NCBI GenBank assembly: GCA_937875785.1
Contig: CALEGV010000072.1
Coordinates: 4,543-68,542 of the forward strand
Direction of reading: 5' to 3'
Length of the DNA: 64,000 bases
Origin: an uncultured Mollicutes bacterium
GTDB lineage: Bacteria > Bacillota_I > Bacilli_A > ML615J-28 > CAG-313
Position 1 is the first letter of the stretch; each line of letters opens with the position of its first letter. Position numbers and translations under genes: made by a program. Below, in pieces: positions 1 to 64,000 of the stretch. A model generated the notes under the pieces. The model saw only the letters and a list, made by a program, of their open reading frames with translations. It did no database searches and was not told the DNA's origin.

Positions 1-675
1 ATGGTTCGTCTCTACAGCAGACGTCTCACGCCACACCCAGGAAACATGTATGGTTCCTTTCCTGTCAACACACATTTGCCAGTATGCATTTCTCTGTCCT
101 TCACCATCAATTAAAGTATCCTGCAAGCGCTTCCACTGGCCTTTCCGTACATCGTACCTATTCAGTACAAGATTGCCCTGACCGGACTTACCCAAACGGT
201 AAGCAAACAGCAAATCACCATTTTTCAATGTATAAAATTCGGGATAGGTCACCTTCCTTTCATCTTTACCCAACATAGATTGCAACGTATCCAGCCGGAG
301 GGAATAAGCTTCTACACTCTTACAATATTGCAACGGAGCATTGTGATGATTAAAAGCCACATGCAGATAACCTTTACCGTCGATACCAATACTGATAACG
401 TTGTGGGCATCCTCGCATTTTCCTTTATAAGGTGAACGGAGTATTTCAAAACGGTCGTTTCCTAAACGGCGTTTTCCCAAGGTCAGATATCCATCTTCGT
501 CATAATAGGCAATAAATTGCATATTTCCTTTCGAAGTAACGGAGTTTGTCCGAAAAATGGCAGTATTAACAGACGTACTGCTATATCCCATACCAGCTTT
601 GACCAGTTTCTGAGCATGTAACAGAGAGACACTCCCCAACAGCCCGCATATGAGTAACAAAATATTTCTATACAT
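1..675 (-). CDS. BNR-4 repeat-containing secreted protein; 3' end runs off the window
   Basis: Absent from the ORF track because it is open at the window edge. Hand translation from the ATG at 675-673 gives MYRNILLLICGLLGSVSLLHAQKLVKAGMGYSSTSVNTAIFRTNSVTSKGNMQFIAYYDEDGYL...VSWVWRETSAVETNH. It has a signal peptide (LHA/Q). The sequence pattern resembles BNR_4 beta-propeller proteins of Bacteroidetes PULs. Confidence 0.55.
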   Translation of the reverse strand, partial: MYRNILLLICGLLGSVSLLHAQKLVKAGMGYSSTSVNTAIFRTNSVTSKGNMQFIAYYDEDGYLTLGKRRLGNDRFEILRSPYKGKCEDAHNVISIGIDGKGYLHVAFNHHNAPLQYCKSVEAYSLRLDTLQSMLGKDERKVTYPEFYTLKNGDLLFAYRLGKSGQGNLVLNRYDVRKGQWKRLQDTLIDGEGQRNAYWQMCVDRKGTIHVSWVWRETSAVETNH

Positions 676-685
676 AATATTTATG

Positions 686-1837
686 CTATTTCAATTTATA
701 TATTTCCGAAGCGGCTAACAAAAAGCAGCCTACTGCAAAATCCTCCGGTTCATGTATACAATCGTAAGTTAAGGGCTGACCGGCCTTAGGACTATTACTT
801 CTCCCTTGCATATATCCCAATGCACCATTCGGATGCATACAGTCCTTTACCAAAGCATTCCAAGCTTTCAAGGTCATTGGCAGATATTCGTCACGATCCA
901 AAATACCGTTCCTTATTCCCCATGCCAAACCATATACAAATAAAGCGGTACCGGTACCTTCCTTTCCACCAAAATTACCGGGATCATGTAGGCTTACATT
1001 CCAAAAACCGTCTTCGCGCTGGCAAAGTTTAATGGCCTTGCTCATCTGCAAAAAGTCTTTCAGATAATCCTTGTAATGCTTATCTTTTCGGGGAATCAGA
1101 TTCATGACACGCGCCAGCGCAGCGTATGCCCATCCATTGCCCCTGGACCAGTAGCAGTCTCGTCCGTTAGGCTCTTTATAAGGCGGGGCAAATCTCTTAT
1201 CGCGATACCAAAGCCCGTCTTTACGATTGTACAACCCCTTATCGCCATGATGGTTGCGTGTGAATGAATACAAATCCCACATCTTGTCATAATAAGATTG
1301 TTCTCCAGTCAGTCTGCCCAACTTAGCAAATACAGGCATAGACATCTGGATAGCATCTACCCACCACCAGTCATCGTTCTGAGGTGTATTCACCATCATG
1401 TCAATGGATAATTTTATATCCTTGATTTTATTGGGATCATCAGGACAAATGTTATACAAATCAATATAAGTCTGCCCACAACACTGATTGTCTGCATGAC
1501 GAGTAACAGTCCCTTTATCCAACCCCCATTTATGGAATTCCGCCCATTTCAATGCATAATCGTAAAATTCCTTTTGGGGATAAATGGCATGAAAAGCCAT
1601 TAAACCTTCAAAATATACAGCCCTCGTCCATATATTGCTTGGCCGTAAGGTATGTACAAATGTAGGTTGACAAGGATCCGGATATTTGACCATAAAATAA
1701 TTATTGGCCAACAGCATGTGTTTCAAAGTTTCTTCCTGCTTCGGTATTTGCTGTGAATTCAGCGCAAGAAAATTAAAGAACACAATAATCGGTAGAATTA
1801 CAAACTTGTTTTTCATAATAAACATTTCATTAATCAA
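686..1837 (-). CDS. Glyco_hydro_88-fold unsaturated uronyl hydrolase (GH105/GH88-like), secreted
   Basis: 383-aa ORF with a signal peptide (MKNKFVILPIIVFFNFLALNSQQ). The real start is probably the internal Met at 1816. Motifs DDWWWVDAIQMSMP and SRGNGWAYAALARV are typical of the six-hairpin YteR/UGL fold. Confidence 0.7.
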   Translation of the reverse strand: MINEMFIMKNKFVILPIIVFFNFLALNSQQIPKQEETLKHMLLANNYFMVKYPDPCQPTFVHTLRPSNIWTRAVYFEGLMAFHAIYPQKEFYDYALKWAEFHKWGLDKGTVTRHADNQCCGQTYIDLYNICPDDPNKIKDIKLSIDMMVNTPQNDDWWWVDAIQMSMPVFAKLGRLTGEQSYYDKMWDLYSFTRNHHGDKGLYNRKDGLWYRDKRFAPPYKEPNGRDCYWSRGNGWAYAALARVMNLIPRKDKHYKDYLKDFLQMSKAIKLCQREDGFWNVSLHDPGNFGGKEGTGTALFVYGLAWGIRNGILDRDEYLPMTLKAWNALVKDCMHPNGALGYMQGRSNSPKAGQPLTYDCIHEPEDFAVGCFLLAASEIYKLK

Positions 1838-1846
1838 AATTAAAAA

Positions 1847-2692
1847 TCAGACTCCGCTACAAGCCAGAAAGCCTCCGTCAATTGGTATGGTAATGCCGGT
1901 TACAAAGCCGGAAGCTTCTTCATTGATAAGCCAGTTCATACAACCTACCAGCTCTTGCGCTTCCCCAAAATGCTTCATGGGTGTTTGACGCAAAATGTTA
2001 CTTCCCCTTTCCGAAAAGTTACCATCCGGAGTCATCAACAGCTTACGGCTCCTGTCATTCAGAAAAAATCCCGGAGCAATGGCATTCACACGTATATGGA
2101 CCGGTGCCAGATAGGCAGCCAACCATTGGGTGAAATTTGCAATACCTGCTTTGCTCAAGGCATAAGCTGGTACCCGCGACAAAGGCCGATAAGTATTCAT
2201 TGATGCAAAATTGATGATACATCCTTTGCCCAACCGAACCATATCCGGGGCAAAAACCTGACAAGGAATAACCGTGCCCATAATATTTACATCAATCACA
2301 TCCAAGAAACGGCTCATGTCCAGATTAAAGAAACCGCGCAATTCTCCTTGCTCCTCTTCCAATTCCCGTTCGTTAAATTCATTGATATTAGTCACTGCCT
2401 CCGGCTGGTTACCTCCCGCCCCGTTAATAAGAATCGAACATGCACCAAACTGTTCGTTAATCAAAGCATGTGCCCTCTTTACTTCCGCTAAATTACGAAC
2501 ATCACACGAAACAGACAAAACATTCCCATCCGCCTCTTTTATCATCTTCTCCGTCTTCCGCAACTTTTCCAGACTACGACCTATAAGGGCTACTCGATAG
2601 CCCTTCCGAGCCAAGTCTACAGCTAACTCCGAACATAACGTACCACCGGCTCCCGTAACGACAGCCACTTCTTCTTTTTTTATATTGTTCAT
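1847..2692 (-). CDS. uxuB: SDR-family D-mannonate (fructuronate) oxidoreductase, YjmF/UxuB type
   Basis: Has the Rossmann motif VVTGAGGTLC and the YxxxK catalytic motif (YALSK). The long insert GGNQPEAVT...FFNLDMSRFLDVIDVNIMGT is characteristic of SDR-type UxuB. Start moved to MNNIKKEE (2692), which removes the overlap with uxaC. Confidence 0.6.
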   Translation of the reverse strand: MNNIKKEEVAVVTGAGGTLCSELAVDLARKGYRVALIGRSLEKLRKTEKMIKEADGNVLSVSCDVRNLAEVKRAHALINEQFGACSILINGAGGNQPEAVTNINEFNERELEEEQGELRGFFNLDMSRFLDVIDVNIMGTVIPCQVFAPDMVRLGKGCIINFASMNTYRPLSRVPAYALSKAGIANFTQWLAAYLAPVHIRVNAIAPGFFLNDRSRKLLMTPDGNFSERGSNILRQTPMKHFGEAQELVGCMNWLINEEASGFVTGITIPIDGGFLACSGV

Positions 2693-2694
2693 AC

Positions 2695-4101
2695 CTATTT
2701 CCTCCAATTTTTACAATTTCTATAACAAATGTCTCTTACTATATCGCCTAATAAAGTCATATCCGACGGGAACTCTCCGCTGACTACCTTTTCACCAATA
2801 AACCGGCAAAGCACCCTGCGGAAATATTCATGACGCGAGAAGGAAAGTACACTCCGTGAATCTGTCGTCATACCGACAAAACAGCTCAAAAGTCCATAAG
2901 AAGATAGGGATTGCAATTGTTGCGTCATTCCTTCCAAATGATCATTGTACCACCAGGCAGGACCAAATTGCACTTTTCCTAAAATACCACTGCCCGAATA
3001 TGAACCGGTCAGTGTGGCAAAAACAGCATTGTCCGCCGGATTTAATGTATACAAAATGGTCCGAGGCAACGAATCCTCCTCATTCAATGTGTCTAGGAAG
3101 CAAACCAAACTGTTCACATCGCACGCCGAACCGATCGCTGCATATCCTCCCGCCGGACCAAGCCGTGTCCGCAACTGAGTATTGGTATCCCGTTTGGCCC
3201 CAATATGTAATTGCATGTTCCAGTTTCTCCGTGCATAGCAGCGCCCCATGAACAACAAGACATACGACTGTAATTTCACCGTTTCCGCAGGAGAGATTTC
3301 CCCAATCTGCAACAATTTACCGAATAAGGACGAAGCCTCTCCCGATAAAACCGGTACAAACCTGAAACCCGCATCCAAAGAATGGTCGGCGTACTCGCAT
3401 CCTGCATCAGAAAAAAGGTTCAGACGAATATCTATTGCATTCAGATAATCTTCCAGACACTTTATTTTCATACCTGAAAGCTCCGCTAACTGCGAAACGA
3501 AATCCTTGAAAGAAGGAGTTGTAAAAGAAATTACCGAATCCGCCCGCAGCGAAGGCTTCACTATAATATTCTGAGGTTGTAGGGATGCCTGGCGATGCCA
3601 AGTGAAATCGGCCAATAAATCATCGGAAGTACATAACATTTCCACCCGACATTTCTTCAAGATGTCCAGCATTCCCCATCCCGGCTGCCGGAGGATGTCA
3701 TTGCACACCTTCCATATCTCCCCCGCATTTTCCCGATTCAAGATTTCGTCAATACCGAAAAAGCGTTTTAACTCCAGACATGACCAATGGAACAAAGGAT
3801 TACCAATGGTACGTGTGAATATGGAGGCCCACGTATCATACCGTTCTTTACCGGATATGCCAACCCCTGTAATCATCTCTTCGTCAATACCGGCTATACG
3901 CATCACACGATGTTTGTAAGGATCAGCATGAATCCACAATTCTGCCAAATCAACGAATTTATGATTTTCTGCCAGTTTTCGCGGGTCCAGATGGTTATGA
4001 AAGTCTATAACCGGAAGATTTTCAGCAATCTCATGATAGAGTTGCCTAGAAATACGGGTCGTCAGCAGAAAATCCTCATTAATAAAACTATCCATACTCA
4101 A
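2695..4101 (-). CDS. uxaC: Uronate (glucuronate) isomerase
   Basis: 468 aa. The N-terminus FINEDFLLTTRISRQLYHEIAENLPVIDFHNHLDPRKLAENHKF matches the canonical UxaC N-terminus with its HxH metal motif. Length is typical. Confidence 0.9.
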   Translation of the reverse strand: MSMDSFINEDFLLTTRISRQLYHEIAENLPVIDFHNHLDPRKLAENHKFVDLAELWIHADPYKHRVMRIAGIDEEMITGVGISGKERYDTWASIFTRTIGNPLFHWSCLELKRFFGIDEILNRENAGEIWKVCNDILRQPGWGMLDILKKCRVEMLCTSDDLLADFTWHRQASLQPQNIIVKPSLRADSVISFTTPSFKDFVSQLAELSGMKIKCLEDYLNAIDIRLNLFSDAGCEYADHSLDAGFRFVPVLSGEASSLFGKLLQIGEISPAETVKLQSYVLLFMGRCYARRNWNMQLHIGAKRDTNTQLRTRLGPAGGYAAIGSACDVNSLVCFLDTLNEEDSLPRTILYTLNPADNAVFATLTGSYSGSGILGKVQFGPAWWYNDHLEGMTQQLQSLSSYGLLSCFVGMTTDSRSVLSFSRHEYFRRVLCRFIGEKVVSGEFPSDMTLLGDIVRDICYRNCKNWRK

Positions 4102-4107
4102 GCTGCT

Positions 4108-4836
4108 TTAAAAATAGCCACCATTCTTTACCATCTCCTGAGCAGAAAAGCCTTCATGTACCCAAGTACGCATCTCCCTCTCCTGCTGCTTGATAGCTTC
4201 AGCTCTCAACAATACGTCATAGGCGATGCTACGCGGAATGGCTACCACACCATCCACATCACCAAAAATGACATCTCCCGGCTTTATATAAACTTTTCCA
4301 ATCCTAACCGGTATATTATATCCTGTTATTTTAGTTCTCCCTAAAGAACCGTTCGAACTGCGGTAACGGTAGAATATAGGAAAGTCTTGCTTCAATACCT
4401 GAATCGTATCACGCAGCCCACCGTTGACCACAGCACATCTTGCTCCGCGGGCTATAGCGGAAGCTGTCATTACCTCTCCCCAATGAGCTGCTTCATCTTC
4501 ATTACCTGCGTCCCATACCACACAACAATTTTTCGGCATATCATCCAGCATCTGTGCCCTGATATCCATTTCCCCCTTGACAGTGGGGTCCGGATTACTG
4601 CGAATAGTGAATGCGATGCCTGCCGCACGCATTTCAAACTGCAATGGTAAGATAGTAATCGGCAAGGCTTGATCCATCAATGTGGCTTCACGCAAAACAT
4701 CGTTTACGGCTCCTGTATAAAGATTTTCGTAACGTTCACACAATTCTTGATCTGAAATCGGAAACTCTATACCATCTATCCTATCCAATTTCTCAATCAA
4801 TTTCTCTAACTTCATTAAATTATTGTCCATAATCAT
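4108..4836 (-). CDS. RraA-family protein (class II aldolase/decarboxylase-like, RraA/HMG aldolase fold)
   Basis: 242 aa. The pattern AAHWGEVMTASAIARGARCAVVNGGLRDT...GDVIFGDVDGVVAIP matches the RraA-like family (GxxRD and DxDGVV motifs). Confidence 0.65.
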   Translation of the reverse strand: MIMDNNLMKLEKLIEKLDRIDGIEFPISDQELCERYENLYTGAVNDVLREATLMDQALPITILPLQFEMRAAGIAFTIRSNPDPTVKGEMDIRAQMLDDMPKNCCVVWDAGNEDEAAHWGEVMTASAIARGARCAVVNGGLRDTIQVLKQDFPIFYRYRSSNGSLGRTKITGYNIPVRIGKVYIKPGDVIFGDVDGVVAIPRSIAYDVLLRAEAIKQQEREMRTWVHEGFSAQEMVKNGGYF

Positions 4837-4838
4837 TT

Positions 4839-5786
4839 TTATTCTTCTAATAAACCTTTTAAATATCCTGTCGCAAATATATGTCCCAGCATCTCATACG
4901 CCGGATTTTCTCCTGACTCACCAGCCATAACAGGAGCATGGTCTGTACGGATCACTCCATCAAACCCAATTTCCTTATATGCACGCATGCAGGCTTTCAT
5001 GTCAGTCTGCCCTTCATCATGGAATGTCTCTTCAAAAGCATCTGCATCTCCACGTATATCTCGGAAATGGACAAAGAAAATCTTCCGACCGAAATGTCTT
5101 ATCAAAGAAGGTATGTCCTCATTCATGGCTGCAAAAGAACCTTGGCAAAATGTTATCCCGTTGTAATCGCTGGGATAAAGTTCTAAGGCTTTGTCGAAAT
5201 TCTCTACATTTCTAAAGATACGCGACACTCCCTGCAAGGAAGGTACCGGAGGATCATCCGGATGAAGAGCCAGTTTCACTTTACATGCTTCTGCTACGGG
5301 TAATACCTTATCCATAAAGTATTTATAATTGTCCCATATCTGTATGTCAGTTTGTGTCCCGGCTTCAGTCAACTGCGGGGCTGCCTGCATCAATTTTGAA
5401 TCAAATGCCGTTACCAGTGCCCCACCTCTCCCCTTTTTAGCAAAAGAGGTACGATACCAACCGGATTGGGGCATGAAATTGTAACATAAAACAGGAATAT
5501 CCAAAGCCGCCATATTTCTCAGTACTTGCTTGAATATCTCTATTTCTTCATCCCTGCCTGGCAATCCCAGCTTAATCTTATAATGGGGAGGAGCCGGTTC
5601 AATTACTTCAAGCTTCAGACCTGCATCATTCAAACTCTCTTTAGCATAAAGCAGAGCCTTGAAATCCCACGGTTTCATATAATACCGTTCGGCAGGCAAT
5701 GCCGCTACCGCATATTCTACACCCAATTGGGTTGCAATCTTCCACTTTACCGATGGCAAAGTAGGTAAATACCATGCTAGTTTCAT
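4839..5786 (-). CDS. uxuA: Mannonate dehydratase family protein (short UxuA-like TIM barrel)
   Basis: 315 aa. Contains LALHPDDPP, FVHFRD and IRTDHAP, resembling the UxuA-family metal/active-site segments. It is shorter than E. coli UxuA. Confidence 0.6.
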   Translation of the reverse strand: MKLAWYLPTLPSVKWKIATQLGVEYAVAALPAERYYMKPWDFKALLYAKESLNDAGLKLEVIEPAPPHYKIKLGLPGRDEEIEIFKQVLRNMAALDIPVLCYNFMPQSGWYRTSFAKKGRGGALVTAFDSKLMQAAPQLTEAGTQTDIQIWDNYKYFMDKVLPVAEACKVKLALHPDDPPVPSLQGVSRIFRNVENFDKALELYPSDYNGITFCQGSFAAMNEDIPSLIRHFGRKIFFVHFRDIRGDADAFEETFHDEGQTDMKACMRAYKEIGFDGVIRTDHAPVMAGESGENPAYEMLGHIFATGYLKGLLEE

Positions 5787-5789
5787 TAT

Positions 5790-7454
5790 TTACTTTTTTA
5801 TTTTCAATTTATAAACAACACACAGAGCCACTGCCAGTAAAAGACTCAAAATGCCGGCGCATAAACTCAAATCTCCACCCATAGAACGTAGATTGGGAAT
5901 GCTCATTCCTATAAAAAGCCCGCCGGATACAACAAGAGATACCAACAGTAATATCATCAGTGCTTTAACATATTGCGATGAAATGGAAGGAACCTTTTTA
6001 GGGTCTATATTCACACTCAAGGCATCAAACAGTTCATCCACTTTCACTTTGTCTTTCATATCCATCTGCCCATAAACCGGCAGATAATAAAGAACCAAAC
6101 AAACTATTAACTCGATAAGTGTTGCCATCTCCCAATCCACTTCGGGAAGTGCATTCAAGACAATCCCTACTACAATTCCAGCACTGATCGTAATTATAGC
6201 CGCCTTGGCATTCGGCTTGCGGCTTACAATACCCAATACCAAAGGAATACCTATAGGAATACAGAATATTCCCGTAAACAGTTTATTGGCTTCAAAAGCT
6301 CCTCCAAACCCTTCGATATAGATAGCACCTACTGTAATCAGTGCTCCGATAACCAATGTAGACCAACGAGCCACAACCAGAAGGCGTTTTTCAGCAGCTT
6401 CCGTATTAAACAACCGCTGATATACATCCTTTGTAAAAACACTCGACATAACATTGTACTCGGCATTCAGTGAAGACATAGTTGCCGCAAACATCGAAGA
6501 AAACATGATACCCATAATACCGGCAGGAAGCAAGCGAATGGCAACCGATATATAGGACATCTCCGGATTCTCCAGTTCCGGAACTATTAAAGAAGAGGCA
6601 ACAGCCGGAATGAGGAATATCGGGGTAAACACTAAAAAGAGGATACCCGTCAGAACTCCCATTTTCTTAGCTGCTTTTTCGTCTTTCACACAAAAGAATT
6701 TCTGAATAAATGTCCAGTTCTCATTGTATTTTATCATCGTCATTACATAATAGATTGCCAACCAGAAAAATGCTCCTTTGGGACCATTAAACCACGTCAT
6801 CTTCTCAGGGATCTGTTGATAAAGTCCACCAATACCTCCCACTTCATGTAAGGACACGGGCAGCAGTACACAGGTGATAAGTATTAAGATCACAAACTGT
6901 ACCGTACTCATAATCGTTACAGTCCAGATACCGCCAATAATATTGAACAGCGTAACAATTACACCCGAAATGATGATGGCCCATTCCAATGACAGAGGAG
7001 TGACTACAGTAATGAAAACACCAATAGCATACAACCGCACCATATTGTCTAACAGCCTCACCAGTAATCCTACCCACGTCATTATTTCACGAACAGAGAA
7101 ACTATAACGCTGTTCCAAATATTCGATGGGAGTGACGCAACCAGTCCGCCGCCAACGTCCGCCAAGCCACAGGCTGCCAATGATACATGCCGGTACAGTG
7201 GACCAAAATACCGTAACAGAGACCAACCCGTACTCGTAAGCAATCCCGGCATAAGCCACGAAGACAAACGTACTGAACAATCCCATAAAATTGGTAACGG
7301 TAGCCATCACCCAGGGGATAGTGCCATTTCCCTTGAAATAAGCACCGACATCTTTTATAAACCAACCGAAAGACAGCCCTATCCCCGCCATCAATAATAT
7401 ATAAACACCAATGGCCCAATAATCCAGTTCCTGTAATTGTAACTCCATAGCCAT
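5790..7454 (-). CDS. Sodium:solute symporter family transporter
   Basis: 554 aa, polytopic with about 13-14 hydrophobic segments. The SSF-like N-terminal half (GNGTIPWVMATVTNFMG...) sits inside a sugar-catabolic cluster. Confidence 0.7.
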   Translation of the reverse strand: MAMELQLQELDYWAIGVYILLMAGIGLSFGWFIKDVGAYFKGNGTIPWVMATVTNFMGLFSTFVFVAYAGIAYEYGLVSVTVFWSTVPACIIGSLWLGGRWRRTGCVTPIEYLEQRYSFSVREIMTWVGLLVRLLDNMVRLYAIGVFITVVTPLSLEWAIIISGVIVTLFNIIGGIWTVTIMSTVQFVILILITCVLLPVSLHEVGGIGGLYQQIPEKMTWFNGPKGAFFWLAIYYVMTMIKYNENWTFIQKFFCVKDEKAAKKMGVLTGILFLVFTPIFLIPAVASSLIVPELENPEMSYISVAIRLLPAGIMGIMFSSMFAATMSSLNAEYNVMSSVFTKDVYQRLFNTEAAEKRLLVVARWSTLVIGALITVGAIYIEGFGGAFEANKLFTGIFCIPIGIPLVLGIVSRKPNAKAAIITISAGIVVGIVLNALPEVDWEMATLIELIVCLVLYYLPVYGQMDMKDKVKVDELFDALSVNIDPKKVPSISSQYVKALMILLLVSLVVSGGLFIGMSIPNLRSMGGDLSLCAGILSLLLAVALCVVYKLKIKK

Positions 7455-8908
7455 TATTCATATTTGATTAAGCTCTGGTCAACGACCATAATCGGAGAAT
7501 CATATACCGGAAGATTGCTAAAACAATACTTGTCTCCGTGCTTACTTATATCACCGGCAGGAATCTTATAAACTTTACCAGTCAACAAATCTACCCATAC
7601 AGGATTCTTAAATTTTCCCCCGGCCACTTCCACATCCACCGGGGTAGGCTGATTGAAGTTTGTAGGAGTAGCTTCATCGTACCATATCAGGAATGACTGT
7701 AATTCACTCTTTTCATCTTGATAGGCAAAAAGACTATAAGGATAATCCGTCTTGACCTCAAACCTATGTACATCTACCGAATGCTGTAACAAATCGAACA
7801 CCGAAGCCAGATGTTGTACGGCATAATAAACCACCTTTGCCCGAACAACCTGGTTTTGTTCATTAGTTTCCAACAGGCCTTTTACATTTTTCTTCTTGAT
7901 GGCATCATTACCGCCATAGTTCATATCTGCAATACTGAATATCCCGGTAGCAATATCCCGCCCGTGATCACCGAGCATTCTTCTCAAAGCCCATTTGGCC
8001 TGCGAGACTTCCGACCATTGATAAGCTCCTAAAGCTCCACCCATATATCCTTTGGATGGTGCACCGTTCTCACCTTGCCACAATTTGATATGATCTGAAT
8101 ATTTTTGTATAACTTGCCGCATCTTCTCAACCTTCGGATACACATCTTCCGGCCGGAACACATACTGGTGATACGAAATCCAATCAAAAAGTTCCAATTT
8201 CCCGCGTTCCTTAAAATCCTGCATACATTTCTCCAGAAATTCTGCATCGGCAAAGGCCAATGCCAAAGCAGCGATCTTAGCATCCGGCTCTATTCGCTTT
8301 ATAATTTCTGCCGTACGAATATTCAGGTCCGTCAGACTCTTATAATCCTTGATCTGTTCTTTATTGATATCCGGCTCATTCCAGATTTCCCATTCATAAA
8401 CCTTACCTTTATAATGAAGAGCCATAGCCTCCACCCATCTGTTCCAAGCAGTTTTTCCCTCTTCGGAAGTAGGCCAACCTCCTTTCAGATAGGGGGTTCC
8501 CCCACCTTCATAGATGGGGTTCCCATAAGATGCCTGTAACCAGATTTTTATTCCACGTCCAACTGCATCATTTATGATGGAATCCAACCAGGCAAAATCA
8601 TAAACTCCCTTTATCTTTTCTGTTTTGGCCCATCCGGCTTGCAACCGTATCTTTTTAAGACCCAAAGGAACGATATATTCTTTATACTGATGGTAGTCGG
8701 CATAATCCCTATCCAGCACCTCGCATCCTAAAGTCAGATCGTTTTTTACCTCATGAATACTTTTAGGAGATAGTACACCGATCGCTTCATACGGTACGGC
8801 AAGATTCGTTTTCACCCGTCCTTCACTAACCGGTGTATGGGTACATGAGCTTACAACCCAAAGCAGCAAGAAATGACATAAAACATTTATTTGATTCCTC
8901 ATTTTCAA
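7454..8908 (-). CDS. Clan GH-A (beta/alpha)8 glycoside hydrolase lipoprotein (GH39/GH5-like)
   Basis: 484 aa with a lipoprotein signal (LLLWVVSSC). Acid/base motif EIWNEPD; candidate nucleophile segment LWQGENGAP. The exact GH family cannot be assigned by eye. Confidence 0.55.
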   Translation of the reverse strand: MKMRNQINVLCHFLLLWVVSSCTHTPVSEGRVKTNLAVPYEAIGVLSPKSIHEVKNDLTLGCEVLDRDYADYHQYKEYIVPLGLKKIRLQAGWAKTEKIKGVYDFAWLDSIINDAVGRGIKIWLQASYGNPIYEGGGTPYLKGGWPTSEEGKTAWNRWVEAMALHYKGKVYEWEIWNEPDINKEQIKDYKSLTDLNIRTAEIIKRIEPDAKIAALALAFADAEFLEKCMQDFKERGKLELFDWISYHQYVFRPEDVYPKVEKMRQVIQKYSDHIKLWQGENGAPSKGYMGGALGAYQWSEVSQAKWALRRMLGDHGRDIATGIFSIADMNYGGNDAIKKKNVKGLLETNEQNQVVRAKVVYYAVQHLASVFDLLQHSVDVHRFEVKTDYPYSLFAYQDEKSELQSFLIWYDEATPTNFNQPTPVDVEVAGGKFKNPVWVDLLTGKVYKIPAGDISKHGDKYCFSNLPVYDSPIMVVDQSLIKYE

Positions 8909-8969
8909 TTCCTTTTAAAAAATTATAGTTAGAAACTGTATTATTCTTGTTTATTATATCAGTAGTTCC

Positions 8970-10646
8970 TTAGTTCTTATAACCTGGATTCTGTTCCAAT
9001 ACAGCATCTTTATTGGCTTCTATTGCACTGTAAGGTATCGGAAACAGTTCATGATAATCTTCCACACGAGGTCCGTTGAGCGTATTGTATTTACGAACAC
9101 GTTCTACATACTTGCCCAATCGTCCTAACGTAATTCTGCGGAATTCCTCATATACCAATTCGCGTGCACGCTCATCCAGAATATAGTCTATGGTGACCTC
9201 CGATGCAACTACTTCAGATGTATGAGCACGGTTCCTTACTTCATTGATATCGTTTGCTGCCTTTTCTTTGTCTCCTTTCATTAAAAAAGCCTCTGCCCGT
9301 AGCAGATAGGTTTCAGCCAAACGTAGCATATATTGGTCCAGATAAGTAGCACCGGCAGTCGATTTCAGTGTTTTCAGTGCCGGATCGGCATACAGGGCTT
9401 CAGGATGTTCACCCGGAGTTGTAATCTTAGTTGGCCACGGATACCAACGCCAAGACTGTTCTTCCAAAAGTTTACTCTTCGTTTCAAGAGCAATAATACT
9501 TTTACCATAATACTTGGAAGTAGGCAAATCATAATAAGCATCACGTACCACATTGTATTTGGAATTACGCATATCATTGCTAAAATCGTCGCCCCATACC
9601 TCATACAACCACCAATGGGTATTTGACATATTGGAAACTCCACGCCCCCCCACATTGGCATCCGAACGACCATTCGAAGAAAGGAAAGCTTTCTTTCCTT
9701 CCGGATCAGTACATGAATATGTCACTGGTGCGGCAAACCGTTCCAGATAATAGGGACGATAAGAAGTTGAAGTCAGATAACCACCTTCTACATCCGGCTC
9801 CATCTGAATTACCCATAATGCTTCCGTATTACCCGAAGTTTTTCGGTTCTGATTTTTCCTTCTGAATAGATCCCAATAGACATCTCCTTCTTCCGATTTG
9901 TGAGACCCGAACCTGACTTTCATCAAACCTGTATTGGGATTATCAATCACTTCAGAAGCTAAACGAATAGCATCATCGTAGAGTCCCAACGATATACAGG
10001 TCTCAGCAAGGTAATGTTTTGCCACTAGATTGGAAATCTTTCCATCAACTACAGTATGAATGTCAGGAAGTACAGTTGTTGCTTCCAGGAAGTCATCATA
10101 CATAGCTTTCAATACTTCCTCTTTCGAGTTCCGGGTGAAGTCCGTCTTTGGAGAGACATTTTCCTCAAGCACTAACGGAACACCACCGAAAATATAAACC
10201 AACGTACGATAACCGAATGCACGGAAAAATTTGGCCTCGGCAGCCACTTGGGATTTTTGTTCCGCGTTCAGTGAACTACCTTCTATACGACTGATGATGG
10301 TATTGGCATTATTAATCAGTTTATACTCACGATCCCATACGTCTGCCACACCAGCTTGCTGAGGAGTGAGCCAGTCTTTAAGATTGCCCATGAAATTATT
10401 ATTGTCACGCGCATTCTTGGCTACATCTGTTTCCTGAAAGAAGACGAAATCACTATTATAGAAATTCGCACGTACTTTCGCATACAAACCTGTTAAGGCT
10501 GTTTCATAATCGGCATATGTATTATAGGCATTCTCCGGACTCAGGAAGTCCAGCGGCTTCTCTTCCAGAAAGCTGCTTTCGTTACAAGAGAAAACAAAAC
10601 ATGAGAATAAAAAGGCAATTCCTGCATTAAAAATATTCTGTCTCAT
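8970..10646 (-). CDS. SusD/RagB family nutrient-binding outer-membrane lipoprotein
   Basis: 558 aa with a lipobox (FVFSC). TPR-like SusD hallmarks are present (RAEAFLMKGDKEKAANDINEVRNRA, ERARELVYEEFR). It lies immediately downstream of the SusC-like gene. Confidence 0.9.
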   Translation of the reverse strand: MRQNIFNAGIAFLFSCFVFSCNESSFLEEKPLDFLSPENAYNTYADYETALTGLYAKVRANFYNSDFVFFQETDVAKNARDNNNFMGNLKDWLTPQQAGVADVWDREYKLINNANTIISRIEGSSLNAEQKSQVAAEAKFFRAFGYRTLVYIFGGVPLVLEENVSPKTDFTRNSKEEVLKAMYDDFLEATTVLPDIHTVVDGKISNLVAKHYLAETCISLGLYDDAIRLASEVIDNPNTGLMKVRFGSHKSEEGDVYWDLFRRKNQNRKTSGNTEALWVIQMEPDVEGGYLTSTSYRPYYLERFAAPVTYSCTDPEGKKAFLSSNGRSDANVGGRGVSNMSNTHWWLYEVWGDDFSNDMRNSKYNVVRDAYYDLPTSKYYGKSIIALETKSKLLEEQSWRWYPWPTKITTPGEHPEALYADPALKTLKSTAGATYLDQYMLRLAETYLLRAEAFLMKGDKEKAANDINEVRNRAHTSEVVASEVTIDYILDERARELVYEEFRRITLGRLGKYVERVRKYNTLNGPRVEDYHELFPIPYSAIEANKDAVLEQNPGYKN

Positions 10647-10657
10647 AATTCAATCTG

Positions 10658-13288
10658 TTAAAAAGTTAAATCTATACCAAAAGCATAAGTACGCATTACG
10701 GGATAAGAGTCTGTGGTGAAACCAATACCGGCTTCAGGATCCCAACCATCCCAACCTGTAAAAGTCAAAAGGTTCTGTCCGCTAATAAAAAGCCTCAGAT
10801 TACTCACACCTAACTTTTTAGTCCATCGCTGATCAAAGTTATAGGATAACGATACATCTTGCAAACGGACAAAGCTGCGATTTTGCATCCGATTCGTATC
10901 TACGGTAGGAGATAGCCAAGCTGTTGCAAACTTAGCATTTGGATTTCTTGGTGACCAATAATCATAGGCAGTCAGCCAACTCAGGTTCTCGGCATTACCT
11001 ATCGACTTTCCAATATAATCAGGTTTGGCAATCTTCGACCGATATCCGTTCTTACCTCCCTGAATGGTATTGATGAAAAAACGTAATTCAAACCCTTTAT
11101 AGCTAAAATCATTGGAAATACCCATCATGTAAGCCGGTTCTTTATGCCCTAGAATCACCCTGTCTTCACCAGCCGTAATCTCTCCATCGCCATTCTGATC
11201 CTTAATTTTATAGGTTCCGGGATAAAAACCCTTCATAATAGTACCATTCTCTTTATCTGCCAACTGCCAGATACCTTCCACTTCATAGTCATAAATGGTT
11301 CCCAACGATTCTCCGATAAACAGTCCGCTGGCTACCAAGTCATCTTCTTTACCGTCTCCATCAGTATCCTGTCCCAGTAAAGAAACCACCTTGTTCTTAT
11401 TCGTTGAAAAATTCAGCCGGACATTCCATTGAAAATCTTTTGTTTTCACAGGAGTACCACCGAGTACTATTTCCAAACCTGTATTCTGTAACTTGCCCAC
11501 ATTGCTGCGTACACTGGAAAATCCGGTCATCGTCGGAATAATAACATCCCATAACAGATTCTTTGTGGTAGCTCGGTAAAAGTCTATACTTCCAGTCAGC
11601 CTCTCCTTGAAAAAGGAAAAGTCAATACCAACATTATACTCAGCTGTCGTCTCCCACTTTAAATCTTTATTGGACATGCGCATAACAGTAGAACCGATGG
11701 ACGTACTTGCACCATCGCCAAAAACATATTTCGAGCCTGCATTCAGTTCAACCTTTGCTAAGGAACTGTAACGTGAAGTTTGGTTACCCGTCACACCAAA
11801 ACTAGCTCTGAGCTTGAGATTATCCATAAATTCCGCTTCGGACAAGAACGCTTCACGAGACAATACCCAACCCAAACCAACAGAAGGAAACAGACCGAAC
11901 TTGTGATTCTCGGCAAAGCCACTAAAACCATCACGACGTAATGTAGCTGTTAACAAATATTTGCTATCATAATTATAAGATGTACGAAGCATTTGATAAA
12001 GGTTGCTCTCCTTATAAGCTGACGAACGTATGGTTTGTATGATAGCCTGTCCCAAATCATTATAACCAGTTACCGTACTAGTATATTGTTGTCCTTTTGC
12101 CAGGGTATTGTCATAGGCCTGCCTGCTAGCACCATACACAAACGTTGCATTAATAGCATGCTTACCAAAAGAATTGGTATAATTTACAATATTATCCAGC
12201 AACCATACAGATGAATTATCGTGCTGCTTTGATGCTTCTCCTTGTTGACTGGCCTCATACCGACTATAATTATATAAATTCTTGGCATCAAGCGTATAAT
12301 TATAATTCAAGCGATAGGTCAATCCTTTGATCCAAGGTATACTAACCAGTCCATAAACGGTTGTATTTATCTGATGACGCTTGTCTGAATTTTCGACCAT
12401 ATATTCCAAGAAAGGATTCATAGTTAAAGTTCCATTCGGATTGGTAATCCACTCACCATCCGCATCCTTGGGAGTCACTACGGCCGGCATACGAATAAGA
12501 GCATTCATATTGGGGGACTCTCCGGAATAGTCCAAAACGGAGAAAAAAGTATTAGTACCCACCTTCAGCCAAGATGTAGCTTGCACATCAATATTAGCTC
12601 TGAATGTAGTACGCTTATATTTGTCATTCTTTACAACTCCTCTTTGATTGGTCCAACTACCGGAAAGGAAATAAGAAACATGTTCGCTACCACCATTGAT
12701 ATTCACCATATTAGTAAATAAATGCCCAGTCTGCATAGCTTCATCCCACCAGTTAAAATCTGTACCATTCTCTATTCCATCCAACTGTTGCACATTCAGT
12801 TGTGACTTGGAAAAATCCCAGTCCGGATTTGGAACTAAATAACCGGATTCCTTGGTATAGGCTGACTCATATTCGATATCACGTACTTTCTGCATCCATT
12901 CTTCCCGGTTCAATGGCCGGTAATCGACTGTCGGATTACTGAACGCCCAACTACCTGAATATGATATCTTCGGTTTTTGAGCTCTTTTACCTTTTTTAGA
13001 TGTAATCATCAATACACCATTAGCTGCTTTCGCACCATAAACAGCCTTACTGCTCGCATCTTTCAATATATCAATGGATTCAATATCACTCGGATTAATA
13101 TCAGAAATGCGCCCACCATATATAATTCCATCCAATATAATTAAAGGAGAAGTACTACCATTAATAGTGGTTTGTCCACGCACTCCGATTGAAGGATCTT
13201 CACCAGCTGAATTGGTCTGCCCTATTTGCAATCCAGCCACCGTCCCATGCAAAGATTGCATAATGCTTGTATTCGGCGAATCTTTCAT
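10658..13288 (-). CDS. SusC-like TonB-dependent receptor, 5'-truncated fragment (plug plus beta-barrel only)
   Basis: This is the C-terminal roughly 876 aa of the 1146-aa ORF. Plug motifs SLHGTVAGLQI and IGVRGQTTINGSTSPLIILDG are present, and the barrel ends in the aromatic terminus GIDLTF. The signal peptide, CarboxypepD_reg domain and TonB box are missing. The upper boundary is the compositional breakpoint, accurate to about 15 nt. Confidence 0.85.
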   Translation of the reverse strand: MKDSPNTSIMQSLHGTVAGLQIGQTNSAGEDPSIGVRGQTTINGSTSPLIILDGIIYGGRISDINPSDIESIDILKDASSKAVYGAKAANGVLMITSKKGKRAQKPKISYSGSWAFSNPTVDYRPLNREEWMQKVRDIEYESAYTKESGYLVPNPDWDFSKSQLNVQQLDGIENGTDFNWWDEAMQTGHLFTNMVNINGGSEHVSYFLSGSWTNQRGVVKNDKYKRTTFRANIDVQATSWLKVGTNTFFSVLDYSGESPNMNALIRMPAVVTPKDADGEWITNPNGTLTMNPFLEYMVENSDKRHQINTTVYGLVSIPWIKGLTYRLNYNYTLDAKNLYNYSRYEASQQGEASKQHDNSSVWLLDNIVNYTNSFGKHAINATFVYGASRQAYDNTLAKGQQYTSTVTGYNDLGQAIIQTIRSSAYKESNLYQMLRTSYNYDSKYLLTATLRRDGFSGFAENHKFGLFPSVGLGWVLSREAFLSEAEFMDNLKLRASFGVTGNQTSRYSSLAKVELNAGSKYVFGDGASTSIGSTVMRMSNKDLKWETTAEYNVGIDFSFFKERLTGSIDFYRATTKNLLWDVIIPTMTGFSSVRSNVGKLQNTGLEIVLGGTPVKTKDFQWNVRLNFSTNKNKVVSLLGQDTDGDGKEDDLVASGLFIGESLGTIYDYEVEGIWQLADKENGTIMKGFYPGTYKIKDQNGDGEITAGEDRVILGHKEPAYMMGISNDFSYKGFELRFFINTIQGGKNGYRSKIAKPDYIGKSIGNAENLSWLTAYDYWSPRNPNAKFATAWLSPTVDTNRMQNRSFVRLQDVSLSYNFDQRWTKKLGVSNLRLFISGQNLLTFTGWDGWDPEAGIGFTTDSYPVMRTYAFGIDLTF

Positions 13289-14098
13289 TACATTCAAATC
13301 CGCTTTTCTATATTTTTTGTATAATTTATTTACAGATTTACCAAAGTTGCTAACTGGATCTTCAGCTCCTGAAAAAATGAAAATAGAAATATGGGGATTT
13401 ATTTTTTTTATATTTTTCATTTTAAAGCTTTGCTTCAAAGCTCTTGAAATAGAGTTATATGTTGTATCTGAAACTGCTGCACCACATAAAGGATCAAGTT
13501 CATAGTTTTTAATATTTTCTGGATTTTTAGAAAGCCAATTGAATGATGATGTTTCTAGGAATTTTTTTTGAAAATTGCCAAAGGTTAGATTATGAATGAA
13601 TTTAGTTGATGTTCGAGCATCATTTTTCTTGACAGTAATATTTGTCAAAATTTTTAATAAACTATATCGAAAATCTCCTACATCTGTACCTGAAAAAATT
13701 ACTTTATCGAAGTCATCAGGATATCTTTGAATATAAGTTTGTGAGGAAATAGAACCCATACTATGAGAAAAAAGAATTTTTTGTTTGTCGAAATCATCTT
13801 GAAAAGAATCGCGTACAAGTTTTAATCCTTTAACAACCGCTTCAATGAAATCGTATGTTTCGATTACACCCAAATCGTTGAGTTCTTCTACTGATTCACC
13901 ATGGTTATAGTGATCAAAAGCAATCACTGTATAGCCATTGTTGCTTAAAAAATCAGCAAATGCATCATATCTTGACACATGCTCTGATAAACCATGTGCA
14001 ATTTGAACTGTTCCTTTATGTTCTACTTTGGGATTGCTCCAACGATATCCAACTAGATTTGATTTTTCATCAAACTTAATAGTCAAACGTTCTTTCAT
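13289..14098 (-). CDS. Alpha/beta hydrolase (lysophospholipase/monoacylglycerol-lipase type), 3'-truncated fragment
   Basis: This is the N-terminal 270 aa of the same 1146-aa ORF. It has the oxyanion HGLSEH, the nucleophile elbow SHSMGS and the acid residue in SGAEDPV. The C-terminal catalytic His segment is missing. Its codon usage is AT-rich like the rest of the right-hand part. Confidence 0.75.
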
Positions 14099-14101
14099 AT
14101 T

Positions 14102-15298
14102 TTATAATTCCTCCATCATTGATTTTCCAATAGCGGGTTTTTTTACATTAAAATTATCTGAAATCGTTGCTGCAACATTTGCAAAAGTCTCAAAATCAGG
14201 TAAAAGTTTACCATTTAACTTACGACTATATGCAATAAAAGGAACCATCTCACGAGTATGATCGGTACCGTGATGAATAGGATCATTCCCATGATCTGCA
14301 ACAATAATAACTAAATCTTCTTCATGCATTTTTTTGATGAACTGTTTGAGGTCTTGATCAAATTCTTCAATGGCCATTTTATAACCTGGTAAATTTCTTC
14401 TATGTCCATATAGTGCATCAAAATCTACAAGATTGGTGAAACATAAACCTGTAAACTCTTGGTCCAAATATGCTGTTGTTTTTTCCATTCCATCATGATT
14501 AGAAATTGTACGTGTGGCTTTCGTAATTCCATATCCATCGAAAATATCATTAATTTTACCAATGGCAATGACGTCAAAACCATCTTCTGATAAATAATTC
14601 AAAACAGTTTTGTCAAATGGTTTCAAGGCATAATCATGACGATTTGTTGTTCTGGTAAAATTCTCTTTATTCGTACCAACAAATGGTCTAGCTATAATGC
14701 GACCTACTTGCCACTCTTTGTGCTCAGTTGTCAATTTTCGAACATATGAGCAAATCTTATAAAGTTCATCAAGTGGAATGACTGCTTCGTTTGCAGCAAT
14801 CTGAAGAACAGAATCTGCTGATGTATAAACAATCAAGGCACCAGTTTTCAGTTGCTCTTCACCTAATTGCTTGATAATCTCCGTACCACTTGCACTGATA
14901 TTTCCGATTACTTTTCTTCCAGAAAAATTCTCAATTTTATCAATCAATTCTTTAGGAAAACCGGTTTCAGTAAATGACGGAAAGGGATGAATGACCTTTA
15001 GTCCCATTAGTTCAAAATGACCAGTAAGTGTGTCTTTGCCTATACTTTGCTCAGTCATTCTGGCAACAACACCTAAAGGGGAGGAATGTATTGGCATTTT
15101 ATTATTTGGACAAATAAGCCCAATTCCTAATTCAGTTAAAGTAGGAACATTGAATGTTTCACTATAATGAGCGATATGACCAAATGTATTTGCCCCCTCA
15201 TCATTATAATTTTTAGCATCTGGGGCATTGCCTATTCCCATTGAGTCAGCGACAATAACAAAAATTCTTTTATACTTGTGATATCTATTTTTTTCCAT
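14102..15298 (-). CDS. deoB: Phosphopentomutase
   Basis: 398 aa. Contains FVIVADSMGIG and ADHGNDP...GTDHTRE, typical of DeoB/Drm. Confidence 0.9.
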   Translation of the reverse strand: MEKNRYHKYKRIFVIVADSMGIGNAPDAKNYNDEGANTFGHIAHYSETFNVPTLTELGIGLICPNNKMPIHSSPLGVVARMTEQSIGKDTLTGHFELMGLKVIHPFPSFTETGFPKELIDKIENFSGRKVIGNISASGTEIIKQLGEEQLKTGALIVYTSADSVLQIAANEAVIPLDELYKICSYVRKLTTEHKEWQVGRIIARPFVGTNKENFTRTTNRHDYALKPFDKTVLNYLSEDGFDVIAIGKINDIFDGYGITKATRTISNHDGMEKTTAYLDQEFTGLCFTNLVDFDALYGHRRNLPGYKMAIEEFDQDLKQFIKKMHEEDLVIIVADHGNDPIHHGTDHTREMVPFIAYSRKLNGKLLPDFETFANVAATISDNFNVKKPAIGKSMMEEL

Positions 15299-16184
15299 GT
15301 GGATGTGCTCCTTTATAAATTTCTTTTAATTTTTGATTTGACAAATGCGTGTAAATTTGTGTTGTAGAAATATCTTCATGACCTAACATTTCTTGAATCA
15401 AACGTAAATCCGTTCCTGCTTCTAATAAATGGGTCGCAAAAGAATGCCTCAAAGTATGTGGCGATATATCTTTTGTGATACCTGCTAATTGGCATTGTTC
15501 TTTGATGATTTTAAAAAAACTTTGACGCGAAATGCTATCACCTAAGTGATTGATAAAAACATATCCTTGGTCTTTAGATGGTTTCATTAGTTTAGGTCTA
15601 GCTTCAATAATATATTCACGTAGCACTTTATTGGCATAATCATTAATAGGAACAATTCGTTCTTTGTTCCCTTTTCCTTTAACCGAAATCATTTTGTTTG
15701 TTAAATGTAAATCTTGTAATTTTAGGCTAACAAGTTCAGAAACACGCAAACCCGTTGCATACATCACTTCAATCATTGCTTGATTCCGCTGATGTATTGG
15801 TGTATCCGCATGTAATGTGTTTAGTAAATTTAGTACTTCATCTACGGACAAAACTGTCGGTAATTTTTTATCTAATTTCGGAGAACTTAAGTTTATAGCA
15901 GGATTAATTTTACTTCTTCTTTCCATGAAAAGAAATTTATGAAAACTTTTAATTGCGCTTAAAGCTCTACTGCTTGATGTAGGACTATATCCAAGTTTCT
16001 TCAAATAAACCAAATATTTTTGAATATCTGCAGTTGTGATATTGGCAACATCAGTAATATTTAACTTCTCTGATAGATAATATACATAGTTCTGTAAATC
16101 GCTGACGTAGGATTTTACAGTATTTTCACTTTTCATCTTCTCTGAGATGAGGTAATGTTGATATTCTGTAATGATTTCTTCCAT
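15285..16184 (-). CDS. xerD: Tyrosine site-specific recombinase XerD (chromosome dimer resolution)
   Basis: 299 aa. Contains ATGLRVSEL and HTLRHSFATHLLEAGTDLRLIQEMLGHEDISTTQIYTH (R-H-R-Y catalytic set). The spoIIM-xerD-deoB synteny is as in Bacillus. Confidence 0.8.
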   Translation of the reverse strand: MEEIITEYQHYLISEKMKSENTVKSYVSDLQNYVYYLSEKLNITDVANITTADIQKYLVYLKKLGYSPTSSSRALSAIKSFHKFLFMERRSKINPAINLSSPKLDKKLPTVLSVDEVLNLLNTLHADTPIHQRNQAMIEVMYATGLRVSELVSLKLQDLHLTNKMISVKGKGNKERIVPINDYANKVLREYIIEARPKLMKPSKDQGYVFINHLGDSISRQSFFKIIKEQCQLAGITKDISPHTLRHSFATHLLEAGTDLRLIQEMLGHEDISTTQIYTHLSNQKLKEIYKGAHPHGKK

Positions 16185-16187
16185 TTT

Positions 16188-16715
16188 TTATGTCTCCAGT
16201 GCATTAAATTTTATACAAACCAATAGTGCATATATAACAATAAGAATTGTAGCAATCAAAATGACATTAAAATAATTGCCCCCTTTAATCAGTCTATTTT
16301 TCCCCTCAAAAGATAGGGATATGCTTTTATATCCAACATATAGTAGAATTGGTAAGATGATGACAATTTCTAATATTCCATATTTTAAAAAATGTATGAT
16401 GCCAAAAACGCCAGTACTTTTTAAGCAAATTCCAAAAGTGACCCCAGTCATAAAGCTTTTAAAAAAGACAATAAAATAGGAAATAATAAAGCCAAAAGCC
16501 ATTAAACCTAAGAGCCATAATAAAAAGAAATACCAATAATTTAAAGTAAAGGCATTTATAAAGATTTGAACGTAAGATTTATCTAGTCGTTCAACACTAT
16601 AATATTCTTTGGCTAATTTATTTGTAGATAATATTCCAATTAAAAATCCAAAAATAATAGTCATCAAAATTGTTATAAAAATAAAGTTTGGTTTTTTCAA
16701 ATTGTGCTTTTTCAA
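16188..16715 (-). CDS. spoIIM: Stage II sporulation protein M-like membrane protein
   Basis: 175 aa with 4-5 TM segments. The central FFKSFMTGVTFG and ILEIVIILPILLYVG segments resemble SpoIIM. It sits next to xerD as in B. subtilis. Confidence 0.55.
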   Translation of the reverse strand: MKKHNLKKPNFIFITILMTIIFGFLIGILSTNKLAKEYYSVERLDKSYVQIFINAFTLNYWYFFLLWLLGLMAFGFIISYFIVFFKSFMTGVTFGICLKSTGVFGIIHFLKYGILEIVIILPILLYVGYKSISLSFEGKNRLIKGGNYFNVILIATILIVIYALLVCIKFNALET

Positions 16716-16730
16716 AACATCATCCCTTTT

Positions 16731-17849
16731 TTAAATAATTTTTAAGATGATGTGATTTGTAATATAAACATATTTTTGCGGTATAAATAAGTAATTTTTT
16801 TCTTCAACTAATAATCCATCTTCAATTAAGGAGTATATGGATTGAAATTTACATTTGATGTCAATATGAAAAAGTTGATAAAACTTTTTTTCATCAATAC
16901 CCTCTTTTTTCCTTAATTCTAAAATAACAGTTTCTTTCATTTTATCTTCAATGGACAATTTGATTTCTTCTTGTAAAACAACTACATTTTTCTGAATCCC
17001 ATCAAGATAATTTTGCATATGAGTTGTTGTTGTTGATCGAATAGAATGATAATATGAACTTGCTCCAAGTCCTAATGCTATATACTCTTCACAATTCCAA
17101 TATATGAGATTATGGAGCGATTCATACCCTTTTTTTGAAAAGTTGCTTGTTTCATAACGATTAAACCCTCCTTTTTCTAATGTATGACAGATATGATGGT
17201 ACATCTTTGCTTCCAATTTTTCATCAATACACTCTAGTTTATGTGCTTTTTGTAAGTGACTAAATATAGTGTGTTCTTCTAAAATCAGTGAATAATACGA
17301 TATATGTTGGATGTCCAATTCTAATAATTTTTTTAAATCAGATTCAACATCAGAAAAAGATTGACTTGGTATTGCAAACATCATATCAATATTCACATTT
17401 GTAATTTTAACTGATTGTAAAAGAGAAATTTTTTCTTTTATCTCCTCAATTGTTATGTACCGATTGATTACTCTTTGTAGTTTCTTTTGAAAAGTCTGTA
17501 CACCAATGCTTACTCTATTCACGTGATATTTTGCCAATATGGTACATAATTTAGGAGTAATATCTAAGGGGTTACATTCAAACGTGAATTCTTTCATACT
17601 TTTCAAATCAATATATTTGCTCAATGATTGAAATAGTTTCTCCAAATCATCAATTTGTAATGAAGATGGTGTACCACCACCAATATATAAGGTATCGAAT
17701 GCATATGCATCTAATTTTTTTATTTTCATCTCCTCTAAAAGAGCTTTTAAATAGGTTTGTTTCACCTTTTCCGAAGATACTCTTTTACAAAAATCGCAAT
17801 AGGGACAAATACTATTACAGAAAGGAATATGAATATATAAACCAAGCAT
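16731..17849 (-). CDS. hemW: Radical SAM heme chaperone HemW (HemN-like, oxygen-independent coproporphyrinogen oxidase family)
   Basis: 372 aa. N-terminal LYIHIPFCNSICPYCDF contains the CxxxCxxC motif. It lies downstream of lepA, as is widely conserved. Confidence 0.85.
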   Translation of the reverse strand: MLGLYIHIPFCNSICPYCDFCKRVSSEKVKQTYLKALLEEMKIKKLDAYAFDTLYIGGGTPSSLQIDDLEKLFQSLSKYIDLKSMKEFTFECNPLDITPKLCTILAKYHVNRVSIGVQTFQKKLQRVINRYITIEEIKEKISLLQSVKITNVNIDMMFAIPSQSFSDVESDLKKLLELDIQHISYYSLILEEHTIFSHLQKAHKLECIDEKLEAKMYHHICHTLEKGGFNRYETSNFSKKGYESLHNLIYWNCEEYIALGLGASSYYHSIRSTTTTHMQNYLDGIQKNVVVLQEEIKLSIEDKMKETVILELRKKEGIDEKKFYQLFHIDIKCKFQSIYSLIEDGLLVEEKNYLFIPQKYVYITNHIILKII

Positions 17850-17924
17850 GCTATCACCAATAGAATTATATCATAAAATAAAAATTTTTTATAAAAAAAA
17901 CAACTTTTAAGTTTATAAAAGTTG

Positions 17925-19763
17925 TTAATTATTTTCATCATCAAGTTTAAGTACGGCCAAAAATGCATCTTGAGGAATTTCGACACTTCCAACTTGTTTC
18001 ATTCGCTTTTTTCCTTCTTTTTGTTTTTCAAGTAATTTTTTCTTACGGCTAACATCTCCACCATAACATTTCGCAAGAACATCCTTACGTAAAGCAGCGA
18101 CATTTTCTCTCGCTATAATTTTGCTATTCACAGCTGCTTGTACAGGTATTTCAAATTGTTGACGAGGAATCAATCCTCTCAATTTTTGAGTTAAAGCACG
18201 ACCTCGTCGATATGCAAAATCTTTATGAACAATCACACTCAATGCATCTACCTTTTCCCCATTTAAAAGAATATCTAGTTTGACAAGTTTTGATTCACGA
18301 TAACTTGAAATAGTATAATCCAATGAAGCATATCCTTTAGTAGAAGATTTTAATCGATCAAAAAAATCATACACAATTTCTGATAGAGGGATATCATAGC
18401 GAATACATACTCGTGTTTCTTCAATATAATCCATCCCTACGAAACTTCCTCGTTTATTTTGACAAAGCTCCATAATAGAACCAACATATTCAGTGGGAAC
18501 CATAATACTTGCTTCTACATAAGGTTCTTCAATTCTTTTAATTAGTGTAAAATCAGGAAGTTCACTAGGATTGTCAATGCTTATCATATTTCCATCAGTC
18601 AAGTATACGTGGTACTCAACACTTGGAGCAGTTGCTATAATGTCAATTTTAAATTCTCTTTCAATACGTTCTTGGATAACATCCATATGAAGAAGTCCTA
18701 AAAAACCTGTCCGAAAGCCAAAACCAAGTGCTTGTGAGGTTTCAGGTTCGAAAAGAAGAGATGCGTCATTTAATCTCAATTTTTCAAGTGCTTCTTTTAG
18801 TTCTTCATATTTGTTTGGCTCAATTGGATATAAGCCACAAAACACCATAGAATTCATTTGTCGATATCCAGGCAATTGATGTACTGAAGGATTTTCAAGT
18901 GTCGTAATTGTATCGCCAACATGAACGTTTTGTACTTCTTTGATACTACATGCAATCCATCCAACATCTCCAGTTGTTAGATATTCTCTTTTCTTTTCCT
19001 TGGGTGTATTGACACCAATTTCTATTACCTCATAGATTGCACCCGTAGCCATCATCTTGATATGATCACCAATTCGAATTGTTCCATTGATAATGCGAAT
19101 AGTTGGAATCACACCTCGATAAGCATCATAATAGGAATCAAAGATGAGTGCTTGAACTTCACCTTCAGGATTACCTTGAGGGGATGGAATATCAGAAACG
19201 ATACGTTCAAGTAATTCATCAATTCCAATTCCTTCTTTAGCACTAGCTAAAACAGCATTGCTTGCATCAAGTCCTATTACATCCTCCACTTCCTTTTGAA
19301 CTTTTTTAGGATCTGCTGCAGGAAGATCTATCTTGTTAATTAAAGGAATAATTTCTAAATTATTATCAATGGCAAGATATACATTTGCAAGTGTTTGTGC
19401 CTCAATTCCTTGAGCAGCATCGACCACCAAAATAGCACCCTCACATGCTGCAAGACTTCTTGACACTTCATAGGTAAAATCAACATGACCTGGAGTATCT
19501 ATTAAATGGAAAATATAGGTTTTTCCATCCTTTGCTTGATAGTTTAACTCTACCGCATTTAGTTTTATGGTTATTCCTCGTTCTCGTTCTAAATCCATTG
19601 AATCAAGAATTTGTTCTTTCATTTCTCTAACTTCTAAAGTTTTGGTTTTTTCTAAAATACGATCTGCTAAAGTACTTTTGCCATGATCAATATGTGCAAT
19701 GATAGAAAAATTTCTAATTCTGTTTTGTCTTTCTAATAATTCTTTTTTATCTGGAACATGCAT
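17925..19763 (-). CDS. lepA: Translation elongation factor 4 (LepA)
   Basis: Contains [20 protein letters not shown] and DTPGHVDF. The C-terminus has the LepA-specific domain. Start moved to MHVPDKK (19763), 10 nt after GAGGA; the first ATG abuts the SD. Confidence 0.93.
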
Positions 19764-19872
19764 TGTTTTCATTCCTCTTTTGTATTCTTCATCGCGTTTG
19801 AATGGGGAAATGCTTGTCTTTTTTTATTTCGATTGCTCACAGAAAGCATTTTAATAAACGCTTATATGAATA

Positions 19873-19901
19873 ATTATACATTAAATTGATTTGTTTAGCA
19901 A
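19873..19901 (-). promoter_or_regulatory. Sigma-A type promoter upstream of lepA
   Basis: Minus strand reads TTGCTA, 17 nt, TATAAT, with an extended -10 (TGTATAAT). It lies about 100 nt upstream of the lepA start. Confidence 0.5.
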
Positions 19902-19911
19902 GTAAAATATG

Positions 19912-20244
19912 TTAAAGTGTCAATTTATTTTTAGAACGTAAATCAATTCTTTCAATAGGAACATGATATTTATTGGCAACTTCTATCAATTTTTCCTCAT
20001 ATGATGGATTTCCATACTTGATTGATTTTGCATCAACACTCATAATTAATTCCTCAAGATGAACCATTGTATTGCTGATAAGGCCATTATCAAGTAAATA
20101 CCCAAAAGGAATGATAATATCCACTTCATCTTTGATGACTTTTACATTACACATCTTGTTGATAACCATTGTACGACTTGTAAAATGATGTTTCCTGATA
20201 AATTCTTGTAATTTTGGTGACATATTTCCAATTATCAATTTCAT
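19912..20244 (-). CDS. Hypothetical cytoplasmic protein (110 aa)
   Basis: Intact ORF with a strong RBS (GGGGGGGTGATTAACT-ATG). It has its own upstream terminator and intergenic spacers. I recognise no family. Confidence 0.5.
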   Translation of the reverse strand: MKLIIGNMSPKLQEFIRKHHFTSRTMVINKMCNVKVIKDEVDIIIPFGYLLDNGLISNTMVHLEELIMSVDAKSIKYGNPSYEEKLIEVANKYHVPIERIDLRSKNKLTL

Positions 20245-20295
20245 AGTTAATCACCCCCCCTATATTAATCTATGAAAAAAAATGGAATAATGTAA

Positions 20296-20331
20296 AGGAA
20301 AAACCTTGTAATGCGATTTACATTACAAGGT
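20296..20331 (-). terminator. Rho-independent terminator after nrdG
   Basis: Stem ACCTTGTAATG / CATTACAAGGT (20303-20313 / 20321-20331) with a 7-nt loop, followed on the minus strand by TTTTTCC. Confidence 0.7.
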
Positions 20332-20834
20332 CAAAATTCTTGAATAACAATTGATTTTGTTGCTAAAGTTTTTTTCAAATTGATAATTCTCTGATTAGAA
20401 CTACCTCTAAAAACAAGAGAAATATCACGCTTGCTTTGTACAAAGGGTCCATCAATTAAGTAATCAGCTATTTCTAATATTTTGTTAATTTCAGCATCCT
20501 TTTTGCTGATTAACTCTTCAAAAGTATATCCTGTATATATTAAAATATTTTTTTGAGGAAATTCCTTTTTAAAATGGACTGTGAGGTCTAAAATTGCTGA
20601 TTTCTGAGCAAAAGGTTCCCCACCACTAATTGTTAAACCAGTCATATACGGATAATGTCTTATGTTTTCTAATATACTGCTTGTTGTCGAAAGAGTTCCT
20701 GCACGAAAATCATGTGTTTCAGGATTATGACAGCCCTTGCAATGATGGGGACATCCTTGAGTGAAGATTACATATCTAATCCCTGGCCCATCAACAATAG
20801 ACTCACTAATTTCACCTGCAATTCTAATATTCAT
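20331..20834 (-). CDS. nrdG: Anaerobic ribonucleoside-triphosphate reductase activating protein
   Basis: 167 aa. Contains DGPGIRYVIFTQGCPHHCKGCHNPETH (radical-SAM cluster motif). It overlaps the end of nrdD. Confidence 0.9.
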   Translation of the reverse strand: MNIRIAGEISESIVDGPGIRYVIFTQGCPHHCKGCHNPETHDFRAGTLSTTSSILENIRHYPYMTGLTISGGEPFAQKSAILDLTVHFKKEFPQKNILIYTGYTFEELISKKDAEINKILEIADYLIDGPFVQSKRDISLVFRGSSNQRIINLKKTLATKSIVIQEF

Positions 20835-23160
20835 ATTCGTGCGCTTTCATATGTTTTACACGATTTTCCACTTCTTCGCGTTTAGCATCATTGAACCGAT
20901 CTAACGTACCTACTAAATAACCTGTGATTCTTCTTATTCTTTCAAAAGGAACTTCATTTTCCGTTCTTCCACATTTTGGACATACATTATCGATAATGCC
21001 ATTATAACCACAAATGCTATCTCTATCAACAGGATGGTTCACAGCACCATATCCAATTCCTTCTTCTTTCATTGCTCTAACGATAGTTTCAAAGGCATCC
21101 AGATTTTTAGCAATATCTCCATCGACTTCAATATACGAAATATGACCACCATTTGTTAAAGCGTGATAAGGTGCCTCCTTTTTGATTTTTTCAAAAACAG
21201 AAATTTCATAGTAAACAGGTATATGGAAAGAATTCGTGTAATATTTATGATTTGTTACACCTTCAATTTCACCAAAAATTTCTCTATCCATTTTTACAAA
21301 ACGACCAGATAATCCTTCAGCAGGTGTAGCAATCAAGGAAAAGTTTAGTTTATATTTTTTTGAATAGTAATCCATTTTATTTCGCATAAACTGAATAATG
21401 TCAAGGCCAAGTTTTTGTGCTTCATCACTTTCACCATGATGTTTTCCAATTAAAGCCTTTAATGTTTCCGCAAGACCAATGAATCCAACTGTCAAAGTAC
21501 CATGTTTGATTACTTCAGATACTTTATCATTCCTTGATAATGTATCACTATCTAGCCATATTCCTTGTCCCATTAAGAATGGAAAATTATAAACGTATTT
21601 TGTTTGTTGAATTGCAAAACGCTCTAAAAGCTGTTCTGCACACAAATCAACAAGATAATTTAAACGCTCATAAAATTTATTAATTCGTTCTTCTTGATTT
21701 TGTATGTTCATTAATTTTAAGGCAATCCGAGGTAAATTAATCGACGTAAAACTTAAATTACCACGTCCTGTTACAATTTCATTTGTAGGATCATATGTAT
21801 TTCCAATCACTCTAGTACGACATCCCATATAAGCTGCTTCAGTTCGATAATCACCGGTTTTGTAATATTGTAAATTAAATGGTGCATCAAGAAATGAAAA
21901 ATTAGGAAAAAGCCTTTTACCTGAACATAACATTGATTTTTTGAATAAATCATAATTTGGGTCTTCTGGATTATAATTGATTCCTTCTTTGACTTTAAAA
22001 ATTTGAATAGGAAAAATAGGGGTTTCCCCATTTCCAAGTCCACACATAGTAGCATCAAGTAAACAATGCATAACCATTCTTCCTTCATCTGACGTATCAG
22101 TTCCATAGTTCAGTGAACTAAAAGGCACCTGAGCACCTGCTCTTGAGTGCATTGTATTTAGATTATGTACCAAAGCCTCCATTGCTTGATAGGTTGCATC
22201 TTTTGTCTCTCGAAGTGCAATTTGAATGATTTTATCAAATTCAACTCCCGAAATAGGTCCATATTTGGCATTGATTGCTTCAAAAACAAGTTTGGTTGTA
22301 TGTTCATCATTCATTCGAATTTCTACTTTGTTATCAGCTTCTATTTTAGAAAATAGAAGTTTCAACTCATCTTCTGATACTTGTGCATTATGTAATTCAA
22401 GTGCAGTAAGGATTGCTTTGCGCAATTCTTTTTTGTAAGTCTTACGAACCCCTGGAGCCATTGCATAATCAAAGTTTGGTACGCTTTGACCACCATGTTG
22501 GTCATTTTGATCCGCTTGAATAGCAATACAAGCTAAAGAGGCATAACTTCTTATCCCATTTGGTTCTCTCAAAAACCCATTTCCCGTTGAAAACCCATTT
22601 TTAAATAATTTTAACAAATCGATTTGACAACAAGTCATTGTCAATGCATAAAAGTCCAAATCGTGAATATGAATATCACCATTTATATGAGCATGAGCAT
22701 ATTCTGGTTTAATTAAATCATTTAAGTAAAATTGTTTAGCAGCTTCACTACCATATTTCAACATCATACCCATTGGTGTATCCGCATTAATATTGGCATT
22801 TTCACGTTTATTATCCTCATCTTTTGAGTCTTTAAACGTAATATCATGAAGTGACTTCATTAAATTTGTTTTTCGTTCTCTTACTTTGCTTCTTTCCGCA
22901 CGATACTTGATGTATGTTTTAGCAATCTCTACTTCACCCATTTCAATTAAAACATTTTCAATTATATTTTGAACTTCTTCAACTGAAACATTATTTTGGT
23001 ATTTTTGATTTACTTCATCAATTACTTTTTCTGTAACCATTTTTACAAGTTGTAAATCATCTCCTCCACAAGCAAGTTGTGCTTTGTATATTGCATTTTC
23101 AATCTTTTGAGGATTAAATACATTTTTTCTTCCGTCTCTTTTAATGATTTTTTTTACCAT
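20824..23160 (-). CDS. nrdD: Anaerobic ribonucleoside-triphosphate reductase (class III)
   Basis: N-terminal ATP-cone (KIIKRDGRKNVFNPQKIENAI), a C-terminal Zn ribbon (CPKCG) and the glycyl-radical region RRITGYL. Start moved to MVKKIIKRDG at 23160, preceded by AGGAGG. Confidence 0.92.
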   Translation of the reverse strand: MVKKIIKRDGRKNVFNPQKIENAIYKAQLACGGDDLQLVKMVTEKVIDEVNQKYQNNVSVEEVQNIIENVLIEMGEVEIAKTYIKYRAERSKVRERKTNLMKSLHDITFKDSKDEDNKRENANINADTPMGMMLKYGSEAAKQFYLNDLIKPEYAHAHINGDIHIHDLDFYALTMTCCQIDLLKLFKNGFSTGNGFLREPNGIRSYASLACIAIQADQNDQHGGQSVPNFDYAMAPGVRKTYKKELRKAILTALELHNAQVSEDELKLLFSKIEADNKVEIRMNDEHTTKLVFEAINAKYGPISGVEFDKIIQIALRETKDATYQAMEALVHNLNTMHSRAGAQVPFSSLNYGTDTSDEGRMVMHCLLDATMCGLGNGETPIFPIQIFKVKEGINYNPEDPNYDLFKKSMLCSGKRLFPNFSFLDAPFNLQYYKTGDYRTEAAYMGCRTRVIGNTYDPTNEIVTGRGNLSFTSINLPRIALKLMNIQNQEERINKFYERLNYLVDLCAEQLLERFAIQQTKYVYNFPFLMGQGIWLDSDTLSRNDKVSEVIKHGTLTVGFIGLAETLKALIGKHHGESDEAQKLGLDIIQFMRNKMDYYSKKYKLNFSLIATPAEGLSGRFVKMDREIFGEIEGVTNHKYYTNSFHIPVYYEISVFEKIKKEAPYHALTNGGHISYIEVDGDIAKNLDAFETIVRAMKEEGIGYGAVNHPVDRDSICGYNGIIDNVCPKCGRTENEVPFERIRRITGYLVGTLDRFNDAKREEVENRVKHMKAHEYEY

Positions 23161-23318
23161 AATATCCTCCTTTAAATTTATTTTTTTTTGATTAAAAGTG
23201 TTAACATTATACCACAAAAAATAATATCTCCATTGCAAAATGCAACAAAATTTTTATAAGATATTTTGCTTGCAAAATAGATGAATTTGTGCTATTATTG
23301 CCCAAAAGAGAGGTCTTT

Positions 23319-23831
23319 ATGTTATACGCTACTATCGGAATTTTAATAATTTTTTTTATAATCCTAGTTATCAAGATATATACCCCTATTGTCCAAAAAA
23401 AGAAATTAAAAACCAACTTAATTGAATATCTAAAAAAGTCAAATATGACTTATGTAGAATCATCAAGTAAAGAATTATATGATTTAAAGATAATTACCGA
23501 TGATAAAACTTTCTATGTTAAATTCGTCATTATTCCTAGTTATTCTGAAATTCAAATCAACAATCAATCTACTTGGGAAGTAAAATATGGAGCTGGAGAT
23601 AAGGTTGGAAAAGTTCAGCCACATAAACGATATTTATCGGAAATCATTTCTTTTATGAGAAATGATTTCGAAGAAAATTGTCAAAAGATTGTTATTTTTT
23701 CACCAACTCCTAAAAAAATTGTAAAATATTTGAATGAAAATGAAATAGATTTTGTGACAAGCAATACGGATGTTTATGGTGCACGCATTACATCAATTGG
23801 AAAATATGACGTGTTTAAAAATAAAAAATGA
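23319..23831 (+). CDS. Hypothetical membrane-anchored protein (170 aa)
   Basis: ATG at 23319 lies 5 nt after AAGAGAGG. One N-terminal TM segment (MLYATIGILIIFFIILVIKIY) is followed by a soluble domain of unknown family. It is the only plus-strand gene between 13.3 and 42.9 kb. Confidence 0.5.
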   Translation: MLYATIGILIIFFIILVIKIYTPIVQKKKLKTNLIEYLKKSNMTYVESSSKELYDLKIITDDKTFYVKFVIIPSYSEIQINNQSTWEVKYGAGDKVGKVQPHKRYLSEIISFMRNDFEENCQKIVIFSPTPKKIVKYLNENEIDFVTSNTDVYGARITSIGKYDVFKNKK

Positions 23832-23869
23832 GAATAGACTAATTTGGTTTAGTTTATTCTCATTTTTTT
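23830..23869. terminator. Bidirectional rho-independent terminator between the convergent 170-aa gene and proS
   Basis: Stem GAGAATAGACTAA / TTAGTTTATTCTC with one G.U pair, flanked by an A-run on the left and a T-run on the right. Confidence 0.7.
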
Positions 23870-23876
23870 AGTAAAT

Positions 23877-25583
23877 TTAAAGATTATTTTTTACCTCACA
23901 GACTATTTTCTCAATTGCCTCTTCATAAGACATTTCAACCTTTTCAAGAGTTTTACGAATCTTAAATTCGCATACTTTTTCTTCTGCACGTCTTCCAACC
24001 GTAATAATATAAGGGATACCAATTAATTCCCAATCCTTAAATTTAAAACCTGGTTTTGCATCACGATCATCCAGAATGACTTCAACATGATTTTTTTGTA
24101 ATTCTTCATACATAAAATCAGCTCCATCTTTCATTATATCATCATTGTAATTAATTGGTACAATCACAACATGATATGGTGCAACATGTAATGGCCAAAT
24201 GATACCATATTCATCATGATTTTGTTCAATAATACTAGACATAGTTCTTGTGACACCAATTCCATAACATCCCATCACAATTGGCTTAGTTTTTCCAAAT
24301 TCGTCTTGATATGTGCATTGCATTGGTAAAGAATACTTGGTTCCCAATTTAAAAATTTGACCAACTTCAATCCCTCTTTCCATTTTTAATGGCTTATGAC
24401 ATAATGGGCATAAATCTCCTTCAACAGTTGAACGGCATTGTAAAACCTTTCCAGTAAAATCTCGATGAAAATTGACATTTTTAAGATGATAATTTGCTTC
24501 ATTCGCTCCAACAACAAAATTTTTCATCAGTGTTACTTCTTCATCAACTAGAATTGGGCATTTTAGACCAATAGGTCCGACGAATCCTTCAATGGAACCA
24601 AGTTCTTGAATTTGCTCATTATTTGCCATAACAAGTTCATGTTCAGCAATATTTAACTCATTGATTACTTTGATAGGATTTACATCCCGATCGCCTCTAA
24701 CTAATACGACTATTGGAGTGTGATGTTGAAGATCAAGATAGACCATACTTTTTACAACTTGCTTATTAGTTATACCTAAAAACTGGGATACTTCTTCGAT
24801 TGTTTTTTGATTAGGTGTTTCTACCTTTTCAATTTTTTTCATCTCCTCATCGTTATTGAACACGTCTGATAATGATTCTGCTTTTTCTTGATCAGCCGCA
24901 TATCCACAATCACAATATATAATGTCACTTTCACCGACTTCAGAAATGGCCATAAATTGATGTGACCCTGAACCACCAATAGCACCTGTATCCGCTAAAA
25001 CAATTTTATAGTGAATACCAAGTCTGGTAAAAATTTTCTCATAGGTTTTATACATCATTTGATAAGATTGATCCAACCCATCAACATTCAAGTCAAACGA
25101 ATACGCATCTTTCATAATAAACTCTCTACCCCTCATTAAACCAAAACGTGGTCGCAACTCATCACGATATTTAGTCTGAATTTGATATAAATTCATAGGC
25201 AGATTTTTTCTTGACTTGAGTTCATTACGTACCAAATCAGTGAATATTTCTTCATGGGTTGGTCCTAAGCAAAATTCACGATTATGGCGATCAGAAAAGC
25301 GCATTAGTTCTGGGCCATACTTATTCCAACGACCTGATTCCTCCCATAACTCTTTAGGTTGAATTGCGGAGGACAAAATTTCTTGAGCGCCTGCATTATC
25401 CATTTCTTCTCGTATAATATTTTCAATTTTTCTTAAAGTTCTCAATCCAAGTGGTAAATAATTATATACTCCAGCAACAAGTTTACGAATCATACCAGCT
25501 CGTATAAGTAATATGTGACTAGAGATGATTGCTTCATTTGGAGCCTCTTTTAAAGTTGCAATTAGCATTTTACTTGCTTTCAT
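23877..25583 (-). CDS. proS: Prolyl-tRNA synthetase (bacterial type with INS editing domain)
   Basis: N-terminus MKASKMLIATLKEAPNEA; class II motifs RPRFGLMRGREF and GCYGIGVTR. Start moved to 25583, 9 nt after AAGGAAGG. Confidence 0.92.
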   Translation of the reverse strand: MKASKMLIATLKEAPNEAIISSHILLIRAGMIRKLVAGVYNYLPLGLRTLRKIENIIREEMDNAGAQEILSSAIQPKELWEESGRWNKYGPELMRFSDRHNREFCLGPTHEEIFTDLVRNELKSRKNLPMNLYQIQTKYRDELRPRFGLMRGREFIMKDAYSFDLNVDGLDQSYQMMYKTYEKIFTRLGIHYKIVLADTGAIGGSGSHQFMAISEVGESDIIYCDCGYAADQEKAESLSDVFNNDEEMKKIEKVETPNQKTIEEVSQFLGITNKQVVKSMVYLDLQHHTPIVVLVRGDRDVNPIKVINELNIAEHELVMANNEQIQELGSIEGFVGPIGLKCPILVDEEVTLMKNFVVGANEANYHLKNVNFHRDFTGKVLQCRSTVEGDLCPLCHKPLKMERGIEVGQIFKLGTKYSLPMQCTYQDEFGKTKPIVMGCYGIGVTRTMSSIIEQNHDEYGIIWPLHVAPYHVVIVPINYNDDIMKDGADFMYEELQKNHVEVILDDRDAKPGFKFKDWELIGIPYIITVGRRAEEKVCEFKIRKTLEKVEMSYEEAIEKIVCEVKNNL

Positions 25584-25612
25584 TATATTCATCCTTCCTT
25601 AAATCGCTGATA

Positions 25613-25621
25613 ATTATATCA
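25613..25621 (-). promoter_or_regulatory. Extended -10 promoter element upstream of proS
   Basis: Minus strand reads TGATATAAT about 12 nt upstream of the SD. The -35 is weak (TAGAAA). This implies a very short leader. Confidence 0.35.
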
Positions 25622-25916
25622 TAAATCCAAAAAAGTTTCTATAAGTTTACAATATTTAATTAAAAAACAAAATTAAATTGAGGAATATTTACATATTTAT
25701 GCAATTATGTATTGACATATTTTTTTAAAAAGAAATAGGAAGAATTTATTAAGCATGATTGACAAATAAAACGTATATTTTCCCTTTTTTTAGAGTTTGA
25801 ATAAAAGGATTATCAAGCAAATTTTTTTCATTCTCTCACAGAAAAGTTCTATTACACAAGAATTTTCGTCAAGATAGTTTGGCTATTATATTTTCCTTTT
25901 TTCTTGACTGGATTCA

Positions 25917-26825
25917 CTATTTAAATTTCCGCCATTTTTTAATTCCCAACTTTTCGCTAATTACAAGCAAATGATTTCTAATAGTCATATCATAAAAAGC
26001 TTTTTGCTGATCAAAATGTCTGCCTTTTTTTAGCTTTTGTTTACATTTTTTCATATCGTAGAACTTACAATTAAAACTCGGCGTAAACTTAATTTTGATA
26101 GGATAGTAGCCGAATACTGTTACAATAGTTTTCCCATATTCCCATTATTATTGAGTAGTTGCAATTCACTTGGATAAATGAGTGGTCGTTCTTTTACACT
26201 TATATTGGAATTGATATCTCCTCCTTTGGATGAATTGAATCCGATGCTTCTTTGCATCATTGAGAAGTTTCCACATCGTTTAGAAAATTCTTCCATTGTT
26301 TTATAATCTGTAGTTCCGATAAAAACTTGAATATTACAGTTTGATTTAATAATGTCTGCACTCTTATCTTCATAGACTTTGGGCTAGTTGTGCATATGAT
26401 TGGACCACTAAATTCATCCAAATATTTCTACTTCTACCCACAGTAATCATTTGTTCTAACTTATGAACTTTTGGAAGATTTCCAAATTCATCAAGAATGA
26501 AATATACTGGTCTTGGTAAACTTAACGAATCATATGAATTTGCTTTATAAACCAACTCTTTGTATGCTCGCAAAATGACCATTGAAGCAAGCGTATGTCT
26601 TGTTTCTTTTTCATCAGGAATCTGTAAGAATAACGCAATTGGTTTTTCTCCCATAGACCAAATTCAATTTCATTTTCACTTGTTAGTGCACAAAGTGAAA
26701 GATCTAAAAACATGGATAATTTATCAAATATTGATGAAAGATAACTACTTCTTGTTTTATCAAAGGCATCTAATGCTTGCTTGCATAAATGCTTAATTTA
26801 TTGAAGCATTATTGTACGTGTCTTA
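25917..26825 (-). pseudogene. Decayed, 5'-truncated type IV secretion coupling protein (VirD4/TraG/TraD family) gene
   Basis: Fragments lie in at least four different frames:
- ALDAFDKTRSSYLSSIFDKLSMFLDL...SENEIEFGL
- GEKPIALFLQIPDEKETRH...VYFILDEFGNLP...GRSRNIWMNLVVQSYAQLAQ (Walker B, RSR and QSxxQL motifs)
- YEDKSADIIKSNCNIQVFIGTTDYKTMEEFSKRCGN...ERPLIYPSELQLL
- KTIVTVFGYYPIKIKFTPSF...
There is no Walker A N-terminal half. Confidence 0.75.
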
Positions 26826-26842
26826 AAAAAATCAATAGAATT

Positions 26843-26889
26843 ATAAAAAGCCAAAACAGGGGAATTTTCCTTACATTTATCCCTGTTTT
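26843..26889 (-). terminator. Rho-independent terminator after pmbA
   Basis: Stem AAAACAGGG / CCCTGTTTT (26853-26861 / 26881-26889) with a 19-nt loop. On the minus strand it is followed by GGCTTTTTAT. Confidence 0.5.
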
Positions 26890-26916
26890 AGCTCTTTCAC
26901 TCTTTGGTTTGAATTA

Positions 26917-28248
26917 TTATTTTCCAGATATGGCTAAATTATTAATTTTCAAGGTTGGAGATGCGACACCTACAAATCTCTTTTCAATATCATTTCCTAT
27001 TTCTTCAACATGATTCATCATTTCATAGAAATTTCCAGAAACAACAAATAGTGTAATTGGACGCTCAAGTTTACCATTTTTTATTGTAAATCCTGATGCT
27101 TGCACATTGAAATCACCTGAAATAGGATTTAATCCAGCATGCAATCCATTCACTTCTGTAACAAATATTCCTTCATCAATCGTTTCAATTATCTGATCCT
27201 TTGTCTTTGTTCCTTCCTGAATGAATAAATTTGTTGGTGATACGGATACACTTCCTGAAACACTTGCCTTAAATCCATTTCCTGTTGGTTTAGCCTGTAA
27301 GAAATTAGCGGTTTTTAGATTATGTAAAAATCCTTTAAATACACCTTTTTCTACAACATTTTTGGTGGCACATGGCACCCCTTCATCATCAAATGAAGAT
27401 TTTACCAAAGCGTCTGTGTAGAAAGGATCATCAACAATTGTAATATTTTCCCCAAATATTTTTTCTCCCACTTTATCAGTTAGAATTGTCATCTTTTTGA
27501 TTGCAGAATCGCCAGAAAAGATAGAACAAAATGCCTGTAAAATTTCGGTTGCAACATCTCTTTTCAATACAACTGGATATTTTCCTGATTTCACATCACC
27601 TGCGCCAAGTTGTGATAAAGCAGATTCTGTTGCTTCTTTCACAATTCTTTCTGTTTCAAGACTTTCAAAACTTGTATTAATATCTCCTGCATACCCCATT
27701 ACTGTTTGATCATTTTCACATGCAAGGGCTCCAGCAAACGTTGAAATATAAGAATAACTTCTTGAAAGATCTAATCCTTTAGAATTAACAATTTGAACTT
27801 TTTGTGAATTCTCTGAATATTGACAATACCCTACTTTTTTGATTTTATTACTCACAGATAAAATATCCTTTTCCAATTTTTGCAACATTGCAATTTTTTC
27901 GCCTGTTGAATGTTGTTTGTAATCTGAAACCAATTCTGGTGTTTTATGATACGTAGAACCTCCTTCAAACATAAATTCAGGCTCTGTAGCATCAATTAAT
28001 TTCACATTTTCAATCAACTTATTCAAAACTTGTTCTACAGCCTCATCATCAAGCGTTTCCGTATATACATAACTCATTTTACCTTGATATAATCCTCTAA
28101 TAGAAACTCCAAATATTTCCTTCACATTATATGATTCTAAAGCTCCATCATCTAATTTTAAAGTATTACTTTCAGAATGACTTGCATATACCTCAACGGC
28201 ATCTAACCCAAGTTCTAATCCTCGTTTAATAATATCTTGATAAGTCAT
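26917..28248 (-). CDS. pmbA: TldD/PmbA-family metalloprotease, PmbA (TldE) subunit
   Basis: 443 aa. The C-terminal GDFNVQASGFTIKNGKL pattern is typical of PmbA_TldD. It is paired with tldD with a 1-nt overlap. Confidence 0.8.
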   Translation of the reverse strand: MTYQDIIKRGLELGLDAVEVYASHSESNTLKLDDGALESYNVKEIFGVSIRGLYQGKMSYVYTETLDDEAVEQVLNKLIENVKLIDATEPEFMFEGGSTYHKTPELVSDYKQHSTGEKIAMLQKLEKDILSVSNKIKKVGYCQYSENSQKVQIVNSKGLDLSRSYSYISTFAGALACENDQTVMGYAGDINTSFESLETERIVKEATESALSQLGAGDVKSGKYPVVLKRDVATEILQAFCSIFSGDSAIKKMTILTDKVGEKIFGENITIVDDPFYTDALVKSSFDDEGVPCATKNVVEKGVFKGFLHNLKTANFLQAKPTGNGFKASVSGSVSVSPTNLFIQEGTKTKDQIIETIDEGIFVTEVNGLHAGLNPISGDFNVQASGFTIKNGKLERPITLFVVSGNFYEMMNHVEEIGNDIEKRFVGVASPTLKINNLAISGK

Positions 28249-29663
28249 TAGTTGTTACCTCCTTTTCCACCAACAGTCATATGGGATACTCGTATTGTCG
28301 GTTGACCAACAATAGTTGGAATCGATCCACTCATTGATCCACACATTCCATATCCACATGCTAAGTTATCAGCAATCATGTCAATTCTTAACAAGACATC
28401 TTTACCTGATCCAACTAAGGTTGCTCCTTTAACAGGACGTGTAATCTTTCCATCTTCAATCAAATAAGCAACATCACAAGCAAAATTAAATTCACCTGTC
28501 GCAGGATTAACACTTCCGCCTCCCATTTTCTTCGCAAATAACCCTTTTTTAGTATTCTTAATAATCTCATCAAAAGTTGAAGTTCCATTCAAAAAATATG
28601 TATTTGTCATTCTAGATGTCGTTTGATATTTATAAGATTCTCTTCTAGATGAGCCAGTAATCGGATGATTCATTTTTTTGGAATTGCGTTTGTCAACCAG
28701 ATATGATTTCAAAATTCCATTTTCAATTAAAACATTACATTGAGAAGGTGTACCTTCGTCATCAACATTGATAGACCCCCATGCATTTAAATTTGTTCCA
28801 TCATCTACAGCATTTACAATATCACTAGCCACTTTTTGTCCAAGTTTGCCACAAAATACAGACATTCCTTTGGCCACTGATGTCGCTTCTAAACCATGAA
28901 CACATGCTTCATGTAAAATTACCCCTCCGAAACCATTATTGATTACAACAGGCATTTCTCCACCTTGCATTTCTTCTGCATGTAACATTTCGACAGCATG
29001 AAAAGCAATTTCTTTTCCAAATGATTTGGCATCAAATCCATCAAACATTTCCATTCCTTGATTTCTACCAAAAGAATCAAACCCTGTTTGCATATCTTTT
29101 CCATCACTTGCTACTACTTGACATGCAAGTCGTGTATTGCATCGGTGATCAGTTTGCCAAGTAGAATCGCTAGCAAAAACAAATATTTCTTTCTCATTTT
29201 TCACAAGATTAGCAATTACTTGTACTACTTCTTTACTATATGTTGTTGCTCCATTTGTAGCATCTGTTAGTAATTCAATTTCTTGATTTACATTTTCGCC
29301 TCTAATCCGTTGAGGACGAACGACGAGTTCCACTTTCTTTTCAACAAATGGCATAATATCTGTTCTACTTTCGCCTACAAAACTTCCAGAAAGTATTTTT
29401 GCACTTTCAAGTAAATGTACGGAATTACATTCCGTAATAGATGAATTGACTTCAGTACCATCCTTAATAATGCGGATTGCGGCACCCTTAACAACACTAA
29501 AATTTGTTGTTGAAAGTTTTCCAGAACGCATTTGCATTACTTCATTCGTTTGCTTTTCCATATACACTTCAGCAAAATCGCCACCAGTAGATAATGCAAC
29601 TTCTAAAATTTGTTTAGCTATATCTTCATTTATGCCAAAAACTTCTTTATGCATAACACTCAT
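28248..29663 (-). CDS. tldD: TldD-family metalloprotease
   Basis: Contains the HEACVHGLE zinc motif (HExxxH). The C-terminal GMCGSMSGSIPT is typical of TldD. Start moved to MSVMHKE (29663), 8 nt after GGAGG. Confidence 0.85.
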   Translation of the reverse strand: MSVMHKEVFGINEDIAKQILEVALSTGGDFAEVYMEKQTNEVMQMRSGKLSTTNFSVVKGAAIRIIKDGTEVNSSITECNSVHLLESAKILSGSFVGESRTDIMPFVEKKVELVVRPQRIRGENVNQEIELLTDATNGATTYSKEVVQVIANLVKNEKEIFVFASDSTWQTDHRCNTRLACQVVASDGKDMQTGFDSFGRNQGMEMFDGFDAKSFGKEIAFHAVEMLHAEEMQGGEMPVVINNGFGGVILHEACVHGLEATSVAKGMSVFCGKLGQKVASDIVNAVDDGTNLNAWGSINVDDEGTPSQCNVLIENGILKSYLVDKRNSKKMNHPITGSSRRESYKYQTTSRMTNTYFLNGTSTFDEIIKNTKKGLFAKKMGGGSVNPATGEFNFACDVAYLIEDGKITRPVKGATLVGSGKDVLLRIDMIADNLACGYGMCGSMSGSIPTIVGQPTIRVSHMTVGGKGGNN

Positions 29664-29739
29664 ATTCCTTACCTCCAAAATAATATAAGTTAATTATATA
29701 AAATGGAGAAAAAAAATCAAAAGGAAATGCACTATTTAT

Positions 29740-29979
29740 TTAATTAAATGAGTTAAAAATGTTTTCATTTACGCCATTAGCCATAATATCTCTAACAAGT
29801 TTGTTTTCTTCAGCCTTATCTAGAGTTTTTCCAGCAAGTTTAGAGACATCTCTAATCACTTGTCTAATACTAGCCTCATCATTCAAATCCATATACCGTA
29901 CTTTTTCAACAAGGGCAAATACAGCTTCTGGTTGAATATTATTTTCAGATATAAAATTCATAACTTTATTTAAATTCAT
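29740..29979 (-). CDS. spoVIF: Stage VI sporulation protein F-like small protein
   Basis: 79 aa. LNDEASIRQVIRDVSKLAGKTLDKAEENKLVRDI parallels the SpoVIF (YjcC) core FKDENTVRSVIKRVAQMANRRVPKELEDKIVESI. Confidence 0.5.
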   Translation of the reverse strand: MNLNKVMNFISENNIQPEAVFALVEKVRYMDLNDEASIRQVIRDVSKLAGKTLDKAEENKLVRDIMANGVNENIFNSFN

Positions 29980-30021
29980 TATAACACCTCAATAAAGTAT
30001 ATGACAAATACCCATAAAATG

Positions 30022-30062
30022 TGACAAAAAGAAAAAGGATGAAAAAGACTTCATCCTTTTTA
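30022..30062 (-). terminator. Rho-independent terminator after the large lipoprotein gene
   Basis: Stem AAAGGATGA / TCATCCTTT (30034-30042 / 30051-30059). The minus strand then reads TTCTTTTTG. Confidence 0.7.
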
Positions 30063-30064
30063 AA

Positions 30065-33000
30065 TTACTGTTCATATACAATTGTAATTGATTTTATATA
30101 GAAAGCTTTTGCTGTATTGGCAAATGATATTTTAATTTCACCAGAAACATTAGGAGTAATAGTGTAATCAGTTGCTGTAGTAGTTAATGACTGAGTATTA
30201 AGATAACTTGTATCTCCTATAGAAATTGATAATGTAGCTTTTCCTGAACTTGCAATGGAAGCATTTACAACTATCGACTTTATAGAACCCATTATATCAC
30301 TTGTAGATAATATAAATGAATTAGTTGGATTATTTGAACTACCAATTTGAAAACCTTTATTTGTAGTATTAGTATCAAAGCCTGCGTAAGTTATTGTAGA
30401 ATACGTCCAATTTATATTGTTTAAATTTACTGTTCCACCGGATGTACTAAGAACCCCTTTTACAAAAGTGTATGAATAAGTTATTTCCTGTTTTTCATCT
30501 CCACCAGTATCTTCTTTAGTTTCAATTGTTACTTCAGTATCTCCCATTATCACAAATGTATATACTCCATCTACTCCTTCAATTGCTACACCATTCACCA
30601 TAACAGATTCAATTACATATCCTTCTACTACAGTTACTTCAAAGACTCTGTCTAATCGATTGGTTGTATTAGCAGATGTATGATTAACTGTTACAATTTC
30701 GTCATTATATGTGAATACAATTGTCGAATCTCCATCTACTACTGTTACAATAGTAGGATTAACACTGTTATTAGGAGCAAGTTCAGGTGTATTTCCACTA
30801 TAATTTTGAATATATCCACTAGCAACTATAGTGTCATTTTGTAATGGTACATTAAGAGTATCTCCCTTTACAGCACGATATAATTTGAATTCTACATCAG
30901 AATCTTTGCTGTCTACAATTACTATTTCATAATTATCGTATTGTTCACTATATGTTATTGATTTTACTATTCCTTTTACAAATATTACACTATCGCTAAA
31001 GGCATTACTTGCCAATTGTTGTGCTGCTTTTACTGCATCAGAAACAGAATATGGATCATCCTCTGTTCCTGCATGATCAAATCTAGGAACACCCATTACT
31101 TCTACTTCAAAGTCTTTAGTCGTTGTTGCACCATTTGAAAGTTTGACAGTAGCAGTAAGAACAACGATAGTTGTATTTTCTGGTTGATAAATTATTGCTT
31201 CACCTTCCGTAGTAATTGTTATAATTTCGCTATTACTAGAACTCCATGTTACAGATGTTTCGTATAGACTTGTACTTGCCAATTCTAATGTTGCTGAAAC
31301 TGTACTATCAACAATCAATGCATTAACAGCAGCTGCTAGTTTTTCATCATCAGTTGGTTCAACATAATTTTGAATAACTAGATTTCCAACTTGTACACTA
31401 GTGTAAAATGCAAAATAATTATATTGCACATCTTTATTTAATTGTAATATCCTACTTGAATCACTTGCTGAAGAAATTTTGTAAGTTGAGTCATCATTCA
31501 TTGTAATCATAAGTGCATATTTTGTATCCACCAATTTAGCAGAATTACCCGATGTCCATGAAACATATTTTCCATCTAATGTTTTTAGATAATATGCATT
31601 TTCATCATATTCAATGGTCCAAATATTTGTAGAGTCGAGTGATGCTAATTTAGCTATTTCTGATACCATAGAGGTACCTAAATCATAAGCAACAAGTCGA
31701 GTAGTTGAACTACTAGTCAATTCTGAGCGCATAACAAAATAATTTCCTTCTGTTCTAATTGTCGAAATCACAACTTTTGCACCATTTTCAAATAATAATT
31801 CCCATTTTGCTGTTAAAGTGATATTTTCATTGACTGGTGACTCAAAATCGAAATCAATGCCATCTTTTTGCCAAGAAACAAATTGATAACCTATCTTAAC
31901 TGGATCGGTTGGAACAGTAACTGTAGCTCCATATTCTACTTCCTGTGATGCTACACCATCACTAAATGTTACAGTAAATTTTTGAACATCCCATTTTGCT
32001 GTTAAAGTGATGTCTCCTGTTGACCCTTTAGTAATTTCAGTGACTTTTGTTTCCCCATTATACCATCCAAGGAAATCATATCCTTCTTTGCTTGTAGTTG
32101 GAAGAATTTCAATTCCTGTCTCAATTGTATAGGTTAATGGATTAACTTCTTGCCCACCTACCACGTCAAAAGACACAGTATAAGTGGCAACTTCCCATTT
32201 AGCTACTAAAGACATATCTCCTGTTGACCCTTTAGCAATTTCAGCGACTTCTGTTTCGCCGCTATACCATCCACCAAAGCTATATCCTAATTTTGTAGGT
32301 TTAAGCAATACTATTGTTTCAGATTCAATTGTGTATTCATTAGGATTTGCCACCGCATCTCCCCCTTGTAAATCATACTCAATTGTATAAGTGTTTACCT
32401 CCCATGTTGCTACAAAAGTTAAGTTACCTGTCATTTCAAGAGGAATTTCATCTACCTTTTTATCATTTAACATCCAACCAGCAAAGGTATATCCTAAACG
32501 TGTAGGTTCACCTAGTGCAATAGGTAGTTTGTCAACATTATAGTCATTTGGATTGAGCTCGTTGTTCACACCACCATTTAATTCATAACTTACTTGATAA
32601 TCATTTACACGCCATTTGGCCTCAATATATATATCACCAGTGGTTTCCATTGGTATTTCTCTAATACGTTCGGTTCCCTGATACCAACCTATAAAGGTAT
32701 ATCCATTCTTAGTTGGTTCTTCTAACACAATTGGAAGACTTCCAACTGTATAGCCCGTTGGATTTAATAAATGATTGATACCACCATTCAATTCATAATA
32801 GATAGCATAATCAGCACTACTCCACTTTGCATACAATGTAATCGCACCACTTGTTCCCTCTTGAATTGAGGTAAAAGTTGTACCATTAAATTCAGGATTA
32901 TCATACCATCCCATAAAGGAAAAGCCTAATTTTTTTGGTTCAAGAATATCAATCGGTGTTTCTTCAGTTGCATATGCTTCCGGATTGTTAGGATGATTGA

Positions 33001-33628
33001 TACCACCATTCAATTCATATACAATTGGGTAAGTAGTATAATTTACGAGAATAACAATTGTATATGTTTTGTAACTATTTTCATGGTATAAAGAAGCAGC
33101 TTTTGTTGTGATTTTTACTTCTCCAGGAGATTTTGCAGTAACGACACCATTTTCATCAACTGTTGCAACATTTGCATTTGAGGAAGTGAAAGATAATGTG
33201 CGGGTATTTTCAATAGCAAATTTATAGTTGATTGTTTGGGTATCTCCAACAAGCATTCTATCACTATAGTCAAATCCAACCGTTTGTGAAATATCATCAA
33301 CTACAACAACTGTTGCAATAACATATATGTTAGGATTATCTACAACATATGCTTTGATACGTACTTCACCAGCTTTGATGGCTTTAATTTTCCCATCAAT
33401 GTATGTGGCAATGCTTGAATCATATGATTGATATCCAACCATTACATCTACTTTGTTAGCATCTTTAGTAACCCATGCCACAGCATCAGCTGTTTCGCCA
33501 ACCATAAGCTCATATGATTTTTTTTCCAAATGAACTTCATGATTGTTCACAACGATACATGAAGTAAGTGTTATCAAACATACTAGAAAAGCTATAAACA
33601 AATAAAACTTTTTTACAGATTTTATCAT
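30065..33628 (-). CDS. Large surface lipoprotein with Big_2 domains, seven Listeria-Bacteroides repeats, an Ig-like domain, an OB-like domain and an unknown C-terminal domain
   Basis: Lipoprotein signal MIKSVKKFYLFIAFLVCLITLTSC; start moved to the ATG at 33628. Domain order:
- two Big_2-like domains (...GEVRIKAYV..., ...GEVKITTKA...);
- seven repeats of roughly 58-70 aa, YELNGG...P.K.GY.F.GWY...TG...L.AKW;
- an Ig-like segment, TSVTWSSSNSEIITIT;
- an OB-like segment, DDPYSVSDAV...VIFVKGIVKSI...IVASGYIQNYSGNTPEL. Confidence 0.7.
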   Translation of the reverse strand: MIKSVKKFYLFIAFLVCLITLTSCIVVNNHEVHLEKKSYELMVGETADAVAWVTKDANKVDVMVGYQSYDSSIATYIDGKIKAIKAGEVRIKAYVVDNPNIYVIATVVVVDDISQTVGFDYSDRMLVGDTQTINYKFAIENTRTLSFTSSNANVATVDENGVVTAKSPGEVKITTKAASLYHENSYKTYTIVILVNYTTYPIVYELNGGINHPNNPEAYATEETPIDILEPKKLGFSFMGWYDNPEFNGTTFTSIQEGTSGAITLYAKWSSADYAIYYELNGGINHLLNPTGYTVGSLPIVLEEPTKNGYTFIGWYQGTERIREIPMETTGDIYIEAKWRVNDYQVSYELNGGVNNELNPNDYNVDKLPIALGEPTRLGYTFAGWMLNDKKVDEIPLEMTGNLTFVATWEVNTYTIEYDLQGGDAVANPNEYTIESETIVLLKPTKLGYSFGGWYSGETEVAEIAKGSTGDMSLVAKWEVATYTVSFDVVGGQEVNPLTYTIETGIEILPTTSKEGYDFLGWYNGETKVTEITKGSTGDITLTAKWDVQKFTVTFSDGVASQEVEYGATVTVPTDPVKIGYQFVSWQKDGIDFDFESPVNENITLTAKWELLFENGAKVVISTIRTEGNYFVMRSELTSSSTTRLVAYDLGTSMVSEIAKLASLDSTNIWTIEYDENAYYLKTLDGKYVSWTSGNSAKLVDTKYALMITMNDDSTYKISSASDSSRILQLNKDVQYNYFAFYTSVQVGNLVIQNYVEPTDDEKLAAAVNALIVDSTVSATLELASTSLYETSVTWSSSNSEIITITTEGEAIIYQPENTTIVVLTATVKLSNGATTTKDFEVEVMGVPRFDHAGTEDDPYSVSDAVKAAQQLASNAFSDSVIFVKGIVKSITYSEQYDNYEIVIVDSKDSDVEFKLYRAVKGDTLNVPLQNDTIVASGYIQNYSGNTPELAPNNSVNPTIVTVVDGDSTIVFTYNDEIVTVNHTSANTTNRLDRVFEVTVVEGYVIESVMVNGVAIEGVDGVYTFVIMGDTEVTIETKEDTGGDEKQEITYSYTFVKGVLSTSGGTVNLNNINWTYSTITYAGFDTNTTNKGFQIGSSNNPTNSFILSTSDIMGSIKSIVVNASIASSGKATLSISIGDTSYLNTQSLTTTATDYTITPNVSGEIKISFANTAKAFYIKSITIVYEQ
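31799..33037 (-). repeat. Intragenic tandem coding repeats (7 units, about 190-215 bp each) encoding Listeria-Bacteroides (Flg_new) repeats
   Basis: Protein residues about 205-617 of the ORF-track translation. The units have diverged at the DNA level but keep exact blocks: CCCATTTTGCTGTTAAAGTGAT occurs at 31801-31822 and at 31990-32011, 189 nt apart. Confidence 0.8.
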
Positions 33629-33663
33629 ATTTTTTATATTTCCTTTCAAGTTTTTACTTACTA

Positions 33664-33692
33664 ATTATAACATTATGCATAAATTTTTGCAA
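33664..33692 (-). promoter_or_regulatory. Sigma-A type promoter of the large lipoprotein gene
   Basis: Minus strand reads TTGCAA (33692-33687), 17 nt, TATAAT (33669-33664), with an extended -10 (TGTTATAAT). Confidence 0.55.
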
Positions 33693-33790
33693 GTAATGAA
33701 AAAACTTTTTTAAAAAAGTTGACAAATTCAAAAATAATCTGTAGACTTTTTAATATTTTTATTGAATAATCCTTTTTCTATTATAATTTT

Positions 33791-33820
33791 CAATAAAAAA
33801 AGATGAAGAAATCTTCATCC
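33791..33820 (-). terminator. Rho-independent terminator after gpsA
   Basis: Minus strand reads GGATGAAG-ATTT-CTTCATC followed by TTTTTTTATTG. Confidence 0.7.
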
Positions 33821-33878
33821 TAGTTCCCTTCTTCCTTATATTATATATTACGATATAATGGTAAGAAGAAATATAATT

Positions 33879-34892
33879 TTATTCATCTTTTAGTGATCGA
33901 TTCATTAATTCAAACACAGCATTTTTTACATTTTGCTTTTCATATATCACATGATATACAGCATCAATAATTGGTGTCTCAAGATTCAACTGCTTGGATA
34001 CTTCGTACACTGCTTCTGCTGTCCTTGCTCCTTCAACGACCATTGACATTGAGGCAATCGTTGATTCCAAATCATTGACTTGTGCAAGTTTTAAACCTGC
34101 CTGATAATTTCTTGAGTGATGTGATGTTGTTGTGACAACTAAATCACCAACTCCTGTTAACCCAAAAACAGTATCTTCTTTTCCACCTAGAGCGGTAACA
34201 ACTCTTTTCATTTCAACTAATGCCCTAGAAATTAATCCCGCTCTTGCATTATCACCATAGCCTAATCCCTCGAGCATTCCTGATGCTATAGCATACACAT
34301 TTTTTATAGCTCCACATAGTTCCGAACCAACTAAATCTGAACCCGTATATACTCTAAAATATGTCGAATTATTAAATAAAAGTTGTATCTTTATCGCATG
34401 TTCCTTATTATTAGAAACTGAACAAATTGTAGTTGGGAGTTGTCTGATTACTTCTTCTGCATGTGATGGACCAGTTAAAGCAACAAACCCTTCAATATAA
34501 TTTTGGTCTATCACTTGATATAAAATTTCTGATACCCTCAAAAAAGTCTTGGGTTCCAATCCTTTTGAAGTATTGATAAAAAGTTTTTTAGAATCAATAA
34601 CTTTTTCTATCTCCTCTAATACATTCCTTAAAACTTTTGTTGGAATACTTAAAACAATAATATCAGAATAATTTATTGCCTGATTGATATCAGTAGTTGC
34701 CTTCACGATTTGAGGAAGCATTCCAATCGGAAGTTTTGTTTTGTTTGTATGATACTGGTTTATTTCCTCTACAAGAACAGAATCCTTATCATATAAAAGA
34801 ACTTCATTTTGATTGTCCCCTAAAATTCTTGCTAATGCACTCCCCCAACTTCCTGCACCAATAACAGTAATCTTTTTCTTATTTGGATTCAT
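33879..34892 (-). CDS. gpsA: NAD(P)H-dependent glycerol-3-phosphate dehydrogenase
   Basis: 337 aa. Contains ITVIGAGSWGSALA and GAIKNVYAIASG. It follows der as in Bacillus. Confidence 0.9.
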   Translation of the reverse strand: MNPNKKKITVIGAGSWGSALARILGDNQNEVLLYDKDSVLVEEINQYHTNKTKLPIGMLPQIVKATTDINQAINYSDIIVLSIPTKVLRNVLEEIEKVIDSKKLFINTSKGLEPKTFLRVSEILYQVIDQNYIEGFVALTGPSHAEEVIRQLPTTICSVSNNKEHAIKIQLLFNNSTYFRVYTGSDLVGSELCGAIKNVYAIASGMLEGLGYGDNARAGLISRALVEMKRVVTALGGKEDTVFGLTGVGDLVVTTTSHHSRNYQAGLKLAQVNDLESTIASMSMVVEGARTAEAVYEVSKQLNLETPIIDAVYHVIYEKQNVKNAVFELMNRSLKDE

Positions 34893-34894
34893 TT

Positions 34895-36205
34895 TTATTC
34901 ACCCTTCTTTCGTAAAATAATTTTTATGGGTGTTCCTTCTAACATAAATGCTTCTCTAAACCTATTTTCCAAATACCGCTGGTAAGAAAAATGCATATAA
35001 TTTGGATCATTCACAAATAAAACAAAAGAAGGAGGAGCAATATCTACTTGTGAACCATAATATACTTTTAATCTATCTCCATTAAAGATAGGAGCTTGAT
35101 TCATTATAGATGCATCAAGCAAAATATCATTGATGACACTTGTTGCCACTCGTCTATTATAATTTTCATATACCATCTTGATTTGTTCGAATAAAGTTTG
35201 AATCCTTTGTCGTTTTAGAGCAGATACAAATACAATTGGAGCATAACTTAAAAATAGAAAATGATTTTTTATTTTTTCAGTATATTCTTTCATTGATTTA
35301 TCGTCTTTTTCAACTGCATCCCATTTGTTCACAACAATAATAGCTGCCTTATTATATTCAGTTGCGTATCCTGCAATTCGTTTATCCTGTTCTTCAACTG
35401 TCTTCGTCCCATCTAAAACAACCAAAACTATTTGTGACCGCTCAATTGCTTTTTCAGCCCTTAATACACTATATTTCTCTGCATTTTCATATATTTTTCC
35501 CTGTTTTCTAATTCCTGCTGTGTCAATGACAACATAATTTTGACCATCACGTGTAAACTCTGAGTCAATTGCATCACGAGTTGTACCTGCAATATTACTA
35601 ACAATAACGCGTTCAGTCCCAAGAATTGCATTAACAAGTGAACTTTTTCCTACATTTGGCTGACCTATAATAGAAAATTGAATTGTATCTTTATATATCT
35701 TCATTTTCTTTTCCGGAAGAAGACTTACTATTCGATCAAGCATATCTCCAATTCCAATTCCATGAAGTGCACTTACTGCAAATACCTCTTCTACCCCTAA
35801 ATTATAAAATTCATAGATATTATCCATGAATTTTATATCATCTATTTTATTAGCAGCAACAATAATTGGCTTTTTGGAATGATGCAATATCTTTACAACA
35901 TCTTTATCACTATTCGTAATTCCAACACGACCATCAGTGACAAGGACAATCAAATCTGCCTCATCAATGGCAAGTTCAACTTGAGCTCTAATTTCTTCCA
36001 TAAAAGGAGCATTAGATAATTCAATACCACCTGTATCAATGATTGAAAATTTTTGATCTAACCATTCACATGTTGTATATAAACGATCTCTCGTAATTCC
36101 ACTTTCATCATCCGTGATAGCAAGTTTATTACCAGAAAGACGGTTGAAAATACTTGATTTTCCAACATTTGGACGACCAACAATTGCTACTGTACCTCTT
36201 TGCAT
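34895..36205 (-). CDS. der: Ribosome-biogenesis GTPase Der (EngA), double G-domain
   Basis: 436 aa. Two P-loops (GRPNVGKSS and GQPNVGKSS) and a KH-like C-terminus. Confidence 0.93.
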   Translation of the reverse strand: MQRGTVAIVGRPNVGKSSIFNRLSGNKLAITDDESGITRDRLYTTCEWLDQKFSIIDTGGIELSNAPFMEEIRAQVELAIDEADLIVLVTDGRVGITNSDKDVVKILHHSKKPIIVAANKIDDIKFMDNIYEFYNLGVEEVFAVSALHGIGIGDMLDRIVSLLPEKKMKIYKDTIQFSIIGQPNVGKSSLVNAILGTERVIVSNIAGTTRDAIDSEFTRDGQNYVVIDTAGIRKQGKIYENAEKYSVLRAEKAIERSQIVLVVLDGTKTVEEQDKRIAGYATEYNKAAIIVVNKWDAVEKDDKSMKEYTEKIKNHFLFLSYAPIVFVSALKRQRIQTLFEQIKMVYENYNRRVATSVINDILLDASIMNQAPIFNGDRLKVYYGSQVDIAPPSFVLFVNDPNYMHFSYQRYLENRFREAFMLEGTPIKIILRKKGE

Positions 36206-36209
36206 AATG

Positions 36210-38255
36210 TTAATTATCTTCCTCGTCCAATTTAATATTACCTAATAAGTCTCCAATCGTACTAGTTGGCGTTTCTTTTTCTTGCTCTTCAAAGTATTTG
36301 TCAAACGTTTCTCTTTCTTTAGCAACTTCAATTGCCTTTGAACTGACACGAAGTTTAGCTGTAGATGGATCACATTCTTTGACAATAACCTCAACTTCTG
36401 TACCAACTGGATATACTTCATCTACACGATTGATTCTTTTTAGAGAAGTAACTTCACTAACTGGTAAGAATCCCTGCACATCTTTATACTTTACAACAGC
36501 ACCAACATCGTTAATTGAGTCAATAGTAACCATAATTTTTTCGCCACGATGCACTTTAACGTTTGCCCATACATTTTCAATTGTTGCTTTATGGGATAAA
36601 CTAATGCGCTTTTTTGTATCATCAATATTCATCACTTTAACTGTTAGAGTTGATCCTTCTTGAACTTCTTCATCCATCTTAACATTTGAGAACCATGAAT
36701 ATTCACCTCTTGGCATAAGACCAGAATAATCGTCAGTAAGTTTAATGATTAAGCCTGCGGGAATAATTTTTTCAACATATCCTTCAAATACATCACCAAC
36801 ATGGTATTGTTCTTTTAAAACATCCCATGGATGTGGAAATAAAGCCTTCATTGATAATGAAATCTTATTTCCATCAATACCGATTACTTTAACATTCACT
36901 TTGTCACCAACTTTTAAACGACTAGCGACATTTCTAACTGGCTTATGATCTATTTCTGATTGATGTAATAAACCACTTACTTCACCAAGACGAATGATTG
37001 CACCATATGGCAAAACATTAACAACTTCACCAACAGTCTCCATTCCTTCAGATATTGCCGCATAAGCAGCTTCCTTAGCTAAACGATATTGTTTTTTCAT
37101 TGCCATTACATTGGAAACCGTAACTTGTAAACGTTCTTTATTTACATAAACAACCATAACATCTAGCACTTGACCCTTTAATTGTTTTAAAGCATCTTCT
37201 TTAAGGTCAATAAATTTAGTAGGCAAAAATAATTTGAAACCCTTATAATCAAGGTCAGCACCAGCTGAAGTGACTCTTATAACTTTTGCTTGAATTGTTT
37301 CATCTTTTTCTTTAATTTCTTCAAAAAGTGATAGTTTTTCTTTTTCATCATTTAATTTTGTTGATAGAATATAAAGTGTTTCACCAGTTTTCTTATCTTT
37401 AGTAACTGTTTTCACTGTTGCTTCAAATTCTTCACCTTCATAATACACGTTATATAGCTTTTGTGATTCAACATAATCTTTTAAATCATTGCTATAAATA
37501 ACAGCTTTTTGATCCTCTCCTAGGATTAGATAAATTGCATCTTTTGTAACATTGATGATGCAACCTTTTACATTTTGACCTTCTCTGTAAGTGACTTTAC
37601 TCATTTTGTTTTTCCTCTCATTAACTAATTTTATAATCCGACTAACTACTTCATCAATTGATAAATCGGTACTATCAATGACTACTGCATCCTCAGCACA
37701 ACGAAGAGGACTATGCTTTCTTGTGGAATCTTTCCAATCGCGAAGTTCAATTTCTTGAATTGTTTCTTCTAGCGTTAAATTGATTCCTTTTTCTGCTCTT
37801 TCGAGCATTCGCCTTTTGGCACGACATCTTATCGTTGCATCAAGATAAATTTTCAGTGAAGCATCTTTTAACACAATGGTACCAATATCACGACCATCTA
37901 CAATGCAATCTCTTGAATTACTAATCTTTCGTTGATAATCAACTAAAAATTCGCGAACAACTCCTATTTTAGAGGGTGTAGAAACATGATTGGTTACTTC
38001 AACACTTCTAATTTCTTCACTAACATCTTCATTATCCATAATGAAACGTCCATTACAAATATCCAATTTTGTGTTTTTTAGAAATGCATAACTATCCTCT
38101 TCTTCCATATTAATACCTAAACGAATTGCCTTCAAGGTTATGGCTCGATACATCGCTCCTGTATCTATATACTCTATATTCAATTCTTTAGCTATTCTTT
38201 TGGAAATTGTTGACTTTCCAGACCCTGCTGGTCCATCAATTGCGATTTTAAACAT
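36210..38255 (-). CDS. cmk-rpsA: Fused cytidylate kinase / ribosomal protein S1 (four S1 domains)
   Basis: The N-terminal roughly 215 aa are Cmk (IAIDGPAGSGKSTISKRIA...IDTGAMYRA...DGRDIGT). They continue without a stop into S1 repeats (GQNVKGCIINV..., ETVGEVVNVLPYGAIIRL, GDVFEGYVEKIIPAGLIIKL, GEKIMVTIDSINDVGAVVKY). Start at MFKIAIDG (38255), 6 nt after GAGGTG. Confidence 0.85.
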   Translation of the reverse strand: MFKIAIDGPAGSGKSTISKRIAKELNIEYIDTGAMYRAITLKAIRLGINMEEEDSYAFLKNTKLDICNGRFIMDNEDVSEEIRSVEVTNHVSTPSKIGVVREFLVDYQRKISNSRDCIVDGRDIGTIVLKDASLKIYLDATIRCRAKRRMLERAEKGINLTLEETIQEIELRDWKDSTRKHSPLRCAEDAVVIDSTDLSIDEVVSRIIKLVNERKNKMSKVTYREGQNVKGCIINVTKDAIYLILGEDQKAVIYSNDLKDYVESQKLYNVYYEGEEFEATVKTVTKDKKTGETLYILSTKLNDEKEKLSLFEEIKEKDETIQAKVIRVTSAGADLDYKGFKLFLPTKFIDLKEDALKQLKGQVLDVMVVYVNKERLQVTVSNVMAMKKQYRLAKEAAYAAISEGMETVGEVVNVLPYGAIIRLGEVSGLLHQSEIDHKPVRNVASRLKVGDKVNVKVIGIDGNKISLSMKALFPHPWDVLKEQYHVGDVFEGYVEKIIPAGLIIKLTDDYSGLMPRGEYSWFSNVKMDEEVQEGSTLTVKVMNIDDTKKRISLSHKATIENVWANVKVHRGEKIMVTIDSINDVGAVVKYKDVQGFLPVSEVTSLKRINRVDEVYPVGTEVEVIVKECDPSTAKLRVSSKAIEVAKERETFDKYFEEQEKETPTSTIGDLLGNIKLDEEDN

Positions 38256-38353
38256 GATGCTCACCTCACCGACATATTATATCACATCTTTGCAAGATTC
38301 GTTATATTATTGATAATTAATTTTTCGTATCCGCATCAGAAGAGACATTGAAA

Positions 38354-40840
38354 TCACAATTCCATATCAGCATCATTTCGACAAATGGCAATTTCTATTG
38401 GTTTACCATTGTCACCTGAAACAAATTTCTTTCCGTTATCAGCAATGGCTGTTCTTAAAATAGTGTAATCTATTTCAACATATCCCTTTTCACAGAATAT
38501 GTATGAAGCAAGATCTGAATTAGCATTTTTTGCATGAATTACCTCTAAATCTATTGCTTCATGCATATTTGAACGAACTGCCTTCAAATACATTTTACCT
38601 ACATTGTTCTTCTTTCCTTTATTGATTTCTTCAGGACGCATTCTCTTGATATTACCACGATTCGTAAGAATCAAAACAATGTCCTTCTCACTCACATATT
38701 TTGCTCCTACAACATAGTCATTTGGACGACTTTTCAATTCAATTGATTTTACCCCAAATGAGGCAGGTTCAATAATACTGATTTCTGCCGCATCATAACG
38801 ATTCATAAAACCATCTTTAGTGGCAATCACAACTTCATAATTACTTCCTCTTGCTATATCAGCACTAACAACCGCATCATCATCTTTTAACTTTGTCGCT
38901 TTTAAAGTCTTCGAGTATCTTGTGACATAAAGACTTGATAATTGGATACGTTTGATTAAACCTGATTTAGTAGCGAGTAAAACATATCTTTCCTCGTTGA
39001 AATCACTTACAGGAAAGGAGAAAATGACTTTCTCGTTGGGCTCCATTCCAATTAATGTGCTTACATGAATTCCTTGATCTTTATGTTTTGATTCAGGAAT
39101 TTTATGAATTGGTAAGAAAATATAGTTTCCTCGATCAGTAAATTGCAACAAGGTATCTGTTGTAGATACTCCATAAATATCAGTAATTACATCGCCTTCT
39201 TTTAGTTTCGTTGGTTCACTTGTACCAAAGAAAGCTTTTTTACTTAAACGTTTCAAATACCCATCATGTGTAATCATCAAAATAACATCTTCTTTTGGTA
39301 TAAATTCTTCGGTCTTAACTTCAACTTCAGTAATCTCATGTTGAATCTCTGTTTTTCTTGGAACATCAATTAACTCTTTCACACGACTCAATTCAGCAAT
39401 AATTGTTTTCAATAGAGCTGTATTACTAGAAAGAATATGTCTTAATTTTTTAATATCCTGTTCCAATTCCTTTTCTTCAGTCCTTAATGCAAAAATATCA
39501 GTATTCGTCAATCGATATAATTGTAATGTGACAATTGCTTCAGCCTGAATTTCCGTAAAACCATATTTTGATATAATGTTTTCTTTTGCATCTGCTTTAT
39601 TCTTAGAATTTCGGATAGTTGTAATTACTGCATCTAAAATAGATACCATAGAGATTAATCCTTGAACAACTTCCAATCGTTTCAAATCCTTTTCCAATTC
39701 AAAATTACAGCGATTGGTAATTACTTCTTTTTGATGAGAAATATATGCATCAAGAATTTCCGCAAGCCCCATTTGCATAGGGCGTCCTTGTGATATTGCT
39801 ACAACATTAAAGTTATAACTCGTTTGCAAATCGGTCTGTTTTAATAAAAAATTTAAAATTGTTTCAGGATTGACATCTTTACGTAAATGTATGTCAATTT
39901 GTAATCCTTCACTACTTGTATTATCTAAAATTTCTTTTACACCATCCACATTTTTAGCCTGTAAAACATCTCCCATTTTCTTTACTAAAAGAGCCTTATT
40001 CACATCATAGGGAATTTCTGTAATTACAATTTTAGGATCAGCAGCCTTGCTTGTGTCAATAAAATATTTGGAAGTAATGATAACCTTTCCTCTACCCGTT
40101 TCATACGCCTCTTTTAATCCATCAATGCCTTGAACAATGGCTCCACTTGGAAAATCTGGTCCTTGAACAAATTGCATTAATTCTTCAGTTGAACAATTGG
40201 GATGTCCAATACGATAAATTGTAGCATCAATGACTTCACCAGGATTATGAGGAGGAATTTCGGTAGCATAACCAGCTGAAATACCACTAGCACCATTGAC
40301 AAGAATATTAGGAAATTTAGAAGGTAGAACAATTGGTTCTAATTCTTCATCATCAAAGTTTGGAACAAATCCAACTGTATGCTTGTTTAAATCCTCAAGC
40401 ATTAATTCTGAATATTTACTCATCCGTGCTTCTGTATAACGCATAGCAGCTGCTGGGTCACCATCAATGCTACCATTATTTCCTTGCATATCCACTAAAG
40501 GCAATAAGATTTTAAACTGTTGACTCATTCTGACCATAGCATCATATACCGCTGTATCTCCATGTGGATGATATTTACCTATAACATCACCCACGATACG
40601 AGCAGATTTTTTGGTTGGCTTAGTAGAAGAAAGCCCTAACTTGTACATAGAGTATAGGATACGTCTTTGAACCGGTTTTAGTCCATCTCTTACATCTGGT
40701 AAGGCCCGATCTTGAATGATATACTTTGAATATCTTCCAAAACGGTCTCCCATAATATTTTCAAAGTTTTCCACAACATAATTTTCAACAAACTTATCAA
40801 TTTTTTTAGAAGTGTTTTTTGCATTATTATTCATCTTCAT
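38354..40840 (-). CDS. parC: DNA topoisomerase IV subunit A
   Basis: 828 aa. [35 protein letters not shown] is the ParC/GrlA-type N-terminus; GyrA has a different motif context. It lies downstream of parE. Confidence 0.85.
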
Positions 40841-42767
40841 CCACTCCTTCTAAGATAAAGTTATCATCAGCATCAAATACAACATTATTTTCGATCCACT
40901 CTCTTCTTGGTTCAGGGTCATCTCCCATAAGAATATTAATCTTATTTTCAACATCTCCTTCTTCCCCTATTGTAATTTGAATTAAACTTCTGCGAGCTGG
41001 ATCCATAGTTGTTTCCCAAAGTTGCCTTTCATTCATTTCTCCCAATCCTTTATATCGTTGAATTTGGGCACTTTTCTTTTGTATTTTTTCTCTTAATTCC
41101 TCATCGCTCCATGCGTATTCAATCGCATTTTTTGATGTAATTTTATATAATGGAGGCGTTGCAATATATACCATTCCTTTTTCAACTAAAGTCTTCATAT
41201 AGCGATAGAAAAAAGTCATCAATAGAATTTGAATATGGGCACCATCAGTATCCGCATCTGTCATGATAATTACTTTATTATAATTCGATTTTGTATAATC
41301 AAAATCGGCACCAAACCCACCACCAATAGCATTAATAATTGACATAATCTCTTCATTTTTTAGCACATCTTCTAATTTAGTTTTGGCAGTGTTTAATACT
41401 TTACCTCTTAATGGTAAGACAGCTTGAAAAGATCTATCGCGTCCTTGTTTAGCAGTACCACCAGCTGAATCACCTTCAACTAAAAATAATTCATTCTTTT
41501 GAGGATTTTTAAATTGTGCGGGTGTTAATTTTCCAAGAAGATTAGCAGGCTTTGAAGTTTTTTGTTTTACCATTCTTACTTCATCACGCGCTTTTTTTGC
41601 TGCCTCTCGTGCCTTTGATGCACGAATTGCTCTAGCAATCAAGTTTGAAGCAATTTGCCCATTTTCTGCGAGATAAGCTTTTACTTGATCATATACCACC
41701 TGTTCAACAGCTGGCTTTGCTTCTGGTGTACCCAATTTATTTTTCGTTTGCCCTTCAAATTGCAATAAATCTTCAGGTATTCGGATAGAAATAATTGCAG
41801 TTAACCCTTCTCTAATATCTGCACCATCTAAATTTACGTCTTTATCTTTTAATGCACCGATTAAACGAGCATGATCATTAAAAGCTCTTGTGATTGCGGA
41901 TTTGAAACCAACCTCATGCGTTCCACCATCTCTAGTTCTAATATTGTTCACGAAGGATAGAATATTCTCATTATATGTTTTTTCGCAATATAATAAAGCA
42001 ACCTCAACATTTATTTTCGAAATATTGCCACTCAAAAATACTGGTGAATACAATGCATCCTTGCCATTTGTCAAACTTTTAATAAATTCTACAATTCCAT
42101 TTTCAAAGAAGAAACTTTCTGACTTATTTGTTCTTAAATCATTCAATTCAATTTTCAAACCTTTAATTAAATAAGCTGACTCTTTTAATCTCTGAGAAAT
42201 CGTTTTGTACTCAAAAATGGTTGAGGAAAAAATTTTGGGATCTGGCTTAAAATGAATTGTTGATCCTGTTCTTTTAGTATCACCTAGATTACGAGGTTTT
42301 TCAATTATTTTTCCACCATTGCGATACGTTTGATTGTAGATTTTACCATCACGATAAATCGTAACTGTGAGCCATTCACTCAAGGCATTCACTACACTAG
42401 AACCAACACCATGTAATCCTCCTGATACTTTATAGCCACCTTCAGCATCAAATTTTCCTCCAGCATGAAGCGTATTAAAAATTACTTCTGGGGTAGGTCT
42501 TTTTTCAACTTTATGGATTCCTGTGGGTATACCACGTCCATTGTCAATTACTTCAACACTATTATCTTTATGGATATTAACAATTATTTGATTACCATAA
42601 CCAGATAGTGCTTCATCGATTGCATTATCCACAATTTCCCATACAAGGTGATGGAGCCCCCTAGCATCAGTTGAACCGATGTACATACCAGGTCTTTTTC
42701 GAACGGCTTCTAATCCCTGTAAAACCTGAATGGAATCCTCGTTATATACATTTGTGACTTTTGCCAT
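40827..42767 (-). CDS. parE: DNA topoisomerase IV subunit B
   Basis: Contains [20 protein letters not shown], a GHKL ATPase domain, and Toprim motifs EGDSAGG and PLRGKVLN. Start moved to MAKVTNVY (42767), 7 nt after AAGGAG. Confidence 0.85.
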
Positions 42768-42801
42768 TGTATCACTCCTTTTTTTCCCAAAATATATATT
42801 T

Positions 42802-42830
42802 ATTATAACACACCCCATTTTTTTTTGCAA
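42802..42830 (-). promoter_or_regulatory. Sigma-A type promoter of parEC
   Basis: Minus strand reads TTGCAA (42830-42825), 17 nt, TATAAT (42807-42802), preceded by TGT (extended -10). Confidence 0.55.
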
Positions 42831-42935
42831 GAGAAATAGTTAAAATATCTAACTAAACTATGCATAAATCGATAATTTTACAAATTATGACAACTGTCTT
42901 TATAGAAATTTTATAAATATTTTAAGAGATTTTAT

Positions 42936-42964
42936 TTGAAAATAAATCACTATTATAGTATAAT
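42936..42964 (+). promoter_or_regulatory. Sigma-A type promoter of plsY
   Basis: TTGAAA (42936-42941), 17 nt, TATAAT (42959-42964). The RBS AAGGAGG follows. Confidence 0.55.
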
Positions 42965-42990
42965 GAATACACACTAAAAAGGAGGAAAAT

Positions 42991-43623
42991 ATGGGTACTT
43001 TAATTCCAATTCTTGCAATGATTTTAGCATATTTAGTTGGTTCTATTCCTTTTGGTCTAATAATTGGAAAATTAAAAGGAATTGACATTAGGGAAAAAGG
43101 GAGTCATAATATTGGCGCAACCAATGTATTTAGAACCATTGGTCCCTGGTATGGTGGTCTTGTTTTTTTGTTAGATGCCTTGAAAAGTGCAATCTTTGTC
43201 ATTTTCTTTAAATATATTTTTCTATGGAATGATCCTTTTTTTACACTACAAATTCACCCTTTAATCTATGGAGGTTTAGCAATTCTAGGACATTTGTTTC
43301 CAATCTATTTGAAATTCAAAGGTGGAAAAGGGATTTCTTGTTTTGCGGGAGTAATGTTATCTTACTCAATACCAATTTCACTTATTGCTCTTTTTACTTT
43401 TATTATTGTATTGTTCATTACAAAAATCGTTTCTATTTCCTCTATTTTATCCTCATTGTCATTGATTATTGCCTATTTTATAATTGGAAAAACAGATTTC
43501 TATTTATTAGGTTTTATTTCAATTATGTTTATTCTTGTTATTATCAAACATCGAAGCAATATTGTAAGATTGTTTAAAGGAACAGAAAATAAAATTCATA
43601 TCAAAAAGAAAAATGAAAAATAA
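42991..43623 (+). CDS. plsY: Glycerol-3-phosphate acyltransferase PlsY
   Basis: 210 aa. Contains YLVGSIPFGLIIGKLKGIDIREKGSHNIGATNVFR and FKGGKG. It is adjacent to parEC as in B. subtilis. Confidence 0.92.
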   Translation: MGTLIPILAMILAYLVGSIPFGLIIGKLKGIDIREKGSHNIGATNVFRTIGPWYGGLVFLLDALKSAIFVIFFKYIFLWNDPFFTLQIHPLIYGGLAILGHLFPIYLKFKGGKGISCFAGVMLSYSIPISLIALFTFIIVLFITKIVSISSILSSLSLIIAYFIIGKTDFYLLGFISIMFILVIIKHRSNIVRLFKGTENKIHIKKKNEK

Positions 43624-43671
43624 AAAAACCTCCTTAAGTTTTGTTATCAAAACAATTCAAGGAGGTTTTTC
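43624..43671. terminator. Bidirectional terminator between plsY and the yneF-like gene
   Basis: Stem AAACCTCCTT / AAGGAGGTTT (43626-43635 / 43659-43668) enclosing an inner GTTTTG/CAAAAC hairpin. An A-run precedes it and TTTTT follows. Confidence 0.7.
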
Positions 43672-43700
43672 ATTAGCGAATTTTATTTCTAATCATTCAA

Positions 43701-43919
43701 TTATTTATATTGATTCATTGAATTCATTACTCTTGTAATATCCTTTTCTGATGGTTTTCTTCCCATTTGCATAAACATAGCACGAATCATATCCCGATTG
43801 ATTGGTGGATTATTCTTTAATTGCTTTGTAAAAATCGCCCTAATGACAAAGAAACCAATTACAAACCCTACAACTAAACATGCAATACCAATTACTAATA
43901 CCCAATACCAAGCTAGCAT
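43701..43919 (-). CDS. yneF: UPF0154 (YneF) family small membrane protein
   Basis: MLAWYWVLVIGIACLVVGFVIGFFVIRAIFTKQLKNNPPINRDMIRAMFMQMGRKPSEKDI matches the YneF pattern. Start at 43919, after AGGAG. Confidence 0.8.
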   Translation of the reverse strand: MLAWYWVLVIGIACLVVGFVIGFFVIRAIFTKQLKNNPPINRDMIRAMFMQMGRKPSEKDITRVMNSMNQYK

Positions 43920-44036
43920 ATTAATCTCCTTTCCACTCATTCCTATTGTTATTTTTAATGATTATATCAAAACAATATTTTTTTTTCAAGTTAAATGCCA
44001 TTAAACCATTTATTTTCAACACGTATTGCAATATTC

Positions 44037-44065
44037 TTGCAATTTTTGAATATTTAAAATATAAT
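44037..44065 (+). promoter_or_regulatory. Sigma-A type promoter of the ferredoxin gene
   Basis: TTGCAA (44037-44042), 17 nt, TATAAT (44060-44065). Confidence 0.55.
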
Positions 44066-44095
44066 TTATGTGAATGAATATATGGAGGTACAATT

Positions 44096-44263
44096 ATGCC
44101 AAGAAAAATTACTGATTCTTGTATTGCTTGTGGCACATGTGCACAAAATTGCCCAGTTGAATGCATTTCTGAAGGCGATATTTACACTATTGATCCTGAC
44201 CAATGTATTGATTGTGGTGCTTGTCAAGAAAATTGCCCAGTTGAAGCTATTGTTGAAGAATAA
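44096..44263 (+). CDS. 2x[4Fe-4S] ferredoxin (55 aa)
   Basis: Not in the ORF track in this frame because it is under 60 aa. Hand translation: MPRKITDSCIACGTCAQNCPVECISEGDIYTIDPDQCIDCGACQENCPVEAIVEE. It has two CxxCxxCxxxCP motifs. GGAGG lies 7 nt upstream and a terminator lies downstream. Confidence 0.85.
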   Translation: MPRKITDSCIACGTCAQNCPVECISEGDIYTIDPDQCIDCGACQENCPVEAIVEE

Positions 44264-44275
44264 TTGTATAAGGTT

Positions 44276-44310
44276 AAAGGTCTAAACAAGTGTTTAGACC
44301 TTTAATTTTA
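44276..44310. terminator. Bidirectional terminator between the ferredoxin and nif3-family genes
   Basis: Stem AAAGGTCTAAAC / GTTTAGACCTTT (44276-44287 / 44292-44303) with a 4-nt loop, then AATTTTA. Confidence 0.7.
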
Positions 44311-45093
44311 TATACGCCAAAAAGGTGATGTTTCTACTTCTGATACCAAAATTTCAATATTCTCACTTTCAAAGACATCAGATAACTCTTTTTGTAGAAC
44401 CATCTTAAATCTTGACTCTACATCATGGTTAACCTCAATAATAGCAATATTGTAATCTATTGCGTCTAGTGCATGATTATGCCTAATCTCACCAGTAATG
44501 AAACAATCACACTTATGAAAAATTGCATTGAACAAATCACCTGAGCCTCCGCCACCTACAATACCAACTTTAGTTATCATTTTATCTTTATCACCAATCA
44601 CTCTCGCACCATCTAGTTTTAATCGTTCAATTACTTTTTTGCTAAAGTCTAATAACGTCATTGGTTTAATATTTCCCATTCGTAAAAAACAACTGCCGTC
44701 AATATCTTCTTTCACAGCGTGGATATTTTCTAATTCCAACATCTTTGCAAGAATATCATTCATTCCATCTTTTGCAACATCAAAATTTGTGTGCATAGCA
44801 TAGATATTCAAGCGATGATCAAATACGTTCAACATTTTCTTTCCAAAAGGTGTCTCATAATCCATTGAAAGCATAGCATTGAACAAAAACGGATGATGTG
44901 TAATTAGCAAATCAACTTTTTTCTGAATTGCCTCATCAATCACATTACTACTTCCATCTAAAGCTATCATTATTCTTTTTATTTCACTATTGGGAGAACC
45001 AAATTGTAAACCAATTTTGCCGGTGTCAAAAGGGCTCGCTAATGTAGGTGGGTATTTTTCTTGCAAATAATTGATAATTTTACTTAATTTCAT
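44308..45093 (-). CDS. Nif3-like dinuclear metal center protein (YqfO family)
   Basis: 261 aa. Contains KRIMIALDGS...DLLITHHPFLF and GEIRHNHALDA. It lies downstream of trmK as in Bacillus. Confidence 0.85.
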   Translation of the reverse strand: MKLSKIINYLQEKYPPTLASPFDTGKIGLQFGSPNSEIKRIMIALDGSSNVIDEAIQKKVDLLITHHPFLFNAMLSMDYETPFGKKMLNVFDHRLNIYAMHTNFDVAKDGMNDILAKMLELENIHAVKEDIDGSCFLRMGNIKPMTLLDFSKKVIERLKLDGARVIGDKDKMITKVGIVGGGGSGDLFNAIFHKCDCFITGEIRHNHALDAIDYNIAIIEVNHDVESRFKMVLQKELSDVFESENIEILVSEVETSPFWRI

Positions 45094-45751
45094 ATTTTAA
45101 AATCTCCTCAATTTCCTTTTTTTCATTCATCTTCTGTATCATCTTACAACTATTTGGATTAAAATTTATCATTTTTTCTATATATTGCAAACGGTAATTT
45201 AAATAATAGATAAAACAAGGTTCCATTTTTTTTAATAAAATAGGACCATACTTGATTTCTAACTCATTCAATGGAACACTATTTTCATCATATCTTGCTA
45301 CAATGATATGATAGTATTTTTCTTTTTCCTCCACCAATGTCTCATCCAATATGATAAAATGAGAGTCACTTAAATACTTACGCAAATGATCCACTTTCGT
45401 ATTTGGTTGCAAAATCAAGCGTTTTAGGCGTGTGGACGTGAAAAAGGATTCCTCTATAATTCTAGCTATCAAATCACCACCCATTCCACAAATACACGCT
45501 ACATCAATTTCATTTTCTATTTTTGATAATCCATTAGCAAGCGTATAGATAATTTTTTGTGATGTATGTAGTTTACTCATATTATCAACTGCTTTTTTCA
45601 GAGGCATTTTTTTATTATCTACAAGTTGAACAACTGAAACTCCTTTTAGAATTGCCTCTTTTGCAAGATATCCGTGATCACAGCCAACATCTACAATTTT
45701 ATCATCAATTTGAATATAGTCTAATACTCTTTTTAATCTTTTCGATAGCAT
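45080..45751 (-). CDS. trmK: tRNA (adenine22-N1)-methyltransferase TrmK (YqfN)
   Basis: 223 aa. Contains LSKRLKRVLDYI...VDVGCDHGYL and ICGMGGDLI. Confidence 0.85.
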   Translation of the reverse strand: MLSKRLKRVLDYIQIDDKIVDVGCDHGYLAKEAILKGVSVVQLVDNKKMPLKKAVDNMSKLHTSQKIIYTLANGLSKIENEIDVACICGMGGDLIARIIEESFFTSTRLKRLILQPNTKVDHLRKYLSDSHFIILDETLVEEKEKYYHIIVARYDENSVPLNELEIKYGPILLKKMEPCFIYYLNYRLQYIEKMINFNPNSCKMIQKMNEKKEIEEILKYEIK

Positions 45752-45770
45752 AATTCCTCACAATATGTTT

Positions 45771-45798
45771 AAAAACAAGTAAATTCTTACTTGTTTTT
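45771..45798 (-). terminator. Terminator-like hairpin after sigA
   Basis: Stem AAAAACAAGTAA / TTACTTGTTTTT with a 4-nt loop. Confidence 0.6.
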
Positions 45799-45801
45799 TA
45801 T

Positions 45802-47070
45802 CTATTTCACACGATGTTGTTCAAGTCGTTTTAAACGACTTGGATGACGCAATCTTCTAAGTGCTTTAACTTCAATCTGACGAATTCTTTCTCTTGTAAG
45901 ATTAAACTCTTTACCAACTTCTTCTAAAGTACGAACTCGATTATCATAAAGACCATGTCTTAAACGAATCACTTTTTCTTCTTTTGGTGTTAAAGTTTGC
46001 AAAACCTTTTCAATTTCTTCACGATAAATCATATTTTCTGTATACTCTAAAGGATTTAAGGTGTCTTTATCATCAATAAAATCCCCTAGACTAGAATCAT
46101 CATCTTCACCAACTGTTGCATCAAAAGAAATAGGATCTTGAGCAATACGTTGAATTGTCTGTACTTTTTCAACAGAAATTTTCATTTCAGCAGCAATTTC
46201 CTCAGGAGTTGGTTCACGTCGTTTCTCTTGTGTTAATCTTCTTGTTGTTCTAACTAACTTATTGATGGTTTCAACCATATGCACAGGTATACGAATTGTT
46301 CGTGCATTATCAGCAATTGCTCTAGTGATGGCTTGTCTAATCCACCACGTTGCATAAGTCGAAAATTTGAATCCCTTTGTTGGATCAAACTTATTAACAG
46401 CTTTCATTAACCCCATATTTCCCTCTTGAATCAAATCAAGTAATAATAGTCCTCTGCCAAGATATCGTTTTGCAATCGAAACGACTAATCTTAAATTTGA
46501 TTCAATCAATATTTTTCTCGCATTTTCACCTTCTGCAATCTTTCTTTGAAGTTCTTGCATTTCTTCATCTGAAATTTGTTTTCCTTGTTTTTTATAGGTG
46601 TTGATTTTTTCTTGGCACATCAATGATTCTTGGTAAGTTCTTGCAAACTCCAATTCTTGTGTCATGGTCAATAACTCAATTTGACCAATATCATGCAAAT
46701 ACATTTTCACAGGATCATCTGCAGAATAACCTGAAGAAACAATGTCCTCAAAATCAGAGACTTTGATTTCACTATCTACAGCACTTGCAAGTTCATCAAA
46801 ATCATCATCACTCTCCACATCCTCAACAAAGGCCTCAAAATCGTCATCAACAATTTCTGTCAACAATTCTTCTTCACTTGGTACTTCTTCACTATCTTTC
46901 GTTATTTCAATTCCCTCATTATCGAGATATTCTACAACATCATCCAAAACTTCATCGCTAATGTCGTTATTAAAAATTTCGGTGATTTTTGTAATTGAAA
47001 TATATTGATTCTTCTTTGCATATTCTTTTATTTGTTCGATTTGTTCTTTGTATAAATTTTCGTCTAACAT
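45802..47070 (-). CDS. sigA: Primary RNA polymerase sigma factor (sigma-70/SigA)
   Basis: 422 aa. An acidic region 1.1 is followed by [37 protein letters not shown] and a region 4.2 HTH ([20 protein letters not shown]). Confidence 0.95.
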
Positions 47071-48891
47071 TTAACCCTCCTTAGACACGATTTTGACATT
47101 TTCTTTTCGAAGTGATTCAAAATTTTTAATGTCTTCATCCGTTTTACTATCAATTGCACGATTGTATAGTTTCGCTTGTGATAACTCATTGATACATTGT
47201 TCAATTGCTTTTAAACATTGCTCAAATTCAAGATTATCTTTGGTATTCACCAATTGATTTGCTAAAATTTCTTTAGCACACTTTACATACATTTCTTTTC
47301 CATTTGCCCAATCAAGGTTTTGACAAATCGTTAAAAAATCTTCTTGGTCCATTTCATCATTATCAGCATAAAAAATCCCCATTTTTTTTATAATTTCAAA
47401 ATAAATCACTAAACTACTATCTAAATATAGTGTTGAACCAAACTTATCATTGAATTCTAACAATTTTAACTTGGAATCTAATAAATGTCTAATAATAATA
47501 TGATAAGCAGTATACACTTTTTTCTTTATTCTAATTTTTTTCGCAGGTTTTATCACTTCAACTTGCATATCATTGGTTATTTGGTTAGAATAATCTATAG
47601 GCATTTGTAAATAGTTATTTCGATTAAAATCTCTTTTTAATGATTCAAGAGAAACATCTAAATCAAGAGCAAGTTTATTCAAAAAATGATCTATAATCGT
47701 ATTTTGTTTAGTAATTGTAACACATGCAAATACCTCTTTTTTAAACCGCTCTCCACTTTCCAAATCGCCCTTGACATATTTTTTTAATGCCAACTCATAT
47801 AGCCATTCATACGCACTTTTCTCATTTTCATTTAAATACTTTACGAGTTGTTCACTTCCATATGACATTTGATATTCATCAGGATCAAGGTTATTTGGTA
47901 ACACAATTGCTTTCGGTAAAATATTGAAACTAGCAAGCAAGCCACATGAGCGTTTCATAGCCAAAATTCCAGCTTCATCTCCATCAAAACATAAGGTAAT
48001 ATGTTTTGTTACCCTTAAAATACTTTTTATATGTTCCTTTGTGAGTGCAGTTCCCATCGTTGCGACGCCATATTCTATTCCTGCTTTCATACAAGCAATG
48101 ACATCCATAAAACCTTCTAAAAGAATAACTTTGTCTTTCTTTTTGATGGCATCTAAGGCCTCATAAAAATGATATAGAATCTCTCCTTTATGAAAAATAG
48201 AGGTTTCAGGAGAATTGATATATTTTGCTTGATCAGAAGGTTTATAAACACGTCCACTAAAGCCAACAACTTGTCCAGACATATTTGTAATAGGAAACAT
48301 AATTCGCTCTTTAAAAACATCGTATGCAACATTTTTTTCATTTAGTTTAACAAGCCCTACTTCAATTTGGTCTAATTCTGAACAATTTTTCGCATGTAAG
48401 GCTTGATATAAATAATCTTTCGCATTACTTGCTAAACCTATTCCTAACTGATCAATAATCTGTTGATGAATTCCCCTTTTTTGCAAATACGCTTTGGCTA
48501 CAAGTCCTTCATTACTATTGTTCAGATAAAAATGATAGAAATTTTTAGCTTCTGTTGTCACTTTTATCAAGCGCTCTTTTAAAAGTTCTTCCTTACTTTG
48601 ACTTTCTGAAATAGTTATTCCTAATCGTTTGGCAAGTTGAATTGTTGCTTGATCCTCTGTAAGATGATGATACAAAGCGAAAAAGTGAATTACATTCCCC
48701 TTCGTATGACAACTGAAACAATTAAATATTCTCTTTTCACGATTTACACTCATTGATGGATGATTGTCATCGTGAAAGGGACAAAGACCAAAATAACTAC
48801 TTCCTTTTTTTGTAAGTTGAACAACTTCACCAACTACTTCAACAATATTCGTTTGATCAATAATTCTGTCTTTTATTTGCCTTGAAATCAC
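47071..48891 (-). CDS. dnaG: DNA primase
   Basis: 606 aa. Zinc ribbon CPFHDDNHPSMSV...FNCFSC and Toprim EGFMDV. It is the dnaG-sigA operon, with a TAAATG junction. Confidence 0.93.
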   Translation of the reverse strand: MISRQIKDRIIDQTNIVEVVGEVVQLTKKGSSYFGLCPFHDDNHPSMSVNREKRIFNCFSCHTKGNVIHFFALYHHLTEDQATIQLAKRLGITISESQSKEELLKERLIKVTTEAKNFYHFYLNNSNEGLVAKAYLQKRGIHQQIIDQLGIGLASNAKDYLYQALHAKNCSELDQIEVGLVKLNEKNVAYDVFKERIMFPITNMSGQVVGFSGRVYKPSDQAKYINSPETSIFHKGEILYHFYEALDAIKKKDKVILLEGFMDVIACMKAGIEYGVATMGTALTKEHIKSILRVTKHITLCFDGDEAGILAMKRSCGLLASFNILPKAIVLPNNLDPDEYQMSYGSEQLVKYLNENEKSAYEWLYELALKKYVKGDLESGERFKKEVFACVTITKQNTIIDHFLNKLALDLDVSLESLKRDFNRNNYLQMPIDYSNQITNDMQVEVIKPAKKIRIKKKVYTAYHIIIRHLLDSKLKLLEFNDKFGSTLYLDSSLVIYFEIIKKMGIFYADNDEMDQEDFLTICQNLDWANGKEMYVKCAKEILANQLVNTKDNLEFEQCLKAIEQCINELSQAKLYNRAIDSKTDEDIKNFESLRKENVKIVSKEG

Positions 48892-48911
48892 TCAACTCAC
48901 CACCAATTTCT

Positions 48912-50282
48912 TTATTCTAAATGTTGTGATACATAAGAAACAAGACTATCTATTGGCATTCTAACTTGCTCCATTGTGTCACGATTGCGAATTGTAATTG
49001 TATTATCTTCTAAAGTATCAAAATCAATAGTTACACAATATGGCGTACCAATCGAATCTTGACGACGATATCTTTTTCCAATTTTACCACTTGCATCATA
49101 TTCCGTTACAAAATGTTTAGAAAGCATCTCATACACTTCAGTTGCTTTTTCGTTCAATTTATTTACGAGTGGAAGGACAGCAACTTTAATAGGTGCAACA
49201 CGTGGATCAAAGTGAAGCACTTCTCTTGTTTCACCATCTGGAAGTTGTTCTTCCTCATAGGCACTTGTTAATATCGCAAGTAATAATCTTTCTACACCTA
49301 AACTAGGTTCTATAACATAAGGCAAATACTTTTCATTTGTTTCAGGATCAAGGTACATTAAATTTTCACCTGAATGTTCTTGATGAACTTTCAAATCATA
49401 GTCTGTTCGATCTGCTATTCCCCAAAGTTCACCCCAACCAAAGAAAAATTTAAATTCCAGATCGGTCGTTGCTTTGGAATAAAAGCATAATTCTTCTGGT
49501 TTGTGATCACGAGAACGAATCAACTCTTCTCTAATACCTATGTTTTTCAAAAAATCAATGCAAAATTGTTTCCAATAGTTGAACCATTCTAAATCCGTCC
49601 CTGGCTTACAAAAAAATTCCATTTCCATTTGTTCAAATTCGCGAGTTCTAAAAATAAAGTTACCAGGTGTAATTTCATTTCTAAAACTCTTACCAATCTG
49701 TCCTACACCAAATGGAACCTTTTTTCTTGATGTTCTTTGAATATTTTTAAAATTTAGGAATATACCTTGAGCAGTTTCAGGTCGAAGATAAACAACGGTT
49801 TTAGCATCTTCAACTACGCCTTGATGAGTTTGAAACATTAAATTAAATTTACGAATTTCTGTAAAATCTGTTTTTCCACAATCTGGACATGGAATTTTAT
49901 GCTCAATAACATATTTGTATAATTTTTCATTATCCCAACCATCACCAGTTTCTTTCCCACCTGTAAAGTCTTCGATTAGTTTATCTGCACGATGTCTAGT
50001 ATGACAATTTTTACAATCAATTAATGGATCGCTAAACCCACCAACATGTCCTGTTGCAACCCATGTTTCTGGATTCATTAAAATAGCTGAATCAATTCCA
50101 ACATTGTTAGATGAAGTTTGAACAAATGCTTTCCACCATAATTTTTTTAAATTATTCTTTAATTCAACACCTAAAGGACCATAATCCCAAGTATTAGCAA
50201 GGCCACCATAGATTTCACTACCCTGATAAACAAATCCTAGTTGCTTTAAATAGGCTACAAATTTTTCCATTGTCATTTCCAT
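48912..50282 (-). CDS. glyQS: Glycyl-tRNA synthetase, dimeric class II (GlyQS) type
   Basis: Contains [22 protein letters not shown] and [25 protein letters not shown]. Start moved to MEMTMEKF (50282), downstream of GAAGGAGAG. Confidence 0.9.
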
Positions 50283-50367
50283 CTTCTTTTTCTCTCCTTC
50301 TGCATAAAATAATGAAATTATGATACAATTATGCATTTAATTGTATTATTACCCATTTTACTTGTAT

Positions 50368-50396
50368 ATTATACTACTTTTTTTATGAATTGTCAA
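50368..50396 (-). promoter_or_regulatory. Consensus sigma-A promoter of glyQS
   Basis: Minus strand reads TTGACA (50396-50391), 17 nt, TATAAT (50373-50368). Both hexamers match the consensus perfectly. Confidence 0.65.
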
Positions 50397-50433
50397 TGCA
50401 AAATATGAAAATTTTCTTATTTTTTTCATTTTT

Positions 50434-50466
50434 AAAAAAAGCATTCTAATAAAAATATTAGCATGC
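50434..50466 (-). terminator. Rho-independent terminator after yqfD
   Basis: Minus strand reads GCATGCTAAT-ATTTTT-ATTAGAATGC with one mismatch, then TTTTTTTAAAA. It overlaps the stop codon. Confidence 0.6.
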
Positions 50467-51644
50467 TAAAAAGGTCGGTATTCGACAATATTTTCGTAGT
50501 AATTCACAAGATAAGAAAAAACATATTCTACATCATTTTCCGTACATTCCAATTCTTTTATTGAAACAATTTTTTCCTTTGCATCTATACGATTTTTTTC
50601 AAATTCTTGATGGATTTGAACTAGAGAGATTTTTCTAGACTCTTCTATAGAACGTATCATTTCTTGTGTTTTTTTCTCATAAACGATTGATTCAACCAAT
50701 TTTAATTTATTGAATATTGTTAAACAATTATTTCGCAAGATAGAATACTCTTCAAAACTATTTTTTATTTTTCCCATTTCTTTATCCCAAGCGATGAATT
50801 GATAACTTTTCAAAGTTTTTCCTGTATATAATTTCACCTTTTCTTTTTTTAAAATATGAATTTCCTGATATCGATACGTATTTCCAAGAACAATACCTTC
50901 TAATGGAACAAAATAATCTTTGTTATAAAGTTTTTCCATATGTTGTATATTACTTGTCACAATAACATCCCCTTTTTTTACAGTATCACCCGAAAACATC
51001 AAAACAATACCTGAATGAATTGCGATATAATCAATGCGACAATTATATTTGGCAATCAATTCTCCATACATCACGGAGGTTTGTTCTTGTGTTTCATCAA
51101 CATCTTGATGTTTGACTTCTATAATCAATTTTGATCCTTTTTTATAAACACCTACATAACCATAATAATAGTATTTTGTTCTTAGATTGGTGGATATTTG
51201 ATTTACACTACTTGTTAAATATAAGTATGGCCCAAACTTTTTGGTATATGCTTCAACACTTTGATACACATCTTCATCATAAAGAGAATGTTCACCAAAA
51301 GCAATTTCTCTTAAAAACAATTGATTTAGAAAAAACAAAAATATCAGTAAAACGATACCAATCATAGAAAGCTTTTTAAACATTGACTTCTGATGTACTT
51401 TTTTCTTAAGAATATTTTCTCTCTGATAAGGAATTTGTAATCGTTCGATTTTTTTTAAAACAGCATTGGTACAGTAAAAAGTAAGCATATCATCTTTTTT
51501 TTGTACATGATATAATCTATATTGTTGTATATTTGGTAAATATATAGCGCTAATTTGAATATAATTAGTTGCCCAAAAAAAGATCTTATTCTTTTTTTTC
51601 TTTTTTTTGAAACTCAACTTTTTCAATGTTTCCCGTAATTTCAA
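50466..51644 (-). CDS. yqfD: Sporulation protein YqfD-like (stage IV)
   Basis: About 390 aa. The architecture matches YqfD: an N-terminal roughly 90-aa domain, a single central TM (MIGIVLLIFLFFLNQLF), then a large C-terminal domain. It directly follows yqfC. The exact start is uncertain; the ORF-track start is TTG and overlaps yqfC by 59 nt. Confidence 0.6.
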   Translation of the reverse strand: MKLRETLKKLSFKKKKKKNKIFFWATNYIQISAIYLPNIQQYRLYHVQKKDDMLTFYCTNAVLKKIERLQIPYQRENILKKKVHQKSMFKKLSMIGIVLLIFLFFLNQLFLREIAFGEHSLYDEDVYQSVEAYTKKFGPYLYLTSSVNQISTNLRTKYYYYGYVGVYKKGSKLIIEVKHQDVDETQEQTSVMYGELIAKYNCRIDYIAIHSGIVLMFSGDTVKKGDVIVTSNIQHMEKLYNKDYFVPLEGIVLGNTYRYQEIHILKKEKVKLYTGKTLKSYQFIAWDKEMGKIKNSFEEYSILRNNCLTIFNKLKLVESIVYEKKTQEMIRSIEESRKISLVQIHQEFEKNRIDAKEKIVSIKELECTENDVEYVFSYLVNYYENIVEYRPF

Positions 51645-51834
51645 GATTATCCTCTTCCAATCGTGTAATTAATAATGTATCACCAATAATTTTTACAAAT
51701 GGCAATTCTATCAAGCAATTAGAAAAATCTAACACATCTTGATAATTAAAAATATATGCCTGAATACAATTTCCATCCTCATCAAAAAAGAATGACAACT
51801 TACTATTTTTAAGCATATGTTTTACTATTTTCAT
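51586..51834 (-). CDS. yqfC: Sporulation protein YqfC-like
   Basis: 82 aa. The pattern ...LIELPFVKIIGDTLLITRLEEDNLEITGNIEKVEF is like the YqfC family, and it lies upstream of yqfD. Confidence 0.6.
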   Translation of the reverse strand: MKIVKHMLKNSKLSFFFDEDGNCIQAYIFNYQDVLDFSNCLIELPFVKIIGDTLLITRLEEDNLEITGNIEKVEFQKKEKKE

Positions 51835-51875
51835 TGTATCACCACTTCATTATATACAAAAATTTGAGGAATATG

Positions 51876-51908
51876 AAAAATAAAAACTGCTAAACAAATT
51901 TAGCAGTT
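51876..51908 (-). terminator. Rho-independent terminator after rpsU
   Basis: Stem AACTGCTAAA / TTTAGCAGTT (51885-51894 / 51899-51908) with a 4-nt loop. The minus strand then reads TTTATTTTT. Confidence 0.75.
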
Positions 51909-51919
51909 AATTGTTAATA

Positions 51920-52102
51920 CTAGTGTGAACGATTTCCATTTTTTCTAGCAGCTCTTCTTTTTTCTTTACGAACATCGCTAGGTTTCATGTAATGTTGACG
52001 TTTGCGGGCTTCAACAAGGGTTCCAGATCTTGAAACATCTCGTTTGAATCTCTTTAAAGCTTCATCTAGTGTATCGTTTTCTCTCACAATTGTCTTTGGC
52101 AT
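51920..52102 (-). CDS. rpsU: 30S ribosomal protein S21
   Basis: [54 protein letters not shown]. Start moved to 52102. Confidence 0.93.
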
Positions 52103-52141
52103 TTTTCTAGTCACCCCTTTCAATTCCCAATTTGCAATAAC

Positions 52142-52170
52142 ATTATACTACTTTTTTTGCAATTTGTAAA
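52142..52170 (-). promoter_or_regulatory. Sigma-A type promoter of rpsU
   Basis: Minus strand reads TTTACA (52170-52165), 17 nt, TATAAT (52147-52142). Confidence 0.5.
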
Positions 52171-52230
52171 ATAAAGTGGTAAATTTTTTGTCAATATTTC
52201 CCAAGATTAAAATTTTTTTGCAAGAAATGT

Positions 52231-52851
52231 CTATATTTTATTTTTTATTTGTTTTAAAAGCATTTCAAACGCATTCCTTCGATGACTAATTTTATTTTTT
52301 TGGGCCTCATCTAATAAGCCAAGTGGCATATGTATACTACTAACTTGAAAAATAGAGTCATAGCCAAACCCATTATTTCCTATTTCTTTTTCCAATATTG
52401 CTCCTTGAAGAATTCCCGTTCCAGCTAAAATATTTATGCCATCATAATATATCATATCACATTGATAGTATGCATCACGATGAACGATTTCTTTCATTTC
52501 CAGCAGCAATTTTTCACGATTGTCTTTATCACTTGCATCTTTAGAAGTGTGACTTGCATACCTTGCACTATAAATTCCAGGCTTACCATCCAAAGCTTCT
52601 ACTACTAAGCCAGAATCATCAGTAATAACAGGAATTTTATATACATCAAAATAATATTTGGCTTTGATGAGCGCATTGTCATAAAAACTATTTCCATCCT
52701 CAATCGGTTCTTCAAAATAAGGCATTTCTTCAAGCGAAATCAATTCAATAGGATTTTCTCCCATAATCTCTGTGCATATTTCCCTTAACTCTCTTACCTT
52801 GTCTTTATTTTTTGTTCCTAATAATATTACCATATACTCCTTACCTATCAT
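52231..52851 (-). CDS. rdgB: Non-canonical purine NTP pyrophosphatase (RdgB/HAM1 family)
   Basis: Contains ILLGTKNKDKVRELREI, ...DDSGLVVEALDGKPGIYSARY and ...GFGYDSIF...ISHRRNAF. The start is ambiguous between 52851 and the internal MVILLG at 52833. Confidence 0.85.
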   Translation of the reverse strand: MIGKEYMVILLGTKNKDKVRELREICTEIMGENPIELISLEEMPYFEEPIEDGNSFYDNALIKAKYYFDVYKIPVITDDSGLVVEALDGKPGIYSARYASHTSKDASDKDNREKLLLEMKEIVHRDAYYQCDMIYYDGINILAGTGILQGAILEKEIGNNGFGYDSIFQVSSIHMPLGLLDEAQKNKISHRRNAFEMLLKQIKNKI

Positions 52852-52909
52852 TTGTGTTATGCCAATAGTATATCACAAATTTATCCAAAAAGAAAGAAAA
52901 GAACATTTG

Positions 52910-53767
52910 CTAGTTCTTCACTTCAGCAAATGTTTTTTCATATAATGTAATATCATTTCCATTGATAGTTAATTTATCAACATCAAGATTAAGCAAAACT
53001 GTTTGTTCTAAGCTGTTTTTGGTTGGCTCATCAAGTTCACTAATGGATTCAAACTTGATAACTAAACAATTATTTGCCAATTCATATTCATACGTAACTG
53101 GCTGATTCCCTGTTTTTTGCATAATTTTATTAATTAAAAAATCACATTGTTGTTGAGTATCATAAAAGTACGTGACTGGATATATGATTTCATCCTGATA
53201 ATAGACAATGGTTGAGTAATCAGCTTCTAATAAATAGGATGTCTCATATGTAAAATTTACGCCACCATCCTTTGATATTTTTCTAAAACGATAATCATTG
53301 ATAGACGTAATTTGTTCTTCATCAACTTTCAATATAATTTCTTTGATTTCATCGTTGCAAAATGTCCAAGCAAGCGAGTCAGTTGCAAGTTTTCCTGCTG
53401 AACGTAAAATATCATCAGAAACATAAAGTACTAGCTTTTCATTTTCTACTTCATAATGATCTAAAATGGCGGTTGGAGTAATTGGGGATGAATATCCAGA
53501 TGGAATTTTATCCATACTACTAGTCAATAAATTCCATTTTTGTCTAATTTCATCTTCTTCTATTTTATCCACATATACTTTTACACCAACCAATTTATTC
53601 TTATCATTTACAACAAAAATTCTTTGGTATTCAGTTTGAGTAACGGGAGAGCCATCAACTGGCAATTTGCCAAACCACTTCTGATATGTTTTCTTAGGAA
53701 TTGCAATGGCTGTAATGACTATAGCTAAAACAAGTAGGCCAATACAAATAAAAATTTTCTTTTTCAT
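52910..53767 (-). CDS. gerM: GerM-like membrane-anchored protein (two GerMN-like domains)
   Basis: 285 aa with an N-terminal anchor (IFICIGLLVLAIVITAIAI). GerMN-like pattern RIFVVNDKNKLVGVKVYV...LDHYEVENEKLVLYVSDDI. It neighbours rdgB as gerM does in B. subtilis. Confidence 0.4.
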   Translation of the reverse strand: MKKKIFICIGLLVLAIVITAIAIPKKTYQKWFGKLPVDGSPVTQTEYQRIFVVNDKNKLVGVKVYVDKIEEDEIRQKWNLLTSSMDKIPSGYSSPITPTAILDHYEVENEKLVLYVSDDILRSAGKLATDSLAWTFCNDEIKEIILKVDEEQITSINDYRFRKISKDGGVNFTYETSYLLEADYSTIVYYQDEIIYPVTYFYDTQQQCDFLINKIMQKTGNQPVTYEYELANNCLVIKFESISELDEPTKNSLEQTVLLNLDVDKLTINGNDITLYEKTFAEVKN

Positions 53768-53868
53768 ACTTCACCTCACAATTCATTGTATTCATCATTC
53801 ATTTTTATATTACAATATGTTTTATTTTTTTTAATTTTATGATATAATAATATTGGAGGTATAAAAAT

Positions 53869-54819
53869 ATGTTATATATTACTGATGCATATAAACTTGT
53901 TAGCACTTATAGTCTTATTTTACTCATCATCACTGTATTAGCAATTGGCTTTGCAATTCTCTATGTCTTGTATTTGAAACCTAAAATGCAATTTGAATCT
54001 TCAGAAATAGAAGTGATTGAGCCAATCACAAGGAAAAAATCATGGATAGGTATTGCTGCATACTTTGGATGTTTCTACATCATTGCCATAATCATTCAAA
54101 CCATTATTGTAACGGTTTATTTATTATCGACCGGACAGACAGAATTAGTGGAAGAATCAAGTGATTATTTGACAATTCTCAATTTATGTAATTTTGCAAC
54201 ATATATTGTCACCGCAGTTGCCTTAATTCCAATTGTTTTTAAAGAAATAAAGGTAGATTATGCGCAATACAAGACTGAGAAAAAATTTTATCTTGGTTGG
54301 TGGGGAAAAGGCATTCTTATTATGTATGCACTAATTTTTCTAACAAATATTTTATCTAATATTTTTTCAATGGGATTAGATACTGATGGTATATCGGAAA
54401 ATCAGGCAATAATTGATAAAATTATGAACAGTGGGGTTGGCAATATGTTGTTAATGGGACTGGTAACGGTTATTTTGGCACCAATTATTGAGGAAATTGT
54501 CTTTAGAAAATGTTTATTTGGAATTTTTAAGAAAAATACCATGCTAACCGTCATTATTTCCACATTTATTTTTGCGGGGATACATGTTATTCCAGCATGT
54601 ATAACCATTCTTGGCAATATGGTTCAAAATCAAGCAACCGTAATTGACTTGTATCTAGAATTCATTTGTATTTTTGGGTATTTAGGTCAAGCATTTGCAA
54701 TTTCCTTTGTATACTACAAATCAAAGCAAAATATAATTCCTTGTATTTTGATACACTTTACAAATAATTTTATTGCATTTCTTGCAACAATATTGCTACA
54801 ATTTCTTCCAATGGCTTAA
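53869..54819 (+). CDS. CPBP family intramembrane glutamic endopeptidase (CAAX protease/Abi)
   Basis: 316 aa, polytopic. Motif 1 APIIEEIVFR (EExxxR), motif 2 FAGIH (FxxxH), motif 3 ILIHFTNN (HxxxN). Confidence 0.85.
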   Translation: MLYITDAYKLVSTYSLILLIITVLAIGFAILYVLYLKPKMQFESSEIEVIEPITRKKSWIGIAAYFGCFYIIAIIIQTIIVTVYLLSTGQTELVEESSDYLTILNLCNFATYIVTAVALIPIVFKEIKVDYAQYKTEKKFYLGWWGKGILIMYALIFLTNILSNIFSMGLDTDGISENQAIIDKIMNSGVGNMLLMGLVTVILAPIIEEIVFRKCLFGIFKKNTMLTVIISTFIFAGIHVIPACITILGNMVQNQATVIDLYLEFICIFGYLGQAFAISFVYYKSKQNIIPCILIHFTNNFIAFLATILLQFLPMA

Positions 54820-54832
54820 TATGTAAAGATAA

Positions 54833-54862
54833 TAAAAAAATGGTGAAAACACCATTTTTTTA
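54833..54862. terminator. Bidirectional terminator between the CPBP protease gene and hup
   Basis: Stem AATGGTG / CACCATT (54839-54845 / 54850-54856) with loop AAAA, flanked by an A-run and a T-run. Confidence 0.7.
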
Positions 54863-55135
54863 TTTATTTATATAATCTTTTAATTTCTTACTTGATGAAA
54901 AGCGAATTTTATAACTTCCATTAATTGATAATTTAGCACCTGTGGAAGGATTAATGCCATTGTACCCTTCTTGATAATATTTTTCAAATGTACCAAAACC
55001 AGTTAAAACAACCTTGCCATCTTTCTCTAGTCCTTCAGTTATTTCGCTTAAAACATCATTCACAATATTTTCAATATCAACATACTTAAAATTATTTTTA
55101 CGATGGATGTTCTTTATTAATTCACTTTTTGTCAT
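54860..55135 (-). CDS. hup: HU family DNA-binding protein
   Basis: 91 aa. Contains MTKSELIKNI...VLTGFGTFEKY...GINPSTGAKLSI...FSSSKKLKD. Confidence 0.9.
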   Translation of the reverse strand: MTKSELIKNIHRKNNFKYVDIENIVNDVLSEITEGLEKDGKVVLTGFGTFEKYYQEGYNGINPSTGAKLSINGSYKIRFSSSKKLKDYINK

Positions 55136-55206
55136 TTTTAATCACCATATTAATTATACAAAAAATCACTTATTTTTTCAAGTAAAAAGCCTATTTCTAT
55201 ATATTT

Positions 55207-56685
55207 TTATAACACAATTGCAATTAGTCCACCCTTACCATAGTTAACGATTTTCTCCATTGTTGTTTGGAATTTTTCAAGAACTTGATCAGGGACTGCG
55301 TTCATTTTTGCTCTAACGCCATCACTAATTACATCACACAATTTACGACCAAAAATTTCACTATTCCATAACTTTGTTGGCTCATTTTCGTAGTCATCAA
55401 TCATATGATTTAACAATTCCTCTGCTTGTTCTTTTGAACCTATAATTGGTTCGAAAGAGGATTCTACATTGATTTTGACTAATTGTAACATAGAAGCATT
55501 CGCCTTTATCTTGATTCCATATCGACTGCCTTCTTTTAACAACTCTGGGGTAGACAATTCCATATCCTCTGTTTGTGGCATAGAAATGCCATATCCCAAT
55601 TGTTCTACCTTTTCAATTGAACTACCCACCATTTCATATACATGTTTTGCCTTTTTCAATTCTTGAAGGGTCTCAATGAACTTTGTCTTATCATCAATTG
55701 GTTCACCGATAATTTCCTGTAAAACAAGATTGTATATTTCATCTGAACAAGAAATATCAATATCAACAACTCCTGTTCCTGAATCAATATTGGCAATATT
55801 TACTTCGCTAAACAAATCACTCTCTTTTAGAGTATCTTGAATTCTAAAGGCATCTTTCATTTTTCTAAATGAGCCTGTTGTCTGATTTACTAAATCATTA
55901 AATTTGGTTTTATATTCTATCGAATCATCAAGACTATTTACCCAACTAGGTACCTCTAAATTCAATTCGCTAATATCAAATTCATTAATTGCTGTTTTTA
56001 AAATATTGTCAATATCATTTTCTTCCATATTTGCGACATCAATAGCAATTACACTTACTCCATATTTTTCCTCTAATGAATTTAACAATTCTTTTGTTTC
56101 TGGCGCATCAGGTTTAATCGTATTGATCACTAAAATAAAAGGTTTATTGTATCTTTGTAATTCTTCAATAACAAGTTCCTCTACTTTTTCATATTCTTCA
56201 CGAGTAAACTCGCCAAAACTTCCATCACTACTCATAACAATTCCAATGTTTGAATGTGATTCAATTACTTTTTCAGTTCCGAGTTTTGCGGCATCCTCAA
56301 AAGGAATGGCATCACTAAACCAAGGTGTCTGGACTAACCTTGTTGTACCATCTTCATTTAAATACCCTTTTGAGCTAGGTATAATATGTCCAACACAATC
56401 TACCAAGCGTACTTGAAAAGAAATATCATTTTCAATGGTAATTTTTACAGTGTTACTAGGAATAAATTTAGGTTCTACTGTCATGATCGTCTTTCCTTCA
56501 CTACTCTGTGGTAATTCATCTTGAATTTTCTCATAAGTAAATTGATCATGAACTAAAGGCAAAACCTTTTTTTCAACAAATCTTCTGATAAAAGTTGACT
56601 TACCACTTCTAACTGACCCTACTACTCCTATGTAAACTTCTCCTTTGGTTCGAGATACAACATCTCTTAATACACTATTACTCAT
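55207..56685 (-). CDS. spoIVA: Stage IV sporulation protein A (spore coat basement-layer ATPase)
   Basis: 492 aa. Walker A in YIGVVGSVRSGKSTFIRRF. The SpoIVA-specific C-terminus is YGKGGLIAIVL. It is adjacent to hup as in B. subtilis. Confidence 0.9.
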   Translation of the reverse strand: MSNSVLRDVVSRTKGEVYIGVVGSVRSGKSTFIRRFVEKKVLPLVHDQFTYEKIQDELPQSSEGKTIMTVEPKFIPSNTVKITIENDISFQVRLVDCVGHIIPSSKGYLNEDGTTRLVQTPWFSDAIPFEDAAKLGTEKVIESHSNIGIVMSSDGSFGEFTREEYEKVEELVIEELQRYNKPFILVINTIKPDAPETKELLNSLEEKYGVSVIAIDVANMEENDIDNILKTAINEFDISELNLEVPSWVNSLDDSIEYKTKFNDLVNQTTGSFRKMKDAFRIQDTLKESDLFSEVNIANIDSGTGVVDIDISCSDEIYNLVLQEIIGEPIDDKTKFIETLQELKKAKHVYEMVGSSIEKVEQLGYGISMPQTEDMELSTPELLKEGSRYGIKIKANASMLQLVKINVESSFEPIIGSKEQAEELLNHMIDDYENEPTKLWNSEIFGRKLCDVISDGVRAKMNAVPDQVLEKFQTTMEKIVNYGKGGLIAIVL

Positions 56686-56726
56686 AAATTTATCCTCCTA
56701 TGGTTTAATTTATGAGTAATAAATTA

Positions 56727-56758
56727 AAAATATGAACAGTTTATCACTTTTTTTATAC
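56727..56758 (-). promoter_or_regulatory. Candidate sigma-E-type (mother-cell) promoter upstream of spoIVA
   Basis: Minus strand reads GTATAAA (56758-56752), 17 nt, CATATTTT (56734-56727). The B. subtilis sigma-E consensus is roughly kmATAxx, 16-18 nt, CATACAhT. The element lies about 42 nt upstream of the ATG. Confidence 0.3.
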
Positions 56759-56763
56759 TTTTT

Positions 56764-56801
56764 AAAATTAAAACTCCAATTTTGATTATTCAAAACTGGA
56801 G
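56764..56801 (-). terminator. Rho-independent terminator after the DUF402 gene
   Basis: Stem CTCCAGTTTTGA / TCAAAATTGGAG on the minus strand with one wobble pair, then TTTTAATTTT. Confidence 0.7.
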
Positions 56802-56806
56802 CATCT

Positions 56807-57358
56807 CTACCTAAGTGTTTTTTTCTTTTTTCGATCTAGTTGTTTTCGTAAATTCTTGTAAATTTCAAAATCTTTCATAACCACATCTGAGTTAAATGAT
56901 AAAATTTGGTTATCAATCCTTTTTAATAAAATTTGTAATTCATTTTCAATAATAGCAGTAAGTTTTTCTCCATATCCATAATCTATCTTGTTAAAGTCAA
57001 ATTCATCACGGTCAAGAACAACTTTATCACCACTTGGAAAAACTTTTACATCTAAATCGTAGTCAATATATTTAACACCTTCGGCATCCCGAACATAAGG
57101 TGAACTGAGATTACAATAATAATAAATAGAATTATTACGTAACATACAAATTATATTGAACCAGTAATTTTTGAAAAAGTAGCATACTGCTGGCTCTTTC
57201 GTTTTCCACCTACGACCATCACCATCAATTACATTGGTATGATCATTTACTAATACAATCATATCGCTTGTTTGTCTAATGACATAAGCATATTGCCACA
57301 CGCGATGAAGAACACCATTATGTTTATAACTGATAATTTGGGTTCTGTTATCTAACAT
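56807..57358 (-). CDS. DUF402/UPF0374 family nucleoside tri-/diphosphate phosphatase (YgaC/Ntdp-like)
   Basis: 183 aa. Contains SYKHNGVLHRVW..., ...YYCNLSSP and ...KYIDYDLDVKV...LDRDEF, typical of DUF402. Confidence 0.7.
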   Translation of the reverse strand: MLDNRTQIISYKHNGVLHRVWQYAYVIRQTSDMIVLVNDHTNVIDGDGRRWKTKEPAVCYFFKNYWFNIICMLRNNSIYYYCNLSSPYVRDAEGVKYIDYDLDVKVFPSGDKVVLDRDEFDFNKIDYGYGEKLTAIIENELQILLKRIDNQILSFNSDVVMKDFEIYKNLRKQLDRKKKKTLR

Positions 57359-57433
57359 AATTTCCTTCTTTCTAAACTCATCTTTATTATATCAAAAAAA
57401 ATGAAAATTTCAAAGCAAAACGATTAGTAAATT

Positions 57434-57479
57434 TAAAAATAAAAACTGTAACATTGAAATCAATCAATATTACAGTTTT
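57434..57479 (-). terminator. Rho-independent terminator after the nuclease lipoprotein gene
   Basis: 16-bp stem AAAACTGTAATATTGA / TCAATGTTACAGTTTT on the minus strand with one mismatch, then TATTTTTAAA. Confidence 0.7.
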
Positions 57480-57490
57480 ATACATCATGA

Positions 57491-58828
57491 TTAACCCCAT
57501 ATCATATCAACAAATTCTGGATAATCAATAAACGGATTACGATTGTTTTGAATTTGATAACTTCTTTCATTGCGCAATCTTTCAAATTCGGATACAGGAT
57601 CCAAACGATTCCATTCCAATAATAATTCTAATGATTCTGCAGCTCTAGTTATATTCCAGCTGTCAGCATCACTATAACGCGTAATCATATAAAGATAAAT
57701 TCTTGCAACATCTCCTTTGACTGAATCAAGTGGCTCAAAATAATTTGAATCATATGTTGCAACAACCAAACCATTATATTTTACCTCTTTGCCATTTGTA
57801 ACTTTTCCAATTTTGAGATTTGATCTAGTGCTATTCACACGACTATCAGTCGGTCTAATATGATGAATATCTGAACCTGGACCACTCTCATAATATCCCC
57901 AACCTATACTTTTGGGAATAACGTGTTCACGATTCCATGTATTGCCACTATCCCATTTTGCACTAACGGATTGTTGTGAATAGAATAAAATTAAATTACC
58001 AGGAATTTCAGGGTCAGCATCTGTATATCCTAACCCATTATTTGAATTACGCAATTGGTCATAAGTTGTACTCTTTACCCCAGTTGATATAATTTCCCGT
58101 AATTTCAATTTAAGAGCATTCCCTGCTGGCAAGCTTCCTGTAGAATCTAATAAGGATTGATAATAAGCTGTTAATTCGATTGTTGTACCTTGACTTTTTT
58201 CTTTCCAAGAAGCTACAAGAGTTGTATCAGATAAAATTGGTGTCGTAAAACTAAAAATTAATCCCTCACTTAACCAACAGACGAATTCATATCCATCTTT
58301 AGTAGGACGTTCTGGTTCAATTGCACATTCACCTTTTTTCATAATTTGTGGAGGAATACTTGATCCACCATTAGTATCAAATATAACAGCACACTCCTCA
58401 TCATCTGTTTTATTTACCACAGTAAAAGAAATTTTCTCACTATATTTTGAATCTATATTTCTTGTATTTTTATCTGCAATTGCTCTTACAGCAACTCGAT
58501 ATTCTCCCGTTTCATAACGCTCATTTGTAGCAATTTTTTCTAAAATATATCCTTCGATTACATCTTCAAAGGTAACCTTACCGACTGCCATAGGGCTTGT
58601 ACTACCTCCCTTAAAGACCCTAACATCATACTGAATGGCATCTTCCACTTCATCAAAAAATAAGATATGCAAATCTTCATAGTTTACAATTCGCAAATTG
58701 ATTGGCGCATCTAATTCTTTAAAAAGATATTCTCCAGTATTACCAGTTGTAGTACATCCAATAAGGCTTATAAATTGAAAGAAGACCAAAAATAATAATA
58801 GATACTTTATTTTTTTCATTTTAATCAC
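57491..58828 (-). CDS. Extracellular endonuclease I (EndA/NucM/Bsn) family nuclease lipoprotein with an N-terminal Ig/FN3-like domain and one Listeria-Bacteroides repeat
   Basis: Lipobox FISLIGC. Repeat segment: AVIFDTNGGSSIP...PTKDGYEFVCWLSEG...DTTLVASWKEK. Nuclease core: NREHVIPKS, DIHHIRPTDSRVNSTRSN, KGDVARIYLYMITRY, NRNPFIDYPE. Confidence 0.75.
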   Translation of the reverse strand: MIKMKKIKYLLLFLVFFQFISLIGCTTTGNTGEYLFKELDAPINLRIVNYEDLHILFFDEVEDAIQYDVRVFKGGSTSPMAVGKVTFEDVIEGYILEKIATNERYETGEYRVAVRAIADKNTRNIDSKYSEKISFTVVNKTDDEECAVIFDTNGGSSIPPQIMKKGECAIEPERPTKDGYEFVCWLSEGLIFSFTTPILSDTTLVASWKEKSQGTTIELTAYYQSLLDSTGSLPAGNALKLKLREIISTGVKSTTYDQLRNSNNGLGYTDADPEIPGNLILFYSQQSVSAKWDSGNTWNREHVIPKSIGWGYYESGPGSDIHHIRPTDSRVNSTRSNLKIGKVTNGKEVKYNGLVVATYDSNYFEPLDSVKGDVARIYLYMITRYSDADSWNITRAAESLELLLEWNRLDPVSEFERLRNERSYQIQNNRNPFIDYPEFVDMIWG

Positions 58829-58879
58829 CCGTTACATTATATCAAATTTTGTCATTGTTTGCAAGTAAAATATTTAAAT

Positions 58880-59758
58880 TTAACTCTTTCGGAAATCATC
58901 TGTTACTGGGGCTTCAATATATAGATTTTCAAAGGTAATTGGATGGTGAAAAAGCATCGTTTTACAATGTAACATCACTCTTTGATTTGTTTTTGCTCCA
59001 TACAATTTATCTCCAATTAGGGGATGTCCAATGGTTGCCATATGTACTCTAATTTGATGTGTTCTTCCTGTGTCAATTCTTATTTCCAACAATGTTTTAT
59101 CTTTTTTTACTGATAATGGTTTGTAATACGTATGTGCTGTTTTCCCTTTAGAATGGGTAATCATTTTACCATTGACATGACGATCCTTACCTATGGGAAA
59201 GTTGATTTCTCCACTTTCTTCAATTATTCCTTCAACATATGCCCAATATGTTTTTTCAATCTGGTGATTTTCAAAAAGTTTACACATTGCGCTATGTGTA
59301 ATTAAATCTTTTGCAAAAATTAAGCAACCACTAGTATCTTTATCTAGTCTATGGCACTGCCTTATAGATAAGTTAAGTCCCTTTTTTGCATAATAGTTCG
59401 CTACAAAATTTACAATCGTTGAATGACCGCGATGATTTTCTGGATAAATGATATAACCAGGAGGTTTGTTTATAATGAGTAAATATTCATCTTCATATAA
59501 AATTTTTAGTTCATACGCTTCAGGAAGATAATCTAATTTTTCAAAATTACTGATGTCAATCATTAGATAATCATTCACTTTTAAAATCTGATTTTCATCG
59601 CTTATTTCCCCATTTACATAACAACATTGATTCTCAAACAAATATTTTATTTTAGATGATGAAAGTCCATACGTTTTAAGTATGGATTGTATTGTTTTTT
59701 TATGCATTTCTTTGGTTATTTTAGCATTGAAATAAGTTTCACTCATAAGATATTCCAT
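58880..59758 (-). CDS. RluA-family 23S rRNA/tRNA pseudouridine synthase (RluD-like)
   Basis: 292 aa. An S4-like N-terminus is followed by HRLDKDTSGCLIFAKD and GRTHQIRVHM. The RBS is GGAGGTG. Confidence 0.85.
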   Translation of the reverse strand: MEYLMSETYFNAKITKEMHKKTIQSILKTYGLSSSKIKYLFENQCCYVNGEISDENQILKVNDYLMIDISNFEKLDYLPEAYELKILYEDEYLLIINKPPGYIIYPENHRGHSTIVNFVANYYAKKGLNLSIRQCHRLDKDTSGCLIFAKDLITHSAMCKLFENHQIEKTYWAYVEGIIEESGEINFPIGKDRHVNGKMITHSKGKTAHTYYKPLSVKKDKTLLEIRIDTGRTHQIRVHMATIGHPLIGDKLYGAKTNQRVMLHCKTMLFHHPITFENLYIEAPVTDDFRKS

Positions 59759-59770
59759 TATTTCACCTCC

Positions 59771-59807
59771 AAAATATAAACCATAAGTAAATACATACTT
59801 ATGGTTT
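59771..59807 (-). terminator. Terminator-like hairpin after the spoIIIAH-like gene
   Basis: Stem AAACCATAAGTA / TACTTATGGTTT (59778-59789 / 59796-59807) with a 6-nt loop. The minus strand then reads ATATTTT. Confidence 0.6.
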
Positions 59808-59812
59808 TATGC

Positions 59813-60313
59813 TTAAACTCCTTTTAGTTCTTCAGCCGTTACAAAGTTTACAACAACATTACTTGCTTTATCGAAAGTACCATAGATGATATCTATTACA
59901 TCTAAAGCAGCTGTAGCACTTGAATTTGTTGCAACTACAATTACCTCAACTCCAGTAGCTGTATAGTGAACAAAAGCATCGCGATAACCTAAATTCATAA
60001 CTTTGCTTTCTAGTAGTACTTCTTGCTCATTTAAAGCGGAAATTTGCTCCTTTTCTGAGATTGCAGCAGTTTTACTAACAAGAGTTGCATTCTCATCTGC
60101 TATAATATCATTTAAAGATGCTAGTTTTAAATTTCGTTCATCTCTAACCGCTTGTCGCATTGCAGATAATTCTTCGGTTCTACTTGTTACATTATTCACA
60201 TTAATAACAGGAGTATCATCTCCTCCACTATTTTTAGTTGGAGATTTTAAATACCACACCGCAAGCATTGTAATAACTGTAAGAAAAATTAAGGCAAATT
60301 GATTTTTTTTCAT
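59813..60313 (-). CDS. spoIIIAH: SpoIIIAH-like protein (stage III sporulation AH family)
   Basis: 166 aa with an N-terminal TM (FALIFLTVITMLAVWYL). It has a coiled segment RQAVRDERNLKLASLNDIIADENAT and a C-terminal LESKVMNLGYRDAFVHYTATGVEVIVV...VVVNF pattern, as in the SpoIIIAH family. Confidence 0.6.
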   Translation of the reverse strand: MKKNQFALIFLTVITMLAVWYLKSPTKNSGGDDTPVINVNNVTSRTEELSAMRQAVRDERNLKLASLNDIIADENATLVSKTAAISEKEQISALNEQEVLLESKVMNLGYRDAFVHYTATGVEVIVVATNSSATAALDVIDIIYGTFDKASNVVVNFVTAEELKGV

Positions 60314-60374
60314 GTTTTAGTCCTCCTCAAAATCATTACAATATATGAAAAGTGAACTAAAAATATGCACAAAT

Positions 60375-61706
60375 TTATTCTATATGATATGTATCTTCCG
60401 TCTCAATTTTTTTAAAGTTTAACTTCTGCTTCTTTATACCTGGAATATCTGGTTTATTTGAGTTATCTTTGTCATTTTCATCCTCAACTGGTTCTAACAA
60501 CTTAGGATCTGTATTAATTCTAAATGTTACAACAATGTAATATATCAATTCCATCACCAAAAGAATTAATATTAATTTATCAAATGACAAAAAGAATCCT
60601 AAAATAAATCCAATCAATGAAGTAACCAAATAGGTAATGGAACAAATAGCATAATATTCTCTAAATTTTGACATCACAAATTTTTTCGACATCAACCAAG
60701 TAATGAAAACCCACAAAAATGGAAAGATTAAATTGATTACACAAACAAATAATGAATATATGCTCTTTTGCACATTCGCATCTGAAAGCACCATTAACTC
60801 AACCAATTGACTCAAAGCCTCATTCACATTTTCGTTTGTTTTGAAATTTGCCTGTTCCGATTCATCATTTATAACAGTATAGTCTATATTTTTATATAGA
60901 TATTCTGAATGAACCAAAACTTCTCTAATGGTTGGTAATAGTTTAGGTGAGGCCGATAGTATATTTCCCTCATATTCAAGGGTTTCATCCTTGGATACTT
61001 TTCTCGTCCAAAGGGATACATCCCATTTGCCATACTCATTTTTTCTGAATTCATTTTCATTATTCAAATCTGGCAAATAATAATTTATTTCAAAAGTAGT
61101 TGTATCATATTCATACATTGGCAAAACAGAATTTGCCTTATTTCCACTTTCCAAATTATAAGCATAGTAAAAAGATGTTTTAGTGAAAACGTATAAAATA
61201 TATTCCATATTCTCTTCTTTATCCTGTCTTAAATAACCATCTAAATCAAAAACATCTTTAAATGCTGAATTTTGAAGATGAAAATTGCCTTCATCATCTT
61301 TAAATGGATCGTAATCTTCTAAAAATACAACTGTTAGGTCAATTCTTTTGGAACTATTTTTTTCCTTTAAAATATTATGGATAGCTTTTCGATAGGTATT
61401 TCCTTCTGAAATTCCTGTTTCGTTGCAATCCAAGCAAAGTTCTCCACCAATATTATCTATTTTATAATCAGGGAATTCTTCCTTTGTTTCTACATATTCA
61501 TATACATTTTTCGTAAAATCTGGTGTGTTAATCATCTTTCTCATAAATCTTGGTGTTGAAATATTGATAGAGAACAATAGAATCAATGTTGCACCAAAAA
61601 AAATTCCCAATGAAAAAATGAAACGCATATTGTGATGGCGGTACATTTTTCGAGGGAGAAAAAACGATAGAATTAAATCTTTTTTATTTTTTTTCATTTT
61701 TTTCAC
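60375..61706 (-). CDS. Uncharacterised polytopic membrane protein (443 aa)
   Basis: In order: a basic N-terminus, a TM (FIFSLGIFFGATLILLF), an extracytoplasmic domain of about 270 aa, 3-4 C-terminal TMs and an acidic tail. Its start overlaps the upstream gene's stop (ATGA, 61703-61706). I recognise no family. Confidence 0.5.
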   Translation of the reverse strand: MKKMKKNKKDLILSFFLPRKMYRHHNMRFIFSLGIFFGATLILLFSINISTPRFMRKMINTPDFTKNVYEYVETKEEFPDYKIDNIGGELCLDCNETGISEGNTYRKAIHNILKEKNSSKRIDLTVVFLEDYDPFKDDEGNFHLQNSAFKDVFDLDGYLRQDKEENMEYILYVFTKTSFYYAYNLESGNKANSVLPMYEYDTTTFEINYYLPDLNNENEFRKNEYGKWDVSLWTRKVSKDETLEYEGNILSASPKLLPTIREVLVHSEYLYKNIDYTVINDESEQANFKTNENVNEALSQLVELMVLSDANVQKSIYSLFVCVINLIFPFLWVFITWLMSKKFVMSKFREYYAICSITYLVTSLIGFILGFFLSFDKLILILLVMELIYYIVVTFRINTDPKLLEPVEDENDKDNSNKPDIPGIKKQKLNFKKIETEDTYHIE

Positions 61707-63448
61707 CTTTCAATTATTAAACACGTCAATTGATTAATTAATTCTACATCTTCTTTTTGAGGAATACATGCAAAAACAACTACTTTTCCTTCATCATAAT
61801 AGGAATTAAGCAAAGCGATAATATGAGGATTGCCATTTGACAATGATGTCTGACATTCGAAATCTCTAATGATAATAGCATCCATTTGTTTCATTAAAAT
61901 ATGATACTCTAAATTCATAAATATAGTCGAATCAGCAATTAAAACAAAACCCATAGATTTCAATTTTGTAATCATTTCATACATCTTTTCACAACTTAAC
62001 TTTATGATAGGAGGTATGTGTAGAATCAATTTACACATTGGAAATTGATTTATAATTTTTTTTAATACTTCTTGTACTTTACGTTTACTAAGTGTATGAA
62101 CAAGAAGCGTAAATACAGGATGATGAACCGATTGCTTCAGAGATGATTCCATTTTAGCAATCATTGTTTGCTCAAAAATCTTGTAAGCAGCTATATCATA
62201 GAAATTAGGGATAGGCTCAATAATGATTTCACCTATTTCTTTTTCATTCGCTGCAGCAATTAAAATTTTGTTTTTTCTAGGATATTGCGCATCACATAAT
62301 AATATATCCTCATTTTTTTGGTTTAGATAAGTTGAATACTCTTCATAAACAAACTCATCTGGCAAATTTGTTTGAAGGTAATTGATTACTTTTTGTAAAT
62401 CCACCCCATATGCTAAATCATTAGGAATATTTATAATATGATAATATCTTTTTTTAAGTCGATAAGCAATATCTAATTTCAATTTTTTCGTAATTTCTTG
62501 ATTGACTAACTGACAAATTGTATATTCATCCACTTTATAAAATTTATAAAGCGATTCTGGATAAGAGGTAGTAGCAATCTCAATTAATATTTTGGCAAGA
62601 CTTGCAATTTCTTCACTTTTATCAATACTTCGCAAATAAATAAGCGATAATGGTTGTGCAAATTGATGATTATGGATGGAGTCAAGCGTAAAATATTCTA
62701 TTTCACTTAACGACATAAAATCATTGCGTTTGGCAGTGTAAAAAAAAGTATATGTCTCTTCATCTTGTTTGTGCATGGATGAAAGTGCTTTTTTTATAAT
62801 CAAATCATTTGTATTATGTTTAGTCTTATCGACATAATTATTTGCCAAATGATAATCCTGTTTAAATTGGTCATTACAATAATACGCATTTACTATTTTG
62901 GACCTTACAACTACTTGAAACTTTTCATTAGAAAGTATACTTTGCTTGATATGTTCTACTATCTGATGGATTTGATCTTCATAAAGTTTTCTTTGCAATG
63001 TCAATAGGCGTTGATTGGAAAAGTGTATATCAGGATGTATCATATTAGAATAAACAATTACAATCCCAGAAAGTTGTTGATCTTTTTTCCCAAAATTGTG
63101 AAAAAATGGAACAACTACTAACGAAACCATTTTGAATTCTCGTAAATCACGAAAATAGTAAGGATCTTTCACTTCATATGATATTTTATCATGTAATAAG
63201 ATAAATGGAGATGTAGCATCAAGAGCAATCTCTATAATTGTTCCCATGATTTGATCAGTATTGTATTTTTTTTCAAAAATATAGGGTTCTTTCACGTGAT
63301 ACACGGTCAATTCAAGATTAGTCCCACAAACTAATCCTAAATCTGCTTTCGACTCATTGAAGAAGACAAAGCATAATTCAGTGCATTGATTATTTATGAA
63401 TTGGTCACGATATTGGCTCATAAAATCAAGAATAAGGTTGCGATACAT
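61703..63448 (-). CDS. Uncharacterised cytoplasmic protein with a GAF-like N-terminus and degenerate GGDEF-like and EAL-like regions (catalytic motifs absent)
   Basis: 581 aa. The C-terminus KLKSMGFVLIADSTIFMNLEYHILMKQMDAIIIRDFE...GKVVVFACIPQKEDVELINQLTC parallels the EAL-domain segments [37 protein letters not shown]...GLKVVAEGVETEEQLEFLRELGC. However, DDFGTG and EGVE are not conserved. The domain assignment is by eye only. Confidence 0.35.
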   Translation of the reverse strand: MYRNLILDFMSQYRDQFINNQCTELCFVFFNESKADLGLVCGTNLELTVYHVKEPYIFEKKYNTDQIMGTIIEIALDATSPFILLHDKISYEVKDPYYFRDLREFKMVSLVVVPFFHNFGKKDQQLSGIVIVYSNMIHPDIHFSNQRLLTLQRKLYEDQIHQIVEHIKQSILSNEKFQVVVRSKIVNAYYCNDQFKQDYHLANNYVDKTKHNTNDLIIKKALSSMHKQDEETYTFFYTAKRNDFMSLSEIEYFTLDSIHNHQFAQPLSLIYLRSIDKSEEIASLAKILIEIATTSYPESLYKFYKVDEYTICQLVNQEITKKLKLDIAYRLKKRYYHIINIPNDLAYGVDLQKVINYLQTNLPDEFVYEEYSTYLNQKNEDILLCDAQYPRKNKILIAAANEKEIGEIIIEPIPNFYDIAAYKIFEQTMIAKMESSLKQSVHHPVFTLLVHTLSKRKVQEVLKKIINQFPMCKLILHIPPIIKLSCEKMYEMITKLKSMGFVLIADSTIFMNLEYHILMKQMDAIIIRDFECQTSLSNGNPHIIALLNSYYDEGKVVVFACIPQKEDVELINQLTCLIIER

Positions 63449-63457
63449 AAATACCCC

Positions 63458-63898
63458 CTAATATTCTAAGGTAATGGTTACAGGTCCATCACATGTGATA
63501 TTCAATTTCATATCAGCACCAAAAACACCAACTTTAACTTCTTTTTTTAAAATGGTTGATAATTCTGCATTAAATGCTTCATATAATATAAGCGCCTGTT
63601 TTGCCTCAAGAGCATCAACAAATGAAGGACGATTTCCATTATAAGGATTGGCATATAGAGTAAATTGAGAAATAGATAATATTTCACCTTTTATATCTTG
63701 AATAGACAAGTTCATTTTTCCTGCATCATCTTCAAAAATACGCAAGTGAATAATTTTATGTATCATCTTCTTTATCACATCAAGAGTATCAGTTTTAGTA
63801 AAACCAACTAAAATCATACATCCTTGGCTTATCTCGGATATCAAATGATTATCGACAATACAGTTTGCCTTTTGCACACGTTGAATTATTGCTCTCAT
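63458..63898 (-). CDS. dtd: D-aminoacyl-tRNA deacylase
   Basis: 146 aa. Contains MRAIIQRV...GCMILVGF, ...SQFTLYA and ...GNRPSF. It lies downstream of relA as in Bacillus. Confidence 0.9.
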   Translation of the reverse strand: MRAIIQRVQKANCIVDNHLISEISQGCMILVGFTKTDTLDVIKKMIHKIIHLRIFEDDAGKMNLSIQDIKGEILSISQFTLYANPYNGNRPSFVDALEAKQALILYEAFNAELSTILKKEVKVGVFGADMKLNITCDGPVTITLEY

Positions 63899-64000
63899 TA
63901 CTTGTTCACTCTTTCAATTTGATATATTTCTCTAATTTTATTAAGATTCACAATGGCATTATTTAAGGCATCTACATTAGCCACTTGAAGTTTGAATTTA
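63898..64000 (-). CDS. relA: C-terminal end of a RelA/SpoT-family (p)ppGpp synthetase; 5' part lies outside the window
   Basis: Hand translation gives ...KFKLQVANVDALNNAIVNLNKIREIYQIERVNK, ending at a stop. This is the ACT-domain tail pattern. The stop overlaps the dtd start (TAATG). The call rests mainly on synteny. Confidence 0.5.
   Translation of the reverse strand, partial: KFKLQVANVDALNNAIVNLNKIREIYQIERVNK

Follow-up and report, generated by a model that had tools for sequence, protein, structure and literature searches.

The window, by which we mean the whole 64,000-nt stretch of DNA analysed here, is probably a chimeric metagenome contig. Comparison of its two flanks with independent assemblies suggests, with a probability of about 0.9, that paths from Bacteroides intestinalis and from an uncultured member of the Bacilli were mis-joined in a small-k (~21) de Bruijn graph. 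A chimeric contig had already been proposed in the first-pass annotation of this DNA, and the proposal is borne out by flanks that match different organisms, by a 22-mer that both parents share at the joint and by a fusion protein that occurs on a single public contig.

The two flanks match different organisms

We compared each side of the joint separately with public assemblies. Window positions 1–13306 align without gaps, at 99.2–99.7% identity, to eight independent contigs, a comparison set that takes in the complete chromosome CP064940.1; the organism given in the source names of these left-flank matches is Bacteroides intestinalis. Positions 13285–64000 are 99.4–100% identical to independent assemblies of uncultured Bacilli, including 99.8% identity to Bacilli contigs over 13285–25301. 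The tiling on this side used loci L001–L008 and L019–L028, with 57071–58383 falling between the loci compared. For the LepA protein of the right flank, the nearest named relatives are ~80% identical and are labelled 'MAG: Bacilli bacterium'. Both flanks are near-identical to and collinear with their respective parents, and the independent assemblies tile the window with a single discontinuity, at the joint. Neither parent runs on into the other's side beyond a 22-nt overlap, and among the contigs compared with either flank no alignment crosses 13270–13320.

The composition of the DNA changes at the same place. In 1-kb windows, G+C is 0.40–0.46 left of 13 kb versus 0.26–0.36 right of it, which agrees with the earlier description of mid-GC DNA on the left and AT-rich DNA on the right. 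In 100-nt windows, G+C falls from 0.43–0.48 to 0.27–0.30 between 13200 and 13350, and tetranucleotide likelihood puts the change point at 13277, with sign flips elsewhere in the window amounting to three blips of 100–200 nt. These are the sliding profiles that the first-pass annotation had proposed as a check, and both switch at the joint. The switch is far beyond chance.

Gene content follows the same division. Shine-Dalgarno sites had been described as absent on the left and present on the right, and we found cores of at least 5 nt before 0 of 8 ORF starts on the left versus 12 of 35 on the right. The sporulation genes noticed right of the joint were identified as six: SpoIIM, SpoIVA, YqfD, YabP, SpoVIF and SpoIIIAH. 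They lie, together with housekeeping genes, in a low-GC segment from an uncultured human-gut Bacilli species (13307–64000, as delimited by the tiling). The segment that belongs to B. intestinalis only (1–13284, as delimited by the gapless alignment to eight contigs) carries genes for SusC, SusD, a GH39-like protein, an SSF transporter, UxuA, an RraA-like protein, UxaC, an SDR and GH88; judged from its sequence, this segment is part of a polysaccharide-utilisation locus (PUL), an ordinary chromosomal one and no mobile element. Rfam and tRNA scans of the window gave no matches; neither an rRNA or tRNA marker nor an integration hot-spot was therefore found.

The parents share exactly 22 nucleotides at the joint

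Base-by-base comparison with seven Bacteroides loci and two Bacilli loci defined the joint as an exact 22-nt sequence common to both parents, TCATTACATTCAAATCCGCTTT (13285–13306), which reads AAAGCGGATTTGAATGTAATGA on the coding (−) strand. The parental alignments overlap by exactly these 22 nt, within which the breakpoint is ambiguous; the switch had been placed earlier at 13250–13330 and within about 20 nt, and the base-level comparison sharpens that estimate to 13285–13306. The microhomology itself is absent from the earlier account, as it is visible only with the parental sequences. It encodes KADLNVM, in an identical frame, in two genes: codons 265–271 of an alpha/beta-hydrolase gene and codons 122–128 of a susC gene. 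Because the frame is the same in both, a single ORF of 1146 aa reads through the joint. Searched alone against GTDB species representatives, the 22-mer had one match, in a Bacteroides MAG; the copy from the Bacilli parent was not found in that collection, where the species representative either does not have the exact 22-mer or is absent.

To estimate how often a match of this length arises by chance, we took 21.7 kb of Bacteroides sequence and 59.9 kb from the Bacilli, counted the maximal exact matches between the two and extrapolated to 5.79 Mb versus 1.5–3 Mb. By this extrapolation, 11–22 shared matches should reach 22 nt or more, 0.3–0.6 should reach 25 nt or more and about 0 should reach 31 nt or more; from composition alone, ~5 matches of 22 nt or more are predicted. 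It is plausible, then, that the 22-mer is common to both genomes by chance. Since chance should produce matches of 22 nt or more and hardly any of 31 nt or more, the joint resembles a small-k (~21) de Bruijn-graph mis-join. Its length of 22 nt, just above k=21, is compatible with that value of k and is what a small-k graph error predicts.

Two genes cut mid-domain read as one

The in-frame 1146-aa ORF reported by the first-pass annotation is present (10658–14098, − strand). It comprises hydrolase residues 1–271 followed by SusC residues 122–1003 and reads ...KKYRKADLNVMKDSPNTSIMQSLHG... across the joint. There are no amino-acid differences from the intact parents in either the hydrolase part or the SusC part, and both genes are cut mid-domain. 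In the Pfam comparison, Hydrolase_4 stops at profile position 221 of 239, Plug begins at position 16 of 107 and CarbopepD_reg is missing.

The hydrolase part (13285–14098, − strand; Hydrolase_4, lysophospholipase/monoglyceride-lipase type) lacks its last 34 residues, the intact protein being 305 aa long in L001, L002, L004 and L007. The HSMGS motif and the EDP region are kept, and the conserved YP..RHE falls within the lost 34 residues. This RHE aligns with the RHE of PDB entries 5o7g and 5olu, and from its position we infer that its histidine is catalytic. The truncated protein does not have the complete Ser-Asp-His triad of Hydrolase_4 (PF12146), which accords with the earlier reading of a hydrolase that keeps Ser and Asp and is without the catalytic-His tail. 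Its native upstream neighbour is the phosphopentomutase gene deoB (14102–15298, − strand); on each of the 11 contigs read that carry the exact DeoB protein, deoB is accompanied by an intact 305-aa hydrolase or by the contig end.

The SusC-derived part (10658–13306, − strand) is without the first 121 residues of its parent, which is intact at 1003 aa in L009–L015. The lost region holds the signal peptide, the CarbopepD_reg N-terminal extension, the VVVIGYG region and the start of Plug; the absence of a signal peptide and N-terminal extension had been noted before and is thereby given an exact length. Profile positions 1–103 are missing, and the SusC part is no full-length match to the SusC/RagA TonB-linked outer-membrane protein model (TIGR04056): the fused ORF reaches 704 bits (cutoff 368) and covers only profile positions 104–981 of 981, against 855 bits and positions 3–981 for the intact parent. 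Downstream of the truncated SusC lies its native partner, a SusD-family gene (8970–10646, − strand). Its exact protein occurs in 3694 blocks of the protein collection, and it adjoins a SusC in the 25 contigs read, among them L009–L015 with the intact 1003-aa form. The fusion gene is almost certainly an artefact.

The junction is found on one public contig and bears no mark of a mobile element

We found the exact fusion protein on a single public contig (71,224 nt, NCBI/ENA); the intact parents are found on at least 1000 contigs (SusC) and on 19 (hydrolase). A 48-mer spanning the junction is absent from GTDB species representatives, JGI metagenome contigs and IMG/VR, and none of 167 cluster representatives crosses the joint or pairs Hydrolase_4 with Plug. 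The same junction in an independent assembly, which the first-pass annotation had named as one observation that would speak against a chimera, was looked for and not found in the collections searched; nor was it seen in more than one strain or sample, as it would be in a horizontally acquired island.

No significant direct or inverted repeats flank the joint, where we found only short, imperfect pairs at chance level, and the joint itself shows neither an integrase or transposase gene nor an att site or target duplication. The combination expected of an integrative element, namely an integrase, transposase or relaxase at the border with flanking att or target repeats, is missing. A tyrosine recombinase gene of the xerD type does lie nearby (15285–16184, − strand; named 'tyrosine recombinase xerD' in one source). 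We considered it as a mobile-element integrase and rejected it: the gene is chromosomal and sits in conserved synteny beside deoB, at the same position in the contigs that reach it. The repeat search and the xerD synteny together support the earlier statement that no integrase, transposase, repeat or att-like mark is present at the joint. On the other side, Bacteroides sequence is unbroken from the joint to window position 1; the 71,224-nt contig extends beyond the window by up to 7.2 kb.

These results bear on whether the joint could record a genuine, very recent inter-phylum transfer, in which a B. intestinalis fragment of at least 13.3 kb would have entered a Bacilli chromosome via the 22-nt microhomology and disrupted the hydrolase gene. 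The human gut is the habitat of both organisms, according to the sample sources; short stretches of identity are able to promote illegitimate or short-homology recombination, and the clean 22-nt identity could in principle support a real event of this kind. However, the shared 22-mer is expected by chance and therefore carries no weight as evidence for recombination. The DNA that would have moved is an ordinary chromosomal PUL cut mid-gene and not a mobile element, no second border appears within 13.3 kb, and the Bacteroides part, in which every gene is intact and no amelioration is seen, matches free-living strains at 99.2–99.7% identity. Taken with the confinement of the fusion to one contig, the absence of the junction from the other collections searched and the lack of an integrase, transposase, att site or target duplication, this makes a transfer highly improbable. 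If true, it would show directly how non-mobile DNA that has passed between phyla looks before amelioration has begun.

A mis-join in the assembly graph would account for the joint

Shared k-mers can link the graphs of different genomes and so produce chimeric contigs; during assembly, dead ends are removed from graphs and contigs built at small k serve again as hypothetical reads (PMC7299287). In the graph mis-join that we favour, the joining point would be the chance 22-mer inside the SusC and alpha/beta-hydrolase genes. Where the Bacilli genome truly continues, an extremely AT-rich spacer holds two perfect 46-nt direct repeats; they begin at the stop codon of the hydrolase gene, ~110 nt beyond the 22-mer. 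Independent short-read contigs end around this point: L004 and L007 stop 28 nt past the hydrolase stop codon, L006 stops short of it by 12 nt, and one scaffold from the HMP breaks off just after deoB. On meeting the repeats, the true Bacilli path would become a short dead end, which the assembler, as the parental sequence suggests, would have clipped. From the shared k-mer node, only the Bacteroides path would then have led on. A clean mis-join would further require that the Bacteroides path into the 22-mer, the 5' part of susC, was dropped too. The resulting small-k contig may have been carried into later k rounds and from there into the bin deposited at NCBI/ENA, in which case the 1146-aa hydrolase–SusC protein would be made by no cell.

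A similar product could have formed before assembly, if an in-vitro chimera had arisen by template switching or ligation while the library was being prepared or amplified (PCR, MDA) and the assembler had then reproduced it faithfully. Such a chimera would likewise be an artefact with the same end product as a graph error, and template switching favours short identical stretches. Yet one chimeric molecule will seldom prevail over the true paths of two genomes. The graph also offers the simpler explanation for a 22-nt overlap, a length just above the usual minimum k, and the repeat-induced contig breaks beside the joint point to an assembly cause. We therefore regard an in-vitro origin as very unlikely.

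Among the routes to an artefact listed by the first-pass annotation, assembly mis-join stands and the other three fall away. We rejected a scaffolding error because there are no Ns at the joint, and a binning error because the two parts form a single continuous contig. Concatenation after assembly, whether deliberate or accidental (by a scaffolder, in file handling or as a synthetic test sequence), would fit an abrupt joint with no adaptation of either side to the other. But an arbitrary join would not land on an exact 22-nt overlap common to both parents, it finds no N gap in its favour, and the identical 1146-aa protein is already among the NCBI/ENA gene calls from the 71,224-nt contig; we rejected this explanation as well, and its probability is close to nil.

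Consequences and comparison with known systems

If the joint is an artefact, it has no biological significance, and no organism carries it or makes the fusion protein. Its consequences would lie in data quality. Because the contig sits in a public NCBI/ENA deposit, the bin that contains it has taken in foreign DNA, at least 13 kb with PUL genes of Bacteroides. Since the joint is in frame, the 1146-aa gene call could pass for a credible multidomain protein, and through the fusion one protein cluster at 90% identity already unites the SusC of B. intestinalis with the unrelated Bacilli hydrolase. The case would provide a base-resolved example of how a chance 22-mer across phyla gives rise to a chimeric contig, and may serve as a negative control for scans of inter-phylum transfer or of new domain fusions.

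The joint shares with microhomology-mediated illegitimate recombination and horizontal transfer a short exact identity between unrelated DNAs. Unlike a real transfer, it comes without recurrence in the other collections searched, element genes, a second border within 13.3 kb or sequence divergence. The fused ORF likewise recalls natural multidomain fusions of TonB-dependent transporters, in which an extra N-terminal domain precedes the plug and barrel. In those proteins the N-terminal extension follows the signal peptide and precedes the TonB box, whereas the fused ORF has neither signal peptide nor extension, lacks the first 15 profile positions of Plug and carries at its N-terminus a truncated, cytoplasmic-type hydrolase that lacks the His.

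As in contamination and chimerism of metagenome-assembled genomes of the type addressed by GUNC and CheckM, the bin would contain genes of two distant lineages. These tools usually detect mis-binned whole contigs, whereas the mixture here lies within one contig; as ~80% of the window is Bacilli, filters on whole-contig composition or coverage may pass it. The joint also resembles the inter-species translocations defined by MetaQUAST and metaMIC, the commonest misassembly in CAMI sets (bioRxiv 10.1101/2021.06.22.449514): each flank maps to a species of its own, the switch occurs at a single breakpoint and the contig has reached a public deposit. Most inter-species translocations that have been described involve related species that share long conserved stretches, for example rRNA or mobile elements. 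The parents of this joint, in contrast, belong to different phyla and have only a chance 22-mer in common, in two unrelated coding genes, and the joint falls in frame, yielding a plausible-looking 1146-aa gene call.

Two genomes meet at one sharp joint

The window changes composition abruptly near its left end. G+C in 1-kb windows is 0.40-0.46 over positions 1-13000 and 0.26-0.36 over 13001-64000; at 100-nt resolution, values of 0.43-0.48 give way to 0.27-0.30 within 13200-13350. A tetranucleotide log-likelihood ratio trained on 1-12500 versus 14501-64000 reached its cumulative maximum at 13277, and its only other sign flips across the window were three blips of 100-200 nt each. Shine-Dalgarno cores of at least 5 nt precede 0/8 ORF starts on the left versus 12/35 on the right (underestimates, as longest-ORF starts were taken). 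The change in composition is both genuine and abrupt. The first-pass annotation, which had described a mid-GC left flank lacking Shine-Dalgarno sites and an AT-rich right flank with such sites and sporulation genes, is borne out; the sporulation genes on the right are SpoIIM, SpoIVA, YqfD, YabP, SpoVIF and SpoIIIAH.

Using Megablast, we aligned window positions 1-13306 to eight Bacteroides intestinalis loci at 99.2-99.7% identity, seven of them gap-free. The loci carrying left-side genes include the complete chromosome CP064940.1, which appears in a paper about B. intestinalis as host of crAss001. The SusD-family gene directly left of the joint (8970..10646) encodes a protein that the public collection lists, identical in sequence, in 3694 blocks; it is preceded by SusC in the contigs read (intact and 1003 aa long in Bacteroides loci L009-L015), and the source names for SusD- and SusC-side proteins are Bacteroides intestinalis. 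The Bacteroides segment (window 1-10646, L009-L015 11745-21591) is part of a polysaccharide-utilisation locus (PUL) with SusC/SusD, GH39-like, SSF transporter, UxuA, RraA-like, UxaC, SDR, GH88, BNR_4 and rhaM genes, content that suggests a uronic-acid-containing glycan as substrate; the intact locus also has an IclR-type regulator upstream of SusC. At L016 6977-9989 (ERZ28750258 contig_1950, 5.19 Mb), a 1-nt indel relative to the window splits this SusC into pieces of 793 and 192 aa; it is either a sequencing error or a true frameshift.

On the other side, positions 13285-25301 match Bacilli loci at 99.83% (Megablast). Immediately to the right of the joint lies the phosphopentomutase gene deoB (14102..15298), which we read on 11 human-gut contigs; wherever the contig reaches far enough, an intact alpha/beta hydrolase of 305 aa comes next. 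For the window's LepA, the closest named relatives carry the label 'MAG: Bacilli bacterium' (~80% identity). The rest of the window is collinear with independent assemblies, leaving 13285-13306 as the single discontinuity.

The stretch that separates the ProRS gene from the tldD/pmbA pair (window ~25600-26900; L026-L028 ~11400-21300; L025 11597-11881) varies among strains of the Bacilli parent. Three strains (L026-L028) part from the window at 26800 and carry PAPS_reduct, DUF4007, BrxC/PglY_N, Aminotran_5 and helicase genes, a set resembling an Ssp-type phosphorothioation defence island. L025 is collinear with the window at this site and contains just a 94-aa T4SS-DNA_transf (TraG/VirD4-like) fragment (11597-11881). 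A Big_2/Flg_new repeat protein of ~1190 aa (window 30065-33649; L025-L027 ~4620-8185) is also strain-variable (1187 aa, 1124 aa, or 848 + 343 aa), with an alignment gap at window 31822-31989 versus L027. No tRNA genes and no Rfam families at gathering score were found across the 64-kb window. T-box leaders occur upstream of GlyRS and ProRS genes in many Bacilli; the Rfam scan called none upstream of the GlyRS-like (48912..50336) or ProRS-like (23877..25592) gene.

The joint truncates two intact genes

The two parental alignments overlap by exactly 22 nt at 13285-13306 (TCATTACATTCAAATCCGCTTT), giving base-level placement to a breakpoint previously put at 13250-13330; beyond this string, either parent mismatches the window at most positions on its 'wrong' side. 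Its coding strand, AAA GCG GAT TTG AAT GTA ATG A, encodes KADLNVM. The 1146-aa minus-strand ORF reported earlier (10658..14098) exists, and it stays open across the switch because the string falls in frame 0 in the hydrolase gene (residues 265-271) and in the SusC gene (residues 122-128) alike. Its product is hydrolase 1-271 followed by SusC 122-1003, with 0 amino-acid differences from either intact parent.

Both losses claimed in the first-pass annotation, of the hydrolase's C-terminal tail and of the SusC N terminus, hold. The hydrolase part is missing its final 34 residues, and its Pfam Hydrolase_4 match ends at profile position 221 of 239. The missing tail contains YP..RHE, aligned with the RHE of the solved homologues 5o7g and 5olu, and its His, judging from where it lies in the family, is probably the catalytic one. 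The SusC part is without 121 residues, comprising the signal peptide, the CarbopepD_reg N-terminal extension, the VVVIGYG region and the first 15 Plug profile positions, and matches only positions 104-981 of 981 in TIGR04056. Neither half could function like its parent, and a Gram-positive-type organism has no outer membrane to house a SusC barrel. The hydrolase-SusC fusion is almost certainly not a real biological feature.

That a real recombination event produced the joint is very unlikely. As previously noted, mobile-element marks are absent: no significant repeat surrounds the joint, and the tyrosine recombinase encoded close by is xerD, a chromosomal gene that adjoins deoB in every intact contig reaching it. 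The Bacteroides DNA is an ordinary PUL severed mid-gene, its divergence does not exceed strain level, and no second border is seen within 13.3 kb.

The junction occurs on one contig

In a collection of 15 billion proteins from NCBI and ENA sources, the exact 1146-aa protein occurs on one contig (71,224 nt, presumably the window's own), whereas 19 contigs carry the intact hydrolase and at least 1000 the intact SusC. A 48-nt junction probe had no match in GTDB species representatives, JGI metagenome contigs or IMG/VR. A 207-aa junction-spanning query retrieved 167 cluster representatives; the near-identical matches all covered one half only, and Hydrolase_4 and Plug occurred together in 0/167. 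With a different organism on each flank, a common 22-nt joint and a junction on one contig only, the earlier suspicion of a chimeric contig is supported.

A chance 22-nt identity and a probable graph-level mis-join

Leaving out the joint, we compared 21.7 kb of Bacteroides with 59.9 kb of Bacilli sequence by counting maximal exact matches. Their number falls off geometrically, the effective per-base match probability being 0.294. Extrapolated to 5.79 Mb versus 1.5-3 Mb, the expectation is 11-22 matches reaching 22 nt or more, 0.3-0.6 reaching 25 nt and practically none reaching 31 nt; from base composition alone, ~5 of at least 22 nt are expected. By either count several common 22-nt strings are expected between the genomes, and finding one is unsurprising. 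At just above 21 nt, the joint has the length that would be expected of a mis-join in a small-k de Bruijn graph.

Intact Bacilli contigs have an extremely AT-rich 835-nt spacer with no called gene 3' of the hydrolase (L001 12117-12929, outside the window). Two perfect 46-nt direct repeats lie in this spacer, 161 nt apart, the first starting from the hydrolase stop codon; a further, third copy is 72% identical. Independent short-read contigs end near it, 28 nt past the hydrolase stop (L004, L007) or 12 nt before it (L006), and an HMP scaffold stops just beyond deoB. Given these repeats and breaks, the true Bacilli continuation past the 22-mer runs only ~110-140 nt before the graph branches. This short stub was probably clipped as a dead end, and the Bacteroides path would have been left as the sole exit from the common k-mer. 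The evidence favours a mis-join at the graph level, at a 22-nt identity due to chance, over an error of scaffolding, binning or concatenation; an in-vitro chimera as the source of the joint is very unlikely.

The practical consequence is database contamination, in that a hydrolase and an unrelated SusC are drawn into one 90% protein cluster. The intact hydrolase and SusC share only KADLNVM and sit in the same 408-member cluster; in public 90%-identity clustering, the fusion protein has linked families that are unrelated. In assembly graphs, dead ends are discarded, small-k contigs are recycled as hypothetical reads, and common k-mers link the graphs of different genomes into chimeric contigs (review, PMC7299287); inter-species translocations are reported as the commonest misassembly in CAMI data (metaMIC preprint, bioRxiv 10.1101/2021.06.22.449514).
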